Below are positions 1 through 64,000 of a DNA stretch of 64,000 nucleotides, piece after piece. Numbering within the stretch: the stretch's first letter is position 1; each line of letters opens with the position of its first letter. This stretch comes from Alphaproteobacteria bacterium (GTDB lineage Bacteria; Pseudomonadota; Alphaproteobacteria; CALKHQ01). The notes beneath the pieces were generated by a model. The model saw nothing but the letters and a program-made list of their open reading frames with translations, was not told the DNA's origin and ran no database searches. Location: positions 1,024,001 through 1,088,000 of the forward strand of contig CBDDFZ010000001.1 of NCBI GenBank assembly GCA_965227515.1, given 5' to 3'. The position numbers and the translations under genes were made by a program.

Positions 1-219
1 ACGTTTGCAGGCGCGGAAGCCGGCCGCCTCGGCGGCGGCGCGGTCGTCGAACAGGCGGACGTTGCGGCGCAGGGGCGTGCGCGCCGGGCAGCCGGGCCGG
101 CAGACGATGCCGGTGGACGCCACCCCGATCACGTAGGTATCGGCGGCCCGCCGCGCGACGATTCCGGCCCATTCGCCGTCATTTGCCGCGCGCCCCTGGG
201 TTCTGTGGTGTGCCGCCAT
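1..219 (-). CDS. Ada metal-binding domain protein (runs off left edge)
   Basis: Not in ORF track. Manual translation from ATG 219 (GGAGG upstream) gives MAAHH...[44 protein letters not shown], the Ada N-terminal Zn motif CRPxC...FRxCKR. Confidence 0.85.
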
Positions 220-268
220 TGCTCGCCTCCTCATCCGCGAACCAGGAGACTGCGCAACCAAGAGCGGA

Positions 269-1912
269 TCAGCCACCCGTTTCTTGCGATTCCCGGCTGG
301 ACTTCGCCGCCGGCACGAACACCGGCTGTTCGGCGGCGATCCCCTTCAGCTTGTAGCAGCCGGCCTGGGTGAACTGGCCCGGCACCGCGTCGCTGAACGC
401 CTGGCTGACCAGGATCGGCTCGCCGAGTTCGGAACACAGCCCCTCGATGCGCGAGACCAGGTTGACCGCCGGGCCGATCACGGTGAAGTCGAGCCGGTGC
501 GGCGCGCCGATATTGCCGTACAGCACCTCGCCCAGGTGCAGCGCGATGCCGAAGTCCAGCGCCGGGCGCTCCTCGCCCCTGGTGAGGTTGTAGATTTCCA
601 CCGCGGTGCGGGCGTCGCGCGCGGCCTGGTAGGCGGCCCGGCAAACCTCGCCCGGGTCCGCGCCGTGATGCAGCGGGAAGATCGCCAGCACCGCGTCGCC
701 GATGAACTTCAGGATCTCGCCGCCATGGCGGTCGATGGCGTCGTTGACCATGCCGAAGAAGTCGTTCAGCAGCCCGATCATCTCCACCTCGGGCAGGGTC
801 TCGGCATGGGAGGTGAAACCGCGCAGGTCGCAGAACCACATGGCGGCGCGAATGCGCTCGCCGTCGCCGCGCTTCACCTGGCCATAGAGCACGCGCTCGC
901 TGGCGTGGCGGCCGATATAGGTATCGAGCAGGGCATGCGCGGTCTCGCGCAGGCTGAACGCCTCATAGAGCCGGCCCAGCATCGGCATGGTGTTGCGCAG
1001 GGCGGCCACCTGTTCGTCGCTGAACCCCGACGGCCTGTCGGTGGTAACCGCCAGCGTGTTGATCTGGTCGTTGGCGAACGGCATCGGCAACGCCAAATAG
1101 TCGGTGCCCCCGGCCTCGGCCAGCCGCCGCAGCAACGGATAGTCGGCAATCGCCGCGCTGTCGGTCAGCCGGAAGCGGACCTCCGGCGCGTGGTCCTCGG
1201 TGATCGGCCGCAGCGGGCTGGACACGTAGTCCGGCAACGGCTCGGTGCGGTGCGGCGCCGGCCGGTAATTGACCTCGTCCTGCCCCACTTCCCAGCTGAA
1301 GGTGGTGGAGCGCACTTGCGGGTGCAGCACCCACACGCCGACGAACAGGCGCATCAGGCCCATGTCCATGGACTGCAACTGGTCGATCAGGCTCTTGGTC
1401 AACGCCACCGCATTGCGCGCCCGCCAGGCCTGTTCCACGAACCAATGCGACATCCGGTCGACGCCGGAGCCGAGTTGCACCACCTGGGTCTGCGGTTCGG
1501 GCTTGCCGACCAGTTCGATATCGTCGACGCGGTCGGGATAGAACGCGACATAGTCCTTCAGCGCCGCCAAACCCTTGATCGGCGCCGGATAGGCCCACAC
1601 CGCGTTCTCGACGATTCGGTCGCCCAGCCTGATCGACCAGTACGCCGCCTCGCCCTTGTACGGGCAATAGGTGCGATGGTCGCTCGGCTCCAGGATACCG
1701 GCGCGCACGTCCGCCAGCGGCACGTACCACGTCGGCGCCAGCCGGGACTCGCGCAATTCCAGCGGCCGGGTGGTGTCGGCAATGACCTCGCCGCCGAGCC
1801 ACACCTTGATCCGCTCGTCGTGGGCATAGAGTTCGACGCGATAGCCGTCCTTCTCGACGGCCCCGATCGGGTCCATGGCAGCGGTGGTGGCGGTGGTGGT
1901 GGCAGCGCTCAT
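269..1912 (-). CDS. DUF427 domain fused to class III adenylate cyclase
   Basis: N-term [12 protein letters not shown]...NAVWAYPAP...VAFY (DUF427). C-term [40 protein letters not shown]. Start uncertain (1951/1912/1876). Confidence 0.88.
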
Positions 1913-2264
1913 ATCGATTTTCCCGGCAGAAATACGATCCAGGCCATGCAACCCGGGCAGTGTGGAGATAGGCCCGCTTGTGGGTCAAGCCAACCTCGGG
2001 ATCGCGATTGTGAACGCGCACATGCCGGCAGCGCGCGGAGGCCGGCCAGGAAACTGGTGCAACGCGCCGCCGGTTTGGCTAAATAGCCACGCGCCTGCTG
2101 AGCATCGTTATGGCCAGTACGCAAGCTGCCGCGCCGCCGAACGGCGGCACCCGCCCAATGTGGTGGCGCGCAGTGCAGGATTTCCAACGCCATCGCCAAT
2201 GCAACGTCGACACGAGGCCCGGTCGATGCCGCGATGGCCGGCAACCGACCGGATGTGCAAGCGA

Positions 2265-3404
2265 ATGGACCTTGTTCTGACCAATGCGCGGGTGGTGACG
2301 CCGGACCGGGTGACCAAGGGTCACGTCGCGGTGGTGCAGGGCCGCATCGCCGCCGTTGGCGACGGAGGCAGCGATGCGGCGGGGGCCATCGACCTGGACG
2401 GCGACTTCCTGATCCCCGGCCTGATCGACCTGCACACCGACCATCTGGAGCGCCATTTCAGCCCCCGCCCCGGAGTCCACTGGGACGGTGTGGCGGCCGC
2501 CATGTCGCACGACGCGCAGATCGCCTGTGCCGGCATCACCACGGTTTACGATTCGCTCGCGCTGATCGGCGGCCGGGAGACCAACGACCGCCACCAGGTG
2601 ATGGGGCCGATGATCGACGGGCTGAGCCGCGCGGTCGCCGGCCGCATGCTGCGCGCCGACCATCGCCTGCACCTGCGCTGCGAGGTGGTGGAGCACGACG
2701 TGGTCGAGCGGTTCAGCGCCTATCTGGACAACCCGCTGCTGCAGCTCGTCTCGGTGATGGACCACTCCCCCGGTCAGCGCCAGTTCACCAATATCGAGAC
2801 CTACAAGAAGGCGCACATGCGGGTGCTGAAGCTGAACGCCGAGGAGATGGACCGCATGGTGGTGGAGCGCATGGCCGCGTCGCGCGAACACGGCCCGACG
2901 AACCGCACCCGGCTGGCTGAACTTGCCCGCGAACACGGTCTGGCGTTCGCCAGCCACGACGACGAGACCGGGGAACACGTTGCGGAGTCCGCGGCGCTTG
3001 GCGTCACCATCGCCGAGTTCCCGACCACGGTGACCGCGGCGGCGGCATGCCGCGCCAATGGCATGCACATCGTGATGGGCGCGCCGAACCTTGTGCGCGG
3101 CGGCTCTCACTCCGGCAATGTCGCCGCCGCCGACCTGGCGGCACGCGGGCTGCTCGATATCCTGTCGTCGGACTACGTGCCGTTCAGCATGCTCCAGGCC
3201 GCGTTCGCGCTGTCCGGTCCGCCGCACGGCCACGACCTGCCAAGTGCCATTGCCACCGTCACCCGCAACCCGGCCCGCGCCGCCGGCCTGGACGACCGGG
3301 GCGCGATTGAGGAAGGCCTGAACGCCGACCTCGTCCGTGTGTCGCTGGTCGGCGGCATGCCGGTGGTCCGCGCGGTGTGGCACAACGGTGAGCGCGTGGC
3401 ATGA
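2265..3404 (+). CDS. phnM: alpha-D-ribose 1-methylphosphonate 5-triphosphate diphosphatase
   Basis: PGLIDLHTDHLE, MDHSPGQRQ, ASHDD, AEFPTT, MGAPNLVRGGSHSGN, LSSDYVP. Confidence 0.93.
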   Translation: MDLVLTNARVVTPDRVTKGHVAVVQGRIAAVGDGGSDAAGAIDLDGDFLIPGLIDLHTDHLERHFSPRPGVHWDGVAAAMSHDAQIACAGITTVYDSLALIGGRETNDRHQVMGPMIDGLSRAVAGRMLRADHRLHLRCEVVEHDVVERFSAYLDNPLLQLVSVMDHSPGQRQFTNIETYKKAHMRVLKLNAEEMDRMVVERMAASREHGPTNRTRLAELAREHGLAFASHDDETGEHVAESAALGVTIAEFPTTVTAAAACRANGMHIVMGAPNLVRGGSHSGNVAAADLAARGLLDILSSDYVPFSMLQAAFALSGPPHGHDLPSAIATVTRNPARAAGLDDRGAIEEGLNADLVRVSLVGGMPVVRAVWHNGERVA

Positions 3405-4114
3405 GCGAGAACTGGGCGGCGGCACCGCGCTACGCGCTTTACTTCACGCCGGCGCAGGGCTCCCCGCTGGCGACGTTCGGCGCGCAGTGGCTGGGCCGCG
3501 ACGTCGGCGACGGCCGCATCGTCGAACAGCCAATGGTGGCGGGCTTCACGCCGGAGGAACTTGCGGCACTCACCGCCGATCCGCGCCGCTACGGCTTCCA
3601 TGCCACGCTGAAGGCGCCGTTCCGCCTGGCGCCCGGGCGATCCCTCGGCGACCTGTTGGAACGCCTGTCGATCTTCAGTGGCATGCACCGGGCGTTCAGG
3701 GCACCGCCGCTGCAACTGGCCAGTATCGGCGGGTTCCGCGCCCTGGTGCTGAGCGACCGCTGCCCCGAGATGGACGACCTGGCCGCTGCCTGCGTGACCG
3801 GGTTCGAGCCGTTCCGCGCCGAGCTGAGCGAGAACGAGATCGCACGGCGCGAGGCGGCGGGGCTGGACGACGAAGAGCGCCAGAACCTGCTGACGCTGGG
3901 CTATCCCTACGTGCTGGACCGGTTCCGTTTCCACATGACGCTGACCCGCCGGGTGGACGATGCGCTCGGCGCGCGGGTCGATGCGGCGCTGGCGCCGCTG
4001 GTCGCACCCCATTGCGCCGAGCCGCTGACGGTCGATGCCGTCACCCTGTGCGCGCAGGCCGGGCCGGACCAGCCGTTCGTGCAATACGCGCGGTGCGGGT
4101 TGGGGCAGGGGTAG
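3401..4114 (+). CDS. DUF1045 phosphonate-associated 2H-phosphoesterase-like protein
   Basis: RYALYFTP, RRYGFHATLKAPF, GYPYVLDRFRFHMTLT; ATGA overlap with phnM. Confidence 0.88.
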   Translation: MSENWAAAPRYALYFTPAQGSPLATFGAQWLGRDVGDGRIVEQPMVAGFTPEELAALTADPRRYGFHATLKAPFRLAPGRSLGDLLERLSIFSGMHRAFRAPPLQLASIGGFRALVLSDRCPEMDDLAAACVTGFEPFRAELSENEIARREAAGLDDEERQNLLTLGYPYVLDRFRFHMTLTRRVDDALGARVDAALAPLVAPHCAEPLTVDAVTLCAQAGPDQPFVQYARCGLGQG

Positions 4115-4183
4115 CACCCTTCCCGTTGTTATTGCTTGACAATCCAGAGAGTGGCAACGCGCTGGCCACTCCAATACCCCGCC

Positions 4184-4303
4184 GTCATGCCCGGGCCGGC
4201 CGCAAGGCCGAGACCCGGGTATCCACGCGGTCATTGCAGGACGCTGGCGTCGCCAGGGACTGTCATCAACTGCGTGGATGCGCGGATCAAGTCCGCGCAT
4301 GAC
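4184..4303. repeat. REP doublet (GTCATG...CATGAC family) between convergent genes
   Basis: GTCATGCCCGGG..CCCGGGTATCCACGC and inverted GCGTGGATGCGCGGATCAAGTCCGCGCATGAC. Confidence 0.8.
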
Positions 4304-4321
4304 AGTTAGTGCTATTGCCGC

Positions 4322-5143
4322 TCACACGAACCGCTTGCGCAGCACCTGGGAGCCGATGTCGACCAGGCTGACGACCACGATGATGATCAGCATGATCGCC
4401 GCGGTCTCCGCGTAATAGAAGCCGCGGATGGTCTCGTAGAGGATCTGGCCGATGCCGCCGGCGCCGACGATGCCGAGCACGGTGGCGGAGCGCAGGTTGG
4501 ACTCGAAGCGGTAGAGCGTGAACGAGATCCACAGCGGCATCACCTGCGGGATGACACCGAACACCACTTCCTGCACCCGGGTGGCGCCAGTGGCGCGAAT
4601 GCCCTCCACCGGGCGCGGGTCGATGGCCTCCACCGCCTCGGAGAACAGCTTGGCGAGGATGCCGGTGGTGTGGATCCACAGCGCCAGCACGCCGGCGAAC
4701 GGCCCGAGCCCGACCGCCGAGACGAACAGGATGGCGAAAACGATCTCGTTGATGGCGCGAAACGCATCCATCAGCCGGCGCACCGGCTGGTAGACCCACC
4801 ATGGCACGATGTTGGCCGACGACAGCACGCCGAACGGCACCGCCAGAACGACCGCCAGCGCTGTGCCCCAGACCGCGATCTGCACGGTGATCAGCATCTC
4901 GTCCATGTAGATGCGCCAATCGTGGAAGTTGGGCGGGAAGAAGCCCTGGATGTAGCGCAGCATGTTGTCGGCGGACTCGATCAGGTCGCCGGGGCGCATG
5001 TCCGCGCCGTCCCACGACCACGCCAGCAGCCCGGCGATCACCGCCCAGGCCGCGACGTTGCCCCAGGTACGTTTCAGGTTGCGCGGCGGCAGTGCCGCCG
5101 TGCTGGAGTGCAGCGTCATCTGGGTCACGGTCGGGGCACGCAT
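4322..5143 (-). CDS. phnE: phosphonate ABC permease
   Basis: [37 protein letters not shown]; start approximate. Confidence 0.93.
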
Positions 5144-5184
5144 GTGGTGGATGTCAGGCTGTTCGAGCGACGGAATCGCGGGAG

Positions 5185-5310
5185 GAGCATGATCACCTAA
5201 GTCGGCACCGGCCCGCTCCCCCACCCGGCCACCCAGCAGGATACTTTCGTGGGCGGCCGGGTGGGGGAGAGGGCTGGTGCAGACTTCAGCGCAAGCTGAT
5301 CCTGATCTAG
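5185..5310. mobile_element. MITE-like palindromic element, family A copy 1
   Basis: Imperfect terminal IRs GAGCATGATCACCT / AGCTGATCCTGATC-TA around hairpin AGTCGGCACCGGCCC..CCCCACCCGGCC / GGCCGGGTGGGGG..GGGCTGGTGCAGACT. Confidence 0.75.
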
Positions 5311-5337
5311 TGCCCCGTCCCGGCGGGGACGGGGCAC
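5310..5337 (-). terminator. 12-bp GC stem-loop after phnD
   Basis: GTGCCCCGTCCC-GGCG-GGGACGGGGCAC; no U-tract, so possibly an mRNA-stabilising hairpin. Confidence 0.55.
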
Positions 5338-5356
5338 CGGTGTCGGCGCCGGGCGG

Positions 5357-6373
5357 CTACATCGCCGCGTTGGTCACGATCTCCAGCGTCTCGAGCTGGG
5401 AGTCGATCTCGGCCAGCGCGGCCGCCTTGTCTTCCTCGCTGAGCGCCTCGTCATTGAGGACGTTCAGGCGGTCGCGGAACAGGCGGAGCTGGCGGATCGG
5501 CAGCAGCTGGTCGTTTGAGGAATTGGTGAACGCGGCCTGACCGTCGCTCATGCCGGCCAGCACGGCCTGCGCCTCTTCCACATTGTCGCCGAGGCGCCCG
5601 TAGGTGATGAAGAAGCCGCGGATCATGTCCTTCAGCTCGCTGCTGAGGTCGGCGCGATAGACGATCGGGTCGCTCGGGATCAGCGGCGACGTCCAGATGA
5701 CCCGCACGTTCTCCACGATCTCGGGCTGGTTCATCGCCGTGCGTTCCCACTGCTCGGAGTTGTTGGTGGCGGCGTCGACCTGGTCGTTGGCAACGGCCAT
5801 GAAGTTGGTCTCGTGGTTCGAGTTGCGCACGTTCTCGAAGCACTCGTTCGGGTCGACGTTGTTCTGCGCGAACACATAGAAGCTCGGCACCAGATAGCCC
5901 GAGGTGGAGTTCGGGTCGCCCATGCCGAAGTCGAGGCCGGTGCCGCACGCGGCCAGCAGGTCGTCCAGGGTCTGGAACGGGCTCTCGGCCGGCACCAGGA
6001 TGTGGCTGTAGTAGCCCTGGGTGCCGTCGGTCTTGGTCTGGCGGGCGAACACCTCGCCGCCGGCACGGTCCACCGCCTCGATGGCGGAGGCATTGCCGAA
6101 CCAGGCCACCGTCACCTGGCCGAAGCGCATCGCCTCGATCACGCCGGCATAGTCGCTGGCATAGAAGCCTTCGACCGGCATGCCCAACGCCTCGGACATA
6201 TCCTCCAGGAACGGCTCCCACTGGCGGCGCAGGTTCTGCGACGATTCCGTCGAGATGATGCCGAAATTGATCACGTCCGGGTCGCCGGCCAGCGGCTCCG
6301 GCTCGGCGCTGGCCAGGCCAGCCGCGAAAAGGACACCGGTAAATGCCGTTCCGGCAACGAGATGACGGATCAT
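5357..6373 (-). CDS. phnD: phosphonate ABC substrate-binding protein
   Basis: Signal peptide; NFGIISTES, DYAGVIEAMRF, GDPNSTSGYLVP, IWTSPLIPSDP. Confidence 0.93.
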   Translation of the reverse strand: MIRHLVAGTAFTGVLFAAGLASAEPEPLAGDPDVINFGIISTESSQNLRRQWEPFLEDMSEALGMPVEGFYASDYAGVIEAMRFGQVTVAWFGNASAIEAVDRAGGEVFARQTKTDGTQGYYSHILVPAESPFQTLDDLLAACGTGLDFGMGDPNSTSGYLVPSFYVFAQNNVDPNECFENVRNSNHETNFMAVANDQVDAATNNSEQWERTAMNQPEIVENVRVIWTSPLIPSDPIVYRADLSSELKDMIRGFFITYGRLGDNVEEAQAVLAGMSDGQAAFTNSSNDQLLPIRQLRLFRDRLNVLNDEALSEEDKAAALAEIDSQLETLEIVTNAAM

Positions 6374-6422
6374 GCCTTCCTCCTTCGTTGGGTCTGAGAT
6401 GAATTCGGGTGGTGGGGTGCGG

Positions 6423-7307
6423 TCAGGCGGTGGCCATGGCCTCGATGCCATCGGCCGTCATTTTCCGCCTGTCCGGCAGTGGGGCAGAGGATGAGGGTCC
6501 ATCCTCGGTGCCAGCAGTGGGCCCAGTGGGCAGGATCAACTCCTCGCTCTGGGCGCCGTAGAGCTCGGTCAGGAAGGCGGGGGTCAGCTTGGTCGAGGGC
6601 CCGTCGAACACGACCTGCCCGTCGCGCAGCGCGATGGTGCGCGCGCAATAGGCGAAGGCGTACTCGACCTGATGCAGCGACACGACGACGGTGATGCCCA
6701 TCTCGCGGTTCACGCGGGCCAGGATCTCCATCACCCGCCGGGCCGATTTCGGGTCCAGCGACGCGATCGGCTCGTCGGCCAGGATGATCTCGGCCTGCTG
6801 GACCAGCGCCCGCGCGATCGCCGCGCGCTGCTGCTGGCCGCCGCTGAGCGTGGACGCACGCTGGGTGGCGCGCTCGGCGATGTCGACCGCTTCCAGCGCC
6901 TGCATCGCCAGCAGTTTCTCGGCCCGGGTGAACAGCCCCAGGCAGCCGCGCCAGCCGGGAATGCGGCCGAGCACGCCGAGGACGACGTTGGACAGCACCG
7001 TCAGCCGGCTGACCAGGTTGAACTGCTGGAAGACGACGCCGACGCGGGCGCGCACTTTCCGCGCGGCCGATGTCGGCCGGCCGTCGTACTGCACCACATG
7101 GTCGAGCACGTTGACGCAGCACGCATTGCGCTGCCGGTCGGCGCTGATAAGACCGGCAATGTTGCGAATGAGGGTCGACTTGCCGGAGCCGGACGCGCCG
7201 ATCAGCGCGACCATCTCGCCGCGGTCGACGGTCAGGCTGACGCCATCCAGCGCGCGCTTGCCCCCGAACGACTTGCTGAGCTTTTCGACTTCGATCGCCG
7301 CGGCCAT
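6423..7307 (-). CDS. phnC: phosphonate ABC ATPase
   Basis: [47 protein letters not shown]. Confidence 0.93.
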   Translation of the reverse strand: MAAAIEVEKLSKSFGGKRALDGVSLTVDRGEMVALIGASGSGKSTLIRNIAGLISADRQRNACCVNVLDHVVQYDGRPTSAARKVRARVGVVFQQFNLVSRLTVLSNVVLGVLGRIPGWRGCLGLFTRAEKLLAMQALEAVDIAERATQRASTLSGGQQQRAAIARALVQQAEIILADEPIASLDPKSARRVMEILARVNREMGITVVVSLHQVEYAFAYCARTIALRDGQVVFDGPSTKLTPAFLTELYGAQSEELILPTGPTAGTEDGPSSSAPLPDRRKMTADGIEAMATA

Positions 7308-7402
7308 TCCCCGTTCCCTCGGGGGAAAAGCCTATTCACGCTCGGCGAGGCTTTTATTTCCGATCGTTGAACTTTTTATGGCGGGTCGGTGCAGAGCAAC
7401 CG

Positions 7403-7672
7403 TCAGCGGATGCAACGGCTGGCATCGTAGTCGTAAACGCCGCCGAGCTCTGTGCAGAAGTCCGGGCTGGTATCGGGCGTGTTGCACCCCGGCTGGCTGG
7501 TGTCGCCGCCGACCAGGCAGTCGACGCCGCTGGTGACCTCGTTCTCAATTGCCTGTTGGCAGCCGGCCAATGCGGCAAGCCCGACCACGGCGACGAACGC
7601 CGAGACCCCGGCCGCGCCGGTCAGTGAGGAAACGGCGCCGGCAAATCGCCGCCGCGAATGGTTGACGATCAT
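7403..7672 (-). CDS. small Cys-rich lipoprotein (paralog 1)
   Basis: Basic N-term, hydrophobic stretch, lipobox LAGC; C-term FCTELGGVYDYDASRCIR. Confidence 0.7.
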   Translation of the reverse strand: MIVNHSRRRFAGAVSSLTGAAGVSAFVAVVGLAALAGCQQAIENEVTSGVDCLVGGDTSQPGCNTPDTSPDFCTELGGVYDYDASRCIR

Positions 7673-7751
7673 GGAACCCCCCAGTTCAACCGGCACCAAA
7701 CGGCAGCGGCACAGTGACGTTGACCGCCCAACCTGCCATTGGCAAGTAGTT

Positions 7752-8444
7752 TCAGCCGTTCCGATGCCAGACCTGCCCGTATTCCTCGCACAGCAGGCGG
7801 TGCGGCGGCTCGTCCTCCTCGACATCGGGAAAGCGGCCGACCGGCTCGTGAAAGCGATTGTCGCCCAGGTCGTCGCTGACCAGCGATACCTCGCCCACCA
7901 TCACCCGGCCGCCCTCGGTGCTGAGCGCGTGATACTGGCCGGGCCTCAGCGTGATGCTCTCGCCGGCGCCGAGGCGCAGCTTCTCGCCGGGGCCGACGAC
8001 CCGCCGCATGCCATCGACCTCCACCTCCATCGGTTCGCCGCTCAGCTCACCTTCCTCGTCGGCCTGGTGCAGTTCCACCACCAGCGTGCCGCCGCCGCGG
8101 TTGATGATGTCCTCCACCTTGACGTGGTGATAGTGCAGCGGGCAGCGCTGGCCCTCGTCCAGCATGATGATCTTCTCGCAGTACATCTTGCCGGAGCGGT
8201 TGCGGATGTTCTCCGGCTTGCCGTTGCGGATGGTGAAAATGGTCAGCCCGCAGCGCGCGAAGTCGTCCTGGCCGAAATCGGTGATGTCCCAGCCGAGATG
8301 GCAGTCGACGATGTCGCGCACCTCGTCGCCCTTGGCCGACCAGTCGTCGGGCGACCAGTCGGCGAACGGGGGCAGGCGAAAGCCGTTGGCGCGAAAGAAC
8401 GCGTCGGCCTCGCGGATGGCGTGGTTGATCTCTGAGCGCTTCAT
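7752..8444 (-). CDS. D-lyxose/D-mannose family sugar isomerase (cupin)
   Basis: MKRSEIN, LGWDITDFG, YCEKI, PLHYHHVKVEDIINRGGG, GEVS..DD..DN.F. Confidence 0.9.
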   Translation of the reverse strand: MKRSEINHAIREADAFFRANGFRLPPFADWSPDDWSAKGDEVRDIVDCHLGWDITDFGQDDFARCGLTIFTIRNGKPENIRNRSGKMYCEKIIMLDEGQRCPLHYHHVKVEDIINRGGGTLVVELHQADEEGELSGEPMEVEVDGMRRVVGPGEKLRLGAGESITLRPGQYHALSTEGGRVMVGEVSLVSDDLGDNRFHEPVGRFPDVEEDEPPHRLLCEEYGQVWHRNG

Positions 8445-8524
8445 GGCATTCCTCCCGGCGGTTTTGCCGGCAGGATAGGCTGCACCGATGCCGCCGTCAT
8501 CAACGGCGGCCTAATATTCATTCC

Positions 8525-8612
8525 AGTCGGTACCGGCCCGCGCCCCGTCCCGGCCACCCAGGAATCATACTGTCGTTGGGTGGCCGAGAGGGGGTGCGGG
8601 CTGGCGCCGACT
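8525..8612. repeat. family A hairpin core, copy 2 (diverged, no clear terminal IRs)
   Basis: AGTCGGTACCGGCCCGCGCCCC..CGGCCACCCA / TGGGTGGCCG..GGGGTGCGGGCTGGCGCCGACT. Confidence 0.75.
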
Positions 8613-8636
8613 TCAACACGACTTCAATACATAGAA

Positions 8637-9008
8637 CTACGGCTGGACGCAGTTGTTCGCCGCGCTGTCCCAGTAGCCGCCGAAGTTGGTGCACATCTGG
8701 CGCGCAATGCCCTCGCCGGTCTCGTCGTCGGGCTGCGACGGGTCGTCGTTCTCGCCGAAGCGCGCGCCGTTGGGGCCGCGGACGTCGTCCTGCAGGTCCG
8801 ATCCCGGATGCCCCGCCTGGCATTCGACGCCGGTGAACAGGCCGCACTCGTAGCCGCCGTCGGAGGTGACGCCAGGCGCATAGGAGCGGGCCGGCGCGGA
8901 ACTGCCCTGGCAGCCGGCGAGCGCGGCCGCGACAGCCATCATCGCCACGGTTCCGATTGACAGGAATGAGCGACCGGCCGCCGGCCGGTTGTTTCGAGAC
9001 ACACGCAT
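8637..9008 (-). CDS. small Cys-rich lipoprotein (paralog 2)
   Basis: Lipobox LAGC; C-term MCTNFGGYWDSAANNCVQP. Confidence 0.7.
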   Translation of the reverse strand: MRVSRNNRPAAGRSFLSIGTVAMMAVAAALAGCQGSSAPARSYAPGVTSDGGYECGLFTGVECQAGHPGSDLQDDVRGPNGARFGENDDPSQPDDETGEGIARQMCTNFGGYWDSAANNCVQP

Positions 9009-9153
9009 ATGACCCCCGACGTATGTGGTGATGACCCCAACGGAGGGTCGTACAAGCAACGAAGGGTGTCAGGCTAGCGCACTTTGATGGCGGACAACAG
9101 TGCGGTAATCGGCACGCGCCAACCGCAGCCTGGCCAACCGCAGTCTGTATGTA

Positions 9154-9576
9154 TCAGCCTCGGCCGAACCAGCGGCGGCGGCCGCGGCGTTCGCCGGCCG
9201 GCGCGGTGCGATGCTCGGCGGGGTCGTCCAGCGTCTGGCCGGACGCCAGTTCCAGCGCGGTCCGGGGGTCGATGAATGGCCAGCGCCGGCAGATCAGGGC
9301 GGCGGCGCGATGAACGGCCTGCTCGGGCGAAGCGGTGCAGGCGGCTTGCCAGCGCGCCTGTTCGACGATGGCGACCAGTTCGTCGCCATCGATGGCCGCT
9401 TCTTCGGCATCAGAACCGAGGTCGTCATCGTCCGCGGCGTCCTGCGACGGGATGGGGTCGCCCCCGTCGACAATGGAGGGGTCGGGTCCATGCAACCAGC
9501 TGAATGGGGCGCGCGTCACGGCAATCCGGCCTGCAGTAGGGCGTGGCCCGTTCGACCACGCGGGGGATGCCGACAT
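9154..9576 (-). CDS. hypothetical protein
   Basis: Fills the gap downstream of modC on the same strand; acidic stretch then helical segment; start uncertain. Confidence 0.45.
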   Translation of the reverse strand: MSASPAWSNGPRPTAGRIAVTRAPFSWLHGPDPSIVDGGDPIPSQDAADDDDLGSDAEEAAIDGDELVAIVEQARWQAACTASPEQAVHRAAALICRRWPFIDPRTALELASGQTLDDPAEHRTAPAGERRGRRRWFGRG

Positions 9577-9620
9577 TTGACCCCGGCTTGGTTAACCGAT
9601 GGTTGCGATCCTGGGCGCCA

Positions 9621-10769
9621 TCAATCCGCGCCGCTACGCATCCGGTCCACCGCCACCGCCTTGATCAGCGCCCAGACCCTTACCCCCGGCGCGAGGCCGA
9701 GCAGGTGGCGGGCGCGCTCGGTAACCCGGGCGATCAGGCGCACCTCGCCCGCATCGCCGTTGGCGGCAATCAGCACATCGACCTGGGCGTCGTTGACGGC
9801 GCCGATGTCGACGACCGTCGCCTCGATCTGGTTGAGCACGCTCAGCCCCCGCGGTTCCACCACCGCCAACGCCACGTCGCGGGCCAGCACGCGCAGGCGC
9901 ACCGCCGTGCCGACCGGGTCGGGCAGCGCCGGCACCCGGAACGTGTTGCCGCCGCAGCGCAGTTCGCTGAGCCCGTGGGTCAAATCCTTGCCGGCGACCC
10001 GGGCCTGCAACACCACGCCGGCATCGCCCTCGCCGAACGCGGCCTGCAGGTCCAGCCGCTGGGCCAGATCGAACAGCGGCCCGTCCGCCCGCACCATGCC
10101 TGCATCCAGCACCACCAGCCGGTCGGCCAGCCGTGCGACCTCGCGGAAGTCGTGGCTGATATAGACCATCGGCAGGCCGACATCGTCGCGCAGCCGCTCG
10201 ATCAACGGCAGGATCTGTGCCTTGCGCGGCGGGTCGAGCGACGCCAGCGGCTCGTCCAGCACCAACAGTCGCGGGCGGGCAAGCAGCGCCCGGCCGATGG
10301 CGACCCGCTGGCGCTCACCGCCGGAAAGCGTGTGCGGCCGCCGCCGCAACAGGCCGCCCAGACCGAGCAGTTCGATGATTTGCGCGCGGTCGACCTTGAC
10401 GCGGCCATCGTCCGCACGTGCCGCGCGCCGGGCGCCATAGTCGAGATTGCCCTCCACCGACAGGTGCGGCAGCAGCAGGCCGTCCTGGAACACATAGCCG
10501 ACGCGGCGGCGTTCCGGCGGCAGGTTGATGCGCCGCGCGCCGTCATAGACTGGCGTGCCATCCAGCCGGATGTGGCCGCTCTCCGGCCGCGCCAGCCCGG
10601 CGATGGCGTTGGCGATGGTGCTCTTGCCGGCGCCGGACGCGCCGAAGATCGCGGTGATGCTTCCCGCCGGGGCCGCGAATGCCGCCTCCAGACGGAAATC
10701 GCCGCGCCTGGCCCGGATCGCGATGTCCAGCCCGCCCGCCGGCGCGGCCATGGTCGCTTGTCCCGTCAT
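9621..10769 (-). CDS. modC: molybdate ABC ATPase
   Basis: GASGAGKST, LPPERRRVGYVFQD, LSGGERQR, C-term TOBE ending WALIKAVA. Confidence 0.93.
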   Translation of the reverse strand: MTGQATMAAPAGGLDIAIRARRGDFRLEAAFAAPAGSITAIFGASGAGKSTIANAIAGLARPESGHIRLDGTPVYDGARRINLPPERRRVGYVFQDGLLLPHLSVEGNLDYGARRAARADDGRVKVDRAQIIELLGLGGLLRRRPHTLSGGERQRVAIGRALLARPRLLVLDEPLASLDPPRKAQILPLIERLRDDVGLPMVYISHDFREVARLADRLVVLDAGMVRADGPLFDLAQRLDLQAAFGEGDAGVVLQARVAGKDLTHGLSELRCGGNTFRVPALPDPVGTAVRLRVLARDVALAVVEPRGLSVLNQIEATVVDIGAVNDAQVDVLIAANGDAGEVRLIARVTERARHLLGLAPGVRVWALIKAVAVDRMRSGAD

Positions 10770-11470
10770 GACCCTGCCTGCCCGATCCTGCGGCGGGCAC
10801 GGGCGGCAAGTGCCTCCGATGCGAGCAGGGCCGCGAACGCGATCACCAGGGAGATCACCACCAGGCGGGTCGCCTCGTCATCGTGACCGGGCTGCTGGGT
10901 GAGCTGGAACAGGGCCAGCGGCAGGGTCTGGGTTTCGCCCGGAATGTTAGAAACGAAGGTGATGGTGGCGCCGAATTCGCCCAGGCTGCGCGCGAAGGCG
11001 ACGGTGGCACCGGCCAGCAGGCCGGGCAGCGCCATCGGCATGGTGACCGACCAGAACGCGCCCCACGCGCTGGCGCCCAGCGTGCGGGCGGCCAGTTCCA
11101 GCCGGCGGTCGATGGTCTCCAATGACAGGCGGATGGCCCGCACCATCAGCGGGAACGCGATCACGGCCGACGCGATGGCCGCCCCCTGCCAGGTGAAGGC
11201 GACCGTGATGTCGAAGGTGTCGTACAGCCAGCCGCCGACCGCGCCCCGCCGGCCGAGCACGACAAGCAGCAGGTAGCCCACCACGACCGGCGGCACCACC
11301 AGCGGCACATGGACCAGCGCGTTGAGCAGCGCGTGGCCGGGAAAGCGCCGCCGGGCCAGCAGCCACGCCACCGCGACGCCGAACGGCAACGAGCACACGG
11401 TGCTCCACAGCGCGACACGCAGGCTCAGCACCAGCGCTTCCAGCTCGAACGGGGTCAGCGACAGGTCCAT
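10766..11470 (-). CDS. modB: molybdate ABC permease
   Basis: PLVVPPVVVGY, FPLMVRAIRLS, FARSLGEFGAT. Confidence 0.95.
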   Translation of the reverse strand: MDLSLTPFELEALVLSLRVALWSTVCSLPFGVAVAWLLARRRFPGHALLNALVHVPLVVPPVVVGYLLLVVLGRRGAVGGWLYDTFDITVAFTWQGAAIASAVIAFPLMVRAIRLSLETIDRRLELAARTLGASAWGAFWSVTMPMALPGLLAGATVAFARSLGEFGATITFVSNIPGETQTLPLALFQLTQQPGHDDEATRLVVISLVIAFAALLASEALAARARRRIGQAGS

Positions 11471-11471
11471 T

Positions 11472-11637
11472 CTAGTGTCCCGAATCTGAGGTTCGTCACA
11501 GTGTTTGCTGGCCTCGATCGAACTTCAGATTCGATTGGGACACTAGCAAGCTATTGAATCTAGTGTGGTTTCTGGTTTCGAAGTTCGTCAAGATGGCTGC
11601 GGCGATAATCGGACGAACTTCGAATCCACCACACTAG
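11472..11637. repeat. bipartite CTAG-bounded palindromic element (family B)
   Basis: Two hairpins, 11472-11546 and 11560-11637, each CTAGTGT...GTTCG/CGAAC...ACACTAG; lower GC than flanks. Confidence 0.8.
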
Positions 11638-11667
11638 GGTGCGATCAAGATCGGTACGGCCATCGGA

Positions 11668-12501
11668 TCAAGGTGCGAGCAGGCCATGGGCGATGAGCGC
11701 ATCACGCCCCTCCGGCCCCGCGATGAAGGCACAAAACGCCGCCGCGGCCTCGCGGTCGCCATCGGCGACGATGCCGGCCTGATAGACGATGGGCGCGTGC
11801 AGCTCTGCTGGGATCTCCAACAGGATGTCAACGCCGTCCGTATTGGCGGCGTCGCTGCGATAACCGATGCCGGCGGCGACCTCGCCGCGCGCCACCAGCA
11901 CCAACAGGGCCGCCGCATTGGCGGCATTGACCAGCCGGGACTCGAACTCGGCCCACACCCCTGCCCCCTGCAGCGCCTCGCGGGCATAGGTACCGACCGG
12001 GGCTGCCGCCGGGTCGCCGATGGCCAGCCGATCGTCGCCGACCAGCCTCGACAAATTGGCAAGCGTGGCGAGCGGTGCCTCCGGGGCTGGCAGATCCGCC
12101 GCGCGCATCACCACCAGGCGATTGCGCGCGATCGCGGTCACGCTGTCGGCCGTTACCGCGCCCGCCGCCGCCAGATAGGTCATCCAATCCACATTGGCGG
12201 CGACATAGAGATCGGCGGGCGCGCCCTGTTCGATCTGGCGCGCCAGCATGCCGCTGGATCCTGGCACGATCAGCAGATCGTGGCCGGTCTGCTCGTGGAA
12301 TGGCACGCGCATTGCTTCGATGACGTCGGCAAGGCTGGCAGCCACATAGACCCTGACCTCGCCCGCGAAGGCCTGCGCGCCCGACAGTGCACTCGACAGT
12401 GCAAGGGCGCCGATTGCCACGACGATGGCCAGGGCGGCAGCGAGGAAGGAGCGCCCGGTTGCGCGCAGATGGGTCAAACGGTGTGCCAGTTCTGGTGCCA
12501 T
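11668..12501 (-). CDS. modA: molybdate ABC substrate-binding protein
   Basis: VAASL, GSSGMLARQIEQGAPADLY, AIGDPAAAPVGTYA, HAPIVY. Confidence 0.92.
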   Translation of the reverse strand: MAPELAHRLTHLRATGRSFLAAALAIVVAIGALALSSALSGAQAFAGEVRVYVAASLADVIEAMRVPFHEQTGHDLLIVPGSSGMLARQIEQGAPADLYVAANVDWMTYLAAAGAVTADSVTAIARNRLVVMRAADLPAPEAPLATLANLSRLVGDDRLAIGDPAAAPVGTYAREALQGAGVWAEFESRLVNAANAAALLVLVARGEVAAGIGYRSDAANTDGVDILLEIPAELHAPIVYQAGIVADGDREAAAAFCAFIAGPEGRDALIAHGLLAP

Positions 12502-12674
12502 GTCGCGGGCTGATTCGGGGGCCTTTTGGAGACCGCCATCGACCTGCAACCCATATCGGGCGGTTGCACGCGCGGTTGTGCTGGTCCAAGGGCCTGTGTT
12601 AGTGCAAGAGTTACATAATCAAGAGGGATTGGGCATGCAAAGCCTGATCCTGGGGGTCACGAGGGAGATACGTG

Positions 12675-13700
12675 ATGAAGAAATGCATGTTGTTGGCCGG
12701 TGCTGCGGCCACTGCGATGACCGTGAGCGGTGCGGCGTTCGCCGGTGCGGACCTTGATGCCATCGTCGAGCGTGGCGAGCTGATCTGCGGCGTCAGCACC
12801 GGCCTGGCCGGTTTCTCGCTGACCGACAGCGAAGGCACCTGGACGGGCCTGGACGTCGACTACTGCAAGGCCGTCGCGGCCGCCATTCTCGGCGATGCCG
12901 GTGCCGTCAACTACGTGCCGTTGAGCGCGCAGCAGCGTTTCACCGCCCTGCAGTCGGGCGAGGTCGACCTTCTGTCGCGCAACACCACCTGGACGCTGAC
13001 CCGCGATACCTCGCTGGGCCTGAACTTCGCCGGCGTCACCTTCTACGACGGTCAGGGCTTCATGGTGCCGGCCGATCTCGGCGTGACCAGCGCGATGGAG
13101 CTGGACGGCGCGTCGGTGTGCGTGCAGACCGGCACCACCACCGAGCTGAACCTGGCCGACTTCTTCCGCGCCAACGGCATGAGCTATGACGCGGTGGTGT
13201 TCGAGAGCCTGGAAGAATCCAAGACCGCATTCTTCAACGGCCGCTGCAACATCTACACGACCGACGCCTCGGGCCTTGCCTCGATCCGCTCGGTGGATGC
13301 GCCGAACCCGGCCGACTACGTGATCCTGCCGGAGCTGGCCTCGAAAGAGCCCCTGGGCCCGGCCGTGCGCCATGGCGACGACCAGTTCCTCGACATCGTG
13401 AAGTGGGTGGTCTACGCGACCATCGAGGCCGAGGAAAAGGGCATCACGATGGACAACGTGGCTGACATGGCCGCCAGCAGCGAAGACCCGACCGTGCAGC
13501 GCCTGCTGGGCCAGACCCCCGGCATGGGCGAGGCCCTTGGCCTGTCCGAGGACTGGGCGGTCAACGTGATCTCCGCCGTCGGCAACTATGGCGAGATCTT
13601 CGAGCGCAATGTCGGCCCCGACACCCCGCTGAACCTGCCGCGTGGCCTGAACGCGCTGTGGACCGATGGCGGGTTGATGTACGCAATGCCGGCACGCTGA
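12675..13700 (+). CDS. aapJ: general L-amino acid ABC substrate-binding protein
   Basis: LICGVSTGLAGF, QRFTALQSGEVDLLSRNTTWT, SKEPLGPAVR, VGNYGEIFERN. Confidence 0.92.
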   Translation: MKKCMLLAGAAATAMTVSGAAFAGADLDAIVERGELICGVSTGLAGFSLTDSEGTWTGLDVDYCKAVAAAILGDAGAVNYVPLSAQQRFTALQSGEVDLLSRNTTWTLTRDTSLGLNFAGVTFYDGQGFMVPADLGVTSAMELDGASVCVQTGTTTELNLADFFRANGMSYDAVVFESLEESKTAFFNGRCNIYTTDASGLASIRSVDAPNPADYVILPELASKEPLGPAVRHGDDQFLDIVKWVVYATIEAEEKGITMDNVADMAASSEDPTVQRLLGQTPGMGEALGLSEDWAVNVISAVGNYGEIFERNVGPDTPLNLPRGLNALWTDGGLMYAMPAR

Positions 13701-13774
13701 CCGGCGATAGGCGATAGGACCGGGTACGCCACGGCGGCGCGCCCGGTCCGCTCGCTCCCAACAGCACCAGAACC

Positions 13775-14968
13775 ATGTCCCGGACGCCCGCGCAGGCGCC
13801 CCCCGCTCAAGGTCTATTCAGCGGCGGATTGGGCAACGCCACATTGCGCGCCGTCATCTACCAAGTCGTCTTCGTCATCGTCCTGGTGGCGCTCGGCTGG
13901 TGGATCGTCAACAACACCATCGACAACCTGCGTGAACTGGAGATCCAGGCCGGCTTCGGCTACCTGTCCGAAGAAGCCGGCATGCCGATTTCCGACACGT
14001 TGGTGTCGTATGCGGAAACCGACACCTACTTCCGCGCGTTCATCGTCGGCGTCCTGAACACGCTGAAGGTCGCGGCCGTCGGTGTGGTCCTGGCCACTAT
14101 TCTGGGCACCATCGTCGGTGTGTCGCGCCTGTCGCACAATTGGCTGGTGGCCAAGCTGGCGTCGATCTACGTCGAGACCGTCCGCAACATCCCGCTGCTG
14201 CTGCAGCTCTTCTTCTGGTACTCGCTGATCACGGCGATCCTGCCGGAAAACTCAGATCCGTTCTTCCTGACATCGACCGTCGTGCTGTCCAAGGCGGGGC
14301 TGCTGTATCCCGTGCCGGTGCCGCACTTCGGCTGGCTGCTGGCGGTGATCGGCATCGTGGTTGCCATCGGCATCGCATTCTACCTCAAGCGACTTGCGCA
14401 CAAGCGCCAGGACCAGACCGGACAGCCAATGAGCATCTGGTACTGGGTGATCCTGGCACTGATTGTCTGCCCGGCCGCGGGCTGGGCAATTTCCGGCGCG
14501 CCGACCGAGTTCATCTACCCGGAGATCAACCGCTTCGGCGTGCGCGGCGGCGGCTCGATCTCGCCGGAGTTCATGGCGCTGCTGCTGGGCCTGGTGATCT
14601 ACACCGCCGGCTTCATCGCGGAGATCGTGCGCAGCGGCATCCAGGCCATCAGCCACGGCCAGACCGAGGCGTCGTTCGCGCTCGGGCTGACCCGCGGCCA
14701 GACGCTGCGGCTGGTCACGCTGCCGCAGGCGATGCGGGTGATCATCCCGCCGATGACCAGCCAATACCTGAACCTGACCAAGAACAGCTCGCTGGCGGTC
14801 GCCATCGGCTATCAGGAACTGGTCTCCATCACCAACACGACGTTGAACCAGACCGGACAGGCGATCGAGCCGCTGGCGCTGGCGATGGCCATCTACATGA
14901 CCATCAGCCTGTCGATCTCGATGTTCATGAACTGGTACGACAAGAAGATCGCGCTGAAGGAGCGGTGA
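13775..14968 (+). CDS. aapQ: general amino acid ABC permease
   Basis: RLSHNWLV, YVETVRNIPLLLQL, QYLNLTKNSSLAVAIGY. Confidence 0.9.
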   Translation: MSRTPAQAPPAQGLFSGGLGNATLRAVIYQVVFVIVLVALGWWIVNNTIDNLRELEIQAGFGYLSEEAGMPISDTLVSYAETDTYFRAFIVGVLNTLKVAAVGVVLATILGTIVGVSRLSHNWLVAKLASIYVETVRNIPLLLQLFFWYSLITAILPENSDPFFLTSTVVLSKAGLLYPVPVPHFGWLLAVIGIVVAIGIAFYLKRLAHKRQDQTGQPMSIWYWVILALIVCPAAGWAISGAPTEFIYPEINRFGVRGGGSISPEFMALLLGLVIYTAGFIAEIVRSGIQAISHGQTEASFALGLTRGQTLRLVTLPQAMRVIIPPMTSQYLNLTKNSSLAVAIGYQELVSITNTTLNQTGQAIEPLALAMAIYMTISLSISMFMNWYDKKIALKER

Positions 14969-14969
14969 G

Positions 14970-16169
14970 GTGACGGCGGAAGACACAACCACTCCGCGCA
15001 CCGAGGTGCCCCTCAGCGCGCGGCTCGCCGCCAACCCGGTCACCGCGTGGGCGCGTTCCAACCTGTTTTCGAGCTGGTGGAACGCCATCCTGACGCTGAT
15101 CTGCGTGGTGCTGGCGTTCCTGGCATTGTCCAGCCTGCTGAACTGGGCGGTGTTCGACGCGATATGGTCTGACGTGGAGGCGGCGGTCTGTAAGGACCAG
15201 CGTGCCGCGGCGGCCGCCTATCAGGCGCAGCAGGCCGAGATCGCGGCCGGTGTCGAGTTTGCCGAGCAGGACCTTCTGGAGCAGACCAGCTCCGGTGCCT
15301 GTTGGGCCATCATCCACGAGAAATACCGGCTGATCCTGTTCGGCCGCTATCCTTTCGCCGAGCAATGGCGGCCGCTGATCGCCATGGTGCTGTTCGTCGG
15401 GCTGGTCGGCATCTCGTGCTATCCGGGGGCCTGGGGCCGCCCGTTGATGGTTGCGTGGCCGGTGGGGCTGGTCGTCTGCGGCTTGCTGATGTTCGGCGGC
15501 GTGTTCGGCATGGAATTCGTCGAGACCGCGCTGTGGGGCGGGTTACCGCTGACGCTCATATTATCGGTCTTCGGCTGCGTGCTCGCGTTCCCGATCGCGA
15601 TCCTGCTCGCGTTGGGGCGAAGATCGGAGATGCCGATCATCAAGGCGATCTGCGTCGGCTTCATCGAGCTGATACGCGGCGTGCCGCTGATCACCATCCT
15701 GTTCATGGCCAGCTTCATGATCCCGCTGTTCCTGCCGGGCAAGATCTCGGTGGACAAGCTGGTGTTCCCGCTGTTGGGCTTCGTCATCTTCACCGCCGCC
15801 TACCTGGCCGAGGTGATCCGTGGCGGCCTGGCCAGCCTGCCGCGCGGCCAGTACGAGGCCGCTGACGCGCTGGGGCTCAGCTACTGGAAGAAGACGCGGC
15901 TGATCATCCTGCCGCAGGCGTTGAAGAAGGTGATCCCGCCGATCGTCAACACCATCATCGGCGCGTTCAAGGACACCTCGCTGGTGGTCATCATCTCGCT
16001 GACCGACCTGCTGCTGGCCGCGCGCTCGGCGTTTTCGGACCCGGAATGGCGGCCGTTCTTCGTCGAAGTCTACGTCTTCACCGCGTTGATCTATTTCGTG
16101 TTCTGCTTCTCGATGTCGAAGTACAGCCAGTGGCTGGAGCGCGATTTGGCTAAGGGCGAGCGCCGATGA
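14970..16169 (+). CDS. aapM: general amino acid ABC permease
   Basis: [36 protein letters not shown]. Confidence 0.9.
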
Positions 16170-16957
16170 GCGCGGCGCCCCAGGACCGGAGCCCACCCAT
16201 GAGCGACATTGCCGACGGCACCAACGCCGCCATCATGATGACCGGCGTGAACAAGTGGTACGGCCAGTTCCACGTGCTGCGCGACATCAACTTCACGGTC
16301 AACAAGGGCGAGAAGCTGGTGGTGTGCGGCCCGTCGGGCTCCGGCAAGTCGACGCTGATCCGCTGCGTCAACCGGCTGGAGGAGCACCAGTCGGGCTCGA
16401 TCGTTGTCGACGGCATCGAGCTGACCAACGACCTGAAGAACATCGAGCTGGTGCGCCGCGAAGTCGGCATGGTGTTCCAGAGCTTCAACCTGTTCCCGCA
16501 TCTTTCGGTGCTGGAGAACCTGACGCTGGCGCCGATCTGGGTGCGCAAGATGCCGAAGGCGGAGGCCGAGGAACGGGCGATGCACTACCTGGAGCGGGTG
16601 AAGATCCCGGAGCAGGCCAACAAGTACCCGGGCCAGTTGTCCGGCGGCCAGCAGCAGCGCGTCGCGATTGCGCGGGCCTTGTGCATGCGTCCGAAGATCA
16701 TGCTGTTCGACGAGCCGACGTCCGCCCTGGACCCGGAAATGGTGAAAGAGGTGCTGGACACCATGGTAGAGCTGGCCCGGGAGGGCATGACCATGGTCTG
16801 CGTGACCCACGAGATGGGCTTCGCGCGCCAGGTGGCCGACCTGGTGGTGTTCATGGCAGACGGCGAGATCGTGGAGACCGCGCCGCCGGAGGACTTCTTC
16901 TCCAACCCGCGCGAAGAGCGCACCAAGCTGTTCCTCAGCCAGATTTTGCAGCACTAG
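16166..16957 (+). CDS. aapP: general amino acid ABC ATPase
   Basis: [29 protein letters not shown]. Confidence 0.92.
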
Positions 16958-16972
16958 GCGCCAGCAAACGCC

Positions 16973-17368
16973 TCAGTCCGGCAGCTGCAGGTCCATCACC
17001 ACGAACACCGTGACCGGGTCGCCGTTGGGCGCGGTGCGGTCCTCAAGCCGGCCAATGACAGCGATCTGCCCGCTGTGCTGGCTGACCGCGCCCACCACGC
17101 GCTCCCGCAACAAGTCCTCGCGTGCGCCGATCAGCGGCTCGAACTCGATCAGGTTCAAACGGTGCTCGGTGCCGTCTTCCGCCACCGCGATGGTCCAGGT
17201 CGGGCAGGGCGCACGAATACACACGATGCCGGCGTCGCGCAGCAGGTAGTTCTCGATAGCCGCGGCGGGTTCGGCGGCAACGGCCGCGTTCGGGGCAGCC
17301 GATACGCACCCCAGCGTCGTCACCGCGGTCAATAGCAGCGCCGCCAAGGCGGTACGCCGCACTGTCAT
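16973..17368 (-). CDS. exported protein with GIVCIRAPCP motif (DUF6748-like)
   Basis: Signal-like N-term; YLLRDAGIVCIRAPCPTW; family name from recall. Confidence 0.6.
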   Translation of the reverse strand: MTVRRTALAALLLTAVTTLGCVSAAPNAAVAAEPAAAIENYLLRDAGIVCIRAPCPTWTIAVAEDGTEHRLNLIEFEPLIGAREDLLRERVVGAVSQHSGQIAVIGRLEDRTAPNGDPVTVFVVMDLQLPD

Positions 17369-17523
17369 GATCATGGCACACCTCGAAACCGGTCTCGGGT
17401 CGCCCATCCCTGCCTTGCCAAGCTCCAACTTGGCGATCAATGTTGGCGCAACCAAGGCGCCCCGTCGGTCGCGTTCGTATTTGGGGTCGGTCGCGACCCG
17501 GCTCGGGCGCGGGAGGACGCGTC

Positions 17524-18357
17524 ATGCGATCGCGCATCCGGCCTGGGTTGGCTGTTCTCTCCGTCGCCATGGCGGCGGCGTTCGCCGCGCCCGCCGCCGC
17601 GCAGGACTGCTCCGGGACCTGGGCAATCCTGACCGGTAGCCAGCAGATCAGCGGCGCCACGGCGCAACCGCTGCCGGCGCAGTCGGTCGACACCACCTGG
17701 GTCATGCGCCAGACCAGCGGCAGCGGCGATCTCTACGGCACCTGGCGGCTGGTGCGCATCGTGTCGGAGTTCCTTTTTCTGCAACCGCTGCCGGTCGTGC
17801 CGCCGCCCAGCTACTACAACACGCAGGTTGGCGCCCAAGTGTTCGCCTGTGCCGACACATTCACGGCCACCTCCTCGGTCCACGCCTGCGACTGGGGCGT
17901 CGACTACCAGGTGACGCCGCAAGGCATCTTTCTGGGCCAGGTCCAGGTCGGCAGCGCAAGCCCCGGCCTGCTCACCATCACCGAGCCGGGCGTGCCGAAC
18001 ATGCCGAGCCTGACGATGACCGGCACGCCGGCGCCCATCGACGGCCTGGTCAGCCTGTCCGCCACCGCGCAGCGCAACTCCGCCAACGCGCCTCAGGCCT
18101 ACAGGGTGTTCCTCACCGTCCACGTTCGGCCCGGCCAGCTGCTCAGCCGGGTCGAGCTGGTCCATTTCTTCAGCGGCGTCTCGCAATCGCCGATGCAGGT
18201 CAATCCCGACCGGGCATCGGGCACCATCGTGCTGACGTTCGCCGGACTTAACGGCCTGCCCGACCACGTTCTCGACCAGCCGATGTCGTTGATGGTGAAC
18301 ATGGGCGACTGCCGGATCGCCCGAAGTATCACCTTACGCGGGATACTGGTGCCGTGA
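17524..18357 (+). CDS. secreted beta-rich hypothetical protein
   Basis: GGAGG RBS; Sec signal ending AAA-Q; Thr/Ser/Val/Pro-rich. Confidence 0.7.
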   Translation: MRSRIRPGLAVLSVAMAAAFAAPAAAQDCSGTWAILTGSQQISGATAQPLPAQSVDTTWVMRQTSGSGDLYGTWRLVRIVSEFLFLQPLPVVPPPSYYNTQVGAQVFACADTFTATSSVHACDWGVDYQVTPQGIFLGQVQVGSASPGLLTITEPGVPNMPSLTMTGTPAPIDGLVSLSATAQRNSANAPQAYRVFLTVHVRPGQLLSRVELVHFFSGVSQSPMQVNPDRASGTIVLTFAGLNGLPDHVLDQPMSLMVNMGDCRIARSITLRGILVP

Positions 18358-18372
18358 GTGGCGTCGCCTATT

Positions 18373-18518
18373 TAAGTCGGCACCGGCCCTCTCCCCCACG
18401 CGGCCACCTACGTGAGTATCCTGCTGGGTGGCCGGGTGCCAAAAGGGAGCGCGGATGCGCGACCGCATGGATATGGGAGAGGGCTGGCGCAGATTCAGCG
18501 CAAGCTGATCATGCCCTA
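18373..18518. mobile_element. family A MITE-like element, copy 3, abutting IS630
   Basis: Same arms and tail CAGCGCAAGCTGATCATGCCC-TA; loop motif inverted; extra insert in right arm. Confidence 0.75.
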
Positions 18519-19566
18519 GAGCGGGGTCTTTTTTGGAGGAATCGAAAGGGGATTCCCGACTCGGGGGGTAATCTGATTCAACGTGTTGGTCTTGAGAGGA
18601 GGCTGGCGCGATGGGTCGACCCTATTCGAATGATCTTCGTGAGCGTGCTGTTGCTCGAGTGATGGCCGGTGAGACGGTTCGCTCTGTGGCATCCGCGTTC
18701 GACGTGAGCGTGTCTGCGGTTGTGAAGTGGTCGCAGCGGTATCGGCGCACCGGGAGTGTTGCGCCGGGCAAGGTCGGTGGCCACAAGCGGATCATATTGG
18801 CGCCGCATCGCGACTTCGTGCAGGCCCGTTTGGCAGCCGAGCCGCACCTTCCCTTGCGCTCCTTGCAGCGCGAGCTGGCCGATCGCGGCATCCGGGTGAG
18901 CTACGGCGCGATCTGGCGCTTTGTGCATGCCGAGGGATTGAGCTTCAAAAAAAACCGCGCTGGCCAGCGAGCAGGATCGTCCCGACGTGGCACGGCGGCG
19001 CGCGCGCTGGAAGCGTCATCAGGCAAAGCTTGATCCCGCCCGCCTGGTCTTCATTGACGAGACCTGGGCCAAGACCAACATGGCGCCGTTGCGCGGTTGG
19101 AGCCGGCGCGGTCGTCGCCTCGTCGGCAAGGCTCCGCACGGCCGCTGGCGCACCCTGACCTTCCTCGCTGCCCTGCGCTGCGACCAGCTCACCGCACCGT
19201 GCGTCTTCGACGGCCCGATTAACGGTCAGGCCTTCCTCGCCTATGTCGAGCAGATCCTGGTGCCGACGCTCAAACCCGGCGACATCGTCATCATGGACAA
19301 CCTGGGCAGCCACAAGGGCAAGGCCGTACGGGCCGCCCTGCGCCAGGCCGGCGCAAGGCTGCTCTTCCTGCCGCCCTACAGCCCCGACCTCAATCCCATC
19401 GAGCAGGTGTTCGCCAAACTCAAGCACTTGCTCAGGCGCGCCGCAGAGCGCACCATCGACGACACATGGCGGCGTATCGGAAAACTACTCGACGCGTTCC
19501 AGCCACACGAATGCAACAACTACATCGTCAATGCAGGATACGCTTCCGCCTAAAACGATCCCGCTC
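18519..19566 (+). mobile_element. IS630-family insertion sequence (1048 bp)
   Basis: IRs GAGCGGGGTCTTTTT / revcomp GAGCGGGATCGTTTT; TA on both sides (18517-18518, 19567-19568). Confidence 0.92.
18611..19553 (+). CDS. IS630 transposase, two ORFs joined by a frameshift at the A8 run (18947-18954)
   Basis: ORF A HTH MGRPYSNDLR...LSFKK; ORF B DDE: FIDET, MDNLGSHK, LPPYSPDLNPIE. Confidence 0.92.
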
Positions 19567-20387
19567 TAAGTAACCTCGGGTAGCGGCGTTTCCTGCAACC
19601 GGCCGCCCAGGCGGATCGGCGCGATCCGGCGCGCCAGCCCGGTGGTGTCGTCGGTTTCCACGAACACGCCGCACAGTGTGGCCGGCGACATCGCCGGCGA
19701 CAACCGCTCGCCCGGCATCTTGTTCACGAAGCGCGCGACGGCGGGCTCCTTCTTCATGCCGATCACCGAATCGTAGTCGCCGCACATGCCGGCGTCGGAC
19801 ATGAAGGCCGTGCCGCCGGGCAGGATCTGCGCATCGGCGGTCGGCACGTGGGTGTGGGTGCCGACCACCAGGCTGGCGCGGCCGTCGCAGAAATGGCCCA
19901 TGGCCATCTTCTCGCTGGTCGCCTCGCCGTGGTGGTCGATCACGATGGCGGCCACGTCACGCCCCAGCCGCTTTTCCGTCAGCACCGCCTCCACGGCGGC
20001 GAACGGGTCGTCCAGCGGGTCCATGTAGAGGCGCAGCATGACATTGACCACCAGCACGGCCCGCCCGTCCGCCAGACCGTAGACGTTGGCGCCGCGCCCC
20101 GGCGTGGCGCGCGGGAAGTTGATCGGCCGCAGCACCCGATGGTCGTGGGCCAGGTGGTCGACGATCTCGCGCTGGTCCCAGACGTGATTGCCGGTGGTGA
20201 TGACGTCGACGCCCGCCTCGTGCAGGCGCAGTGCGATCTTGGCGGTCAGCCCGAAGCCGGCGGCGGCGTTCTCGCCGTTGACGATCACCAGGTCGAGCTT
20301 CAGGTCCCGGCGCAGGCGCGGAATGTGCTCGATGGCGACGTCGCGCCCGGCACGCCCCACGATATCGCCGCAGAACAGGATACGCAT
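19566..20387 (-). CDS. YmdB/TIGR00282 metallophosphoesterase
   Basis: MRILFCGDIVG, NGEN, TTGNH, HGEATSEK, GTHTHVPTAD. Confidence 0.93.
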   Translation of the reverse strand: MRILFCGDIVGRAGRDVAIEHIPRLRRDLKLDLVIVNGENAAAGFGLTAKIALRLHEAGVDVITTGNHVWDQREIVDHLAHDHRVLRPINFPRATPGRGANVYGLADGRAVLVVNVMLRLYMDPLDDPFAAVEAVLTEKRLGRDVAAIVIDHHGEATSEKMAMGHFCDGRASLVVGTHTHVPTADAQILPGGTAFMSDAGMCGDYDSVIGMKKEPAVARFVNKMPGERLSPAMSPATLCGVFVETDDTTGLARRIAPIRLGGRLQETPLPEVT

Positions 20388-21010
20388 CAGCTTGCGGCGG
20401 CCATGTCGGCGGCAGTATCGGCGGCAACCGGCGCCACGGCCGTGCCACGCTCGGTAACGATGCGGTCGCACGGCTGATCGGTGGCCTCGCGCGGCACATG
20501 CGGCATGCGCTGGCCGGCATAGGCCACGCCGATGGCGGCGACATTGCGGGTCGGCCGGGCGGCGGCCAGGGTGCGGTCGTAGTAGCCGCCGCCATAGCCC
20601 AGGCGGTAGCCGGCGTCGTCGAACGCCAGCATCGGGATCAGCATGATATCGGGCTCCAGCACTTCGGCATCGTCAGTGGGCTCGCTGAGGCCCCAGGCGC
20701 GGGTGATCATGCGCGCGCCGGGCGACCAGCGGCGGAACACCAGCGGCTGGCCGCGCGGGGTCACCACAGGCATGGCGCAGATGGCGCCAGCCTCGTGCAA
20801 GGCGTACATCGTCGGCAGGACGTCGATCTCGCTGCCGATCGGCATGTAGGCCGACACGATCCTGCCGCCGGGCGCGGGCACGCAACCGGCCAGGTGCCGC
20901 CACAGGCTGGCGCCGGCATCGGGCGCGCTCGCGGCCAGTCCTGCGCGGCGGCGCTCGGCCTGTTGCCGCAGTGCCGCCTTGTCGGCGGATATGGATGCCG
21001 TTTCGGCCAA
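20387..21010 (-). CDS. ygfA: 5-formyltetrahydrofolate cyclo-ligase
   Basis: KAALR, YMPIGSEID, PMLAFD..GYRLGYGGGYYDRTL; TTG start inferred. Confidence 0.9.
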   Translation of the reverse strand: MAETASISADKAALRQQAERRRAGLAASAPDAGASLWRHLAGCVPAPGGRIVSAYMPIGSEIDVLPTMYALHEAGAICAMPVVTPRGQPLVFRRWSPGARMITRAWGLSEPTDDAEVLEPDIMLIPMLAFDDAGYRLGYGGGYYDRTLAAARPTRNVAAIGVAYAGQRMPHVPREATDQPCDRIVTERGTAVAPVAADTAADMAAAS

Positions 21011-21096
21011 GGGCGCGTCACACTCCGAACGTGGGTTGCGATTGTCAGGCCGGGTCGGGTCGGTTCCGGTCCGGTCCTGAGGCGGCGGGGTCGCCC

Positions 21097-21255
21097 AGCC
21101 GAGCCGTACCTGCCGTCGGCGAAAATTCCCTCTAGGCCTGTCACTGACAGGTGGGCGCCGTGTAGCCGCGGCCACGACCGCGGCAGGGACAGCTCCCATA
21201 GAGGAGACATTGGCCCCGGGGAATTGGTACCTGACGCACAGGACAGCCCGACCGG
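21097..21255 (-). ncRNA. ssrS: 6S RNA
   Basis: Lies between zapA and ygfA (conserved synteny); minus strand has CCCCGGGGCC, GGGAGCTGTCCCTG and GGCGCCCACCT motifs of alphaproteobacterial 6S; ends approximate. Confidence 0.85.
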
Positions 21256-21339
21256 TAGCGCGGACCCTAGCGCAAAAAACGTTGCGATTGTATTGGATTC
21301 TCAGGGTCTTGAGAGACCGCCGGGCAGCGGCCTGCACCG

Positions 21340-21711
21340 CTATACCCGCAGCGTTTCCAGCCGGGCGGCCAGCTCTTCCAGGCGCGCGCTTGCCTGGTCC
21401 AACGCGCCGGCGGCGGCATCGTCGCCGTTGGCCATCGGGTTGCCACCATTTGGGCGGCCGGCACCCTCCCCGCCATCTGCGACCGTGCGGCGCAGGTCGT
21501 CGAGCTCGTTGTAGATATCGGCCATTTCGTCGGCGACCAACAGGCTCGTCAGCACCATCAGATGGGTCTCGCTGAAGGTGCCGGAGGCATCGGCCAGCCG
21601 GGTCGCGCGCTCGTCGATGTACTTGGCGAGGATGCGCAGGTGGTCTTCCTGCCCATCGTCGCAGGCGACCTTGTAGGTCTTGCCGTGGATGATGACGTCG
21701 ATCCTGGCCAT
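21340..21711 (-). CDS. zapA: cell division protein ZapA
   Basis: IHGKTYKVACDDGQEDHL, LMVLTSLLVADE, coiled-coil C-term. Confidence 0.9.
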   Translation of the reverse strand: MARIDVIIHGKTYKVACDDGQEDHLRILAKYIDERATRLADASGTFSETHLMVLTSLLVADEMADIYNELDDLRRTVADGGEGAGRPNGGNPMANGDDAAAGALDQASARLEELAARLETLRV

Positions 21712-21746
21712 GGCGGCGCGTCGGCTCCTGTAGCGGGTCTGGCGGG

Positions 21747-21983
21747 TCAGCCGTCGCGGCCGTCGCCCGATGCCTGGCTCAGAATGCCATCGATCTCGGC
21801 GATGGCATCGTCCAGGCCGGCAACGACCTCGGCGGTCACTTCGCTCAACGCGTCATAGCGCGCGCGCCAGGGTGTTTCATCAATCGCCCCCGCCGGCGCC
21901 TCGCTGACCTTGGCGTCCACGGCGGCCTGCACACGGGCGATGGCGGCTTCCAGGCGTTTCTTCGACTCATCTATGCGCGACAT
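21747..21983 (-). CDS. small coiled-coil ZapA partner (ZauP/DUF4164-like)
   Basis: KRLEAAIARVQAAV...LDDAIAEIDGIL; directly upstream of zapA. Confidence 0.7.
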   Translation of the reverse strand: MSRIDESKKRLEAAIARVQAAVDAKVSEAPAGAIDETPWRARYDALSEVTAEVVAGLDDAIAEIDGILSQASGDGRDG

Positions 21984-22195
21984 GAAGCCTCGAAGTGTTG
22001 GGGGGCTCGGGCTCGACAGCGGGTCCGCCCACGGGCCTTCGCGATCCCACGCGCAATGCGCATTGCGGCTCCATTGGGCCCCACCGTGCATCTCGCGCTG
22101 ACAGCACCTGTCCCGGGCCCGCGACACTCATAGGCGTTGACCGACAACATAGGCTTGCGGCAAAACCACCGTCAACACGCGCGCATCCGATCAAT

Positions 22196-22279
22196 CCCGA
22201 CAATGTTGGCCCGACAATGTTGGCCCGACCGCGCCCGCCCGATAGAGTTCGCCCGATCGTGTTGGCCCGACAGCGTTGA
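22196..22279. repeat. six tandem 14-bp units (consensus CCCGACAATGTTGG)
   Basis: Units start at 22196, 22210, 22224, 22238, 22252 and 22266; all begin CCCGA. Confidence 0.85.
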
Positions 22280-22393
22280 ACGGATCGCCGGGGGGCCGCA
22301 CAGCCGCTGGCGGCCGGTCAACGCGTCGCTCCGGACCGCTTCGATATGACCAGGGCCCGCCGCCGCGGGCGAATTGTGTGGAGTAGTGTTTTC

Positions 22394-24439
22394 ATGGCCG
22401 CATCGACTGCCGCTTCAGCCACCGGACCCGCAGACGTGACCCATGCCGATCTGGCCAACGCGATCCGCGCGCTGTCCATGGATGCGGTGCAGGCGGCGAA
22501 TTCGGGCCATCCCGGGGCGCCGATGGGCATGGCCGACATGGCGACGGTGCTGTTCCGCGACGTGCTGAATTACGACGCCGCCAGCCCGAACTGGCCCGAC
22601 CGCGACCGCTTCGTGCTGTCCAACGGCCATGGGTCGATGCTGCTCTATTCGCTGCTGTACCTGACCGGCTATCCGGAAATGACGATCGAGGAGATCAAGA
22701 ATTTCCGCCAGTGGGGTGCACGCACCGCCGGCCACCCGGAATACGGCCATGCGCCGGGCATCGAGACCACGACCGGGCCGCTGGGCCAGGGCCTGGGCAA
22801 CGCGGTCGGCATGGCGATGGCGGAACGGCGGATGGCGGCCGAGTTCGGCAGCGACCTTGTCGATCACCATACCTATGCATTTGCCGGCGATGGCTGCCTG
22901 ATGGAGGGCATCTCCCAGGAGGCGATTTCGCTGGCCGGTCATCTGAAGCTCGGCCGCCTGATCGTGCTGTTCGACGACAACGGCATTTCCATCGACGGCG
23001 ACCTGGCGTTGGCCTCGTCGGAGGACCAGCAGGCCCGCTTCGCCGCCGCCGGCTGGCACGTGCAGGCCATCGACGGCCATGACCCGGATGCGATCAAGGC
23101 CGCACTGGAGGCGGCGAAGGCGGCCGGCGACCGCCCGTCGATGATCGCCTGTCGCACGGTCATCGGCTACGGCTCGCCCAACAAGGCAGGGACCGGCGGC
23201 GTGCACGGTGCCGCCCTTGGCGATGCCGAGATCGCGCTGACGCGCGAGAAGCTCGGCTGGCCGCATCCGCCGTTCGAGATCCCGGCGCCGATCCTGGAGG
23301 CGTGGCGCGGTTTCGGCCGGCGCGGGTCCGATGCGCGCTCGGCGTGGTCGGACCGGCTGGCGGCGGCCGACGACCATGCGCGCGCCGAGTTCCAGCGCCG
23401 GATCGACGGCGACCTGCCGGCCGGCCTGGCCAGCACGGTGACGGATGCGCGGGCCACGCTCGTCGCCGAGAAACCGAAGGTCGCCACCCGTGTCGCGTCG
23501 CAGAACGCGCTGGAGGTGCTGGCCCCCGAACTTCCGGAGTTGATGGGTGGGTCTGCCGACCTGACCGGGTCCAACAACACCCGCACCAAGGCGTTCGAGA
23601 TGACGGCGTTTTCCGCCGACAGCTACGACGGCAACTATGTGCACTACGGCATCCGCGAGCACGGCATGGCGGCCGCCATGAATGGCATCGCGCTCCACGG
23701 CGGGCTGATCCCCTATGGCGGCACCTTCCTGGTGTTCACCGACTATCTGCGCCCCTCGCTGCGGCTGGCCGCGCTGATGGGCCAGCGCGTGATCCACGTG
23801 ATGACCCACGATTCCATCGGTTTGGGCGAGGACGGGCCGACCCACCAGCCGGTGGAGCACCTGGCCGCCCTGCGCGCGATGCCCAATGTCTTCGTGTTCC
23901 GGCCCGCCGACGCGGTGGAGACGCTGGAGTGCTGGTATCTGGCGCTGGAGCGGCGCGGCGGCCCCTCGGTGCTGGCGCTCACGCGTCAAGGATTGCCGGT
24001 TGTGCGCGAGGCCGACGTGGCGGGCACCGATGCCGACTTCGCCTGCCGGCGCGGCGGCTATCTGCTGCGCAAGCCGGCGGAGGATCGCCAGGTGACGCTG
24101 ATGGCATCGGGCTCGGAGGTTGAAATCGCGCTTGCCGCCGCCGACCTGTTGGAGCAGGAAGGCTGGGCGGTGGCGGTCGCGTCCATGCCCTGCATCGAGC
24201 TGTTCGACGAGCAGTCGGACGTCTATCGCAAGTCGGTGCTGGGCACAGCACCGCGGGTGGCGGTCGAGGCCGCGCTGATGATGGGCTGGGACCGGCTGGT
24301 CGGCCCGCATGGGGCGACGGTCGGCATGACCGGGTTCGGCGCATCGGCGCCGGCGGATGAGTTGTACGAGCGTTTTGGCATTACACCGGCCGCGGTGGCC
24401 GACGCGGCACGCGCCGCGCTGCGCCGCGCCGCCAAATAG
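22394..24439 (+). CDS. tkt: transketolase
   Basis: [50 protein letters not shown]. Confidence 0.97.
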
Positions 24440-24459
24440 CAGAATCGGAGGAATTGGAC

Positions 24460-25470
24460 ATGGCAGTGCGTGTCGCCATCAACGGCTTCGGCCGGATCGG
24501 CCGGCTGGTCCTGCGGGCCGCATACGAGCAGGGCCGCGACGACCTGGAATTCGTCGCCATCAACGACCTGGGCTCGGTGGAAGCCAACGTGCACCTGGTC
24601 AGCTTCGACAGCGTGCACGGCCCCTATCCGGGCAACGTCAGCCACGGCGACGACTGGATGGACCTGGGCAAGGGCAAGATCAAGGTGCTGGCCGAGCGCG
24701 ACCCGACCAAGCTGCCCTGGGGCGAGCTGGGCATCGACGTGGTGATGGAGTGCACCGGCATCTTTACCTCGAAGGAAAAGGCGTCGATGCACCTGGAGGC
24801 CGGCGCCAAGCGGGTGCTGGTGTCCGCGCCGGCCAGCGGTGCCGACATCACGGTCGTCTACGGCGTCAACGACGACAAGCTGGAGGCCGGCCACAAGGTC
24901 GTGTCCAACGCGTCGTGCACCACCAACTGCCTGGCGCCGGTGGCCTATGTGCTGAACCAGGCGATCGGCATCGAGCGCGGGTTCATGACCACCATCCACT
25001 CCTACACCGGCGACCAGCCGACCGTGGACACGCTGCACAAGGACCTGCGCCGCGCGCGGGCGGCGGCGGTGTCGATGATCCCGACCAGCACCGGTGCGGC
25101 CAAGGCGGTCGGCCTGGTGCTGCCTGAGTTGAACGGCAAGCTGGACGGTACCGCGATCCGGGTGCCGACGCCGAACGTCTCGCTGGTCGACTTCAAGTTC
25201 GACGCGGCGCGCGAAACCTCGGTCGACGAGGTCAACGGCGCCATCCAGCAGGCGACCGGAGGCCGGCTGAAGGGCATTCTCACCGCCAACGACAAGCCGC
25301 TGGTCTCCACCGACTTCAACCACAACCCGTCCAGCTCGACCTTCGACCTGACCCAGACCCAGGTGCTGGAGGGCAAGTTCGTGCGCGTGCTGTCGTGGTA
25401 CGACAACGAATGGGGCTTCTCGACGCGCATGTCCGATACGGCCATCGCCATGGGTGCGCTGGACGGCTGA
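24460..25470 (+). CDS. gap: glyceraldehyde-3-phosphate dehydrogenase
   Basis: [29 protein letters not shown]. Confidence 0.97.
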
Positions 25471-25488
25471 GTGCCGAGTTCGGTCGAT

Positions 25489-26163
25489 ATGGCCGATATC
25501 AAGGTGGCCGATGTGGGTGGCCGGCAAGCCGACGACACTGGGGATCTGCGTCGGTCCATGCGGCCGGACATGCTGGTGGTCGCCGGCCTGGTGCCGGCCG
25601 GGTCGCGGGTGCTGGACGTGGGTTGCGCCGACGGTGCGCTGCTGCACTTCCTGACCACCACCAAGCAGGTCGACGGGCGCGGCATCGAACTCAGCCAAGC
25701 CGGCGTCGAGGCGGCCGCCCGGCGCGGCCTGTCGGTGGTGCAGGGCGATGCCGACCGCGACCTCGCCGAATACCCCAGCGACGCCTTCGACGTGTGCATC
25801 CTCAGCCAGACCATCCAGGCGACCCATGCGCCGCGCAAGGTGCTGGAGAACCTGTTGCGCATCGGCAAGAGCGCCATCGTCTCGCTGCCGAATTTCGGCT
25901 ATTGGCGGCTGCGCTGGAAGCTGGTGACGACCGGGCGGATGCCGGTGACCGACCGGTTGCCGGACCCGTGGTACGCCACGCCCAACATCCACTTTTGCAC
26001 GATTGCCGATTTTCTCGACCTGTGCCGCACCATGGGGATCAGCGTGCGCGAGGCCATCGGCCTGGACGAGGATGGCCGCCGCATCGCCACCTCGGCGCGC
26101 AGCCGGTGGGGCAATCTGAAATGCGCGCAGGCCGTGTTCCTGCTGACGCGGCCGAAGAACTGA
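25489..26163 (+). CDS. metW: methionine biosynthesis protein MetW
   Basis: RVLDVGCADG, ILSQTIQA, PNFGYWR, GRMP, WYATPNIHFCT. Confidence 0.9.
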   Translation: MADIKVADVGGRQADDTGDLRRSMRPDMLVVAGLVPAGSRVLDVGCADGALLHFLTTTKQVDGRGIELSQAGVEAAARRGLSVVQGDADRDLAEYPSDAFDVCILSQTIQATHAPRKVLENLLRIGKSAIVSLPNFGYWRLRWKLVTTGRMPVTDRLPDPWYATPNIHFCTIADFLDLCRTMGISVREAIGLDEDGRRIATSARSRWGNLKCAQAVFLLTRPKN

Positions 26164-26179
26164 AGACGGAGGGTTGACG

Positions 26180-26539
26180 ATGGACGGCGCCACGGTGCTC
26201 GACGACGCGGTGCTGGCCGAACTCGCCGACGATGTCGGCGCCGACCTGCTGCCCGAGTTGATCGAAACCTTCCTGGAAGAAACCCGCGAACGCCTGGTGC
26301 TGATGGCGACCATGTGGAGCGAGGGGAATATTGCCGGCCTTGGCCACGAGGCGCACACCCTGAAGAGCACGTCCGGCAGCTTCGGCGCGCTCGCCCTGCA
26401 GGCCGCCGCCGCCCGGCTGGAGGCTGCCTGTGAGACCAACGACGCAATCGCGGGCGATGTCGTCGGCGCTTATGCCGATGCGGTCGAGGTGCGCGGCCCC
26501 GAGGCGGTAAGCGCGTTCGCGGCGCGGTTGAGGGGGTAG
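26180..26539 (+). CDS. stand-alone Hpt domain protein
   Basis: EAHTLKSTSGSFGA phosphoacceptor motif. Confidence 0.85.
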   Translation: MDGATVLDDAVLAELADDVGADLLPELIETFLEETRERLVLMATMWSEGNIAGLGHEAHTLKSTSGSFGALALQAAAARLEAACETNDAIAGDVVGAYADAVEVRGPEAVSAFAARLRG

Positions 26540-26607
26540 CACGGCAGGAAGCGGTGCGCGTGAAGCTAAGTGAAACCCGGGTTTCGCTCCGCTTCACCCA
26601 GGCTACG
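26536..26607. repeat. GTAG-family REP with degenerate inverted partner
   Basis: Minus strand GTAGCCTGGGTGAAGCGGAGCGAAACCCGGG; plus strand GTAGC...GTGAAGCTAAGTGAAACCCGGG. Confidence 0.6.
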
Positions 26608-26959
26608 GAGTCTTGTTGCTCAACTCGGCGAGGATTTGCGCGCACGCCTTGCTCAAGGCCGCCAGGTCGTACTCGACGATTTCCCAAACTGTCTTCAGAT
26701 CGATTTCGCCGTACTCATGGCGCGCGATGTTGCCAAAGCCACGAATGCCCGACCAATCCAGACCCGGCGCGTGTTCCTCGGCATGATAGCCAATTCTTCT
26801 GGCTGCTTCGGAAATGCACTGCAGAGAATAGATTACGGACCGTTGAGTGCGCGCGTCGCGCACGAAACCGTCGAACCCGATGCCGTCGACGTCGCTCGTG
26901 ATGGCTGCAATGTATTCCTGAATATCCCGATAGTGCCGCGATGGATCGCTAGAATGCAC
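26603..26959 (-). CDS. HEPN/DUF86 (HepT-like) RNase
   Basis: LQCISEAARRI, DWSGIRGFGNIARHEYGEIDLKTVWEIV. Confidence 0.85.
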   Translation of the reverse strand: MHSSDPSRHYRDIQEYIAAITSDVDGIGFDGFVRDARTQRSVIYSLQCISEAARRIGYHAEEHAPGLDWSGIRGFGNIARHEYGEIDLKTVWEIVEYDLAALSKACAQILAELSNKTP

Positions 26960-27275
26960 GCACCGATTCCTCCGAGATTCGCTCTCTCAGGCTCTCGCGA
27001 TAGATCGGGAACACCACCAAATCGACGTGTCGACCTAACAACTTGGTCAGCCAATCGCGCAGGTCCTCCACCAGCGTAATTTGGCGAAATCCTTTCTGGC
27101 GCGCCGAGTCCTTCATGTGAATGCACAGGTCGACGTCCGACGACGGTCCGTCTTCATCGCGCGCTACCGATCCGAATATGTCGACGTGCTCGACGCCTTG
27201 TGCCGTGAGCTGGTCCCGGTGTGACAGCAAAGTATCGATGATGTGCTGGCGAGTGTGACGATCGCGGCGGGTCAT
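26949..27275 (-). CDS. minimal nucleotidyltransferase (MntA-like antitoxin)
   Basis: FGSVARDEDGPSSDVDL, LLGRHVDLV; overlaps HEPN gene start. Confidence 0.87.
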   Translation of the reverse strand: MTRRDRHTRQHIIDTLLSHRDQLTAQGVEHVDIFGSVARDEDGPSSDVDLCIHMKDSARQKGFRQITLVEDLRDWLTKLLGRHVDLVVFPIYRESLRERISEESVRAF

Positions 27276-27343
27276 TTCCCAGATATCGTGAGTTTGGCGC
27301 ATACTTCAAGCTCACCCGGCATCTCGCACCCTTGCCGCGGCGG

Positions 27344-28216
27344 CTATCTGGTCGGGACGGGCTTTTCGCCGGAGTAGTCGTAGAAGCCGCGGCCGACCTT
27401 GCGGCCCAGCCAGCCGGCCTCGACATACTTCACCAGCAGCGGGCAGGGCCGGTACTTGCTGTCGGCCAGCCCCTCGTGCAGCACATGCATCACCGACAGG
27501 CAGGTGTCGAGGCCGATGAAGTCGGCCAGTTCCAGCGGGCCCATCGGGTGGTTGGCGCCCAGTTTCATCGAGACGTCGATGGACTGCACCGAGCCGACGC
27601 CCTCGTAGAGGGTGTAGACCGCCTCGTTGATCATCGGCAGCAGGATGCGGTTGACGATGAAGGCCGGGAAGTCCTCCGACACGGTCGGCGTCTTGCCGAG
27701 CCGCTCCGCGAGGTCATGCACGGTCTTGAAGGTCGCCTCATCAGTGCCGAGCCCGCGGATCAGCTCCACGAGTTGCATGATCGGCACCGGGTTCATGAAG
27801 TGCATGCCCATGAACTTGGCCGGCCGGTCGGTCGCCGCGGCCAGCCGCGTGATCGGGATCGACGAGGTGTTGGACGCGATGATGGTTTCCGGCGGCAACT
27901 CCGCGCACAGCTTCTCGAAGATCGACCGCTTGACCTGCTCGTCCTCGGTCGCTGCCTCGATCGCCAGGTCGCAGTCCGACGCGGCGGACAGTTCCAGCGC
28001 GCCCGACAGGTGCCCCATCGCCGCTTCCGCCGCCTCGGCCTCCATCTTGTCGCGCGAGACGAGGCGCTTCAGGCCCTTCTCGATGTGCGCGCGCGCCCGG
28101 TCCAGCTGCTGCTGCGACACATCGATCATCACGACGTCGATGCCGGCGACGGCGGATACTTGTGCGATGCCGGCGCCCATCTGGCCGGCGCCGATGACGG
28201 CAATCTTGTCAACCAT
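27344..28216 (-). CDS. hbd: 3-hydroxybutyryl-CoA dehydrogenase
   Basis: GAGQMGAG, ASNTSS, GMHFMNP, HPMGPLELAD. Confidence 0.93.
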   Translation of the reverse strand: MVDKIAVIGAGQMGAGIAQVSAVAGIDVVMIDVSQQQLDRARAHIEKGLKRLVSRDKMEAEAAEAAMGHLSGALELSAASDCDLAIEAATEDEQVKRSIFEKLCAELPPETIIASNTSSIPITRLAAATDRPAKFMGMHFMNPVPIMQLVELIRGLGTDEATFKTVHDLAERLGKTPTVSEDFPAFIVNRILLPMINEAVYTLYEGVGSVQSIDVSMKLGANHPMGPLELADFIGLDTCLSVMHVLHEGLADSKYRPCPLLVKYVEAGWLGRKVGRGFYDYSGEKPVPTR

Positions 28217-28267
28217 GGTCTCTCACTACGTGTGGTGCACGGCCGGCCCCGGTTGCCCCATCGGGCG

Positions 28268-29200
28268 CTAATCCAGGGCGTCGGCCAGTTGAGGCAGAAT
28301 TTCAAACAGGTCGCCGACCAGTCCGTAGTCGGCGATCTGGAAGATCGGCGCGTCCTCGTCCTTGTTGATCGCGACGATGACCTTGCTGTCCTTCATGCCG
28401 GCCAGGTGCTGGATGGCACCGGAGATGCCGACGGCGATGTAGAGTTCGGGCGCCACGACCTTGCCGGTCTGGCCGACCTGGTAGTCGTTGGGCACATAGC
28501 CGGCGTCGACGGCGGCGCGGCTGGCGCCGACCGCGGCGCCCAGCTTGTCGGCCACCGCCTCGATCAGCTTGAAGTTGTCGCCGGACTGCATGCCGCGTCC
28601 GCCGGAGACGACGATGCGCGCTGAGGTCAGCTCCGGGCGCTCCGACGCGCTCAGTTCCTGGCCGACGAAGCTGGACAGGTCGCTGGCATCGGTCGGCGCC
28701 ACATCCTCGATCGCCGCCGATCCGCCGTCCGCCGGCGCCGGATCGAACGCCGTGGTGCGCACGGTGATCACCTTCTTGGCGTCGCTGGAGCGCACGGTGG
28801 CGATGCCGTTGCCGGCGTAGATCGGCCGCTCGAAAGTGTCGGCGTCGACCACGCCCTGGATGTCGGAAATCTGCTGCACGTCCAGCAGGGCCGCCACCCG
28901 CGGCATCAGGTTCTTGCCGGCGGTGGTGGCGGCGGCCAGCACGTGGTCGTAGCCGTCTGCGACCGCAACCACCAGCGGCGTAATGTTCTCGGCCAACAGG
29001 TGCTCGTAGTGCGCGGCCTCCGCCTTGCGGACGGTGCGCACGCCGGCCACCTTGGAAGCGGCCTCGGCGGCCATGCCGCAATCGGCGCCGCACACCAGCA
29101 AGTCGACATCGCCGCCGATCTTCTGTGCCGCGGCCACCGCGCTCAGCGACCCTGGCTTCAGCGCGCCATCCTCGTGCTCGCAAATAACGAGGCTTGCCAT
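28268..29200 (-). CDS. etfA: electron transfer flavoprotein alpha subunit
   Basis: [29 protein letters not shown]. Confidence 0.96.
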
Positions 29201-29949
29201 CAGATCACCTTCGCTTCGGTCTTCAGCTTGTCGAGCAGGGTCGCCACGTCGGGCACCTTGACGCCCGCCGCGCGGCCTTCCGGTTCCACCACCTGCAGGG
29301 TTTCCAGCCGCGGTGTCGGGTCGACGCCCAGGTCGTCCGGCGACAGGGTCTCGATCTCCTTGCGGCGCGCCTTCATGATGCTGGGCAGAGAGGCATAGCG
29401 CGGCTCGTTCAGCCGCAGGTCGGTGGTAACCACCGCCGGCATCTTGAGCGCCAGCGTCTCCAGCCCGCCGTCGATCTCGCGCGTCACCTGCGCGGTGCCG
29501 CCGTCGATGGCCAGCTTAGAGGCGAAAGTGCCCTGCGGCCAGCCGAGCAGGGCGGCCAGCATCTGGCCGGTCTGGTTGGCGTCGTCGTCGATGGCCTGCT
29601 TGCCCAGGATCACCAGGTCGGGCCCGTCGCGCTCGACCAGGGCCTTCAGCATCTTGGCGACGGCCAGCGGTTGCAGCTCGACGCCGGTCTGGACCAGGAT
29701 GCCGCGGTCGGCGCCCATGGCGAGCGCGGTGCGGATGGTCTCCTGTGACTGGGTCGGGCCCAGGGACACCGCGATGATCTCCTCGACCGTGCCGGCTTCC
29801 TTCAGCCGTACCGCCTCTTCGACGGCGATCTCGTCGAACGGGTTCATCGACATCTTGACGTTGGCGGTCTCGACACCCGTCTTGTCGGCGCGCACCCGCA
29901 CCTTGACGTTGTAGTCGATGACCCTCTTGACGGCGACCAGGACCTTCAT
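29200..29949 (-). CDS. etfB: electron transfer flavoprotein beta subunit
   Basis: [34 protein letters not shown]. Confidence 0.96.
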
Positions 29950-30084
29950 CGGTGGCGCTCAATCCCCCTGTTCTTGCACTGTCCGCCACGGCAGGCGGAA
30001 CCCTGCCGATCAGGCAGGGCGGCGAAGCCTATGTCGCAGTGCAGCATGTGTCAATCGACGGCGCCCCACCAACGGCGCTGGCCG

Positions 30085-30285
30085 TCACGACTTGTCGCCG
30101 GTCAGCATCATCAGCGCCAGCAAGGCTATGGCCACGCCCTGGCAGATGACCCGGGCGCGCATCAGCCGGTTGCCATAGCGCTGGTTGATCTCGCCACCCT
30201 TGTTCATGACGATCACCCCGGCGACCAGCACGCCGACCGTGGCGACCAGGGAGATGATGAAGGCGACGGTGAAGAACGTGTTCAT
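30085..30285 (-). CDS. HIG1-family twin-helix small membrane protein
   Basis: Two TM segments around NRLMRARVICQ; usual position upstream of etfB. Confidence 0.85.
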   Translation of the reverse strand: MNTFFTVAFIISLVATVGVLVAGVIVMNKGGEINQRYGNRLMRARVICQGVAIALLALMMLTGDKS

Positions 30286-30355
30286 GGCGCGGTTTCTACA
30301 GCAAGTGGTTCCGCCCGGCCATGGACGGTGGGTCGCAGGGTTACGAGGACTCTAT

Positions 30356-30475
30356 GGCACCGGCCCTCTCACCCACCCGGCCACCCAGCAGGATACTCTC
30401 CCATTGGAATTTTGGGCGGCGGCCGGGAGGGGGAGAGGGCTGGCGCAGACTCAGCGTAAGCTGATCCCGATCTAG
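30356..30475. mobile_element. family A MITE-like element, copy 4
   Basis: GGCACCGGCCCTCTC..CCCAGCAGGATACT..GAGAGGGCTGGCGCAGACTCAGCGTAAGCTGATCCCGATCTAG. Confidence 0.75.
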
Positions 30476-31305
30476 TCCAATCCCCAGGTTGGCGACAGGC
30501 CGGCGACCTGGACGATGCGGCGGTTGTTGGCGCGCAGCGCGCCGACGGCGGCCATCTCCTGGTCGCTGAGCGTGAAATCGAAGATGTCGATATTGGCCTT
30601 GATACGCTCCGGCGTGCGGCTCATCGGAATGGTGACAACGCCCTGCTGCACCATCCACCTCAGCGCTACCTGTACCTCGGTCTTGCCATAGCGGGCGCCG
30701 ATGCCGGCCAGCACCTCGTTGCCCACCAGTTCGCCCCGCGCCACCGGGCAATAGGCGGTGATGACCACGCCATGGCCGGCCGCGGCCTCCTGCAATGCCG
30801 ATTGGTCGAGCAACGGGTGGAACTCGACCTGGTCGTTGGTCACCCGGCCGTTGGTCATCTTCATCGCGCGCGCCAGGTCCGGCGGCTCGAAGTTGGAGAC
30901 GCCGATATGGCGCGCCTGCCCCGCATCCTGCGCCGCCATCAGCATCTCCAGCGTGCGCTGCATGTCGAACTGCGGGTTCGGCCAGTGCAGCAGCAGCATG
31001 TCGACATAGTCGAGCTTCAGGTCGGCCAGGCTACCGGCGACGGTGTCGGCGAACTTGCCCGGCGCATAGTTGTCCGGGTGCACCTTGGTGGTGACGAACA
31101 GCTCGTCGCGGGCCAGCCCGGACTCGCCGAGCATGCGCCCGACATCGCGCTCGTTGCCGTACATCTGGGCGGTGTCGAAGTGGCGGTAGCCCGCCTCCAG
31201 CGCCGCGTCCATGGCGCGCGCCGCCTCCGGCCCGGTCAGCGGATAGGTGCCGTAGCCGACCAGCGGGATCGTGCCGCCGTCGTTGAGCTTTGCTGATTCG
31301 ATCAT
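30472..31305 (-). CDS. aldo/keto reductase (2,5-DKG reductase-like)
   Basis: GYRHFDTAQMYGNE, LFVTTK, LLHWP, IGVSNF. Confidence 0.92.
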   Translation of the reverse strand: MIESAKLNDGGTIPLVGYGTYPLTGPEAARAMDAALEAGYRHFDTAQMYGNERDVGRMLGESGLARDELFVTTKVHPDNYAPGKFADTVAGSLADLKLDYVDMLLLHWPNPQFDMQRTLEMLMAAQDAGQARHIGVSNFEPPDLARAMKMTNGRVTNDQVEFHPLLDQSALQEAAAGHGVVITAYCPVARGELVGNEVLAGIGARYGKTEVQVALRWMVQQGVVTIPMSRTPERIKANIDIFDFTLSDQEMAAVGALRANNRRIVQVAGLSPTWGLD

Positions 31306-31482
31306 AATCTAGCCTTTGCGTCCTTCGACCAATTGCCAATCATTCAATAGTCGTCATTGCGAGCCGGCTCCAGCCGGCGTGGCAATCCAGGCGATTGCTG
31401 CGATCTCACGACTGGAATCCCTGGATTGCCGCGTTGCGCCCACTGTCTTTGGACAGTCGGCGCCCTCGCAATGACGCTGGCG

Positions 31483-33210
31483 TCAAATATCCGCGTAGAC
31501 GTGGGTCTCGGCCTTGCCGCCGGGGTGGGTGACCGCGCCGGCATGGGCGGGGCCGACGGTGGCGGCATACTTCCACAGCGTGCCGGCCTGATAGTCGGTC
31601 TCGCGCGGCTTCCATTTCTTGCGGCGTTCTTCCAGCGTCGCCTCGTCCAGGTCGACGTTCAGGGTGCCGGCGGCGGCGTCGATCTCGATGATGTCGCCGT
31701 CTTCCAGCAGGCCGATGGGGCCGCCCACCGCCGCTTCCGGGCCGACATGGCCGATGCAGAAGCCGCGGGTACCGCCGGAGAACCGGCCGTCGGTGATCAG
31801 CGCCACCTTCTCGCCATTGCCCTGGCCATAGATCGCGCTGGTGGTGGACAGCATCTCGCGCATGCCAGGCCCGCCCTTCGGCCCCTCATAGCGGATGACC
31901 AGCACCTCGCCTTCCTGGTAGCGGCGCTCCAGTGCCGCCGCCAGCGCGTCCTCCTCGCGGTCGAAACACCGGGCCGGGCCCTTGAACTGCAGGGTCTTCA
32001 TGCCGGCGATCTTCACGATGCCGCCGTCGGGCGCCAGATTGCCCTTCAGCCCGACGACGCCGCCGGTGTCGCTGATCGGGTTGGTGACCGGATAGACCAC
32101 CTTCTGGTCGGTCGGGAAGGCGACCCCGCCGTAGTTCTCGCCCAGGGTCTTGCCGGTGACGGTCGGGCAGTCCTCGTGCAGGTAGCCGCCGTCCATCAGC
32201 GTCTTGATCACGATGCCGACGCCGCCGACCTCGTACAGGTCCTTGGCCACATACTTGCCGCCCGGCTGCAGGTCGGCGATGTAGGGGGTCTTGCGGAAGA
32301 TGTCGCAGACCTCCTCCAGGCCGAAGTCGATGCCGCACTCGTGCGCGATGGCGGGCAGGTGCAGGCCGGCATTGGTCGACCCGCCGGTGGCGGCGACCAC
32401 CACGGCGGCGTTTTCCAGGCTCTTGCGGGTGACGATGTCGCGCGGCCTCAGCCCGGACTTGATCAGCTCCATCACCGCCTCGCCGCTGGCCTCGGCATAG
32501 GCGTCGCGGCTGTCATAGGGTGCGGGCGCGCCGGCCGAGTTCGGCAGCGCGAGACCCATCGCCTCCGACACGCAGGCCATGGTGTTGGCGGTGAACTGGC
32601 CGCCGCACGACCCGGCCGACGGGCAGGCGGCGCATTCCAGCTCATGCAGGCCCTCGTCGTCCATGTTGCCGGCGGCGTTTGCGCCGACACCTTCGAACAC
32701 GTCGACGATGGTCACGTCCTTGCCGCGGAACCGGCCCGGCAGGATGGAGCCGCCGTACATGAACACCGACGGCACGTTCAGGCGCACCATCGACATCATC
32801 AGCCCGGGCAGCGACTTGTCGCAGCCGGCCAGCCCGACCAGCGCGTCGTAGCAGTGACCGCGCACGGTCAACTCGACGGAGTCCGCGATCACCTCGCGGC
32901 TGATCAGCGAGGATTTCATGCCGGCATGGCCCATGGCGATGCCGTCGGTGACGGTGATGGTGGTGAACTCGCGCGGGGTGCCGCCGGCCGCCTTCACGCC
33001 CTTCTTCACCGCCTGCGCCTGGCGGGAGAGCGCGATGTTGCAAGGGGCTGCCTCGTTCCAGGTGGTCACCACGCCGACGAAGGGCTGGGCGATCTCTTCG
33101 GCCGTCATGCCCATGGCGTAGTAGTAGGCGCGGTGCGGCGCGCTCTTCGCGCCAACCGAGACATACCGGCTGGGCATCTTCTGCTTGTCGAAATTCGGGT
33201 TCGCACCCAT
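31483..33210 (-). CDS. ilvD: dihydroxy-acid dehydratase
   Basis: [43 protein letters not shown]. Confidence 0.93.
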
Positions 33211-33389
33211 GAAAGTCCCTCCCGTTTGTAATCACGGGCATGGGCCCGCATGTTGGCGGCATCATCGTCGGGTGGCACCCAGAGGGCAAGCGCCTGCGTC
33301 TTCATGGCTGGTGCGCGCCGGGTGCAACCGTCGACAGGGTGCCGCCGTCCCGCTATCAAGGCCGCACTGCAGGTGGCGGAGACGAACCG

Positions 33390-33779
33390 ATGGCCCAGAT
33401 CAAGATTTTCGCGCGGCGCGACCATATCGACCGCCACCGCGCCGTCATCTCCGACACCGTTCACGAGGCCATGCAGCGTGTGATGGGGCTGCCGGCGATG
33501 AAGCGCTTCCACCGCTTCATCGCCTTCGATCCGGTGGACATGCTGGCGCCACCGGACCGGTCCGACGCCTATACGATCATCGAAATCATCATGTTCGAGG
33601 GGCGCAAGCCTGAGACCAAGAACGCGCTGTTGCACGCGCTGATGGACGGTCTGGCGGCCGCGGTGCCGATGCCCATCGCCGACATCGAGATCACCTTGAT
33701 CGAGACGCCGCGTGCCAATTGGGGCATCCGTGGGCAAACCGGTGAGGAACTTGCGCTCAACTACAAGGTTGAGACTTGA
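33390..33779 (+). CDS. tautomerase-family protein
   Basis: MAQIKI, KRFHRF, IEIIMFEGR..ETK, NWGIRG. Confidence 0.82.
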   Translation: MAQIKIFARRDHIDRHRAVISDTVHEAMQRVMGLPAMKRFHRFIAFDPVDMLAPPDRSDAYTIIEIIMFEGRKPETKNALLHALMDGLAAAVPMPIADIEITLIETPRANWGIRGQTGEELALNYKVET

Positions 33780-33781
33780 CG

Positions 33782-35344
33782 ATGGTAGTGCAGAAACAGA
33801 CTTCGAAGGTGGCGCGCTGGCTTTTGGTGTGCGCCCTCGCCTGGATACCCGCGAACGGCGCCCTTGCGGCCGAACTGCAGGTCGACCTCGGCGATTGGTG
33901 CGACGACCGGCCGGTCGTCTGCCAAGCCATCGCACAGGCCGTCGAGACGTCCAATCTCAGCGCCACGATCCCGGAGAGCCACCACCCCGAAGTCGTTGAG
34001 CGTCATACCCAGTTGCTGGTGGCGGCCGGGCTGGGCCAAATGGGTTTGGACGACGAAGCCCACCGCATCTTCAATGTCTGGCTGTCGCGGGCACGGTTCC
34101 GAGAGCATGCGCAATCGCTGATCACCGTCGCTGGCGCGCTCTATGACGCCGGCTATTGGGACGATGCCGATGCCGCAGTCGCGCAAGCCCTCGCCATCAT
34201 CGCCGGCCGCCCGCTGCGCGACCGGTCAAGTGTGCTCGATGCGCTGGCCGAGACCTATGTCCGGATCGGCCGATGGCGCGCGATCAAGGACTTGTTCGCG
34301 ACGCAGCCCGATTGGATTAACCCCGACGTGCGCCTGGCAATGGCGGAGGGGATGGTTGAGGAGGGTGCGCTCGACGATGCGCTCGCCGTGGCACGGAACA
34401 TCAGCTATCTCACCCATCGCCTGGCGGCGCTGTCGCACGTGGCCGTCGCAATGGTGGCGGCGGGCCGCGGGCAAGAGGCCGAACCCTTGGTCGCGGAGAT
34501 GATGGCCGTGTTCCCTGAGTTCGACGATGGGTTCCTGCGCCACAAGTACATAGGGCCCGTCATAGACGGCCTGGCGGCGGTCGAGGACTGGCAGGTGGCG
34601 CTGGAGATCGCACGGGGCGAGACCGACGACAAGAGCCGGTTCGTCGCGCTGATCGCGCTGGCCGAGGCTCAGTCGGCGGCCGGGCTGTTGGAGGATGCGC
34701 TGAGTACCCTTGAAGGTGCTGCCAGCGAGGCGGTTGCCGGCACCCACGGCGGCCGCGGCGAGTTCCTGGACACCATTGCCGCCCTTGGCCGGATCGGCCA
34801 CGGCGAGGACGTGCTGGTCTTCGTGCGCGACTACGACGACGCCGAGTTGCGCGACGATGCCCTGGCGCGGATCGTCGAAGGCACCGCGACGGCCGGCGAC
34901 TGGCGCATCGCCGGGGTAGCCCTGGAGAGCATCGGGGATGCCACGACCCGCGCGACAGCGGCAACTGTCCTGGGCAGGGCGCTGGCGGCGGCGGACATGC
35001 CGGATGAAGCGGCGGCTGCATTCGCGGCTGCGCGCGACGCCATTGTCGGCTTGGACAGCGTCGCCAGCCGCAGGCGGGAGCTGCCAGACATCGCGGTCGC
35101 GCAGATCGAAGCCGGCTTCATCGAAGAGGGCATCGCGACCGGAACGATGATCGAGCCGGATGGCAGCTCGGTGCACAGCCACGTCGCCAAGTACGCCGCC
35201 ATCGCGCTGGCGCAAGCCGGCCGCTGGGACGAGGCGATGGCGCTGATGGCCGACATGAGCGATGCCGGCTTCAGATACAACGACGTGATCGAGGGCGTGA
35301 CGGCCGCCCGAGTTGACGCCGCCGTCTCCGCATTCGATGGCTGA
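33782..35344 (+). CDS. secreted TPR-like alpha-solenoid protein
   Basis: Signal peptide ending ALA-AE; repeated helical units (AL..IA.A....G...A...A..I). Confidence 0.7.
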   Translation: MVVQKQTSKVARWLLVCALAWIPANGALAAELQVDLGDWCDDRPVVCQAIAQAVETSNLSATIPESHHPEVVERHTQLLVAAGLGQMGLDDEAHRIFNVWLSRARFREHAQSLITVAGALYDAGYWDDADAAVAQALAIIAGRPLRDRSSVLDALAETYVRIGRWRAIKDLFATQPDWINPDVRLAMAEGMVEEGALDDALAVARNISYLTHRLAALSHVAVAMVAAGRGQEAEPLVAEMMAVFPEFDDGFLRHKYIGPVIDGLAAVEDWQVALEIARGETDDKSRFVALIALAEAQSAAGLLEDALSTLEGAASEAVAGTHGGRGEFLDTIAALGRIGHGEDVLVFVRDYDDAELRDDALARIVEGTATAGDWRIAGVALESIGDATTRATAATVLGRALAAADMPDEAAAAFAAARDAIVGLDSVASRRRELPDIAVAQIEAGFIEEGIATGTMIEPDGSSVHSHVAKYAAIALAQAGRWDEAMALMADMSDAGFRYNDVIEGVTAARVDAAVSAFDG

Positions 35345-35357
35345 GCGAGGCAAGACC

Positions 35358-37013
35358 ATGAAAGGCGCCGAACTGTTCGTGCGCTGCCTGGAGAACGAAG
35401 GCGTCGAGTACATCTTCGGCCTGCCGGGCGAGGAAAACATCGACGTGATGGACGCGCTGATCGGCAGCCCGATCCGGTTCGTCACCACCCGGCACGAGCA
35501 GGGTGCCGCCTTCATGGCCGATGTTTATGGCCGGCTGACCGGACGCGCCGGCGTGTGCATGTCGACGCTCGGGCCGGGCGCCACCAACTTGATGACCGGG
35601 GTCGCCGACGCCAACATGGACCGCGCACCGGTCGTCGCCATCGCCGGCCAGGGCGACACCAACCGCCTGCACAAGGAAAGCCACCAGATACTGGACCTGG
35701 TGAACCTGTTCGAGCCGGTCAGCAAGTACGCCACCCAGATCGCCGAGGCGGAGATCATTCCGGAAGTGGTGCGCAAGGCGTTCAAGGTCGCCGAGACCGA
35801 AAAGCCCGGCGTGGCGTTCATCGACTTCCCGGAGAACATCGCCGGCGACCCGGCGGAGCGCGCCAACCAGGAGGGGCCGGAGCTCGCGCCGCTGAAGGTG
35901 CAGTCGCCGCTGATGCCGAACGCGCCGGCCGGCAAGTGCGCCCAGGTGGCCGACCTGATCTGCAACGCCAAGGCGCCTGTCATCATGGCCGGCAACGGCG
36001 TCATCCGCGACCGCTCGTCCGACGCGCTGGTGGCGTTCGCCGAGGCGCTGAACATCCCGGTCGCCACCACCTTCATGGCCAAGGGCGCGATCCCGTTCAG
36101 CCACCCCCTGTCGCTCGGCGCCATCGGCCTGCAGGGGCGCGACTACGTGGCGTTCGGCTTCGACCGCGCCGACCTGATCATCTGCGTCGGCGTCGACATG
36201 GTCGAATACCCGCCGCGGCTGTGGAACCCGAACGCCGACAAGCGCATCGTCCACATCGACGAGAGCCCGGCGGAGGTGGATACCCACTACATCCTGGAGG
36301 CCGGCGTCGTCGGCCAGATTTCCGACAGCCTGGAGCGGCTGGCGACCAAGGCGCGGCGGCTGCCCGACAGCCCGATCCACAAGTTGCACGGCGTGGTGGC
36401 CGACATGGTGGGCGAGCATGCCGACGACACAGGGTTTCCGGTCAAGCCGCAGAAGATCGTCTGGGACCTGCGCCAGGTGCTGGCGCCCACCGACATCGCC
36501 ATTTCCGACGTCGGCGCCCACAAGATGTGGATGGCGCGCATGTACCAGGCCGAGGCGCCCAACACCTGCATCATCTCCAACGGCTTCGCCTCGATGGGGA
36601 TCGCGTTGCCGGGCGCCATCGCCGCCAAGCTCGCCTATCCCGACCGCAAGGTGGTCGCGGTCACCGGCGACGCCGGGTTCCTGATGAACTGCCAGGAGAT
36701 CGAGACCGCGCTCCGGCTCGGCCTCGACTTCGTGGTGCTGATCTTCAACGACAGCAAGTACGGGCTGATCGAATGGCACCAACTGCGCCACTTCGACCGC
36801 GCCACCAACATCGGGTTCAACAACCCGGATTTTGTCATGTTCGCCGAGAGCTTCGGCGCGAAAGGCTACCGGGTGGAGCGGACCGAGGACCTGGTGCCGA
36901 CATTGGAAGCCGCGCTGGGCGACGGCACCGTCTCCATCGTCGACTGCCCGGTCGACTACGCGGAGAACATGAAGCTGACGGAACAGCTCAAGGCGCTAAC
37001 GTCGCCGATTTAG
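35358..37013 (+). CDS. acetolactate synthase large subunit (ThDP-dependent)
   Basis: FGLPGEEN, TRHEQGAAFMAD, TLGPGATN, GDAGFLMN. Confidence 0.9.
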   Translation: MKGAELFVRCLENEGVEYIFGLPGEENIDVMDALIGSPIRFVTTRHEQGAAFMADVYGRLTGRAGVCMSTLGPGATNLMTGVADANMDRAPVVAIAGQGDTNRLHKESHQILDLVNLFEPVSKYATQIAEAEIIPEVVRKAFKVAETEKPGVAFIDFPENIAGDPAERANQEGPELAPLKVQSPLMPNAPAGKCAQVADLICNAKAPVIMAGNGVIRDRSSDALVAFAEALNIPVATTFMAKGAIPFSHPLSLGAIGLQGRDYVAFGFDRADLIICVGVDMVEYPPRLWNPNADKRIVHIDESPAEVDTHYILEAGVVGQISDSLERLATKARRLPDSPIHKLHGVVADMVGEHADDTGFPVKPQKIVWDLRQVLAPTDIAISDVGAHKMWMARMYQAEAPNTCIISNGFASMGIALPGAIAAKLAYPDRKVVAVTGDAGFLMNCQEIETALRLGLDFVVLIFNDSKYGLIEWHQLRHFDRATNIGFNNPDFVMFAESFGAKGYRVERTEDLVPTLEAALGDGTVSIVDCPVDYAENMKLTEQLKALTSPI

Positions 37014-37035
37014 GATTCTCTGCAATAAGCCATCC

Positions 37036-37211
37036 TGTCGTCCTCGCCCTTGTGGCGAGGACCCATTCTTGTCCAATACGCCGAGAGTCTTCAGTGAATC
37101 ACGGTCAGAACTGGCGGCGGCCGGATCGTCTGGTCCAGCTCTGCCTGCCTCACTCGGAGCCGCCCCGGTCCGCCCCGCAAATGGGCCCTCGCGACAAGCG
37201 CGAGGGCGACA
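37036..37211. repeat. REPIN-like element, family C copy 1
   Basis: Ends GTCGTCCTCGCCCTTGTGGCGAGGACCCAT and ATGGGCCCTCGCGACAAGCGCGAGGGCGAC. Confidence 0.85.
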
Positions 37212-37247
37212 TTATGGGCTGGTCGCGAGACCAAGCGACCTGAACGG

Positions 37248-38159
37248 TCAGGCCGACTGAGCTTCCTCGCCGTCCTCCGCCTTCCACGCGGCCCAGCCGA
37301 GCTGGCGGGCCGCGGCGACGGCATCGGCGATCGGGCCCGCGTGGGGCCGGCCGGCCACCGTCACCAGGCTGATCGTGCGATAGACCTCGGGGTCGATGAT
37401 CGGCCGCGTCTCGATGCCGTCCAGGATGGGCAGGAATTCCGGCATCAGCGTCATGCCGAGCCCGGCCGCAACCATCGCCTGCACCCAGTCCTCGCGCTCG
37501 CTCATGAACTTCATGTCGACCCCGGAATACGGGGGTGCGATGCCGAGCTGCGCGAAGTTCGAGGGGAACTCGCAGTGGATGCGCTTCACGTACGGCTCGC
37601 CGTCGATCTCGGCCAGGGGCACCGCGTTCATGTCGCCGAACCGGTGGCCGGGCTTGAACGCCACCAAATAGCGCTCCCGGTAGAGTGTCAGTGGGCGCAA
37701 CGTGTCTGGAAATGTCGGGCGGGTCGACAGCGCCACGTCGATCTCCGACTTGAGCAACGCTTCTTCCAGTTCCTCGCAGTTCGCGTCCCAGATCTCCAGC
37801 CTCAGGCGGGGCGAAATGGCGCGCAGCGCATTGAGGTAGTCGACCAGCCGGTTGGCGGCAAAAGTGGAGGTCACGCCGAACCGCAGCGTGGTGTCGCGGT
37901 CCAGATACCGCTCCGCCTCCTTCTTGGCCCGGTCGGTCGCGGCCTGGGCCTCCGACAGGTGCTGAAACATCAGCCGGCCCAGGTCCGTAAGATGGGTCAG
38001 GTGCCGCTCCCGCCGGAACAACTGGCCGCCGAGCTGGTCTTCCAGCGCCTTGACCGCGCGGGTCAGGGTCGGCACGGCAACCCCGCATTTCTCCGCCGCG
38101 CGCGTGAAGTTGAGCGTGGTCGACGCGGCGAGGAAGTATTCGATTTGCCGAAGATCCAT
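37248..38159 (-). CDS. LysR-family regulator
   Basis: MDLRQIEYF..LNFTRAAE..LTRAVKALEDQLGGQLFRR. Confidence 0.92.
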   Translation of the reverse strand: MDLRQIEYFLAASTTLNFTRAAEKCGVAVPTLTRAVKALEDQLGGQLFRRERHLTHLTDLGRLMFQHLSEAQAATDRAKKEAERYLDRDTTLRFGVTSTFAANRLVDYLNALRAISPRLRLEIWDANCEELEEALLKSEIDVALSTRPTFPDTLRPLTLYRERYLVAFKPGHRFGDMNAVPLAEIDGEPYVKRIHCEFPSNFAQLGIAPPYSGVDMKFMSEREDWVQAMVAAGLGMTLMPEFLPILDGIETRPIIDPEVYRTISLVTVAGRPHAGPIADAVAAARQLGWAAWKAEDGEEAQSA

Positions 38160-38432
38160 GGCTCCCCCTTCAGGCTAGCAGCGGCCGGACCGGGCGCCAG
38201 CGCTGATGCACCGACATACCATGCGACATCTTCAGCCGGCACGACTTTCATGGCAATGCGGCGCTGTTGGCGCGATCCGAGGGACATCCCCCGAACGAGG
38301 CAATACGAACGTTGCGTCCGATGCAACAAGACGTTGCCTATTGCGTGGGTTCAGTCCGCCAGCGCGATGGTTCATATGAATCCCAGTCGCGGCCGAATGG
38401 GGGCCGGAGATGAAACCGAGGAGAAATTGGCC

Positions 38433-38897
38433 ATGCGTTCCATGTCTTTCGTAATCGCAGGCGGTGTCGACACGGTGGTCACGGTGACCGAGGACGTGGG
38501 ACGGCTCAGGTTCGAGCTGACGCCCACCGAGGATGGCATCGGCGAGGCGCAAACCCTTAACTTCGGGCCTGTCGAGGGCGAGACGTTGGAGACCACGTTC
38601 GGCGGCGGCACCGACCGCGCCGTCTTCGATGAGCCCGTCGCCCTGATGTCGCGGGCGTCCGGCAAGCTGGAAAGCCTGACCGAGCGCGAACTCGACATCC
38701 TGAACCTGCTGGCCAGCGGCTTTGCGAACAAGGTGATCGCCTACGAGCTGGGGATCGCCGAAGCGACCGTGAAGGCGCACCTGAAGAGCATGCTGCGCAA
38801 GCTGGGCTTCGCCAACCGCACCCAGGCCGCGGTCTGGGCGGTGCAGAACAATTTTCCCGTCGCACGGCACCATGAGCCGGCGGTCGGCCGGGCGTAG
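38433..38897 (+). CDS. LuxR/NarL-type HTH protein with atypical N-terminus
   Basis: LTERELDILNLLASGFANKVIAYELGIAEATVKAHL..LRKLG..NRTQAAVWA; GGAG upstream of ATG. Confidence 0.8.
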   Translation: MRSMSFVIAGGVDTVVTVTEDVGRLRFELTPTEDGIGEAQTLNFGPVEGETLETTFGGGTDRAVFDEPVALMSRASGKLESLTERELDILNLLASGFANKVIAYELGIAEATVKAHLKSMLRKLGFANRTQAAVWAVQNNFPVARHHEPAVGRA

Positions 38898-38938
38898 ATC
38901 AGGATCAGCTGGCGCAGACTTAGATGACGAAGCTCTAG
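38895..38938. mobile_element. family A minimal copy (ends only, hairpin absent)
   Basis: TAGATCAGGATCAGCT-GGCGCAGACTTAGATGACGAAGCTCTAG matches both ends of copy 1 (reverse complement). Confidence 0.6.
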
Positions 38939-39208
38939 ACATTAACGCGCGGTGGCGGGGGCGAGGTGATTTCAGGGCGATTTCAGGATCGGCGCAGGGA
39001 CGCGGCGGCGGGAGCGTAGCAGGCGGACAAGCGGCCGCCGTGCCGCACCTCCGATATGAGGACGCCTGCGATGATTTGGACCCTGAACCCCGCCGTCGCC
39101 GCCGTAGTTGCCTACAATGCGCTGCCGCCCCGCGCACGCCCGCCGAGGCGCTGCCGATGGAAGCCGGTCACGCCGGCGGGGGAGCGCCGGCCGAAAACGG
39201 GTTAGTTG

Positions 39209-40018
39209 TCATGCGGCCTGCTGGCGCCGCCTGAGCGCCAGCCACACCAGCGCCACCGCGACGACGATGAGGGCCGAGGCGGCGGTCGCGATCACTGCGA
39301 TGGCCGGCACGATCGGCGAATAGTTGGTCGCGGTGCGCGAGAACAGCCACTCCGGCAGCGTGGTGTCGGCGCCGGTGGTGTAGATCGACAGCGGCAGGTT
39401 GCTCCACGACAGCAGGAAGCCGAACAGCCCGCCAGAGATGATGCCGGGCATCAGCGCCGGCAGCGTCACCTCGCGGAACACCTGCAGCCGCGTGGCGCCC
39501 AGGTCGTAGGCCGCCTCTTCCTGCGCCACGTCGTAGTCGTAGAGCCGGATCGAGATCACCAGGGTGACGATGGGCACGATCCAGACCAGATGGGCGACCA
39601 CCGCGGTCTGCCAGCTCGGCGTCACACCGGCGGCGGTGAACGACAGCAGCAGCGCCAGCCCCAGCACCGGCTGCGGGAAGAAGATCGGCAGCATCAGGAT
39701 GCGCTGGAACCACTTGCGCCCGCGCCAGTCGTAGCGCGCGAAGGCGAGCGCGCCGAAAATCGCCAGCACCACCGCTATCACCACCACCCCGAGCGCGATC
39801 TTCAGCGACGTCAGGTGAAGCGTGGTCGTGGTGTAGTCGGACAGCGCGTCGGTGTAGGCGTCGGTGGTCCACTCCCGGTGCGGGAAGCGCATGTAGCGGC
39901 TGTTGGCCAGCGAGGCCAGCCCGACCGAGATGATCGGCAGGTACAAGAGCCCGATGACGGCGACCAGCCAAACGCCGAGCACCCCGCCACGGCCTTTTAT
40001 GGAGGTGTTCTTGGCCAT
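39209..40018 (-). CDS. PotC-like ABC permease
   Basis: LLYLPI, EEAAYDLGA, GFLLSW, TTLP. Confidence 0.88.
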   Translation of the reverse strand: MAKNTSIKGRGGVLGVWLVAVIGLLYLPIISVGLASLANSRYMRFPHREWTTDAYTDALSDYTTTTLHLTSLKIALGVVVIAVVLAIFGALAFARYDWRGRKWFQRILMLPIFFPQPVLGLALLLSFTAAGVTPSWQTAVVAHLVWIVPIVTLVISIRLYDYDVAQEEAAYDLGATRLQVFREVTLPALMPGIISGGLFGFLLSWSNLPLSIYTTGADTTLPEWLFSRTATNYSPIVPAIAVIATAASALIVVAVALVWLALRRRQQAA

Positions 40019-40093
40019 CTATCGCACCAAACGGCCCGCGGATATCGCACAATGCATCGGCTTGTGCTGGCGGCCACACAAACATCCACAAGC

Positions 40094-40269
40094 GTCGCCC
40101 TCGCGCTTGTCGCGAGGGCCCATTTGCGTGGCGTCCTCAGCCATTGCCATAGTCGGCTGGTAACGCTGGCCAGCCGCAATTTGACGACCTCCCCGGTCGA
40201 TACCGATTCCTCCAGACCGATCGGCGCGCTGGACAAGAATGGGTCCTCGCCACAAGGGCGAGGACGACA
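40094..40269. repeat. REPIN-like element, family C copy 2 (inverted)
   Basis: Ends are reverse complements of copy 1 ends; spacer diverged. Confidence 0.85.
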
Positions 40270-40328
40270 ATGGGGTTGCGGAGAAGAGCCTAAGGTGTCG
40301 CAAGAATCCGGGTGTCATCGCCCCGCTC

Positions 40329-41180
40329 CTATCGCCCGATCAACCGGTCGAGATCGACCCGGCGCATGATCGGGAACACCACCAGCGCGGTGAGCAGGAT
40401 GACCAGCATGGTCAGCGCGGCGCCCAGCGGCCAGTCCTGGGCGTAGTTGAAGCGCTGCTCGATGGCGCGGGCGACCACCGTCACCGCCTGACCACCCAGG
40501 ATCGCGGCCTCCGAATTCGCGCCGAGCGACAGCACGAAGGTCAGCAGCGCGCCGATGGCGATGCCGGGCGAGGTCAGCGGCAGCTCGATCTCGCGGAAGA
40601 TCTGCCAGCGGCCGGCGCCCAGGTCGCGCGCCGCCTCCACCTGGTCCTTCGGCACCAGCGAGAAGCCGAGCAGCAGCGGGAACAGCATGAACGGGAAATG
40701 GACGTAGACCAGCCCGATGAGCGCGGCGAGGGGGGTGTTCAGCACGGTGCCGAGCTGAAAGCCGAACAGCGCGTTCAGCGTCCCGTTCATGATGCCCCCA
40801 CCCGGCATCATGAACAGGGACAGGCCGAACAGGCGCACGCTCTCCGAAATGAAGATCGGCAGCGCGATCAGGATGGTGGCGACTAGCGCCCAGCGCCCGG
40901 CGAACCGGGTCAGCGCCTTGGCCGTCGGCCAGGCCAGCACCAGGCAGATGATGGTGGTCAGGCTGGCGCCGATGCCCGACCACATCAGCGGGCGCCAATA
41001 GCCGTCGGCGAATGCGGACTCGTAGTTGGCGAAGGTCGGGTCGCCGGTCAGCTCGAAGGTGCGCGGCTCCATGAAGCTGGTGATCGCGACGATGACGATG
41101 GGGGCCGCGAACCCGATCAGCAGAAACAGGCCCACGGGCAATGCCGCCAACACGCCTGGACTGATGCGCCGGCTCGCCAA
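40329..41180 (-). CDS. PotB-like ABC permease
   Basis: VYVHFPFMLFP, EAARDLGA, DWPLGAAL. Confidence 0.88.
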   Translation of the reverse strand: MASRRISPGVLAALPVGLFLLIGFAAPIVIVAITSFMEPRTFELTGDPTFANYESAFADGYWRPLMWSGIGASLTTIICLVLAWPTAKALTRFAGRWALVATILIALPIFISESVRLFGLSLFMMPGGGIMNGTLNALFGFQLGTVLNTPLAALIGLVYVHFPFMLFPLLLGFSLVPKDQVEAARDLGAGRWQIFREIELPLTSPGIAIGALLTFVLSLGANSEAAILGGQAVTVVARAIEQRFNYAQDWPLGAALTMLVILLTALVVFPIMRRVDLDRLIGR

Positions 41181-41183
41181 GGC

Positions 41184-42227
41184 TCAGTCCCGCGTGCGCG
41201 CCGCGTTGGCGAGGTCGAAGCCCCAGCGGCCCTCTTGCCCCACCGCCAGCCCGGCGGTGGCGGAGGCGGGCAGCTCGGCGGTCAGCGTGGTCTCGCCGGC
41301 GCGCAGATGGAACTGGGTGCGCGAGCCCAGCATGTAATCGCTGTCGATCCGCGCGGTGAACGCGACGTCGGCCGCGCCGCCCTCGCCCAACGGCCGCAGG
41401 TGCTCGGGCCGCACCACCAGATAGGCGGCGTCCGAGCCGGCATCGGCGGGCAGGGCCGCGCCGAGCTCCGGCAGGCCGCCATCGGCGATCCGGAAGATGT
41501 TCACCTCGCCCATGAACTCGGCGACGAAGCGGGATGTCGGCTGGCTGTAGATTTCTTGCGGCGCACCGATCTGCACGATCCGGCCGTCGCGCATGATCGC
41601 GATCCGGTCCGACATCACCATCGCCTCTTCCAGGCTGTGGGTGATGTAGATGAAGGTCTTGCCGGTGCGCCGGTGCAGGTCCTTCATCTCGACTTCCAGG
41701 ATCTTGCGCAGCCGGTAGTCGATGGCCGACAGCGGCTCGTCGAAGAACAGGATCTCGGGGTCGGAGGCAAGCGCGCGGGCCAGCGCCACGCGCTGCCGCT
41801 CGCCGCCCGAGCACTGGGTCACCGCGCGGCCGTAGTAGCTATCCGGCAGGCGGACCAGGGCCATCAGCTCCAGCGCACGGGCCCGCCTGGTCGGCTTGTC
41901 CACCCGCTTCATCTTCAGCGAGAACTCGATGTTCTCGCCCACCGAGCGGTGGTTGAACAGCGCCAGCGACTGGAAGACCATGCAGGTCGGCCGCTTGTTG
42001 GCCGGCATGGTGGTGATGTCGGCACCGCGCAGCCGCACGGCGCCGCTGTCCACGGTCTCCAGCCCGGCCAGCACGCGGATCAGCGTCGACTTGCCGCTGC
42101 CGGACGGCCCGACGACCGTGAAGAACTCGCCCTCCGCGATCGCCAGCGACACGTCGTCGACCGCATGGATATCACCGAAGGTGCGGTTCAGGCGGTCCAG
42201 CGCCAGGAATGGGGTCGCGTCAGTCAT
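41184..42227 (-). CDS. PotA-like ABC ATPase
   Basis: [38 protein letters not shown]-term. Confidence 0.9.
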   Translation of the reverse strand: MTDATPFLALDRLNRTFGDIHAVDDVSLAIAEGEFFTVVGPSGSGKSTLIRVLAGLETVDSGAVRLRGADITTMPANKRPTCMVFQSLALFNHRSVGENIEFSLKMKRVDKPTRRARALELMALVRLPDSYYGRAVTQCSGGERQRVALARALASDPEILFFDEPLSAIDYRLRKILEVEMKDLHRRTGKTFIYITHSLEEAMVMSDRIAIMRDGRIVQIGAPQEIYSQPTSRFVAEFMGEVNIFRIADGGLPELGAALPADAGSDAAYLVVRPEHLRPLGEGGAADVAFTARIDSDYMLGSRTQFHLRAGETTLTAELPASATAGLAVGQEGRWGFDLANAARTRD

Positions 42228-42314
42228 TGCGCGCAACGACGCAACGCCCTCACCCGGAACCCGGATGAGGGCGCAGCATTGTCAGACTTGCTGCCGAAAT
42301 GAACGGTCGACAGG

Positions 42315-43517
42315 TCAACCCCGCTCGCGCACGGCGGCGGCGTAGATGTCGTACAGCCGGTCGTAGTCGGGCACGATGTCGAACTCGGTCGCGTTGGCGA
42401 TGCGCTCGTCGAACTCGTCCCACTGCAGCGCGTCGAGCTGCTCGGTGGTGAACTTGGAGATCACCTCCTCCTGCGCCATCTGGCTGACCGGCTGCAGATT
42501 GCCGTTGCCGTTGGCCACGATGTAGGCGGCGTCCGGCGTGGTGATCCACTCCAGGAAGTCGATCGCCGCGTCCAGCGGCTCGGGGTTGGCGACCGCCGAG
42601 TTGAGCTCGATCCAGTTGATGCCGCCCTTGCCGTCGGCCGGGCCGCTGTTCGGGGTGATCGCGTAGAGGTTGGTCGCACCCTCCAGCCGGGCCGACGTCA
42701 CCGAATAGGTGCCGCCGGTGACGTAGGCGTCGATCTCGCCGTTCAGCATCGCCAGGTTGAGCTGCACGAAGTCGGTGGTGATCAGCTTGGCGTTGTCGAT
42801 CCACATCTTCGCCGTCGCCTCGAACTTGGCGATCTCGTCCTCGGTCTTCTCGCGGAACGGATGCACGCCAGCACCCATGCAGATGTCCATCACGTTCCAG
42901 TCCTCGTAGGCCAGGATGCCGTAGCGGTCGGCGAAGTCCGGATTGTTGAACAGGTCCCAGCCCTCGTCCTTGGCGGTCGCCGGCGAGATGACGTCGGTAT
43001 TGACCACGAAGTCGAAGGTCTCGAAGCGTTGCACCACGCCCAGCAGGTGCGCGTTGTCCTCGCTCATCGACCAGTAGTAGGGCGGCGCGAACTTCTCGAA
43101 CATCTGCTCGTAGAGCGGAAAGAACCGGTCCTGCGGCAGCTCGCGGATCAGGCCCTCCGGCCACAGCTGCTTGCGTGCCCAGGGGTTGTTGATGTTGATG
43201 AAGTCCCACACCGTGGTCTCGCCAGCGCGCAGCCGGTTGACCGAGGTCGGGTCGGAGATATGGATCTCGTAGCGGATGTCGCCGCCGGTCTCTTCGCGCC
43301 ACATATCGAGCAGGCGCGGGTCGGCGTACGCGTCCCAGGTCAGCAGCGACAGCGGGCGGTCCTGCGCCATCGCGCTGCGGCCGCCGAGTGCCGCGGCGCC
43401 GGCCGCCGCACCCATGCCGGCCAGCACCTGCCGGCGGGTCGCCTGCATCGACCGCAGGCCCATGTCGCGGACCGGGTTGCGGGCGGCGAGCGCCCCAAGC
43501 TTGCGTTCAAAATCCAT
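42315..43517 (-). CDS. PotD/PotF-like substrate-binding protein with Tat signal
   Basis: TRRQVLAG..AMA-Q, LLTWDAYAD. Confidence 0.83.
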   Translation of the reverse strand: MDFERKLGALAARNPVRDMGLRSMQATRRQVLAGMGAAAGAAALGGRSAMAQDRPLSLLTWDAYADPRLLDMWREETGGDIRYEIHISDPTSVNRLRAGETTVWDFININNPWARKQLWPEGLIRELPQDRFFPLYEQMFEKFAPPYYWSMSEDNAHLLGVVQRFETFDFVVNTDVISPATAKDEGWDLFNNPDFADRYGILAYEDWNVMDICMGAGVHPFREKTEDEIAKFEATAKMWIDNAKLITTDFVQLNLAMLNGEIDAYVTGGTYSVTSARLEGATNLYAITPNSGPADGKGGINWIELNSAVANPEPLDAAIDFLEWITTPDAAYIVANGNGNLQPVSQMAQEEVISKFTTEQLDALQWDEFDERIANATEFDIVPDYDRLYDIYAAAVRERG

Positions 43518-43549
43518 GACATCCCCCTGCTGGCTGTAGGTCGGAATAG

Positions 43550-43573
43550 GTGTTCGCACATATGTGCGAACAC
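43550..43573. promoter_or_regulatory. perfect 24-bp palindrome, probable operator
   Basis: GTGTTCGCACATATGTGCGAACAC, about 30 bp upstream of the ABC operon start. Confidence 0.65.
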
Positions 43574-43687
43574 GTGCACGCGCCGCATTATCGCGTCGCG
43601 GTTGGCGGTTTGTCTACCGTCGTGGGTGCACTGCAACATGGGGCCGGCGCCACGGCACCGCCCCATGCCGGCAAATCGGAACGCGGC

Positions 43688-44554
43688 CTACACCGTGCGC
43701 CGGGCCGCGTCCCACTCCGATTCCATGAAGGTCTTGGCGCGCGCGGCGAGGTCGCGGCTGTCGCTCCACAGGTTCCGCCAGACCGCCAGCGCGGTCGACA
43801 ATTGCGGGTCGACCACGGCCGACGAGAAGGATTCGAAAACGATCGCGCCGTCATAGGCGATCTCGTGCAGGGCGCGGAACACGGCGGTGAAGTCGATGGT
43901 GCCGGTGCCCAGATATCCGCGATGGCTCTCACCGATGTGCACGTAGCCCAGGTGCGGGGCGCAGTCGCGCAACGCCTTGCCCAGCACGCCGTCCTCGATG
44001 TTCATGTGATAGGTGTCGGCGTGGACCACGATGTTGTCGGCGCCGATTTCGTCGATAAAGGCGGAGGCCTGCGCCAGCGTGTTCAGCAGGTTGGTCTCGT
44101 AGCGGTTCACCGCTTCCAGCCCCAGCGTGATGCCCGATGCCTTGGCGTTCTCGGCCAGCCGGGCGAGCACGGCGGCGCAGTTGGCGCGGCCCTGGGCGCT
44201 CGGCGGGTGGCCGTACTTGCCCAGCGCCGAATAGATCACGCCGCCCATGTATTTCGACCCGATGTCGCGGGTGACCGCCAGCGCGTCGTTCAGTAGCGCC
44301 TCGCCCCGCGCGACCGCATCCGGGTTCTCGCTGGAGATGTCGCTGTCGAAGGCGAGGCCCAGCGAGCAGGTCGCGGTGATGCCATGGCTCTCGAGCTGGC
44401 GCTGGGTGCGCGCGGCATCCACCTTGGCCGGGTCGAGCAGCGGGATCTCGATCAGGTCGTAGCCGAGTTCCGCGGTGCCGGCGATCGCGCGTTCGCTTTC
44501 GTCGGCCGACCAGCCGCCGACCCAGACCAATGCATGCACACCGAATATGCTCAC
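43688..44554 (-). CDS. D-psicose/D-tagatose 3-epimerase family
   Basis: LEAVNRYET, DTYHMNIE, HIGESHRGYLGTG, FESF, VWR. Confidence 0.88.
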   Translation of the reverse strand: MSIFGVHALVWVGGWSADESERAIAGTAELGYDLIEIPLLDPAKVDAARTQRQLESHGITATCSLGLAFDSDISSENPDAVARGEALLNDALAVTRDIGSKYMGGVIYSALGKYGHPPSAQGRANCAAVLARLAENAKASGITLGLEAVNRYETNLLNTLAQASAFIDEIGADNIVVHADTYHMNIEDGVLGKALRDCAPHLGYVHIGESHRGYLGTGTIDFTAVFRALHEIAYDGAIVFESFSSAVVDPQLSTALAVWRNLWSDSRDLAARAKTFMESEWDAARRTV

Positions 44555-44687
44555 CGTGTTCCTCCCATTTCGCGATAGTTGGTTGTCGCCGCAATCATGC
44601 ATATTGCGACGACGGGGCCGCACGGAAAATCTGCGGCGGCCACTCGATTTCGAACAGATACCAACGACAACGACGGGGGGCGGATTG

Positions 44688-45476
44688 ATGGATCAAGACC
44701 GGGCGCGCAGGGCCAGCGACACGATCTGGCGGCACTGGCAGGACGGCACGGTGATGGACGCACTGGATACGGACCTGGCGCCGGCGTCCCGCGCGGACGG
44801 TTACGCGATCCAGGCCGGGCTGGAGGCGTTCTCCAAGCAGCCGCGGGCCGGCTGGAAGATCGCGGCCACCAGCGAGGCCGGCCAGAAGCACATCAATGTC
44901 GACGGGCCGCTGGCCGGGCGGCTGCTGACCGAGCGGCTGGCCGACGACGGCGCCGAGTTCTCCATCGAGGGCAATCGCATGCGGGTCTGCGAGCCGGAGT
45001 TCGGGTTCCGCTTCGCGCGCGACATCGCGCCCCGCGAGACGCCTTATACGGTCGATGAGGTGATGGCGGCGACCGGGGACCTGCATCCGACGTTCGAGCT
45101 GCCAGATTCCCGCTACACCGATTTCACCGTGGTGGGGGCCGCGGCCTTGATCGCCGACGACGCCTGCGCGCGCGACCTGATGGTGGGGCCTGCGGCCAGC
45201 GCCGACTGGCGCAGCATGGACCTCGCCCGGCACAAGGTCTCGGCCTCGGTGGAGGGGCGGATCGACCGCGAGGGCACCGGTGCCACCGTGCTCGGCGATC
45301 CAAGGGTCGCGCTCACCTGGCTGGTCAACGAGGTCGGCTCCCTCGGCATCACGATCCGCGCCGGCGAGCTGGTCACCACCGGCACCTGCATGATCCCACT
45401 GGCGCTCGAACCCGGCGACCGGGTGACCGCGGACTACGGCGCGCTTGGCCAGCTCAGTATGACGGTCTCGAGCTAG
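44688..45476 (+). CDS. 2-keto-4-pentenoate hydratase/FAH-family protein
   Basis: GYAIQ, GWKIAATS, EPEF, ELPDSR, LGDP..ALTWL, VTTGT. Confidence 0.85.
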   Translation: MDQDRARRASDTIWRHWQDGTVMDALDTDLAPASRADGYAIQAGLEAFSKQPRAGWKIAATSEAGQKHINVDGPLAGRLLTERLADDGAEFSIEGNRMRVCEPEFGFRFARDIAPRETPYTVDEVMAATGDLHPTFELPDSRYTDFTVVGAAALIADDACARDLMVGPAASADWRSMDLARHKVSASVEGRIDREGTGATVLGDPRVALTWLVNEVGSLGITIRAGELVTTGTCMIPLALEPGDRVTADYGALGQLSMTVSS

Positions 45477-46845
45477 CGCGGGACGGGGTCCGAGCTGCGA
45501 ACTCGATCACGACCCTCAGCCCCGGGCCGTTGTCTTCGAGCGCCAGCCGGCCCTCGTGCAAGTCGACAATGGCCGCCACCAGGCTGAGGCCGAGCCCGCT
45601 CCCCGGCGTCGTGCGGCTGCGCTCCAGCCGGTAGAGGCGGCGCAGCACGTTCTCGCGCTCGCCTTCGGGAATGCCCGGCCCGCTGTCCGCGACGACGAGC
45701 CGAACCGTGCCGCTGCCGGCACTGACGCCGACCTCGATGTCCCCGCCCGCTGGTGCGTGGCGCAGCGCATTCTCGATCAGGTTGGCGAACACCTGCCCCA
45801 GCAGCGCCTTGTCGCCCGCGACGGCCGTCGATGCATCGGCAACGTTGCACGAGAGACGGTGGCCGCTGTCTTCGGCGGCGGGTTCGTAGACCTCGCAGAA
45901 CGTCCGTGCCAGGCCGCCCAGGTCGACGTCGGCGAAGCGGTTTCGCGCCGACCCGCCCTCGATCTGCGCAATCTGCAGCAGCGCCTGGAATGTCTGCACG
46001 ATGCCCCGGGTCTCGGCGACGGCCTGATCCGCCAGTTCTCGGGAGGGGTCCGACAACTCCGGCCGCGCGCTCAGCTTGTCGAGCAAGACCGTGACCCGCT
46101 GGATCGGCGTCTTGAGGTCATGGGCGATGTCGGTGGAGACTTGCCGCAAGGACGCGATCTGCCGTTCCTGGGCGTCGGCCATGCGGTTGATGCGGCCGCC
46201 GATCCGGCCCAGGTCGTCAGTGTGGCCTGACGGGGCGTCTACCCGTGCCGCGAAGTCGCCGCTGGTCAGGCGGTCCAGGGTGGCCTCGATACCGGCCAGG
46301 CGTCTGGCCGACCTTCGCGCCAGCAGAACGCCGCCGCCGATGACGAGCACGGCCGTCGGCACCAGGCTGAATAGGAAGACGGACAGGAACGCCTCGCCCA
46401 GGTCGTCCAGCAGTTCGGCACTGACCGCAACGGTCAGCACGCCGCCATGGACGGTCTCGGTCAGCGCCAGATAGTCGCCGTCGATGCCGGCGCGGCCCTC
46501 GTCGTCATCGTCGAAAGCGATGGCGCGATAACCCTCCTCGCCCACGGGGAGTGCAGCGGTGCCGACCTGTTCGCCGTCGGGCGTCAGATAGCTCAGCAGC
46601 CGATAGTCCGGCGAGGTGCCCCGCGACTGTGACTGCACCAGATCGGCAATGGCGCCTGCGTCGGGCAGTGCCCTGAAGCCCGCCATCTCGTGGTCCAGGG
46701 TGGTCCGCAGCGTCTCCTGGGCGTTGTCGCGGACGATGGCGAACGTCGCCGCCAGGCTGACCAGGCTGACCGCCGCGAACAGGGCCGCGATGGCGACCGA
46801 GAGCCGGAGCGGCGTCGATTTCCAGACTTGGGCGCTGCCGAACAC
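45454..46845 (-). CDS. HAMP sensor histidine kinase
   Basis: Two TM segments, IAHDLKTP, NLIENALRH, DSGPGI, GSGLGL. Confidence 0.92.
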   Translation of the reverse strand: MFGSAQVWKSTPLRLSVAIAALFAAVSLVSLAATFAIVRDNAQETLRTTLDHEMAGFRALPDAGAIADLVQSQSRGTSPDYRLLSYLTPDGEQVGTAALPVGEEGYRAIAFDDDDEGRAGIDGDYLALTETVHGGVLTVAVSAELLDDLGEAFLSVFLFSLVPTAVLVIGGGVLLARRSARRLAGIEATLDRLTSGDFAARVDAPSGHTDDLGRIGGRINRMADAQERQIASLRQVSTDIAHDLKTPIQRVTVLLDKLSARPELSDPSRELADQAVAETRGIVQTFQALLQIAQIEGGSARNRFADVDLGGLARTFCEVYEPAAEDSGHRLSCNVADASTAVAGDKALLGQVFANLIENALRHAPAGGDIEVGVSAGSGTVRLVVADSGPGIPEGERENVLRRLYRLERSRTTPGSGLGLSLVAAIVDLHEGRLALEDNGPGLRVVIEFAARTPSRASSRPSY

Positions 46846-46849
46846 GGCA

Positions 46850-47521
46850 TCACTCCTCGATGCGATAGCCGGAGCCGCGCACGGTCTTGATCAGCTCGGT
46901 CTCGAACGGCTTGTCGACCTTCGCCCGCAGGCGGCTGATTTGCGTCTCGACCACGTTGGTGTGGGTGTCGAAGCTGATGTCCCAGATGGCTTCCAGCAGC
47001 ATGGTCCGGGTTTGCACCCTGCCCTTGCGGCGCAGCAGGTGCTCCAGCATCGCGAACTCGCGCGGCAACAGGTCGATCGCCTGGCCGGCGCGGGTCACCT
47101 GTCGCCGGACCAGGTCCATCTCCAGGTCGCCGGCACGCAGCACGGTTTCCTGCTGGGTCGTGCGCGGCCGGCGGGCCAGTGCCGCGACCCGCGCCGAAAG
47201 CTCGCCGAACGCGAACGGCTTGACCAGATAGTCGTCGCCGCCGGCGTTCAGCCCCTCGATGCGGTCATCGACGCCGCCGAGCGAGGTCAGGAACAGGGCG
47301 GGGGTCTCGTTGCCCGCGCCGCGCAGGGTCTTGACCAGCGACATGCCGTCCAGGCCGGGCAGCATCCGGTCGACGATCAGCAGGTCGTAGTCCGACACGC
47401 TGGCCTTAACCAGCCCGTCGCGGCCGTCCTCGATCAGGTCGACAATGTGCCCTTCCTCGCGCAGCCCGTCTGCGATGTAGGCGCCGGTGGTCTTGTCGTC
47501 CTCGATGACGAGTATCTTCAT
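46850..47521 (-). CDS. OmpR/CusR-like response regulator
   Basis: VIEDD, DRMLPGLDG, DDYLVKPF, IKTVRGSGY. Confidence 0.93.
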   Translation of the reverse strand: MKILVIEDDKTTGAYIADGLREEGHIVDLIEDGRDGLVKASVSDYDLLIVDRMLPGLDGMSLVKTLRGAGNETPALFLTSLGGVDDRIEGLNAGGDDYLVKPFAFGELSARVAALARRPRTTQQETVLRAGDLEMDLVRRQVTRAGQAIDLLPREFAMLEHLLRRKGRVQTRTMLLEAIWDISFDTHTNVVETQISRLRAKVDKPFETELIKTVRGSGYRIEE

Positions 47522-47537
47522 GTCCGCCTGCCGTCGT

Positions 47538-47561
47538 GGTGGCCCCAACGAAGGGGCCACC
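47538..47561 (-). terminator. stem-loop between PepSY gene and regulator
   Basis: GGTGGCCCC-AACGAA-GGGGCCACC. Confidence 0.5.
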
Positions 47562-47594
47562 GGTTTCCTGCCACGGTTTTCAAGACATTACGAC

Positions 47595-47990
47595 CTAGTC
47601 GTCGTCCTCCTCGTCGTCATCATCCTCGTCCTCATCTTCCTCGTCGTCTTCGTCCTCCTCATCTTCGTCATCGTCTTCGTCGACCTCGGCCACCATCGTG
47701 CCATCGGCCAGCGTGTAGAGCATGTCCTGCTCCGAGCCGTCGGCCATCATGATCTCGAATTCGACGACGCCGTCGCCCGGGGTATCATCGCTGTATTCCG
47801 CGCCAGTGACCGTGCCGCCGGTCTGTGCCTCGACATCCGCGACGACCTCGGCCACGGCGGGATTGTCGGCCAGGAACGCCTGCAGCGCCTCCGGCGTGTC
47901 ATTGCCTGACGCAAAGGCGAGCGAGCCGGTGAAGGCCGACACGCCGACGAGGGCGGAGGTGGCGGCGAGAATGATCTTGTTGCGGGTCAT
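47595..47990 (-). CDS. exported PepSY-like protein with poly-Asp/Glu tail
   Basis: AAGGAG RBS, signal peptide AFA, VEAQTGGTVTGAEY..VEFEI, terminal run of 28 D/E. Confidence 0.8.
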   Translation of the reverse strand: MTRNKIILAATSALVGVSAFTGSLAFASGNDTPEALQAFLADNPAVAEVVADVEAQTGGTVTGAEYSDDTPGDGVVEFEIMMADGSEQDMLYTLADGTMVAEVDEDDDEDEEDEDDEEDEDEDDDDEEDDD

Positions 47991-48079
47991 GATGTTCTCC
48001 TTGGGTCGTATTCGGCGGGGCCATCCCGTCCGATGAGTTCGATCTAAGGAGCGGCGTTCACGTGGCCCTGACGGCCCGA

Positions 48080-48093
48080 TTACATCTGTGTAA
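48080..48093. promoter_or_regulatory. TTACA-N4-TGTAA inverted repeat, candidate site for the response regulator
   Basis: About 90 bp upstream of the PepSY gene; resembles CopR/CusR-type boxes. Confidence 0.45.
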
Positions 48094-48489
48094 AGTCGAC
48101 AACGCGCGCATAACAACGGGCCGCCGGCTCGGGTCAGGCGCGCCGGGAAGATGCGGACAGACTTTCGGCCGTGGCTGGCCTTCCTGGATACAGTTCGAAC
48201 CGAGCGTTACCAGGAAATTGTGGGTCTGGGGTCGGGGATTCTGGTCCTAGAGCTAAAGGCGACGGCGTGAGCCGGCCGGTAGAGGCCGGGCATTCTACGC
48301 CGTTGGCCCAGTCTGGCGGGCAGAACCCGGCACATGATTGGCTGAGCGTAGTCCAATACCTCGCTGAGACCGATATCAACGGTGAAACCCCAAAGGACGG
48401 CCGGCATCGATGTTGCCGCTGACGTGTCCGATCTCACTACGGGAACCTGCAGGGTGAGGGGAGCACCTGCGGCCAGTTGATCGGCGCTA

Positions 48490-49045
48490 TCAAGGCGAAT
48501 TGCCCAGTTCGCACCCCGAGGTGCCTCGATGTCGTTGGATACGGCCAGTTGAACTCGTGAAAGTCACGGGTCGCTCGATATCTGTGGAGCCGACGTCGCC
48601 AAGCGGGCGCTCGCGCTCGATGGGTACGAGGGGAGCAGACACAGCGTTAAATTCGCCCCTGTCGAGGGCGGTCTTCTGCAACGCGGGATTCGGCAGCGCC
48701 GCTTCGACCGCGGTGCTTGAGGCGTTCCACAGCTCCTGCGCCGCTCTCGTGATGGGCTCGATGTCGTTCGAGCCGTCATTCTGAACAGCGGCCGTGAACC
48801 GCGTAATGGCCTTCTTCAGTGCCGTCAGGGTGCTCGCGCTGTCATCGAGGCTCGGCTTCGCAAGATGGGTGTGCACCTTGATCGCGAGTTTCTCCAGCGC
48901 GGATGCGCCGCTGCGACCCGCCGGCCGACCCGATGGGCACGATCCGGGAATCGCCGGAAACGGTATCGCTCATGGGACGCCATGCTAAAGCTCGCCGACC
49001 ACGGCGTCGATGGTCAGGCATTCGCCCGGCGCACCGGCATCGACG
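48490..49045 (-). pseudogene. probable gene remnant of unknown family
   Basis: Helical protein-like frame (ALEKLAIKVHTHL...KKAITRFTAAV) with upstream in-frame stops and no good start. Confidence 0.3.
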
Positions 49046-49048
49046 TCA

Positions 49049-50074
49049 TCACCGTAGGGTAAAGACGGCCTTCTCGGTCTCGCGGTTGTCGAATTTCCGG
49101 AACGCCTCTTCCGCCTCGTCGAGATCGAACAGGTGCGTGGCGAGTTTCGACAGGTCGATGTCGTTCTCCTGCACGGTGCGGACGATGTCGTCGTACTCGG
49201 GCAGGCTGAAGTACCACGACCCGAACACGGTGAGCTGTTTGCGCAGGAGCTGTTCGCTGGTCCGGATCGTGGTTTCGGCCGCCTCGCCGACGAACGCCAC
49301 CTTGCCATAGGGCATGGTCGCATCGAGCGCCATGTTCTGCGCAGCACCATTGCCGGAACAGTCGATGGCGCCGGCAAGCCCCGCCCCACCGGTCAGGTCC
49401 GCCAGTTCCTCCAGCACGGTCGGCGCGGTCGGGTCCACGGTGTGGTCGGCGCCGAGGCCGGCGGCAAACGTACGGCGGTCGGCAATCGGATCGAGCGCGA
49501 TCACGCGCGCCCCCAGCGCCTTGGCCGCGAGCACGCCGGCCGACCCCATCGGCCCCAGGCCCCAGATGCCGATCGTGCCGGCGCCCGATGCGCCCAGCTT
49601 TCGGCAGGCGCTGAACAGGGTGCCGAAGGCATCGGTGGATATGGCGGCGGACACATACGACATCGTGTCCGGCACCCTCAGGCAGTTGCGCTCCGGCACC
49701 ACCAGGTACTCGGCATTGCCGCCGTCGGCGGTGAAGCCCAGGCACTTCCAATGGCCGCACAGGTGCATGTTGCCGGCACGGCACCATGTGCAGGCCCCGC
49801 AGCCGAGCGCGAGGTAGACCGCCACCCTGTCGCCCGCCTTGAAGCGGCTCACACCCTTGCCGACCGCCTCGACGATGCCGGCCGGTTCGTGACCGGTGAC
49901 GCACTTGCCGGCTGCCTCGCCACCCACCACGGCATTGCCGTAGTAGAGGCTGAGATCGCTGCGGCAGATGCACGAGGCCTTCACCGCGATCAGCACGTCG
50001 TTCACGCCGGGCGACGGGTCCGGCACCGAACGTACCTCGACGCGGCGGTCACCCGGCAGAAACACGGCTTTCAT
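49049..50074 (-). CDS. Zn-dependent medium-chain alcohol/polyol dehydrogenase
   Basis: ICRSD, GHE, CGACTWCRAGNMHLC, GLGPMG. Confidence 0.92.
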   Translation of the reverse strand: MKAVFLPGDRRVEVRSVPDPSPGVNDVLIAVKASCICRSDLSLYYGNAVVGGEAAGKCVTGHEPAGIVEAVGKGVSRFKAGDRVAVYLALGCGACTWCRAGNMHLCGHWKCLGFTADGGNAEYLVVPERNCLRVPDTMSYVSAAISTDAFGTLFSACRKLGASGAGTIGIWGLGPMGSAGVLAAKALGARVIALDPIADRRTFAAGLGADHTVDPTAPTVLEELADLTGGAGLAGAIDCSGNGAAQNMALDATMPYGKVAFVGEAAETTIRTSEQLLRKQLTVFGSWYFSLPEYDDIVRTVQENDIDLSKLATHLFDLDEAEEAFRKFDNRETEKAVFTLR

Positions 50075-50108
50075 GGCTTCCCTCCCCAGTCCGCCTTTTT
50101 GCGGCGTG

Positions 50109-51551
50109 TTAGTCCGATACCTCGAGGCATTGCTCCATCGGCCGCACGCTGACGGCGAGCGGCGTCTCCATCCGGTCGGCTTGCGCCTCCCAGTCGTCGA
50201 AGCGGCCATAGGCGGCCCAGATGGTGGAGCCCGACGGCAGCTCAGGATACTCGTTTTCGCCATTGGTGCCCCAGTTGACCCAGCCGCTGTCGTAGCGCTG
50301 GACGATCTGCATCCGCGGCGACGGCCGGTTCATGTAGCGCACGAAGGCATAGCCGGTGCGCGGGCTGTATTCGCAGGTCTTCTGGGCGTTGAGCGCGAAG
50401 ATGGTCTGCTGCGGCACCTTGTTCACGTCGACCGCGTCGTCGGTGTAGTGGAAGTGAGTGTGGTCGCGGTCGCTCCAGACGATCTCGTTGGCCGAGCGCC
50501 AGATCTTCTCTACCTCCGCTTTCAGAACATCTTCCGGCAGCGCCTTCTCGACCGCGCAGAACAGGCGCCAGTAATTGTCCCAGTGCCAGGTGGAGGGGTC
50601 CTGCGCCGGATCTATGCCGAGCCGATCCATCGCCTTGGCCAGCGCTTCCGGCTCGCGCTCCTGCAGGTCGCGCAGCCGCGCCAGCAAGATCTCCGCATAC
50701 AGGTCGCCCTCGCGGTAGGCGGTGCCGCCCTTGTGGCGATAGGTGGAGAGCATCAGGTTCGACTTGCCGCTCTCGATCTCGTCGCCGACGGTGATGCGGT
50801 TGGCGCAGCGCCGACCGTCGATCTCGGTGTCGAAGTCGTCGACGAAGTAGGTGCGGGTGAACAGCGGCGTGCCCACATAGAAGCGCCACACGACCTCGAT
50901 CGTCTTGCCGCGCAGTTCGGGGCGCAGGCCCTCCGGCACGTCGACCGTCATCCGGTACTGGCACGTCACCGGACCCTCGCAGATGACCTCGAAGCTAGCG
51001 ACGGCGTGGGCCGGCGGGTTGATCAGCCCATTCTCCGGCGTAAAGAACGGGCCGTAGACGCCGCCGAAGGCATTGGCGTTGCCGGCGATAAGGTTGATGC
51101 GCTGGTCGGTCTGTTCGAAATGGCGGATGCCCCACTTGCTGGCGCCGTCGCCGCGCGCGGTGCCGGTACACAGTTCCAGCACGTAGCAGCCGGTGTCGAG
51201 ACGGCGGAAGCCGTCACCGAGTTTCGGCTCGAGGATGCGGATGCCGTCCGGTTCGCCGTCCATCGGTTCGTCCGACAGCCAGACCGCATAGCGGCGCCGC
51301 GCCTCTCCGGCTGCCAGGGTCACCGGCAGGCACAGGGTCGCCGACACCGGCGCGCCCTCGGCGTCCGCGTGCCACTGCGTCACCTGCGCCGGCACGCGCC
51401 CGCCCTCGGCATCGGTGACGGCGATACCGTCGCGGTGCGGGCGCACCCGGTCGAGCGAAAGAGTGAACTCCACCGGCTCCGTAATCCTACCGCGACCGAG
51501 CGGATCGACCACGTCAACCGGTATGCAGAATTGCGCCAATGGCTCGGTCAT
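50109..51551 (-). CDS. uncharacterised 480-aa cytoplasmic protein in sugar operon
   Basis: AAGGA RBS, protein-like composition, aromatic-rich, no signal peptide, no motif recognised. Confidence 0.8.
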   Translation of the reverse strand: MTEPLAQFCIPVDVVDPLGRGRITEPVEFTLSLDRVRPHRDGIAVTDAEGGRVPAQVTQWHADAEGAPVSATLCLPVTLAAGEARRRYAVWLSDEPMDGEPDGIRILEPKLGDGFRRLDTGCYVLELCTGTARGDGASKWGIRHFEQTDQRINLIAGNANAFGGVYGPFFTPENGLINPPAHAVASFEVICEGPVTCQYRMTVDVPEGLRPELRGKTIEVVWRFYVGTPLFTRTYFVDDFDTEIDGRRCANRITVGDEIESGKSNLMLSTYRHKGGTAYREGDLYAEILLARLRDLQEREPEALAKAMDRLGIDPAQDPSTWHWDNYWRLFCAVEKALPEDVLKAEVEKIWRSANEIVWSDRDHTHFHYTDDAVDVNKVPQQTIFALNAQKTCEYSPRTGYAFVRYMNRPSPRMQIVQRYDSGWVNWGTNGENEYPELPSGSTIWAAYGRFDDWEAQADRMETPLAVSVRPMEQCLEVSD

Positions 51552-51615
51552 GCCGTTTTCCTTCCGACGTATGTGCTGGCGTGTGCGCTGGCAGGAATGC
51601 GTGCTGACGGGCCGG

Positions 51616-52437
51616 TCATTTAATCGCCCCCATGGTCACGCCGCGCCGGAAGCTGCGCTGGGTAAAGATGTAAAGCAGCAATATCGGCACGAACATGATC
51701 ACGCAGGTCGTGGCGACCAGCTCGTAGTTGAAGGTGAACCGCCCCATGAAATCGATCACCGACACGCTGAGCGGCATCAGGTCCTGCTGGGTGGCGATGA
51801 CCAGCGGCAGGAAGAAGCTGTTCCAGGCCCACAGGAACTCGATCACCGCCAGCGCGCCGATGCCGGGCAGGCTGACCGGCACCATGATGCGGACGAGGAT
51901 CTGCAGGTCGCCGCAGCCATCCAGCCGGGCGGCGTCGATCAGGTCGCGCGGCACGTCGCGCAGGAACGTGGTCATCAGGAAGATGCCGAACGAGAGCCCC
52001 AGCGCGATCAGCGGCAGGATCATGCCGACATAGCTGTTCAAGAGGCCCCAGTCCTTCAGCAGGTTGTAGACCGGGATCAGGATCGAGACCTCGGAGACCA
52101 TCAGCCCGACCAGAACCAGCACGAACAGCACCTGCTTGCCGACGAAGTCGTAGACAGCGAAGGCGAACGCCGCCAGCGACGACAGGATGATCGTCAGGAT
52201 CGTCACCGCGCCGGAGATCAGCAGGCTGTTCAGCACCGCCTGGTAGTAGCCGCGGTCGACCAGGACGAGGCCGTAATTCTGCCAGCGCGGATCCTCGGGG
52301 AGCGCGAACACGCTGGCGATCAGCTCGCCCTGCGACTTCAGCGAGGTGACGAACAGCAGATAGACCGGGGCGATCGAGATCACGGTGAAGACGATCAGGA
52401 CCGTGTTGGCGCCAAACGCGTTGACCAGCCGGTTCAT
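51616..52437 (-). CDS. carbohydrate ABC permease (MalG-like)
   Basis: DLIDAARLDGC, WAWNSFFLPL, GVTMGAIK. Confidence 0.9.
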   Translation of the reverse strand: MNRLVNAFGANTVLIVFTVISIAPVYLLFVTSLKSQGELIASVFALPEDPRWQNYGLVLVDRGYYQAVLNSLLISGAVTILTIILSSLAAFAFAVYDFVGKQVLFVLVLVGLMVSEVSILIPVYNLLKDWGLLNSYVGMILPLIALGLSFGIFLMTTFLRDVPRDLIDAARLDGCGDLQILVRIMVPVSLPGIGALAVIEFLWAWNSFFLPLVIATQQDLMPLSVSVIDFMGRFTFNYELVATTCVIMFVPILLLYIFTQRSFRRGVTMGAIK

Positions 52438-53318
52438 GCCGCCGCCATCCGCGCGGCGCGCGCGCGCGCGTTCCATAGCAGCAGCACGCTGAGCGCCAGG
52501 ATGATCGCGGTCAGCACTGTGCTCATGGTCGCGGCGTAGTGCACCTGGCCCTGGCGTATGAACAGGTCGAACATGTAGACGGCGACGATCTGGGTCGCGT
52601 TGTCCGGCCCGCCCTTGGTGGCGACGTAGATGATGTCGAAGAATTTCATCGAGCCGATCACTGTGTAGACCAGCACGAACACGATGGTCGGCCGCAGCAA
52701 CGGTATGGTGATCCGCCAGAACTGCTGGATCGGACCGGCGCCGTCGATGCGGGCGGCATCGTAGATTTCCGGGTCGATACCCTGCAGGCCGGCGAGGAAG
52801 ATCAGGGTGCAGAAGCCGTAATAGCCCCAGCTTCCGATCATGTTGACCGCGACCAGCGCGGAGCCGGCGTCGCCCAGCCAGGGGCGCGCCAGGCTGGCCA
52901 GCCCGATCAGATCCAACCCCTGATTCAGGGCGCCGAACGTGGGGTTGTAGATCCAGCCCCAGATGATCGCCGCCATGATCGGCGCGACAGTGGCGGGCAG
53001 GAAAAAGACGGTGGCGTAGAACAGCCGGGCGCGCCGGTGCACCAGCAGGACCGCCAGCACCAGGCCGATGGTCACGGGCACGACGATGCTGAGCGCCACC
53101 CAGATCAGGTTGTGGCCCAGCGCGCGCAGGAACAGGTCGTCGGAGATCAGCCGCTCGTAATTGTCGAGGCCAACGAACTGCACCGCGGATTCGCGGCCGG
53201 CTTCCGGCGTCAGCGTGCTGAGGATGCCATTCTGGGCGATCGGATAGAATATCCACAGGCCCAGGTACAGAAGGGCGGGCGCCAGGAACAGGTACGGCGC
53301 TGGTGTCTTGTTCGGCAT
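52434..53318 (-). CDS. carbohydrate ABC permease (MalF-like)
   Basis: FVGLDNY, LAGLQGIDPEIYDAARIDGA, TKGGP. Confidence 0.9.
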   Translation of the reverse strand: MPNKTPAPYLFLAPALLYLGLWIFYPIAQNGILSTLTPEAGRESAVQFVGLDNYERLISDDLFLRALGHNLIWVALSIVVPVTIGLVLAVLLVHRRARLFYATVFFLPATVAPIMAAIIWGWIYNPTFGALNQGLDLIGLASLARPWLGDAGSALVAVNMIGSWGYYGFCTLIFLAGLQGIDPEIYDAARIDGAGPIQQFWRITIPLLRPTIVFVLVYTVIGSMKFFDIIYVATKGGPDNATQIVAVYMFDLFIRQGQVHYAATMSTVLTAIILALSVLLLWNARARAARMAAA

Positions 53319-53391
53319 GTCCGCCTTCGAAATTGCTGGAGGGGCGCGGCCGCGACGTGCGGCCGCGCCGAGAGTGGGCCGGGCGGGAGGG

Positions 53392-54705
53392 CTAGGGCTC
53401 CCACACCTCGCCGGCCTCGGTCGCCGCCTGCATCTGCTCGTCCAGCTTGGCAAGGAACTCCTCGGGCGGCGTGTCGCCGGTGAGCACGCCCTGGATGTCG
53501 TTGTACATCACGAACGTCACCCGCGGCGGCGCCGTGGTGTGGAACGCGTCGACATTCAGGTCCTGCATCGCCGCTCCGGTGGCGAAGGCGTCGGCGACGA
53601 CGCCGGCCATGCCGTAGGTCTCGAAGTCGATCGGCGTCTTCTGGATCGGGATGGTGTAACCCTCGGTGACCCAGGTCTCCAGCCAGCGCGGATCGGACAC
53701 GAAGTCGATGTATTCGGCCGCCAGGTCGGGCACCTTGGAGCCGGCCCAGATGTACCAGGCGGAGCCTTCCGACATGTGCGTTGCCTGGGGCACGCCCTCC
53801 TTGAACTGCGGCATGTAGAAGACGTCCAGCCGCTCCTCGGGCATGTTCTCGATGACCGTGTGGATCACCCAGGTGCCGGTCCAGATCGCGGTCGCCTGGC
53901 CCGAATAGAACTGCAGCAGCGCATCGTTGTAGGACGTGCCGTTGAAGCCGGGACTGAAGCAGTCGTGATCGACCATCTGCAGGATCAGGTCCAGCGCCTC
54001 GCGCGGTTCCGCCGAATTCCAGGGCTGGCGCCCCTGGAGCAAGGCGAGCCCGACATCACGGCCGCCGACGAGGGCGGTCACGTCGGTCCACATGTTCACC
54101 GCCGGCCACAGATCCTGGTTGCCGAGCGAGATCGGGATCAGTCCCGCCTCGCTGGCGGTGTCGCACCATGCCAGCACGTCCTCGAACGACTGCGGCGGCT
54201 CCAGCCCCAGTTCGGCGAAGATTTCGGTGTTATAGTAAACGTACTCGAGATCCTGCTCCCACGGATACGCATAGAGCTTGCCGCGGAAGGAGTTGCGCTC
54301 GATGGCCCACTGCGGCAGCCGATCGAACCAGCCATACTGCTCCGCATAGGGCGTAAGGTCGGTCAGGTAGCCGGCATTGGCGTAGGCGGTGAGCCCGGCA
54401 CCCGACGGCCAGCTATAGAACACGTCCGGCGCCTCGCCCGAGGTCAGCGCCAGCTCGACGGCGTTGCGGATCGGGAACCCGCCGCCGAACACCGAGCGCG
54501 AGAACACCACGCACGGGTGCTCGGCCTGGAATTCCTGATGAATCTTTTCGATTGCCGGTCCCGCAGCCGTCATGCCGTAGTACTCGAACTGATCCCAGAC
54601 GGTCAGGATCTGCCGGTCCTCTTCGGCGCATTCCTGGGCCGATGCGGTAGCGGCGAGGCCGCTGGAAACCGCCATCGCCGCGGCAATCATCGTCCAACGC
54701 TTCAT
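53392..54705 (-). CDS. carbohydrate ABC substrate-binding protein
   Basis: GGAGG RBS, signal ASA-Q, SGEAPDVF, YYNTEIF, FYSGQ. Confidence 0.88.
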   Translation of the reverse strand: MKRWTMIAAAMAVSSGLAATASAQECAEEDRQILTVWDQFEYYGMTAAGPAIEKIHQEFQAEHPCVVFSRSVFGGGFPIRNAVELALTSGEAPDVFYSWPSGAGLTAYANAGYLTDLTPYAEQYGWFDRLPQWAIERNSFRGKLYAYPWEQDLEYVYYNTEIFAELGLEPPQSFEDVLAWCDTASEAGLIPISLGNQDLWPAVNMWTDVTALVGGRDVGLALLQGRQPWNSAEPREALDLILQMVDHDCFSPGFNGTSYNDALLQFYSGQATAIWTGTWVIHTVIENMPEERLDVFYMPQFKEGVPQATHMSEGSAWYIWAGSKVPDLAAEYIDFVSDPRWLETWVTEGYTIPIQKTPIDFETYGMAGVVADAFATGAAMQDLNVDAFHTTAPPRVTFVMYNDIQGVLTGDTPPEEFLAKLDEQMQAATEAGEVWEP

Positions 54706-54884
54706 TCGCTTTCCTCCCGGTTGCCGGCCGGTTCGGGCGCTTTGGCGGGCAGCGGCGGCACGACGCCGTGCCGGCGGGCGCCCGTCCGGCAATTCGAACA
54801 GGGTAGGTAGAAGCCCCCGGCCGGGAAACAGCGATCTCGTGCGGATTGGCCAAAAAATATCCAGAATGGATAATTGATTATGTG

Positions 54885-56630
54885 TCAGGAAGTAAGGGCG
54901 TTTTCAGTCCGCTGCTGTACGCGTGCCAGTACACCGCGGGGCGGGTGCCGGTGCAGCAGCATGTCGTGGATTTCCTCGCCCAGGATTTCAATCAGGGTGG
55001 AGATGCCGGGCACCGGCGGCCGGGGCCACATGCGCATGAAACCGCGGCTATGGAAATCGTCGATGGCATCGATCATCGGCGAGCGCGCGCGCACCTCGGC
55101 GTCGCGGCAGACGCTGAGCCTGGCGCAGGCCAGGTTTCCGTTCATACTGAACAGCTTCATCACCTCCGGTGAGGTCAGCGAGCGTATCGCCGTCCAGGCC
55201 GCCTCCACCCGTGCAGGCTCGAGATTAGCCGGAATTGCGAGCGCATAGCCGCCCATCGGCGTGATCGGCCGCCCGCGTGGGCCCACCGGATGCGGCAGAT
55301 ATCCCGTTCGCCCGAAGGCCGCGCAGTTTTCGTTGAGCTCGAAGACCGGCGCCAGCAGCGAGTGGGAATAGGCGAAAGCGGACTCGCCACGGGCGAAGGT
55401 GGTCGCGCGGTCGTACCACGCCATGCCGAGGATGTTCGGCGGCGAGTGGTCCATCAGTTCGCGCATGAACTCGGCCGTTTGCAGCGCCTCGTCGCTCAGG
55501 AACTGCGGCACCGGCCGCCAGTCGCGGTCGACCGCCGCATCGAACCCGCCCTCCGATGCGGGAAGGCTCAGCACGCTCTGGCCGAAGGCGGCCATCATCA
55601 TCATGAAGCTGTGGCCGAGCGGCGTGCCGCGCGCGGCGTTCCACGACACGCCCCACATCCGCTCGCGCGTTCTGCTGACCAGCGGCAAGGCCCGCACTAG
55701 GTCTGCCGCCGTCCGCGGCGGCTCCAGGTCCAGGCCCTCCAGCACATCGGTGCGATAAACCAGCATCTCAGCCGTGGTGACGATGGGTACGCCGTAGCTG
55801 CGGCCCAGGTATGAGGCGCTGGAAAGCGCGTCGGGGTAGAAGTCCTCCAGGTCGGTTCCGGCGGATGCGATCAGGTCGTCGAGCGGCCGCAGCACTCCCT
55901 CCGCGGCCAGTTCGCCGAACCAGGGCAGGTCGCAGGCAAGGATGTCGTAGCGCGAACTCGCGAGCCGGGCGTTCTCCAGTATCTGCAGGCGCAACCGGTC
56001 GATGGATAGCGCGCGGCTGCTGATGGCGGTGCCGAGGATCAGCTCGACCTGACGTTTGAGCGTGTTCATCGCGGTGAATGTCGGGTCGGCGTGCAGCAGC
56101 AGGCGCAGGCCCGAGCCCGCATCCAGCCGGCGGTTGAGCACGACCGGCGGGCCGATGATCCGATCCCGGGCGGTCGCGATGCTGCCCCGATCGGCCGCTC
56201 CGCTCTGGGCGACGAAGCTCGCCAGATGTTCCCGAAGCTGTCTGGCCAGGAGACTCCAGCGCCGGAGCAGTTCGTCGGTCGGGTGCAGCGAGAACGACCG
56301 GCCGCTGCGCGTGCGCGGCCGGACCATCACGAAGTCCGATGCCCGCAACCTGTCGATCAGACGCATGGCCGAGCCGTAGCTCATCCCGGAGGCGGCGACG
56401 GCCGACGACGTGGTGACCACCTGGCCAAGGAAATGGCTGCGCAGCAGGTAGAGGATCATTTTCAGACCATGCGGGCCGCTCCGCAGGCCAAAGGTGTCGG
56501 ACACCTCCACGTCGAGCTGTTCCACAAGGTCGAGCACACGAAGCTGCGCGGGATTACCCGGCAGATGCGCGGGACCGACGTCGCCGCGCTCGTAGGGGCC
56601 TTCTGGCTCACGAACGACCGGATGCTTCAT
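54885..56630 (-). CDS. winged-HTH fused to sugar-binding domain (probable regulator)
   Basis: N-term ASGMSYGSAMRLIDRL..RPRTRSGRSFSLHP; C-term SBP motifs YDILACDLPW, LVYRTD, MGGYALAIP; no signal peptide. Confidence 0.8.
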   Translation of the reverse strand: MKHPVVREPEGPYERGDVGPAHLPGNPAQLRVLDLVEQLDVEVSDTFGLRSGPHGLKMILYLLRSHFLGQVVTTSSAVAASGMSYGSAMRLIDRLRASDFVMVRPRTRSGRSFSLHPTDELLRRWSLLARQLREHLASFVAQSGAADRGSIATARDRIIGPPVVLNRRLDAGSGLRLLLHADPTFTAMNTLKRQVELILGTAISSRALSIDRLRLQILENARLASSRYDILACDLPWFGELAAEGVLRPLDDLIASAGTDLEDFYPDALSSASYLGRSYGVPIVTTAEMLVYRTDVLEGLDLEPPRTAADLVRALPLVSRTRERMWGVSWNAARGTPLGHSFMMMMAAFGQSVLSLPASEGGFDAAVDRDWRPVPQFLSDEALQTAEFMRELMDHSPPNILGMAWYDRATTFARGESAFAYSHSLLAPVFELNENCAAFGRTGYLPHPVGPRGRPITPMGGYALAIPANLEPARVEAAWTAIRSLTSPEVMKLFSMNGNLACARLSVCRDAEVRARSPMIDAIDDFHSRGFMRMWPRPPVPGISTLIEILGEEIHDMLLHRHPPRGVLARVQQRTENALTS

Positions 56631-56756
56631 CCCGTCAGGTTAGCATGACGAGGCGCTGACGAATGATACCATCCGACAAGATGGACCGCGGCGGTGGGTC
56701 GCCAGCACGCGAAGATCCCAACGGCGACATGCAGGCGAGCCGTCCGGACCATGCGG

Positions 56757-57050
56757 TCACTCCGACCGGTCGTCGGTGGTGAACAGGGCCGCGATCCGCC
56801 AGCCATCGCCGGTTTCCACCGCCAGCATGCTGACGAGAAAGCGCAGCTCGCTCGGCGCGGCGGCCTGGCCGATCACCAGCGTCAGCGGCAGGTGCAGGAA
56901 GCCGCTTCGTCAGAAATGACGACCGGCGTGGCGTTCTCAAGATCCGGCTCCACCCGCAAGACCTCGGACTTCTGGAACACCGCCGTGCGGCTGACTATGG
57001 TGTCGGCACCCCAATAGGTCATGCCGTTGCTGACCCACAGGAATTGCGGC
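56757..57050 (-). pseudogene. 5'-truncated, frameshifted NTF2/SnoaL-like gene
   Basis: PQFLWVSNGMTYWG...VVISDEAA, then after a frame change LHLPLTLVIG...LRFLVSMLAVETGDGWRIAALFTTDDRSE*. Confidence 0.55.
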
Positions 57051-57052
57051 GT

Positions 57053-57136
57053 GGATACCTCAGCGTCGAGCTCTTCTACCCGGTCGAGTACACGAAGCTG
57101 TACCGGAGCGGCCAAGTGTAGCGCAAGTCCGACGTG
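57053..57136 (-). pseudogene. diverged fragment duplicating the 5' part of the 54885..56630 gene
   Basis: 57053-57100 matches 56499-56546 at 40/48 nt; QLRVLDRVEELDAEVS vs QLRVLDLVEQLDVEVS. Confidence 0.7.
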
Positions 57137-57258
57137 ATTTGAACTTCGAGGGGCCATTCGACACACGATCTGGTACTCGACTCTTTTCGAGCCACAAGCT
57201 ATGCTGCTCAAAAAGCAGGCAAGGGAGGAAGAAGGATGTAGTGATCGAAGGTGAGGTC

Positions 57259-58488
57259 ATGACCACCCATTACTCCCTGAGCAGCTTTATCCGGCAAGCT
57301 GCAAACCGCCATTTGGCGGAATATGCCGAGCATAATGCCATCGACCTCGGCACCGACATATCGCAGCTTAAACCAAGAACATTCCAGCCTATTTTCGAGG
57401 CAGTCATGGCGCTGCCGGAGGACGCGCGCGCCGCTATAGATGCAGACTTCCGGAAGGTCGCATTGCTGGGCAACCAAGCCGGGTTACAGCACTTGCGCGC
57501 AGAGGCCGACCATAAGGGTTTGGACCTTGGTTCCGCACTGCAGACCCAGAACAGCTTTCTCAACAAAGCGTTCTGGGCCTTCTTGAACCATCGCAACGTC
57601 TTTGACCGAGCATCACGGTTCGCGACGCCGCATCTGACCGGACGCTACTGGAAGCGCGGGCTGCCGCTCGTCAGCGCACCGGGCATCGAACTCGGCGACC
57701 GGGTAGACGTCTTGAGAGAAGCCATCAGCCTTCACTTCTTCAAGGAAGAGGGGCGCGGGCGGGCTTGCAAGGTCGACTACGACGCCCGACGACCGAGCCA
57801 CATGTTCTACGCCTTCCCAGAGGATTACCCCGCCGCCCCGCTGGCCTGGTTGCGCGATGAACTGGCGCCACATCCGTTCCGGCCAGCCTTCGAGGTTGTG
57901 TTTGTGTATCGCGACGATGACGGCACCCTTGACGTGTATTTCGAGGGCGCGAAAGCGAGCGTCGATCAACTGTGGCAATTGTTCGCCAGATCGGTCCTCG
58001 GGCTCACCGACCTGCCGACGCTCACAAAGCCAGCCTACTGGCTGGAGCCGCTAAAGTCGTCCTCGTTCTCGTTCACTTGGCCAATTCAGGCACCTATCAC
58101 CTCCGTTCGAACCAAGCGCCTGACGTTCGCGACGATGGGTGACACGCCGACCAGGGTCTCAGTGACGTCCGATGTCTCGAATGATGGATCCGCTCTTCAC
58201 CGCGCGATCGATCGACTATTCGTTCGAGATGGGCCATCGGTGGGGCGCATGTCGCTCAATCATGCCAGGGTCGTCGGTGCTCAGTTGCAAGCGGTCGTAG
58301 ACCATCACGACGGCACACGGCCCAAAACGCGCTCTTTCGATATCTCAGAGCAGTCTTGCGCTCTGAAGCATGATGGAGATGACCTGCACTTGCGGCACAT
58401 GCTAGCCGCCAGCGGCATTGACCGAACCACAGGTTTTTCAAGTGATGACGCCCCAGCAGGATCGCGCACTCAACGCGCTGCTGAGTGA
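57259..58488 (+). CDS. hypothetical island protein A (409 aa)
   Basis: GAGG RBS; MTTHYSLSSFIRQ, EGRGRAC, AFPEDY, RPAFEVVFVY; lower GC. Confidence 0.8.
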   Translation: MTTHYSLSSFIRQAANRHLAEYAEHNAIDLGTDISQLKPRTFQPIFEAVMALPEDARAAIDADFRKVALLGNQAGLQHLRAEADHKGLDLGSALQTQNSFLNKAFWAFLNHRNVFDRASRFATPHLTGRYWKRGLPLVSAPGIELGDRVDVLREAISLHFFKEEGRGRACKVDYDARRPSHMFYAFPEDYPAAPLAWLRDELAPHPFRPAFEVVFVYRDDDGTLDVYFEGAKASVDQLWQLFARSVLGLTDLPTLTKPAYWLEPLKSSSFSFTWPIQAPITSVRTKRLTFATMGDTPTRVSVTSDVSNDGSALHRAIDRLFVRDGPSVGRMSLNHARVVGAQLQAVVDHHDGTRPKTRSFDISEQSCALKHDGDDLHLRHMLAASGIDRTTGFSSDDAPAGSRTQRAAE

Positions 58489-59446
58489 TTTGATTGCTCG
58501 GCTTGCTGCCTCGGGCGGCGACCCAATCTCAATCCAAAGGGATGAATTCCGACCCCCTCAGCATGGCGGCCTGCGGGTGTTTGAAGCTCAATATCTCCTG
58601 AGTCCCATTGAGCCCCGAAGGTCGGTTATCTGCGACGGCTGCGAGCGCAGATGCCCTATGGAGGTGACATTTGAGGCCAGGCGAGGCAGACCGGCAGACG
58701 CCTTCGTTGTCTGCGACAAGCGCACGGACATAGCTCGAGTTCCAGTTGATATGCGTCGGCTGTCCCGATGGTCGCTATCCCTGCAAACAGTCGGCCACGT
58801 CCTCAAGTGGGTGATGCCAACAAGCCAATATCCTTATCGCCTTGACGGTGACGAGTTCTGGAGACTGGGGCGGTTTGCACAACACAGCCACAAGGATGAA
58901 ACGGTCGACGTGGTCCTCCTGGAGCAACTCGGCGACCAGCCAATGGAAGCCGGCCTCGTGATCGTGCTTTCGCGAACTTCGCAACCCATTGGCGCTGGCG
59001 TTGTAGCTCTACCGGACCTGCTGTTGGTCAAGGACGGCCGCCTGAGCGTCAACAGGACCGCACTCCGCCGCGCCCTGGAAGGGCCTCGCGAAGACGATGG
59101 CCGCATAGCGTGTGAAATCCGCTTCGGCCTTGGCGAAATCCTGCTTGTCAATCACGTGACACGGCAGCGAACCGTCCTTGCGCGTCCAAATTTCAACTCG
59201 TCGAACGACAACGCATTTCAGGTGCTTTTCGCAAAGCCTGGCGTGAGATTCACACTCTCGGAACTTCGCGCGGCCGCAGGGGACCAAACAATCGTAGGCC
59301 TGCACAAATTGGTCGAGAATCTCCATTTCGAAGGGCTGTTAAAGGCGGTCTTTTTCCGCGTATCGAAGGATGCGATCCAGTTTCGAAGACATGTAACCGT
59401 AGGCGAACTTGCCACCCATGGCATCGATCCGAGGGAAATCGTCTAA
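58445..59446 (+). CDS. hypothetical island protein B with putative Zn ribbon
   Basis: CDGCERRC...VCDKR; overlaps gene A by 44 bp; possible C-terminal winged helix. Confidence 0.75.
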   Translation: MTPQQDRALNALLSDLIARLAASGGDPISIQRDEFRPPQHGGLRVFEAQYLLSPIEPRRSVICDGCERRCPMEVTFEARRGRPADAFVVCDKRTDIARVPVDMRRLSRWSLSLQTVGHVLKWVMPTSQYPYRLDGDEFWRLGRFAQHSHKDETVDVVLLEQLGDQPMEAGLVIVLSRTSQPIGAGVVALPDLLLVKDGRLSVNRTALRRALEGPREDDGRIACEIRFGLGEILLVNHVTRQRTVLARPNFNSSNDNAFQVLFAKPGVRFTLSELRAAAGDQTIVGLHKLVENLHFEGLLKAVFFRVSKDAIQFRRHVTVGELATHGIDPREIV

Positions 59447-59537
59447 CACTGTCGGTTCGCTCCCGATCCATCCCCATCCGTCCCTTTCTATCCCCACCAT
59501 GACGACGTGAGCCCGCCTGCGGCCGTATCCGGTCGTC

Positions 59538-59720
59538 ATGGCAAGGTCGATTCCCGATCCGCTCGATGTCGTCGCGATGCGGCTGCGCTGCCTCGAAGAC
59601 GCTGACCTGAGCGAGGTGGAAGCGGTCGAAGCCGGGCGCAACTTGGCCGGCTTCATTGCGTTGCTGGCGCGGATCGACGGCGCGCCATCCAAGCGAGGTG
59701 ATGCCAATGAATGTGACTGA
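59538..59720 (+). CDS. small helical hypothetical protein
   Basis: LSEVEAVEAGRNLAGFIALLARID; overlaps next start. Confidence 0.6.
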   Translation: MARSIPDPLDVVAMRLRCLEDADLSEVEAVEAGRNLAGFIALLARIDGAPSKRGDANECD

Positions 59721-60015
59721 AGTGGAAATCGCGTTCGTTAAGCCGCGAAACGGGCTGATCGCGTTCGCCAGCTTGGTGCTCGATGACCAGCTCTACCTCA
59801 GCGGCATCGCGATCCATCGCAAACTCGACGGCGGCGGCTACCGCTTGACCTACCCCACCCGCAAGATCGGAGACCGGTCGATCGACATCTTCCATCCAAT
59901 CCGGCGGCCAATTGGCCAGGCCATCGAGACGGCCATTCTCGAAAAGCTGAACGACGTAGTGAGCAAGTGCGATGCTGGATACGGTTGCGCTGAGTCTCGA
60001 CACACGCGCCTTTGA
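59707..60015 (+). CDS. SpoVG-family nucleic-acid-binding protein
   Basis: MNVTEVEI..GLIAFASLVLDDQLYLSGIAI...YP.RK....DIFHPI...IETAILE; GAGG RBS. Confidence 0.82.
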   Translation: MNVTEVEIAFVKPRNGLIAFASLVLDDQLYLSGIAIHRKLDGGGYRLTYPTRKIGDRSIDIFHPIRRPIGQAIETAILEKLNDVVSKCDAGYGCAESRHTRL

Positions 60016-61129
60016 GATCCTCGATCCCGGCCGGTTCAGTCCCTCGGCAGTGGGCCTGCTGCAGCCGCCCTACTACCCGCTCGGCGGCCGAGGTAACATT
60101 GCCTGCGTGCAGAACCCGACCAAGGCCGACTTCGCGGCCGGACGCTACCTGCCGAGGCTGACGCTGGCCAAGCGCAAGGTGCGTGGTGGATTCTCGATCA
60201 CGCTCCGGGTCGAGTTTTCCGCACCCAAGTTGGTCTACGGGAACAACTTCGACGAGCTGACATCGCGCGAGTTCGACGTGGTGGTCGATACGCTGCGCCA
60301 CGCGCTGGCGAGCATGGGTGTTCGGGTCAGCGACTACGACCTACGTGCAGCCAACGTCTCGACGGTGCACTACAGCAAGAATGTCTGCTTCACCGACTAC
60401 ACGACCTGCTCAATGGTGATGCGCGAACTCGACCTGATCGACCTCGACGGTCGCCTGGATCTCTCGCATACCGACTACCGCAACAACGGTCACGCCATAC
60501 GCTATCACGCCAACAGTTTCGAGCTGACGTTCTACGACAAGATGCGCGACCTGGAGAAAGCCAGGTTCAGCGAGAAGCGCGCAATCGAACAAGACAATCG
60601 TATTCAGGCCGACCTGTTCAGCGAGCGGGACGATCTACCGAAGCAGCTCGAGGTCCTGCGGATGGAGGTCCGGCTGGGCAACCGCACCAAAATCAAGGGC
60701 CTGCTGAAGCGCATCGGCGCCGACATCGAGCCGACCTTCGCGGCGCTGTTCGATGCAAGCCTGGCCAAAGACGTGCTGCTGCACTTCTGGGAGCAGATCA
60801 GGCGGCAATTGCCGCTCGCCGGACAGACCGCGGACCGCCGGCCGGAGGAGTTGCTGTCGACCCTCGCCGCTGCTTCGGACGGCAACGCGCGACCCGGCGC
60901 CCTTCTGCAGCAGCTCGGTTGCGTCCTGCTCGTCGCCTCGGTTGGCGTGCGCGGCGCCGGCGCCCTGATGAGCCGCCATTGCAGCAACCGATCCTGGCAA
61001 CGCTACAAACGGCAACTGCGCGAACTGAACATTCCAGCCACGAATCGGTTCAGCGCTCTTGACCAGGTGGGCGACACCCTGTCCAGATTCCACCCCTTGA
61101 GACTCGCCGACATCACCCAACTCACGTGA
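59972..61129 (+). CDS. putative rolling-circle replication initiator (Rep_trans / phage gene II-X-like)
   Basis: MLDT, EFSAPKLVYGNN, LTFYDK, LRMEVRL motif series. Confidence 0.6.
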   Translation: MLDTVALSLDTRAFEILDPGRFSPSAVGLLQPPYYPLGGRGNIACVQNPTKADFAAGRYLPRLTLAKRKVRGGFSITLRVEFSAPKLVYGNNFDELTSREFDVVVDTLRHALASMGVRVSDYDLRAANVSTVHYSKNVCFTDYTTCSMVMRELDLIDLDGRLDLSHTDYRNNGHAIRYHANSFELTFYDKMRDLEKARFSEKRAIEQDNRIQADLFSERDDLPKQLEVLRMEVRLGNRTKIKGLLKRIGADIEPTFAALFDASLAKDVLLHFWEQIRRQLPLAGQTADRRPEELLSTLAAASDGNARPGALLQQLGCVLLVASVGVRGAGALMSRHCSNRSWQRYKRQLRELNIPATNRFSALDQVGDTLSRFHPLRLADITQLT

Positions 61130-61141
61130 GAGACCACACTG

Positions 61142-63562
61142 ATGGCCATCAAGAAGTCAGAACTCTACGCCTCGCTGTGGGCCAGTTGCGACGAGTTGCG
61201 CGGCGGCATGGATGCCAGCCAGTACAAGGACTACGTCCTGGTGCTGCTGTTCATCCGCTACATAAGCGACAAGTATGCCGGCGTGCCCTATGCGCCGATC
61301 ACGGTACCCGAGGGCGCCAGCTTCAAGGACATGGTCGCCCTGAAGGGCAAGCCGGACATCGGCGATCAGATCAACAAGAAGATCATCGGTCCGCTGGCCA
61401 ACGCGAACCAAGAGCTGTCGCAGTCCGACTTCCCCGACTTTAACGACCACACCAAGCTGGGCAGCGGCAAGGAGATGGTTGACCGGCTGACCAACCTGGT
61501 CGCTATCTTCGAGCGCAAGGCGCTGGATTTCTCCAGGAACCGGGCCGACGGCGACGACATCCTGGGCGACGCCTACGAGTATCTGATGCGCCACTTCGCC
61601 ACCGAGAGCGGCAAGAGCAAGGGCCAGTTCTACACGCCGGCCGAGGTAAGCCGGGTGATGTCCCAGATCATCGGCATCCGAAGCGCCGTCACCGGGCCCG
61701 ACACCACCGTCTACGACCCGACCTGCGGCTCCGGGTCGCTGCTGCTGAAGGTGGCCGACGAGGCGAGAACCACGGTCACGCTCTACGGCCAGGAGAAGGA
61801 CGCCACCACCAGCGGCTTGGCGCGAATGAACATGATCCTGCACAACGTGCCTACTGCGCTGATCATGCAGGGCAACACGCTGACCGACCCGAAGTACAGG
61901 GACGGCGAGGCCCTGAAGACCTTTGACTACGTCGTCGCCAATCCGCCCTTCTCGGACAAGCGCTGGAGCACGGGGCTCGACCCGCTGCACGACCCGCATC
62001 ATCGCTTCCAGCCGTTCGGCGTGCCGCCGGCCAAGCAGGGCGACTATGCCTATCTGCTGCACATCGTGCGATCGCTGAAGAGCACGGGCGCCGGCGCCTG
62101 CATCCTGCCGCATGGCGTGCTGTTCCGAGGCCATGCCGAGGCCGACATCCGCCGGGCCCTGGTGCGCAAGGGCTACATCAAGGGCATCATCGGGCTGCCG
62201 GCCAACCTGTTCTACGGGACCGGCATCCCGGCCTGTATCGTCGTGGTCGACAAGCGCGACGCCGCGGCCCGCGAGGGCATCTTCATGATCGACGCCAGAG
62301 CCGGGTTCATGAAGGACGGGCCGAAGAACCGGCTTCGGTCCCAGGACATCCACAAGATCGTCGACGCCTTCAACCGGCAGCAGGAGATCCCGAGCTATGC
62401 CCGCATGGTCGGCTACGCCGAGATCAGGAAGAATGACTTCAACCTCAACATCCCGCGCTACATCGACAGCCGGCAGCCGGAGGACCTGCAGGACATCGAG
62501 GGCCACCTGAAGGGCGGGATCCCGGTCTCCGACATCGATGCGCTGCAGCGCTACTGGGACGTCTGTCGCGGCCTCAGGACAACCCTGTTCCGGGACAACC
62601 GCCCCGGCTACGTTGACCTCGCTGTCGACAAGGCGGAAATCAACGCAACGATCTACGGCCATCCTGAGTTCTCTGCCTTCGTCGCAGACATGAACACCCA
62701 CTTCGCCGCCTGGAGGGACCGCAGCGCCGCGACTCTGAAGGCTCTCGCCGCCGGGTGCGACCCGAAGCAGGTGGTCTTCGACCTTTCGGAGGACCTGCTG
62801 GCGCACTATGGCGGCAAGCCGCTGATTAACGGCTACGACGTCTACCAGCACCTGATGGACTATTGGGCCGACACGATGCAGGACGACTGCTACCTGATCG
62901 CCGCCGACGGCTGGCGGGCCGAGACCTATCGCGTCATCGAGACAGTCAAGAGCGGCAAGAAGAAGGGCCAGGAGAAGGACGTAGGCTGGGCGTGCGATCT
63001 GGTTCCCAAGCCCTTCATTGTCGAACGGTATTTTGCAGACGAGCAGGAAGAAATCGAGCTGCTCACCGCTGACATCGAAAGTGTCATCGCGCAGCTGGCC
63101 GAACTGGAGGAGGAGCACGGCGGAGAGGACGGCGCATTTTCCGAGTTCGAGAAGGTCAACAAGGCCAACGTAGCGGCTCGCCTAAAGGAGATCCGGGGCG
63201 ACAGGGACGCTAGAGACGAGGCCGCCGCGCTCAATGACTGGATCAAGTTCGACAGGCAAGAGACCGATCTCAAGAAGCGTTTGAAGGATGCTGAGGCCGC
63301 GCTCGACGCCAAGGCTTACGCCCACTATCCGAAACTGACCGAGCCCGAGGTCAAGGCGCTGGTGGTGGACGACAAGTGGCTCGCCACACTGGATGCAGCC
63401 ATCCATGGCGATATGAATCGCGTGAGCCAGCAGCTCTCTACGCGCGTGAAAGAGCTTGTTGAACGATACGAGACAGCTCTGCCGCAATTGGCCAACCGCG
63501 TGGCGGAACTTGAAGACAAGATAAAACACCATCTCGAAAGGATGGGGTTTGCATGGACCTAA
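61142..63562 (+). CDS. hsdM: type I R-M methyltransferase subunit
   Basis: LWASCDELRG, GQFYTP, YDPTCGSGSLL, ANPPF, LPHGVLFRG. Confidence 0.95.
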   Translation: MAIKKSELYASLWASCDELRGGMDASQYKDYVLVLLFIRYISDKYAGVPYAPITVPEGASFKDMVALKGKPDIGDQINKKIIGPLANANQELSQSDFPDFNDHTKLGSGKEMVDRLTNLVAIFERKALDFSRNRADGDDILGDAYEYLMRHFATESGKSKGQFYTPAEVSRVMSQIIGIRSAVTGPDTTVYDPTCGSGSLLLKVADEARTTVTLYGQEKDATTSGLARMNMILHNVPTALIMQGNTLTDPKYRDGEALKTFDYVVANPPFSDKRWSTGLDPLHDPHHRFQPFGVPPAKQGDYAYLLHIVRSLKSTGAGACILPHGVLFRGHAEADIRRALVRKGYIKGIIGLPANLFYGTGIPACIVVVDKRDAAAREGIFMIDARAGFMKDGPKNRLRSQDIHKIVDAFNRQQEIPSYARMVGYAEIRKNDFNLNIPRYIDSRQPEDLQDIEGHLKGGIPVSDIDALQRYWDVCRGLRTTLFRDNRPGYVDLAVDKAEINATIYGHPEFSAFVADMNTHFAAWRDRSAATLKALAAGCDPKQVVFDLSEDLLAHYGGKPLINGYDVYQHLMDYWADTMQDDCYLIAADGWRAETYRVIETVKSGKKKGQEKDVGWACDLVPKPFIVERYFADEQEEIELLTADIESVIAQLAELEEEHGGEDGAFSEFEKVNKANVAARLKEIRGDRDARDEAAALNDWIKFDRQETDLKKRLKDAEAALDAKAYAHYPKLTEPEVKALVVDDKWLATLDAAIHGDMNRVSQQLSTRVKELVERYETALPQLANRVAELEDKIKHHLERMGFAWT

Positions 63563-64000
63563 GCAACGAGTATAAGAAGACAGAGTTGGGAAGACTTCCA
63601 AAGAATTGGAAGATTGAACCTGCGCGCAACTTTTCGACAATAAGAACAGGTCCATTTGGAACAGTCCTCAAGGCATCAGAGTATTCAAAGACAAGCGGTG
63701 TACCGCTTATCTCAGTCGGCGAAATTCGCGAAGGATTCCTGGAAATTTCCGACCGCACGCCGCTCGTTTCTGACGTTGTCACGCGACGACTGCCTCAGTA
63801 TGTCTTAAGAGGGGGCGACATCGTTTTTGGAAGAAAAGGTGCAGTTGATAGGTCTTCGTTAATAAGAGAGTGGCAAGCCGGTTGGTTCTTAGGATCTGAT
63901 GGCATATACATGAGGCTGAACATAGATTTACATGAGGCCTATGTAGCATATCAATTTCAGAGCGCGCGTGTCCAAAGTTGGCTTCTTCAGTACGCTCTCG
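63553..64000 (+). CDS. hsdS: type I R-M specificity subunit (runs off right edge)
   Basis: Not in ORF track. Manual translation MDLSNEYKKTELGRLPKNW..IRTGPFGT..GVPLISVGEI..GDIVFGRKGAV; overlaps hsdM stop. Confidence 0.9.
   Translation, partial: MDLSNEYKKTELGRLPKNWKIEPARNFSTIRTGPFGTVLKASEYSKTSGVPLISVGEIREGFLEISDRTPLVSDVVTRRLPQYVLRGGDIVFGRKGAVDRSSLIREWQAGWFLGSDGIYMRLNIDLHEAYVAYQFQSARVQSWLLQYAL

Follow-up and report, generated by a model that had tools for sequence, protein, structure and literature searches.

A three-gene core, composed of a 60-codon reading frame (p60), a SpoVG-like gene and a gene for a 385-residue protein (p385), recurs in many bacterial phyla as part of an island with swappable restriction-modification (R-M) cargo. 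The example considered here begins near the end of a stretch of 64,000 nucleotides of alphaproteobacterial DNA, referred to as the window. The three genes probably form the conserved core of an integrative mobile island that is sited at a tRNA gene, replicates by a rolling circle and carries exchangeable cargo. A search of the main text of open-access papers and bioRxiv found no description of an element in which SpoVG is combined with both a serine recombinase and a Cri/Rep_trans-like protein. The initial annotation had proposed a Rep-like module of a capsid-less element with defence cargo, and this reading is supported, none of the three outcomes that it had named as counting against it being observed; that the SpoVG-like protein acts in the manner of pV, and that the element actually replicates, are hypothetical.

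The p60, SpoVG-like, p385, hsdM and hsdS reading frames all lie on the + strand, in DNA with a GC content of 0.56–0.65 from approximately position 57000 onward as compared to 0.66–0.71 before it. The p60 frame overlaps the longest SpoVG-like frame by 65 nt, or by 14–20 nt if the likely start codon, judged from an alignment of 30 sequences, is used. The SpoVG-like frame overlaps that of p385 by 44 nt. A gap of exactly 12 nt (61130–61141) separates p385 from hsdM, and the end of hsdM is overlapped by hsdS by 10 nt. The overlapping genes, the gap, the common strand and the lower GC content are all as first annotated. The features are collected in Table 1, in which L002 denotes the window's own locus; a window position is obtained by adding 56000 to an L002 position.

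Table 1. Features of the island and its flanking tRNA gene, in window positions unless given as L002.
Feature	Position	Strand	Description
p449	57259..58488	+	Conserved left-arm gene of the island; likely ATG at 57259, longest ORF from 57139
p342	58445..59446	+	Left-arm gene, product probably DNA-binding (from model); longest ORF from 58418
Four TCCC words, 10-nt spacing	59461..59494	.	Candidate protein-binding iterons (origin or operator)
Imperfect inverted repeat	59497..59541 (L002 3497-3541)	.	21-nt arms, 3-nt spacer; candidate nick-site or regulatory hairpin
p60	59538..59720	+	60-aa ORF, module gene 1
SpoVG-like	59701..60015	+	Module gene 2; longest ORF from 59656; likely ATG at 59701 or 59707 (alignment)
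p385	59972..61129	+	Rep_trans / Phage_CRI-like predicted initiator or nickase, 385 aa
hsdM	61142..63562	+	Type I R-M methyltransferase, first cargo gene
hsdS, 5' part	63553..64000	+	Full gene to 64845 in window numbering (L002 7553-8845)
hsdR	L002 8842-11892		Beyond window; HSDR_N/SWI2_SNF2/T1R_D3 matches
YgjP-like peptidase	L002 11892-12608		Beyond window; YgjP-like domain match
p106	L002 12652-12972		Beyond window; candidate HigB-like position
HTH_3 protein	L002 12975-13277		Beyond window; HTH_3 match
Large serine recombinase	L002 13281-14780		Beyond window; Resolvase + Recombinase matches
tRNA-Gln(ctg)	L002 14748-14821	minus	Beyond window; tRNA prediction

The p385 protein has no match among the Pfam, NCBIfam or PADLOC families, and a PDB sequence search with the protein or its profile returned nothing meaningful. 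The AF2 model has high accuracy scores (pLDDT = 91.8, pTM = 0.90) and may be considered in terms of a catalytic domain (approximately residues 1–285) that contains Tyr188 and a C-terminal domain of four helices (approximately residues 287–357). The catalytic domain is predicted to be crescent-shaped with a TBP-like curved β-sheet. In two independent fold searches, the top matches were the Rep_trans initiators RepDE and RepSTK1 (Z = 10.0 and 8.8). The best Foldseek match in the PDB was 4cwe_A, with a borderline E-value of 1.2e-3, a probability of 0.99 and a TM of 0.30–0.39. A VIA search of 48,161 chains ranked 4cwc_A first (Z = 10.0, 234 of 270 residues aligned, RMSD 4.4) and 4cij_A second (Z = 8.8), with the next tier at a Z of approximately 6. 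TBP chains follow the initiators with Z values of 5–6, and TBP is described by Carr et al. as sharing the sheet topology of Rep_trans.

Among 51 diverse homologues, residues D3, T4, E81, S83, E95, K136, N137, G173, Y188, K190 and E232 are invariant, and P85, K86, N91, N92, D189, D193, R230 and R234 are conserved in at least 90%. The DT, SxPK..GNN, YDK and RxExR motifs from which a resemblance to Rep_trans and gene II initiators had first been proposed are present and conserved across the homologues, and the tyrosine of FYDK is found in 51 of 51 sequences. For RepD, PMC4797284 describes D46 and E214 as metal ligands with D142 as a third, Y191 as the catalytic residue, and K193 and E196 in the active site. 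The order and offsets of D3, Y188, K190, D193 and E232 in p385 are those of the RepD active site, and the spacing of Y188 to the lysine at +2 and the acid at +5 equals that of Y191, K193 and E196. D3 and E232 fit the metal ligand positions; no acidic counterpart of D142 was recognised, the corresponding strand presenting H133, K136 and N137. The reading frame of pT181 RepC contains RIEFNPNKL, RIYNKK and WRVEIELKR in matching order. When the p385 profile was compared by hhalign to the single RepC sequence, only 13 columns were aligned with a probability of 0.3, elsewhere in the protein than the tyrosine. The best local alignment of the family HMM with M13 gene II protein places the tyrosine of fYDK on Tyr197, with a score (–0.8) that is not significant alone; Tyr197 is described in PMC5405960 as the residue linked to DNA.

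Thirteen of 50 p385 homologues match PF05144 (Phage_CRI, the gene II N-terminal domain) at E ≤ 0.05, and seven of these 50 exceed its cut-off with a co-linear match over profile positions of approximately 1–223 of 232. None of the homologues match PF02486 (Rep_trans), and p385 itself matches neither family at E ≤ 0.1. Thus, p385 is a relative that lies outside of the current PF05144 and PF02486 models and not a member of either as defined. From the sequence and the model, p385 appears to be a divergent member of the Rep_trans / Phage_CRI superfamily and a putative initiator or nickase, and the likeness to both groups that was initially proposed has held. The family, which comprises 1034 clusters at 50% identity and carries no name or annotation, may now be linked to a fold, likely catalytic residues and a genomic role.

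The comparison with the Rep_trans initiators (RepC, RepD and RepDE of the pT181 family, and RepSTK1) extends beyond the shared fold. In both, an N-terminal Asp, an ExxxPxK strand, a Tyr-x-Lys with an acid at +5 and an RxE strand follow one another in the same order, and a helical DNA-binding domain is predicted at the carboxy terminus of p385 as it is in the initiators. In contrast, the identity is only about 10%, PF02486 is not matched, the third metal ligand is unrecognised and p385 is approximately 100 residues longer. The Rep_trans initiators are found on plasmids, whereas p385 resides on a chromosomal island and is paired with a SpoVG-like protein and p60. The gene II / Cri family (PF05144) is the sole Pfam family reached by any p385 homologue, and the M13 gene II protein is of similar length at 410 aa.

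The SpoVG-like protein matches PF04026 over profile positions 1–79 of 82 with 36.7 bits (cut-off 29.6, E = 4.6e-9) and scores 27.4 bits against the NCBIfam SpoVG equivalog NF009749, below the cut-off of 108. By these matches it belongs to the SpoVG fold family and is not a canonical orthologue. PF04026 was found in one of 201 sampled genomes of the class, which is the window's own genome, in agreement with the initial remark that SpoVG is atypical of the class. Among loci with upstream room, the gene immediately 5' of the Rep gene is SpoVG-like in 32 of 36 from genomes and in 55 of 66 from metagenomes or viruses, so the pairing put forward at first recurs elsewhere. A prediction of the complex of p385 and the SpoVG-like protein, both entered as alignments in two runs, scored 0.00 and is neutral for or against the pairing. 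The recurrence ties the SpoVG fold to what is probably a mobile-element replication module, and to a non-sporulation role.

No family match was found for p60 in Pfam, PHROGs, NCBIfam or PADLOC. By an iterative search, 31 of 37 loci have a p60 homologue in the equivalent place, and the recurrent order of small ORF, SpoVG and Rep followed by variable cargo was borne out by the neighbourhood survey. L016, L018 and L035 lack an intervening SpoVG gene, and p60 is followed immediately by the Rep gene. It is possible that p60 serves as a recombination directionality factor or a regulator.

Downstream of p385, the hsdM product matches N6_Mtase (E = 1.6e-98), HsdM_N, TIGR00497 (278 bits with a cut-off of 242.75) and MTase_I of PADLOC (E = 0), and the hsdS product matches Specificity_I of PADLOC (E = 4e-31) and Methylase_S. 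HsdM, HsdS and HsdR are encoded in one operon as a complete type I R-M system, and the YgjP-like peptidase accompanies it as cargo. R-M genes of five types (I, ISP, IIG, III and II) lie between the Rep gene and the recombinase in 16 of the 18 loci examined, and proteins with a Bro-N domain are encoded in the cargo of L020, L022 and L041. The distance from the Rep gene to the recombinase ranges from 18 nt to 8 kb and is only 18–67 nt at several loci. The order of p60, SpoVG, Rep, cargo slot, HigBA-like pair, serine recombinase and tRNA is an architecture that can be searched for. Since anything in the cargo slot is a candidate, it predicts the sites of new defence genes.

The p106 protein has no Pfam match at E ≤ 0.01, and the gene that follows it encodes an HTH_3 protein. 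At the same position just before the HTH gene, reading frames from six of 18 loci match PF05015, and tblastn had placed p106 at that position in three of these six (L006, L011 and L026). The p106 and HTH_3 genes are described here as a candidate HigB/HigA-like pair. The recombinase that follows scores above the cut-offs for PF00239 (62.8 bits) and PF07508 (34.5 bits) and counts as a large serine recombinase; its zinc ribbon scores 17.9 against PF13408, below the cut-off of 25.3. The initial statement that no integrase is present is true of the window, but this recombinase lies 7.3 kb past the window's end. In loci with at least 6 kb of downstream room, the same recombinase is found 3' of the Rep gene and on the same strand in all 20 genome loci and all 10 metagenome or viral loci. 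Its 3' end overlaps tRNA-Gln at the window's locus; of 25 recombinase-bearing loci, the window's own included, 15 show such an overlap or direct contact with the 3' end of a tRNA, with eight amino-acid identities among the tRNAs. A recombinase clade that targets the 3' ends of tRNAs of at least eight identities may interest users of integration tools.

A genome of the same family (G001) has an identical tRNA-Gln without the island, and its identity to the window's locus begins 5 nt before the tRNA 3' end; its left flank is not syntenic with that locus. The expectation that hsdR, a recombinase and an attachment site would be met past position 64000 was correct with respect to hsdR, the recombinase and a tRNA integration site, but no direct repeat of at least 10 nt was found to bound the window's island. 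The tRNA-proximal end matches L002 861-879 in inverted orientation at 16 of 19 positions; a rough estimate places this within chance, and the match was set aside. Two repeats in relatives were also discarded as island ends: one of 20 nt in L007 is located past genes that appear to belong to the host (thiolase, LuxI/LuxR), and one of 18 nt in L011 is located past an acyl-CoA dehydrogenase.

The region 5' of p60 provides candidates for an origin. The p449 protein matches phrog_37634 of the PHROGs (E = 1.3e-13) and has homologues at the equivalent position in seven of 37 loci. The nearest ESM-Atlas clusters of both p449 and p342 are about half virus-labelled, those of p449 being unnamed. Although p342 has no match in Pfam, NCBIfam or PADLOC and Foldseek found nothing for its model (pLDDT = 87) at E ≤ 0.001, residues 223–317 superpose on DNA-binding domains of the OmpR/PhoB type (8hml_B, Z = 7.6, 84 aligned, RMSD 2.5) and residues 1–111 align to winged-helix regulators with a Z of approximately 6. 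From the model, p342 is probably a DNA-binding protein with two winged-helix domains. Homologues of p342 are encoded 5' of the p60 gene in nine of 37 loci, in addition to more distant links. The pattern of four TCCC words, which was picked post hoc, has one match in the window and none in any of 100 shuffles; relatives L008, L009 and L076 show C-rich words whose period is similar. The inverted repeat spans the p60 start codon and folds as DNA with –11.9 kcal/mol (z = –1.69). Since 15 of 200 shuffles were equally good, the hairpin is not significant alone. A hairpin of differing sequence is seen by eye at the equivalent place relative to the p60 start codon in most of 31 folded loci.

From these observations, a mechanism may be proposed. 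The island would extend over approximately 13.8 kb, from about 57000 to 70800 in window numbering, at the 3' end of tRNA-Gln, and would be moved by the large serine recombinase at its far end. After excision, p385 would nick one strand of the circle at an origin that is probably within the iteron and hairpin region just 5' of p60. Tyr188 would form a covalent bond with the 5' end, and Asp3, Glu232 and a third ligand would coordinate a metal. The nick would then prime rolling-circle replication, by which the element is amplified and single strands are made. The SpoVG-like protein and p60 may serve as translationally coupled accessory factors, for example in binding the origin or single-stranded DNA or in recombination directionality. 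The exchangeable cargo slot would lie between the Rep gene and the HigB/HigA-like pair with the recombinase, and both the candidate toxin-antitoxin pair and the R-M system may stabilise the island.

Direct traces of a circle were sought in available sequences. Terminal repeats that indicate a circular contig were seen in none of 81 metagenome or viral loci, and neither a circle junction nor an empty site was seen among assembled contigs aligned to the island; those of one run span the island and those of a run from another study include small identical pieces. The distribution is patchy, with the Rep-like gene found in two of 401 genomes of the class, the window's own included. If circular replication is real, R-M systems could spread between phyla by means of this element, a route that can be tested. 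A bolder proposal, which we consider doubtful, is that the islands are unrecognised cross-phylum, capsid-less single-strand replicons that reside in tRNA genes by way of a serine recombinase, exit as rolling-circle single strands coated or marked by the SpoVG-like protein and spread by hijacking helper phages or DNA-uptake machinery, shuttling entire R-M systems between lineages as far apart as Alphaproteobacteria and the CPR.

The same genes may be read in other ways. If p385 were mainly a MOB_T-like relaxase, the island would be classed as an integrative mobilisable element, with an oriT of its own at which it is nicked and a conjugative pore supplied by another element. The MOB_T class is described as relaxases related to rolling-circle replicases (bioRxiv 10.64898/2026.01.13.699239), conjugative-transposon proteins are placed in Rep_trans by Carr et al., and no transfer genes were detected when 51 ORFs from the cargo and 63 from the left flank were scanned with Pfam, as expected of such an element. 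This is nevertheless unlikely, given that by sequence p385 and its homologues are nearest to phage gene II (PF05144) and not to PF02486, that the window's own genome (99.67% complete) shows no VirB4-type ATPase (PF03135) and that neither a coupling protein nor an oriT was identified. Many of the hosts named in the records of relatives are Saccharibacteria, Dojkabacteria, Peregrinibacteria and Paceibacterota, in which, to our knowledge, conjugative systems have rarely been reported. It is also improbable that the island is a phage satellite that excises, replicates by a rolling circle and is packaged either by a filamentous helper, as are TLCphi and RS1, which are satellites of Vibrio cholerae, or by a tailed helper in the manner of PICI-type elements; in that case, SpoVG could coat or mark the single strand. 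In favour, PMC6744903 describes TLCphi as a satellite that integrates, encodes a repressor and a Cri endonuclease of the rolling-circle type and lacks its own capsid genes, and PMC6813254 describes inoviruses that carry toxin-antitoxin pairs, recombinases of the serine or tyrosine type and Rep genes for rolling-circle replication. The PHROG match of p449, the viral labels near p449 and p342, the Bro-N proteins in the cargo and the presence of one relative on an IMG/VR contig all fit a satellite, as does an ORF before p60 in L034 that resembles a small terminase subunit (phrog_83, E = 1.7e-8; PF05119, 26.3 bits with a cut-off of 24.7). However, this terminase-like ORF was seen at a single locus out of many, no packaging signal was recognised and a tblastn search with p385 gave nothing among 50,697 phage records. 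The same kind of search in a plasmid collection also gave no match. Moreover, the Zot/pI-type family PF05707 has no match in the window's own genome, and no coat, Zot or capsid family is present among the 114 flank and cargo ORFs.

Finally, the module may assist the serine recombinase through directionality, bending or strand opening without replicating, or it may be the remnant of a decayed replicon. The linkage to a recombinase in 30 of 30 loci with downstream room agrees with a helper role, as does the fact that neither an origin nor a circle was found here. Also in favour, the directionality factors known for large serine recombinases are unrelated proteins that are either small or linked to replication. 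Against it, a protein of 385 aa with a full Rep_trans fold exceeds the needs of such a factor. That catalytic-type residues are invariant across the family's 1034 clusters points to an enzymatic activity that has been maintained and speaks against decay. Either role is very unlikely.

The rolling-circle island that is preferred here may be set beside several known elements. SCC-type cassettes have large serine recombinases and variable cargo, lack transfer genes and target rlmH. The island is likewise a recombinase-driven chromosomal element with variable cargo and no transfer genes; the target is instead the 3' end of tRNA genes, and the replication genes and hosts differ. With respect to integrative conjugative elements, the type IV secretion genes that define them were absent from the scanned ORFs. 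The pI/Zot ATPase and coat genes by which inovirus prophages are recognised were also absent from these ORFs, and the genome has no PF05707 match. TLCphi, like the island, is integrative and without capsid genes. The island differs from TLCphi and the filamentous phages in the absence of inovirus structural or Zot genes, in the failure of p385 itself to match PF05144, and in the partner of the nickase-like protein, which is SpoVG-like as opposed to gene V. For integration, the island relies on a large serine recombinase and tRNA genes as opposed to Xer and dif.

Pipolins, tycheposons and other integrative defence platforms provide a parallel in concept: a small element that integrates at a tRNA by means of a recombinase, encodes a replication protein of its own and carries exchangeable defence cargo. 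Tycheposons are defence-platform elements with primase/helicase replication genes. In pipolins, the replication protein is described as PolB (PMC11551731). The island contrasts with both in its Rep_trans/CRI nickase-like protein, its use of a serine recombinase in place of the usual tyrosine recombinase, its SpoVG gene and a cargo that consists almost only of R-M systems.

The protein encoded by the 385-aa ORF (p385) had no match in Pfam, NCBIfam, PADLOC or the sequences of the PDB, and its more than 1000 homologues in 90% clusters are all unnamed or "hypothetical". At 50% identity the family comprises 1034 representatives with E ≤ 1e-3, 409 of them with E ≤ 1e-30. An AlphaFold model calculated from an alignment of 51 diverse members (32–64% identity to the query) was confident (pLDDT = 91.8, pTM = 0.90). 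The initial annotation had likened p385 to Rep_trans and filamentous phage gene II initiators, and the structural searches bear this out. A Foldseek search of the model against the PDB placed RepDE first (4cwe_A, E = 1.2e-3, probability 0.99), with 4cwc and 4cij also in the top ten and low TM-scores (0.30–0.39). An independent, all-against-all VIA search of 48,161 chains returned 4cwc_A at rank 1 (Z = 10.0, 234 residues, RMSD 4.4) and 4cij_A at rank 2 (Z = 8.8, 217 residues). At the next tier (Z about 6), p385 residues 288–357 matched the core-binding domains of tyrosine recombinases, and the N-terminal sheet matched TBP, a fold described as having the same sheet topology as Rep_trans (Carr et al., PMC4797284).

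The sequence evidence agrees with this assignment of the fold. The Phage_CRI family (PF05144) matched 10 of the 51 aligned members (best E = 5.1e-7) and, in a second set of 50 homologues, 13 at E ≤ 0.05; seven of these exceeded the 21.7-bit cut-off and were co-linear, with profile positions 1 to about 223 (of 232) aligned to residues 1 to about 241. Rep_trans (PF02486) matched none of the p385 homologues scanned. Twelve residues are invariant in the 51-member alignment (D3, T4, F22, E81, S83, E95, K136, N137, G173, Y188, K190 and E232), among them Y188, the tyrosine of the FYDK motif that had been singled out as the likely nicking residue. In RepD, the catalytic Y191 has R189, K193 and E196 nearby, and the metal ligands are D46, D142 and E214 (Carr et al., PMC4797284). 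The candidate counterparts in the p385 family are D3 for D46 on the first strand, Y188 for Y191, K190 for K193 (Tyr +2), D193 for E196 (Tyr +5) and E232 for E214 on the R-x-E strand; no counterpart of D142 was found. The partial ORF of pT181 RepC contains RIEFNPNKL, RIYNKK and WRVEIELKR in the same order as RVEFSAPKL, TFYDKM and LRMEVRLGN of p385; the p385 profile against the single RepC sequence aligned the ExxxPxK strand alone. When the family HMM is aligned locally to the M13 gene II protein, the best match, not significant by itself, sets the tyrosine on Tyr197, reported as the residue joined to the nicked strand (PMC5405960), and the RxExR strand on VRFEARI. Taken together, these data place p385 among the divergent relatives of the Rep_trans/Phage_CRI initiators, outside both current Pfam models.

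The coordinates, gene order and common plus strand of the ORFs had been correctly described from the window, and 36 kb beyond its end was fetched for analysis. Reading past position 64000, as had been proposed, located both hsdR and a recombinase. GC content drops at about 57000 from 0.66–0.71 to 0.56–0.65, and the low-GC stretch extends to about 14800 of L002, the locus that includes the DNA past the window (L002 coordinate = window coordinate minus 56000).

Features of the module and of the right side of the island
Feature	Window	L002	Strand	Remark
p60 (60-aa ORF)	59538-59720		+	ORF
SpoVG-like ORF, longest frame	59656-60015		+	ORF and PF04026
p385 (385-aa ORF)	59972-61129		+	ORF
hsdM	61142-63562		+	12-nt gap after the 385-aa ORF
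hsdS	63553 onward	7553-8845	+	after hsdM
hsdR		8842-11892		
YgjP-like metallopeptidase		11892-12608		
106-aa ORF		12652-12972		
HTH_3 protein		12975-13277		
Large serine recombinase, 499 aa		13281-14780		Resolvase and Recombinase domains pass their cut-offs
tRNA-Gln(ctg)		14748-14821	-	

An alignment of 30 homologues suggests that the SpoVG-like gene starts at 59701 or 59707. Its product passes PF04026 (36.7 bits, cut-off 29.6) and falls below the NCBIfam SpoVG equivalog cut-off (27.4 vs 108), so it is not a canonical orthologue. The view that SpoVG is atypical for alphaproteobacteria held, since this gene was the sole PF04026 match in a sample of 201 genomes from the class, the window's own among them. 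The neighborhood was compared across 39 loci from species-representative genomes and 81 from viral and metagenome contigs, the latter with six duplicate groups. The expected pairing recurs: where at least 300 nt of upstream sequence was available, the Rep-like gene starts at the 3' end of a SpoVG-like gene in 32/36 genome loci and 55/66 others. The 60-aa ORF is likewise a genuine gene: in an iterative search, a p60 homologue lay just upstream in 31 of 37 loci and never elsewhere. The module thus keeps a set order in overlapping frames, with p60 first, in most cases SpoVG next, and Rep last. A minority of elements have no SpoVG gene (L013, L016, L018, L035 and 11 metagenome loci), so SpoVG is dispensable in at least some family members; in three of these four genome loci (L016, L018 and L035) a p60-like ORF is immediately 5' of the Rep gene.

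At the right side, the recombinase gene overlaps tRNA-Gln, its end lying 33 nt within the 3' portion of the tRNA gene. Beyond the tRNA gene GC content returns to 0.68–0.73 with ordinary genes (Ppx/GppA, FtsJ). In G001, a relative of the same family, the same ppx gene lies after an identical tRNA-Gln and there is no island; its identity to the window begins 5 nt before the tRNA 3' end, which fixes the right junction. Another islandless relative carries about 55 nt resembling the recombinase 3' end beside tRNA-Gln (L052, G003:C123, about 3350–3405), which may be the scar of a lost island. Wherever at least 6 kb follows the Rep gene, a recombinase homologue is found downstream on the same strand (20/20 loci from genomes, 10/10 others), and every locus without one ends before that distance. 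The tRNA scan covered 32 of the 39 genome loci, the seven short ones being left out. In 15 of 25 recombinase loci (24 from genomes and the window's own) the recombinase gene terminates within or directly against the 3' end of a tRNA gene on the minus strand (Gln, Pro, Arg, Glu, Gly, Asp, His or Asn). The recombinase frame of L002 and its homologues runs into the opposite-strand tRNA gene, which varies by locus, so the last codons are encoded by tRNA sequence.

Between the Rep gene and the recombinase lies a slot for cargo. The distance is 18–67 nt in eight genome loci, 0.6–0.9 kb where a small pair alone intervenes, up to 7.5 kb in other loci and 8.15 kb in the window. The 18 loci examined gave 58 candidate ORFs, of which 51 were scanned after seven small ones on the minus strand had been set aside. 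R-M genes are present in 16 of these loci, and the variable cargo that had been anticipated takes several forms: type I (L004, L005, L029, L041), type ISP (L007, L011, L023, L027, L036), Eco57I-like (L016), type III-like (L026, L035), a methylase with a Bro-N protein (L020, L022), ScaI with a methylase (L037) and SNF2 with a methylase (L008). Abi_2 in L027 and HEPN_Swt1 in L005 are additional; the cargo of L006 and L025 contained no R-M genes. In 6/18 loci the ORF in the position of the 106-aa ORF, just 5' of the HTH gene, matched a HigB-like toxin family, followed by an HTH_3 gene and then the recombinase.

The left end of the island is somewhere in 56631–57259. A 55-nt stretch at 56499–56553, from the 5' coding part of a 581-aa regulator/solute-binding gene adjoining the island (54885–56630, minus strand), recurs with 80% identity at 57053–57107 in low-GC DNA, within a 109-aa minus-strand ORF; the repeat may be a piece of a paralogous gene at the left border and could bear on the position of the end. 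The 581-aa protein itself has an unusual architecture, with an N-terminal region of about 200 residues without a family match and a periplasmic solute-binding domain (SBP_bac_1). Of the left-arm genes, p449 accompanies the module in 7/37 loci and p342 in 9/37, with more distant p342-like genes in further loci; the p342 model has two winged-helix domains, of which the C-terminal is of OmpR/PhoB type (Z = 7.6). On the left of the module, 16 loci yielded 67 candidate ORFs; the 63 scanned had no hit to Zot, coat, capsid or secretion families and included more defence-like genes (STAND NTPases, AAA_15 with YaaC, methylases and Vsr). At L014 (4527–8294), L084 (4701–8459) and L028 (5755–8644) these are large STAND NTPase genes and an AAA_15/YaaC-like pair, so the left arm may be a second site for defence cargo. 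Between p342 and p60, four TCCC words are spaced at exactly 10 nt (59461–59494; 0/100 shuffles). Next comes an imperfect hairpin spanning the start codon of p60 (59497–59541), which is not significant alone. Judged by eye, a hairpin of other sequence occupies the same place in most of 31 folded loci, and a subgroup shares a CCCAGCTATTA(A/G)CC word ahead of it. We infer that this region is the best candidate for an origin or operator.

Each part is of a familiar type: a putative nickase of Rep_trans/CRI type, SpoVG, a large serine recombinase, a HigBA-like pair and R-M systems. No description of their combination, fixed order, cargo slot and cross-phylum spread was found in open-access papers and bioRxiv, supplements excluded; one genomic-island survey gives serine-recombinase integrases as <1%. 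The best reading of the island is an integrative element with a rolling-circle Rep. The Rep would nick the excised circle and initiate its rolling-circle replication, and the R-M system and putative toxin-antitoxin pair would serve as cargo and stabilisers. A non-replicative role of the module beside the recombinase is the least likely reading because the catalytic-type residues are invariant.

The single strands could be meant for mobilisation, with a conjugative pore borrowed from elsewhere, a reading that draws on the MOB_T class, reported to be formed by relaxases related to rolling-circle replicases (bioRxiv 10.64898/2026.01.13.699239). Alternatively, a helper phage could package them. 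The Vibrio cholerae satellite TLCphi is described as integrative and as encoding a Cri endonuclease for replication (PMC6744903), and inoviruses as combining rolling-circle Rep genes with serine or tyrosine recombinases and toxin-antitoxin pairs (PMC6813254). In the homologous locus L034, the ORF directly 5' of the p60 homologue (7893–8237) matches a phage small terminase subunit (PF05119, 26.3 bits; phrog_83, E = 1.7e-8), a single case that hints at such packaging.

The Rep-like gene is rare in the window's class (2/401 genomes, own included), occurs in 0/3 genomes of its family and is present once in its own genome, which had no match to PF05707 (Zot) or PF03135 (VirB4). A tblastn search with p385 found no match in 50,697 phage and 72,556 plasmid records. 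By record title, the hosts are Alphaproteobacteria (including Rickettsiales, Micavibrio and Rhodospirillaceae), Gammaproteobacteria, Deltaproteobacteria/Thermodesulfobacteriota, Verrucomicrobiota, Planctomycetales, Elusimicrobiota, Omnitrophota, Saccharibacteria, Dojkabacteria, Peregrinibacteria and Paceibacterota. One metagenome-assembled genome carries the element twice, on separate contigs (L008 and L009); in L008 (1–330; 1626 onward) p449 is preceded, at a distance of 1.3 kb, by the 3' end of another recombinase gene, an arrangement that suggests tandem elements. In L055 (6571–7143), the sole IMG/VR contig with the module, the serine recombinase is succeeded by a fragment of a tyrosine integrase and by a DNA methyltransferase, and a second mobile element may adjoin. 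Eight small contigs from run X2, of a different study (2018), are identical to parts of L002 4373–14958 at a depth of 2–3; thus, the same island exists in another sample.
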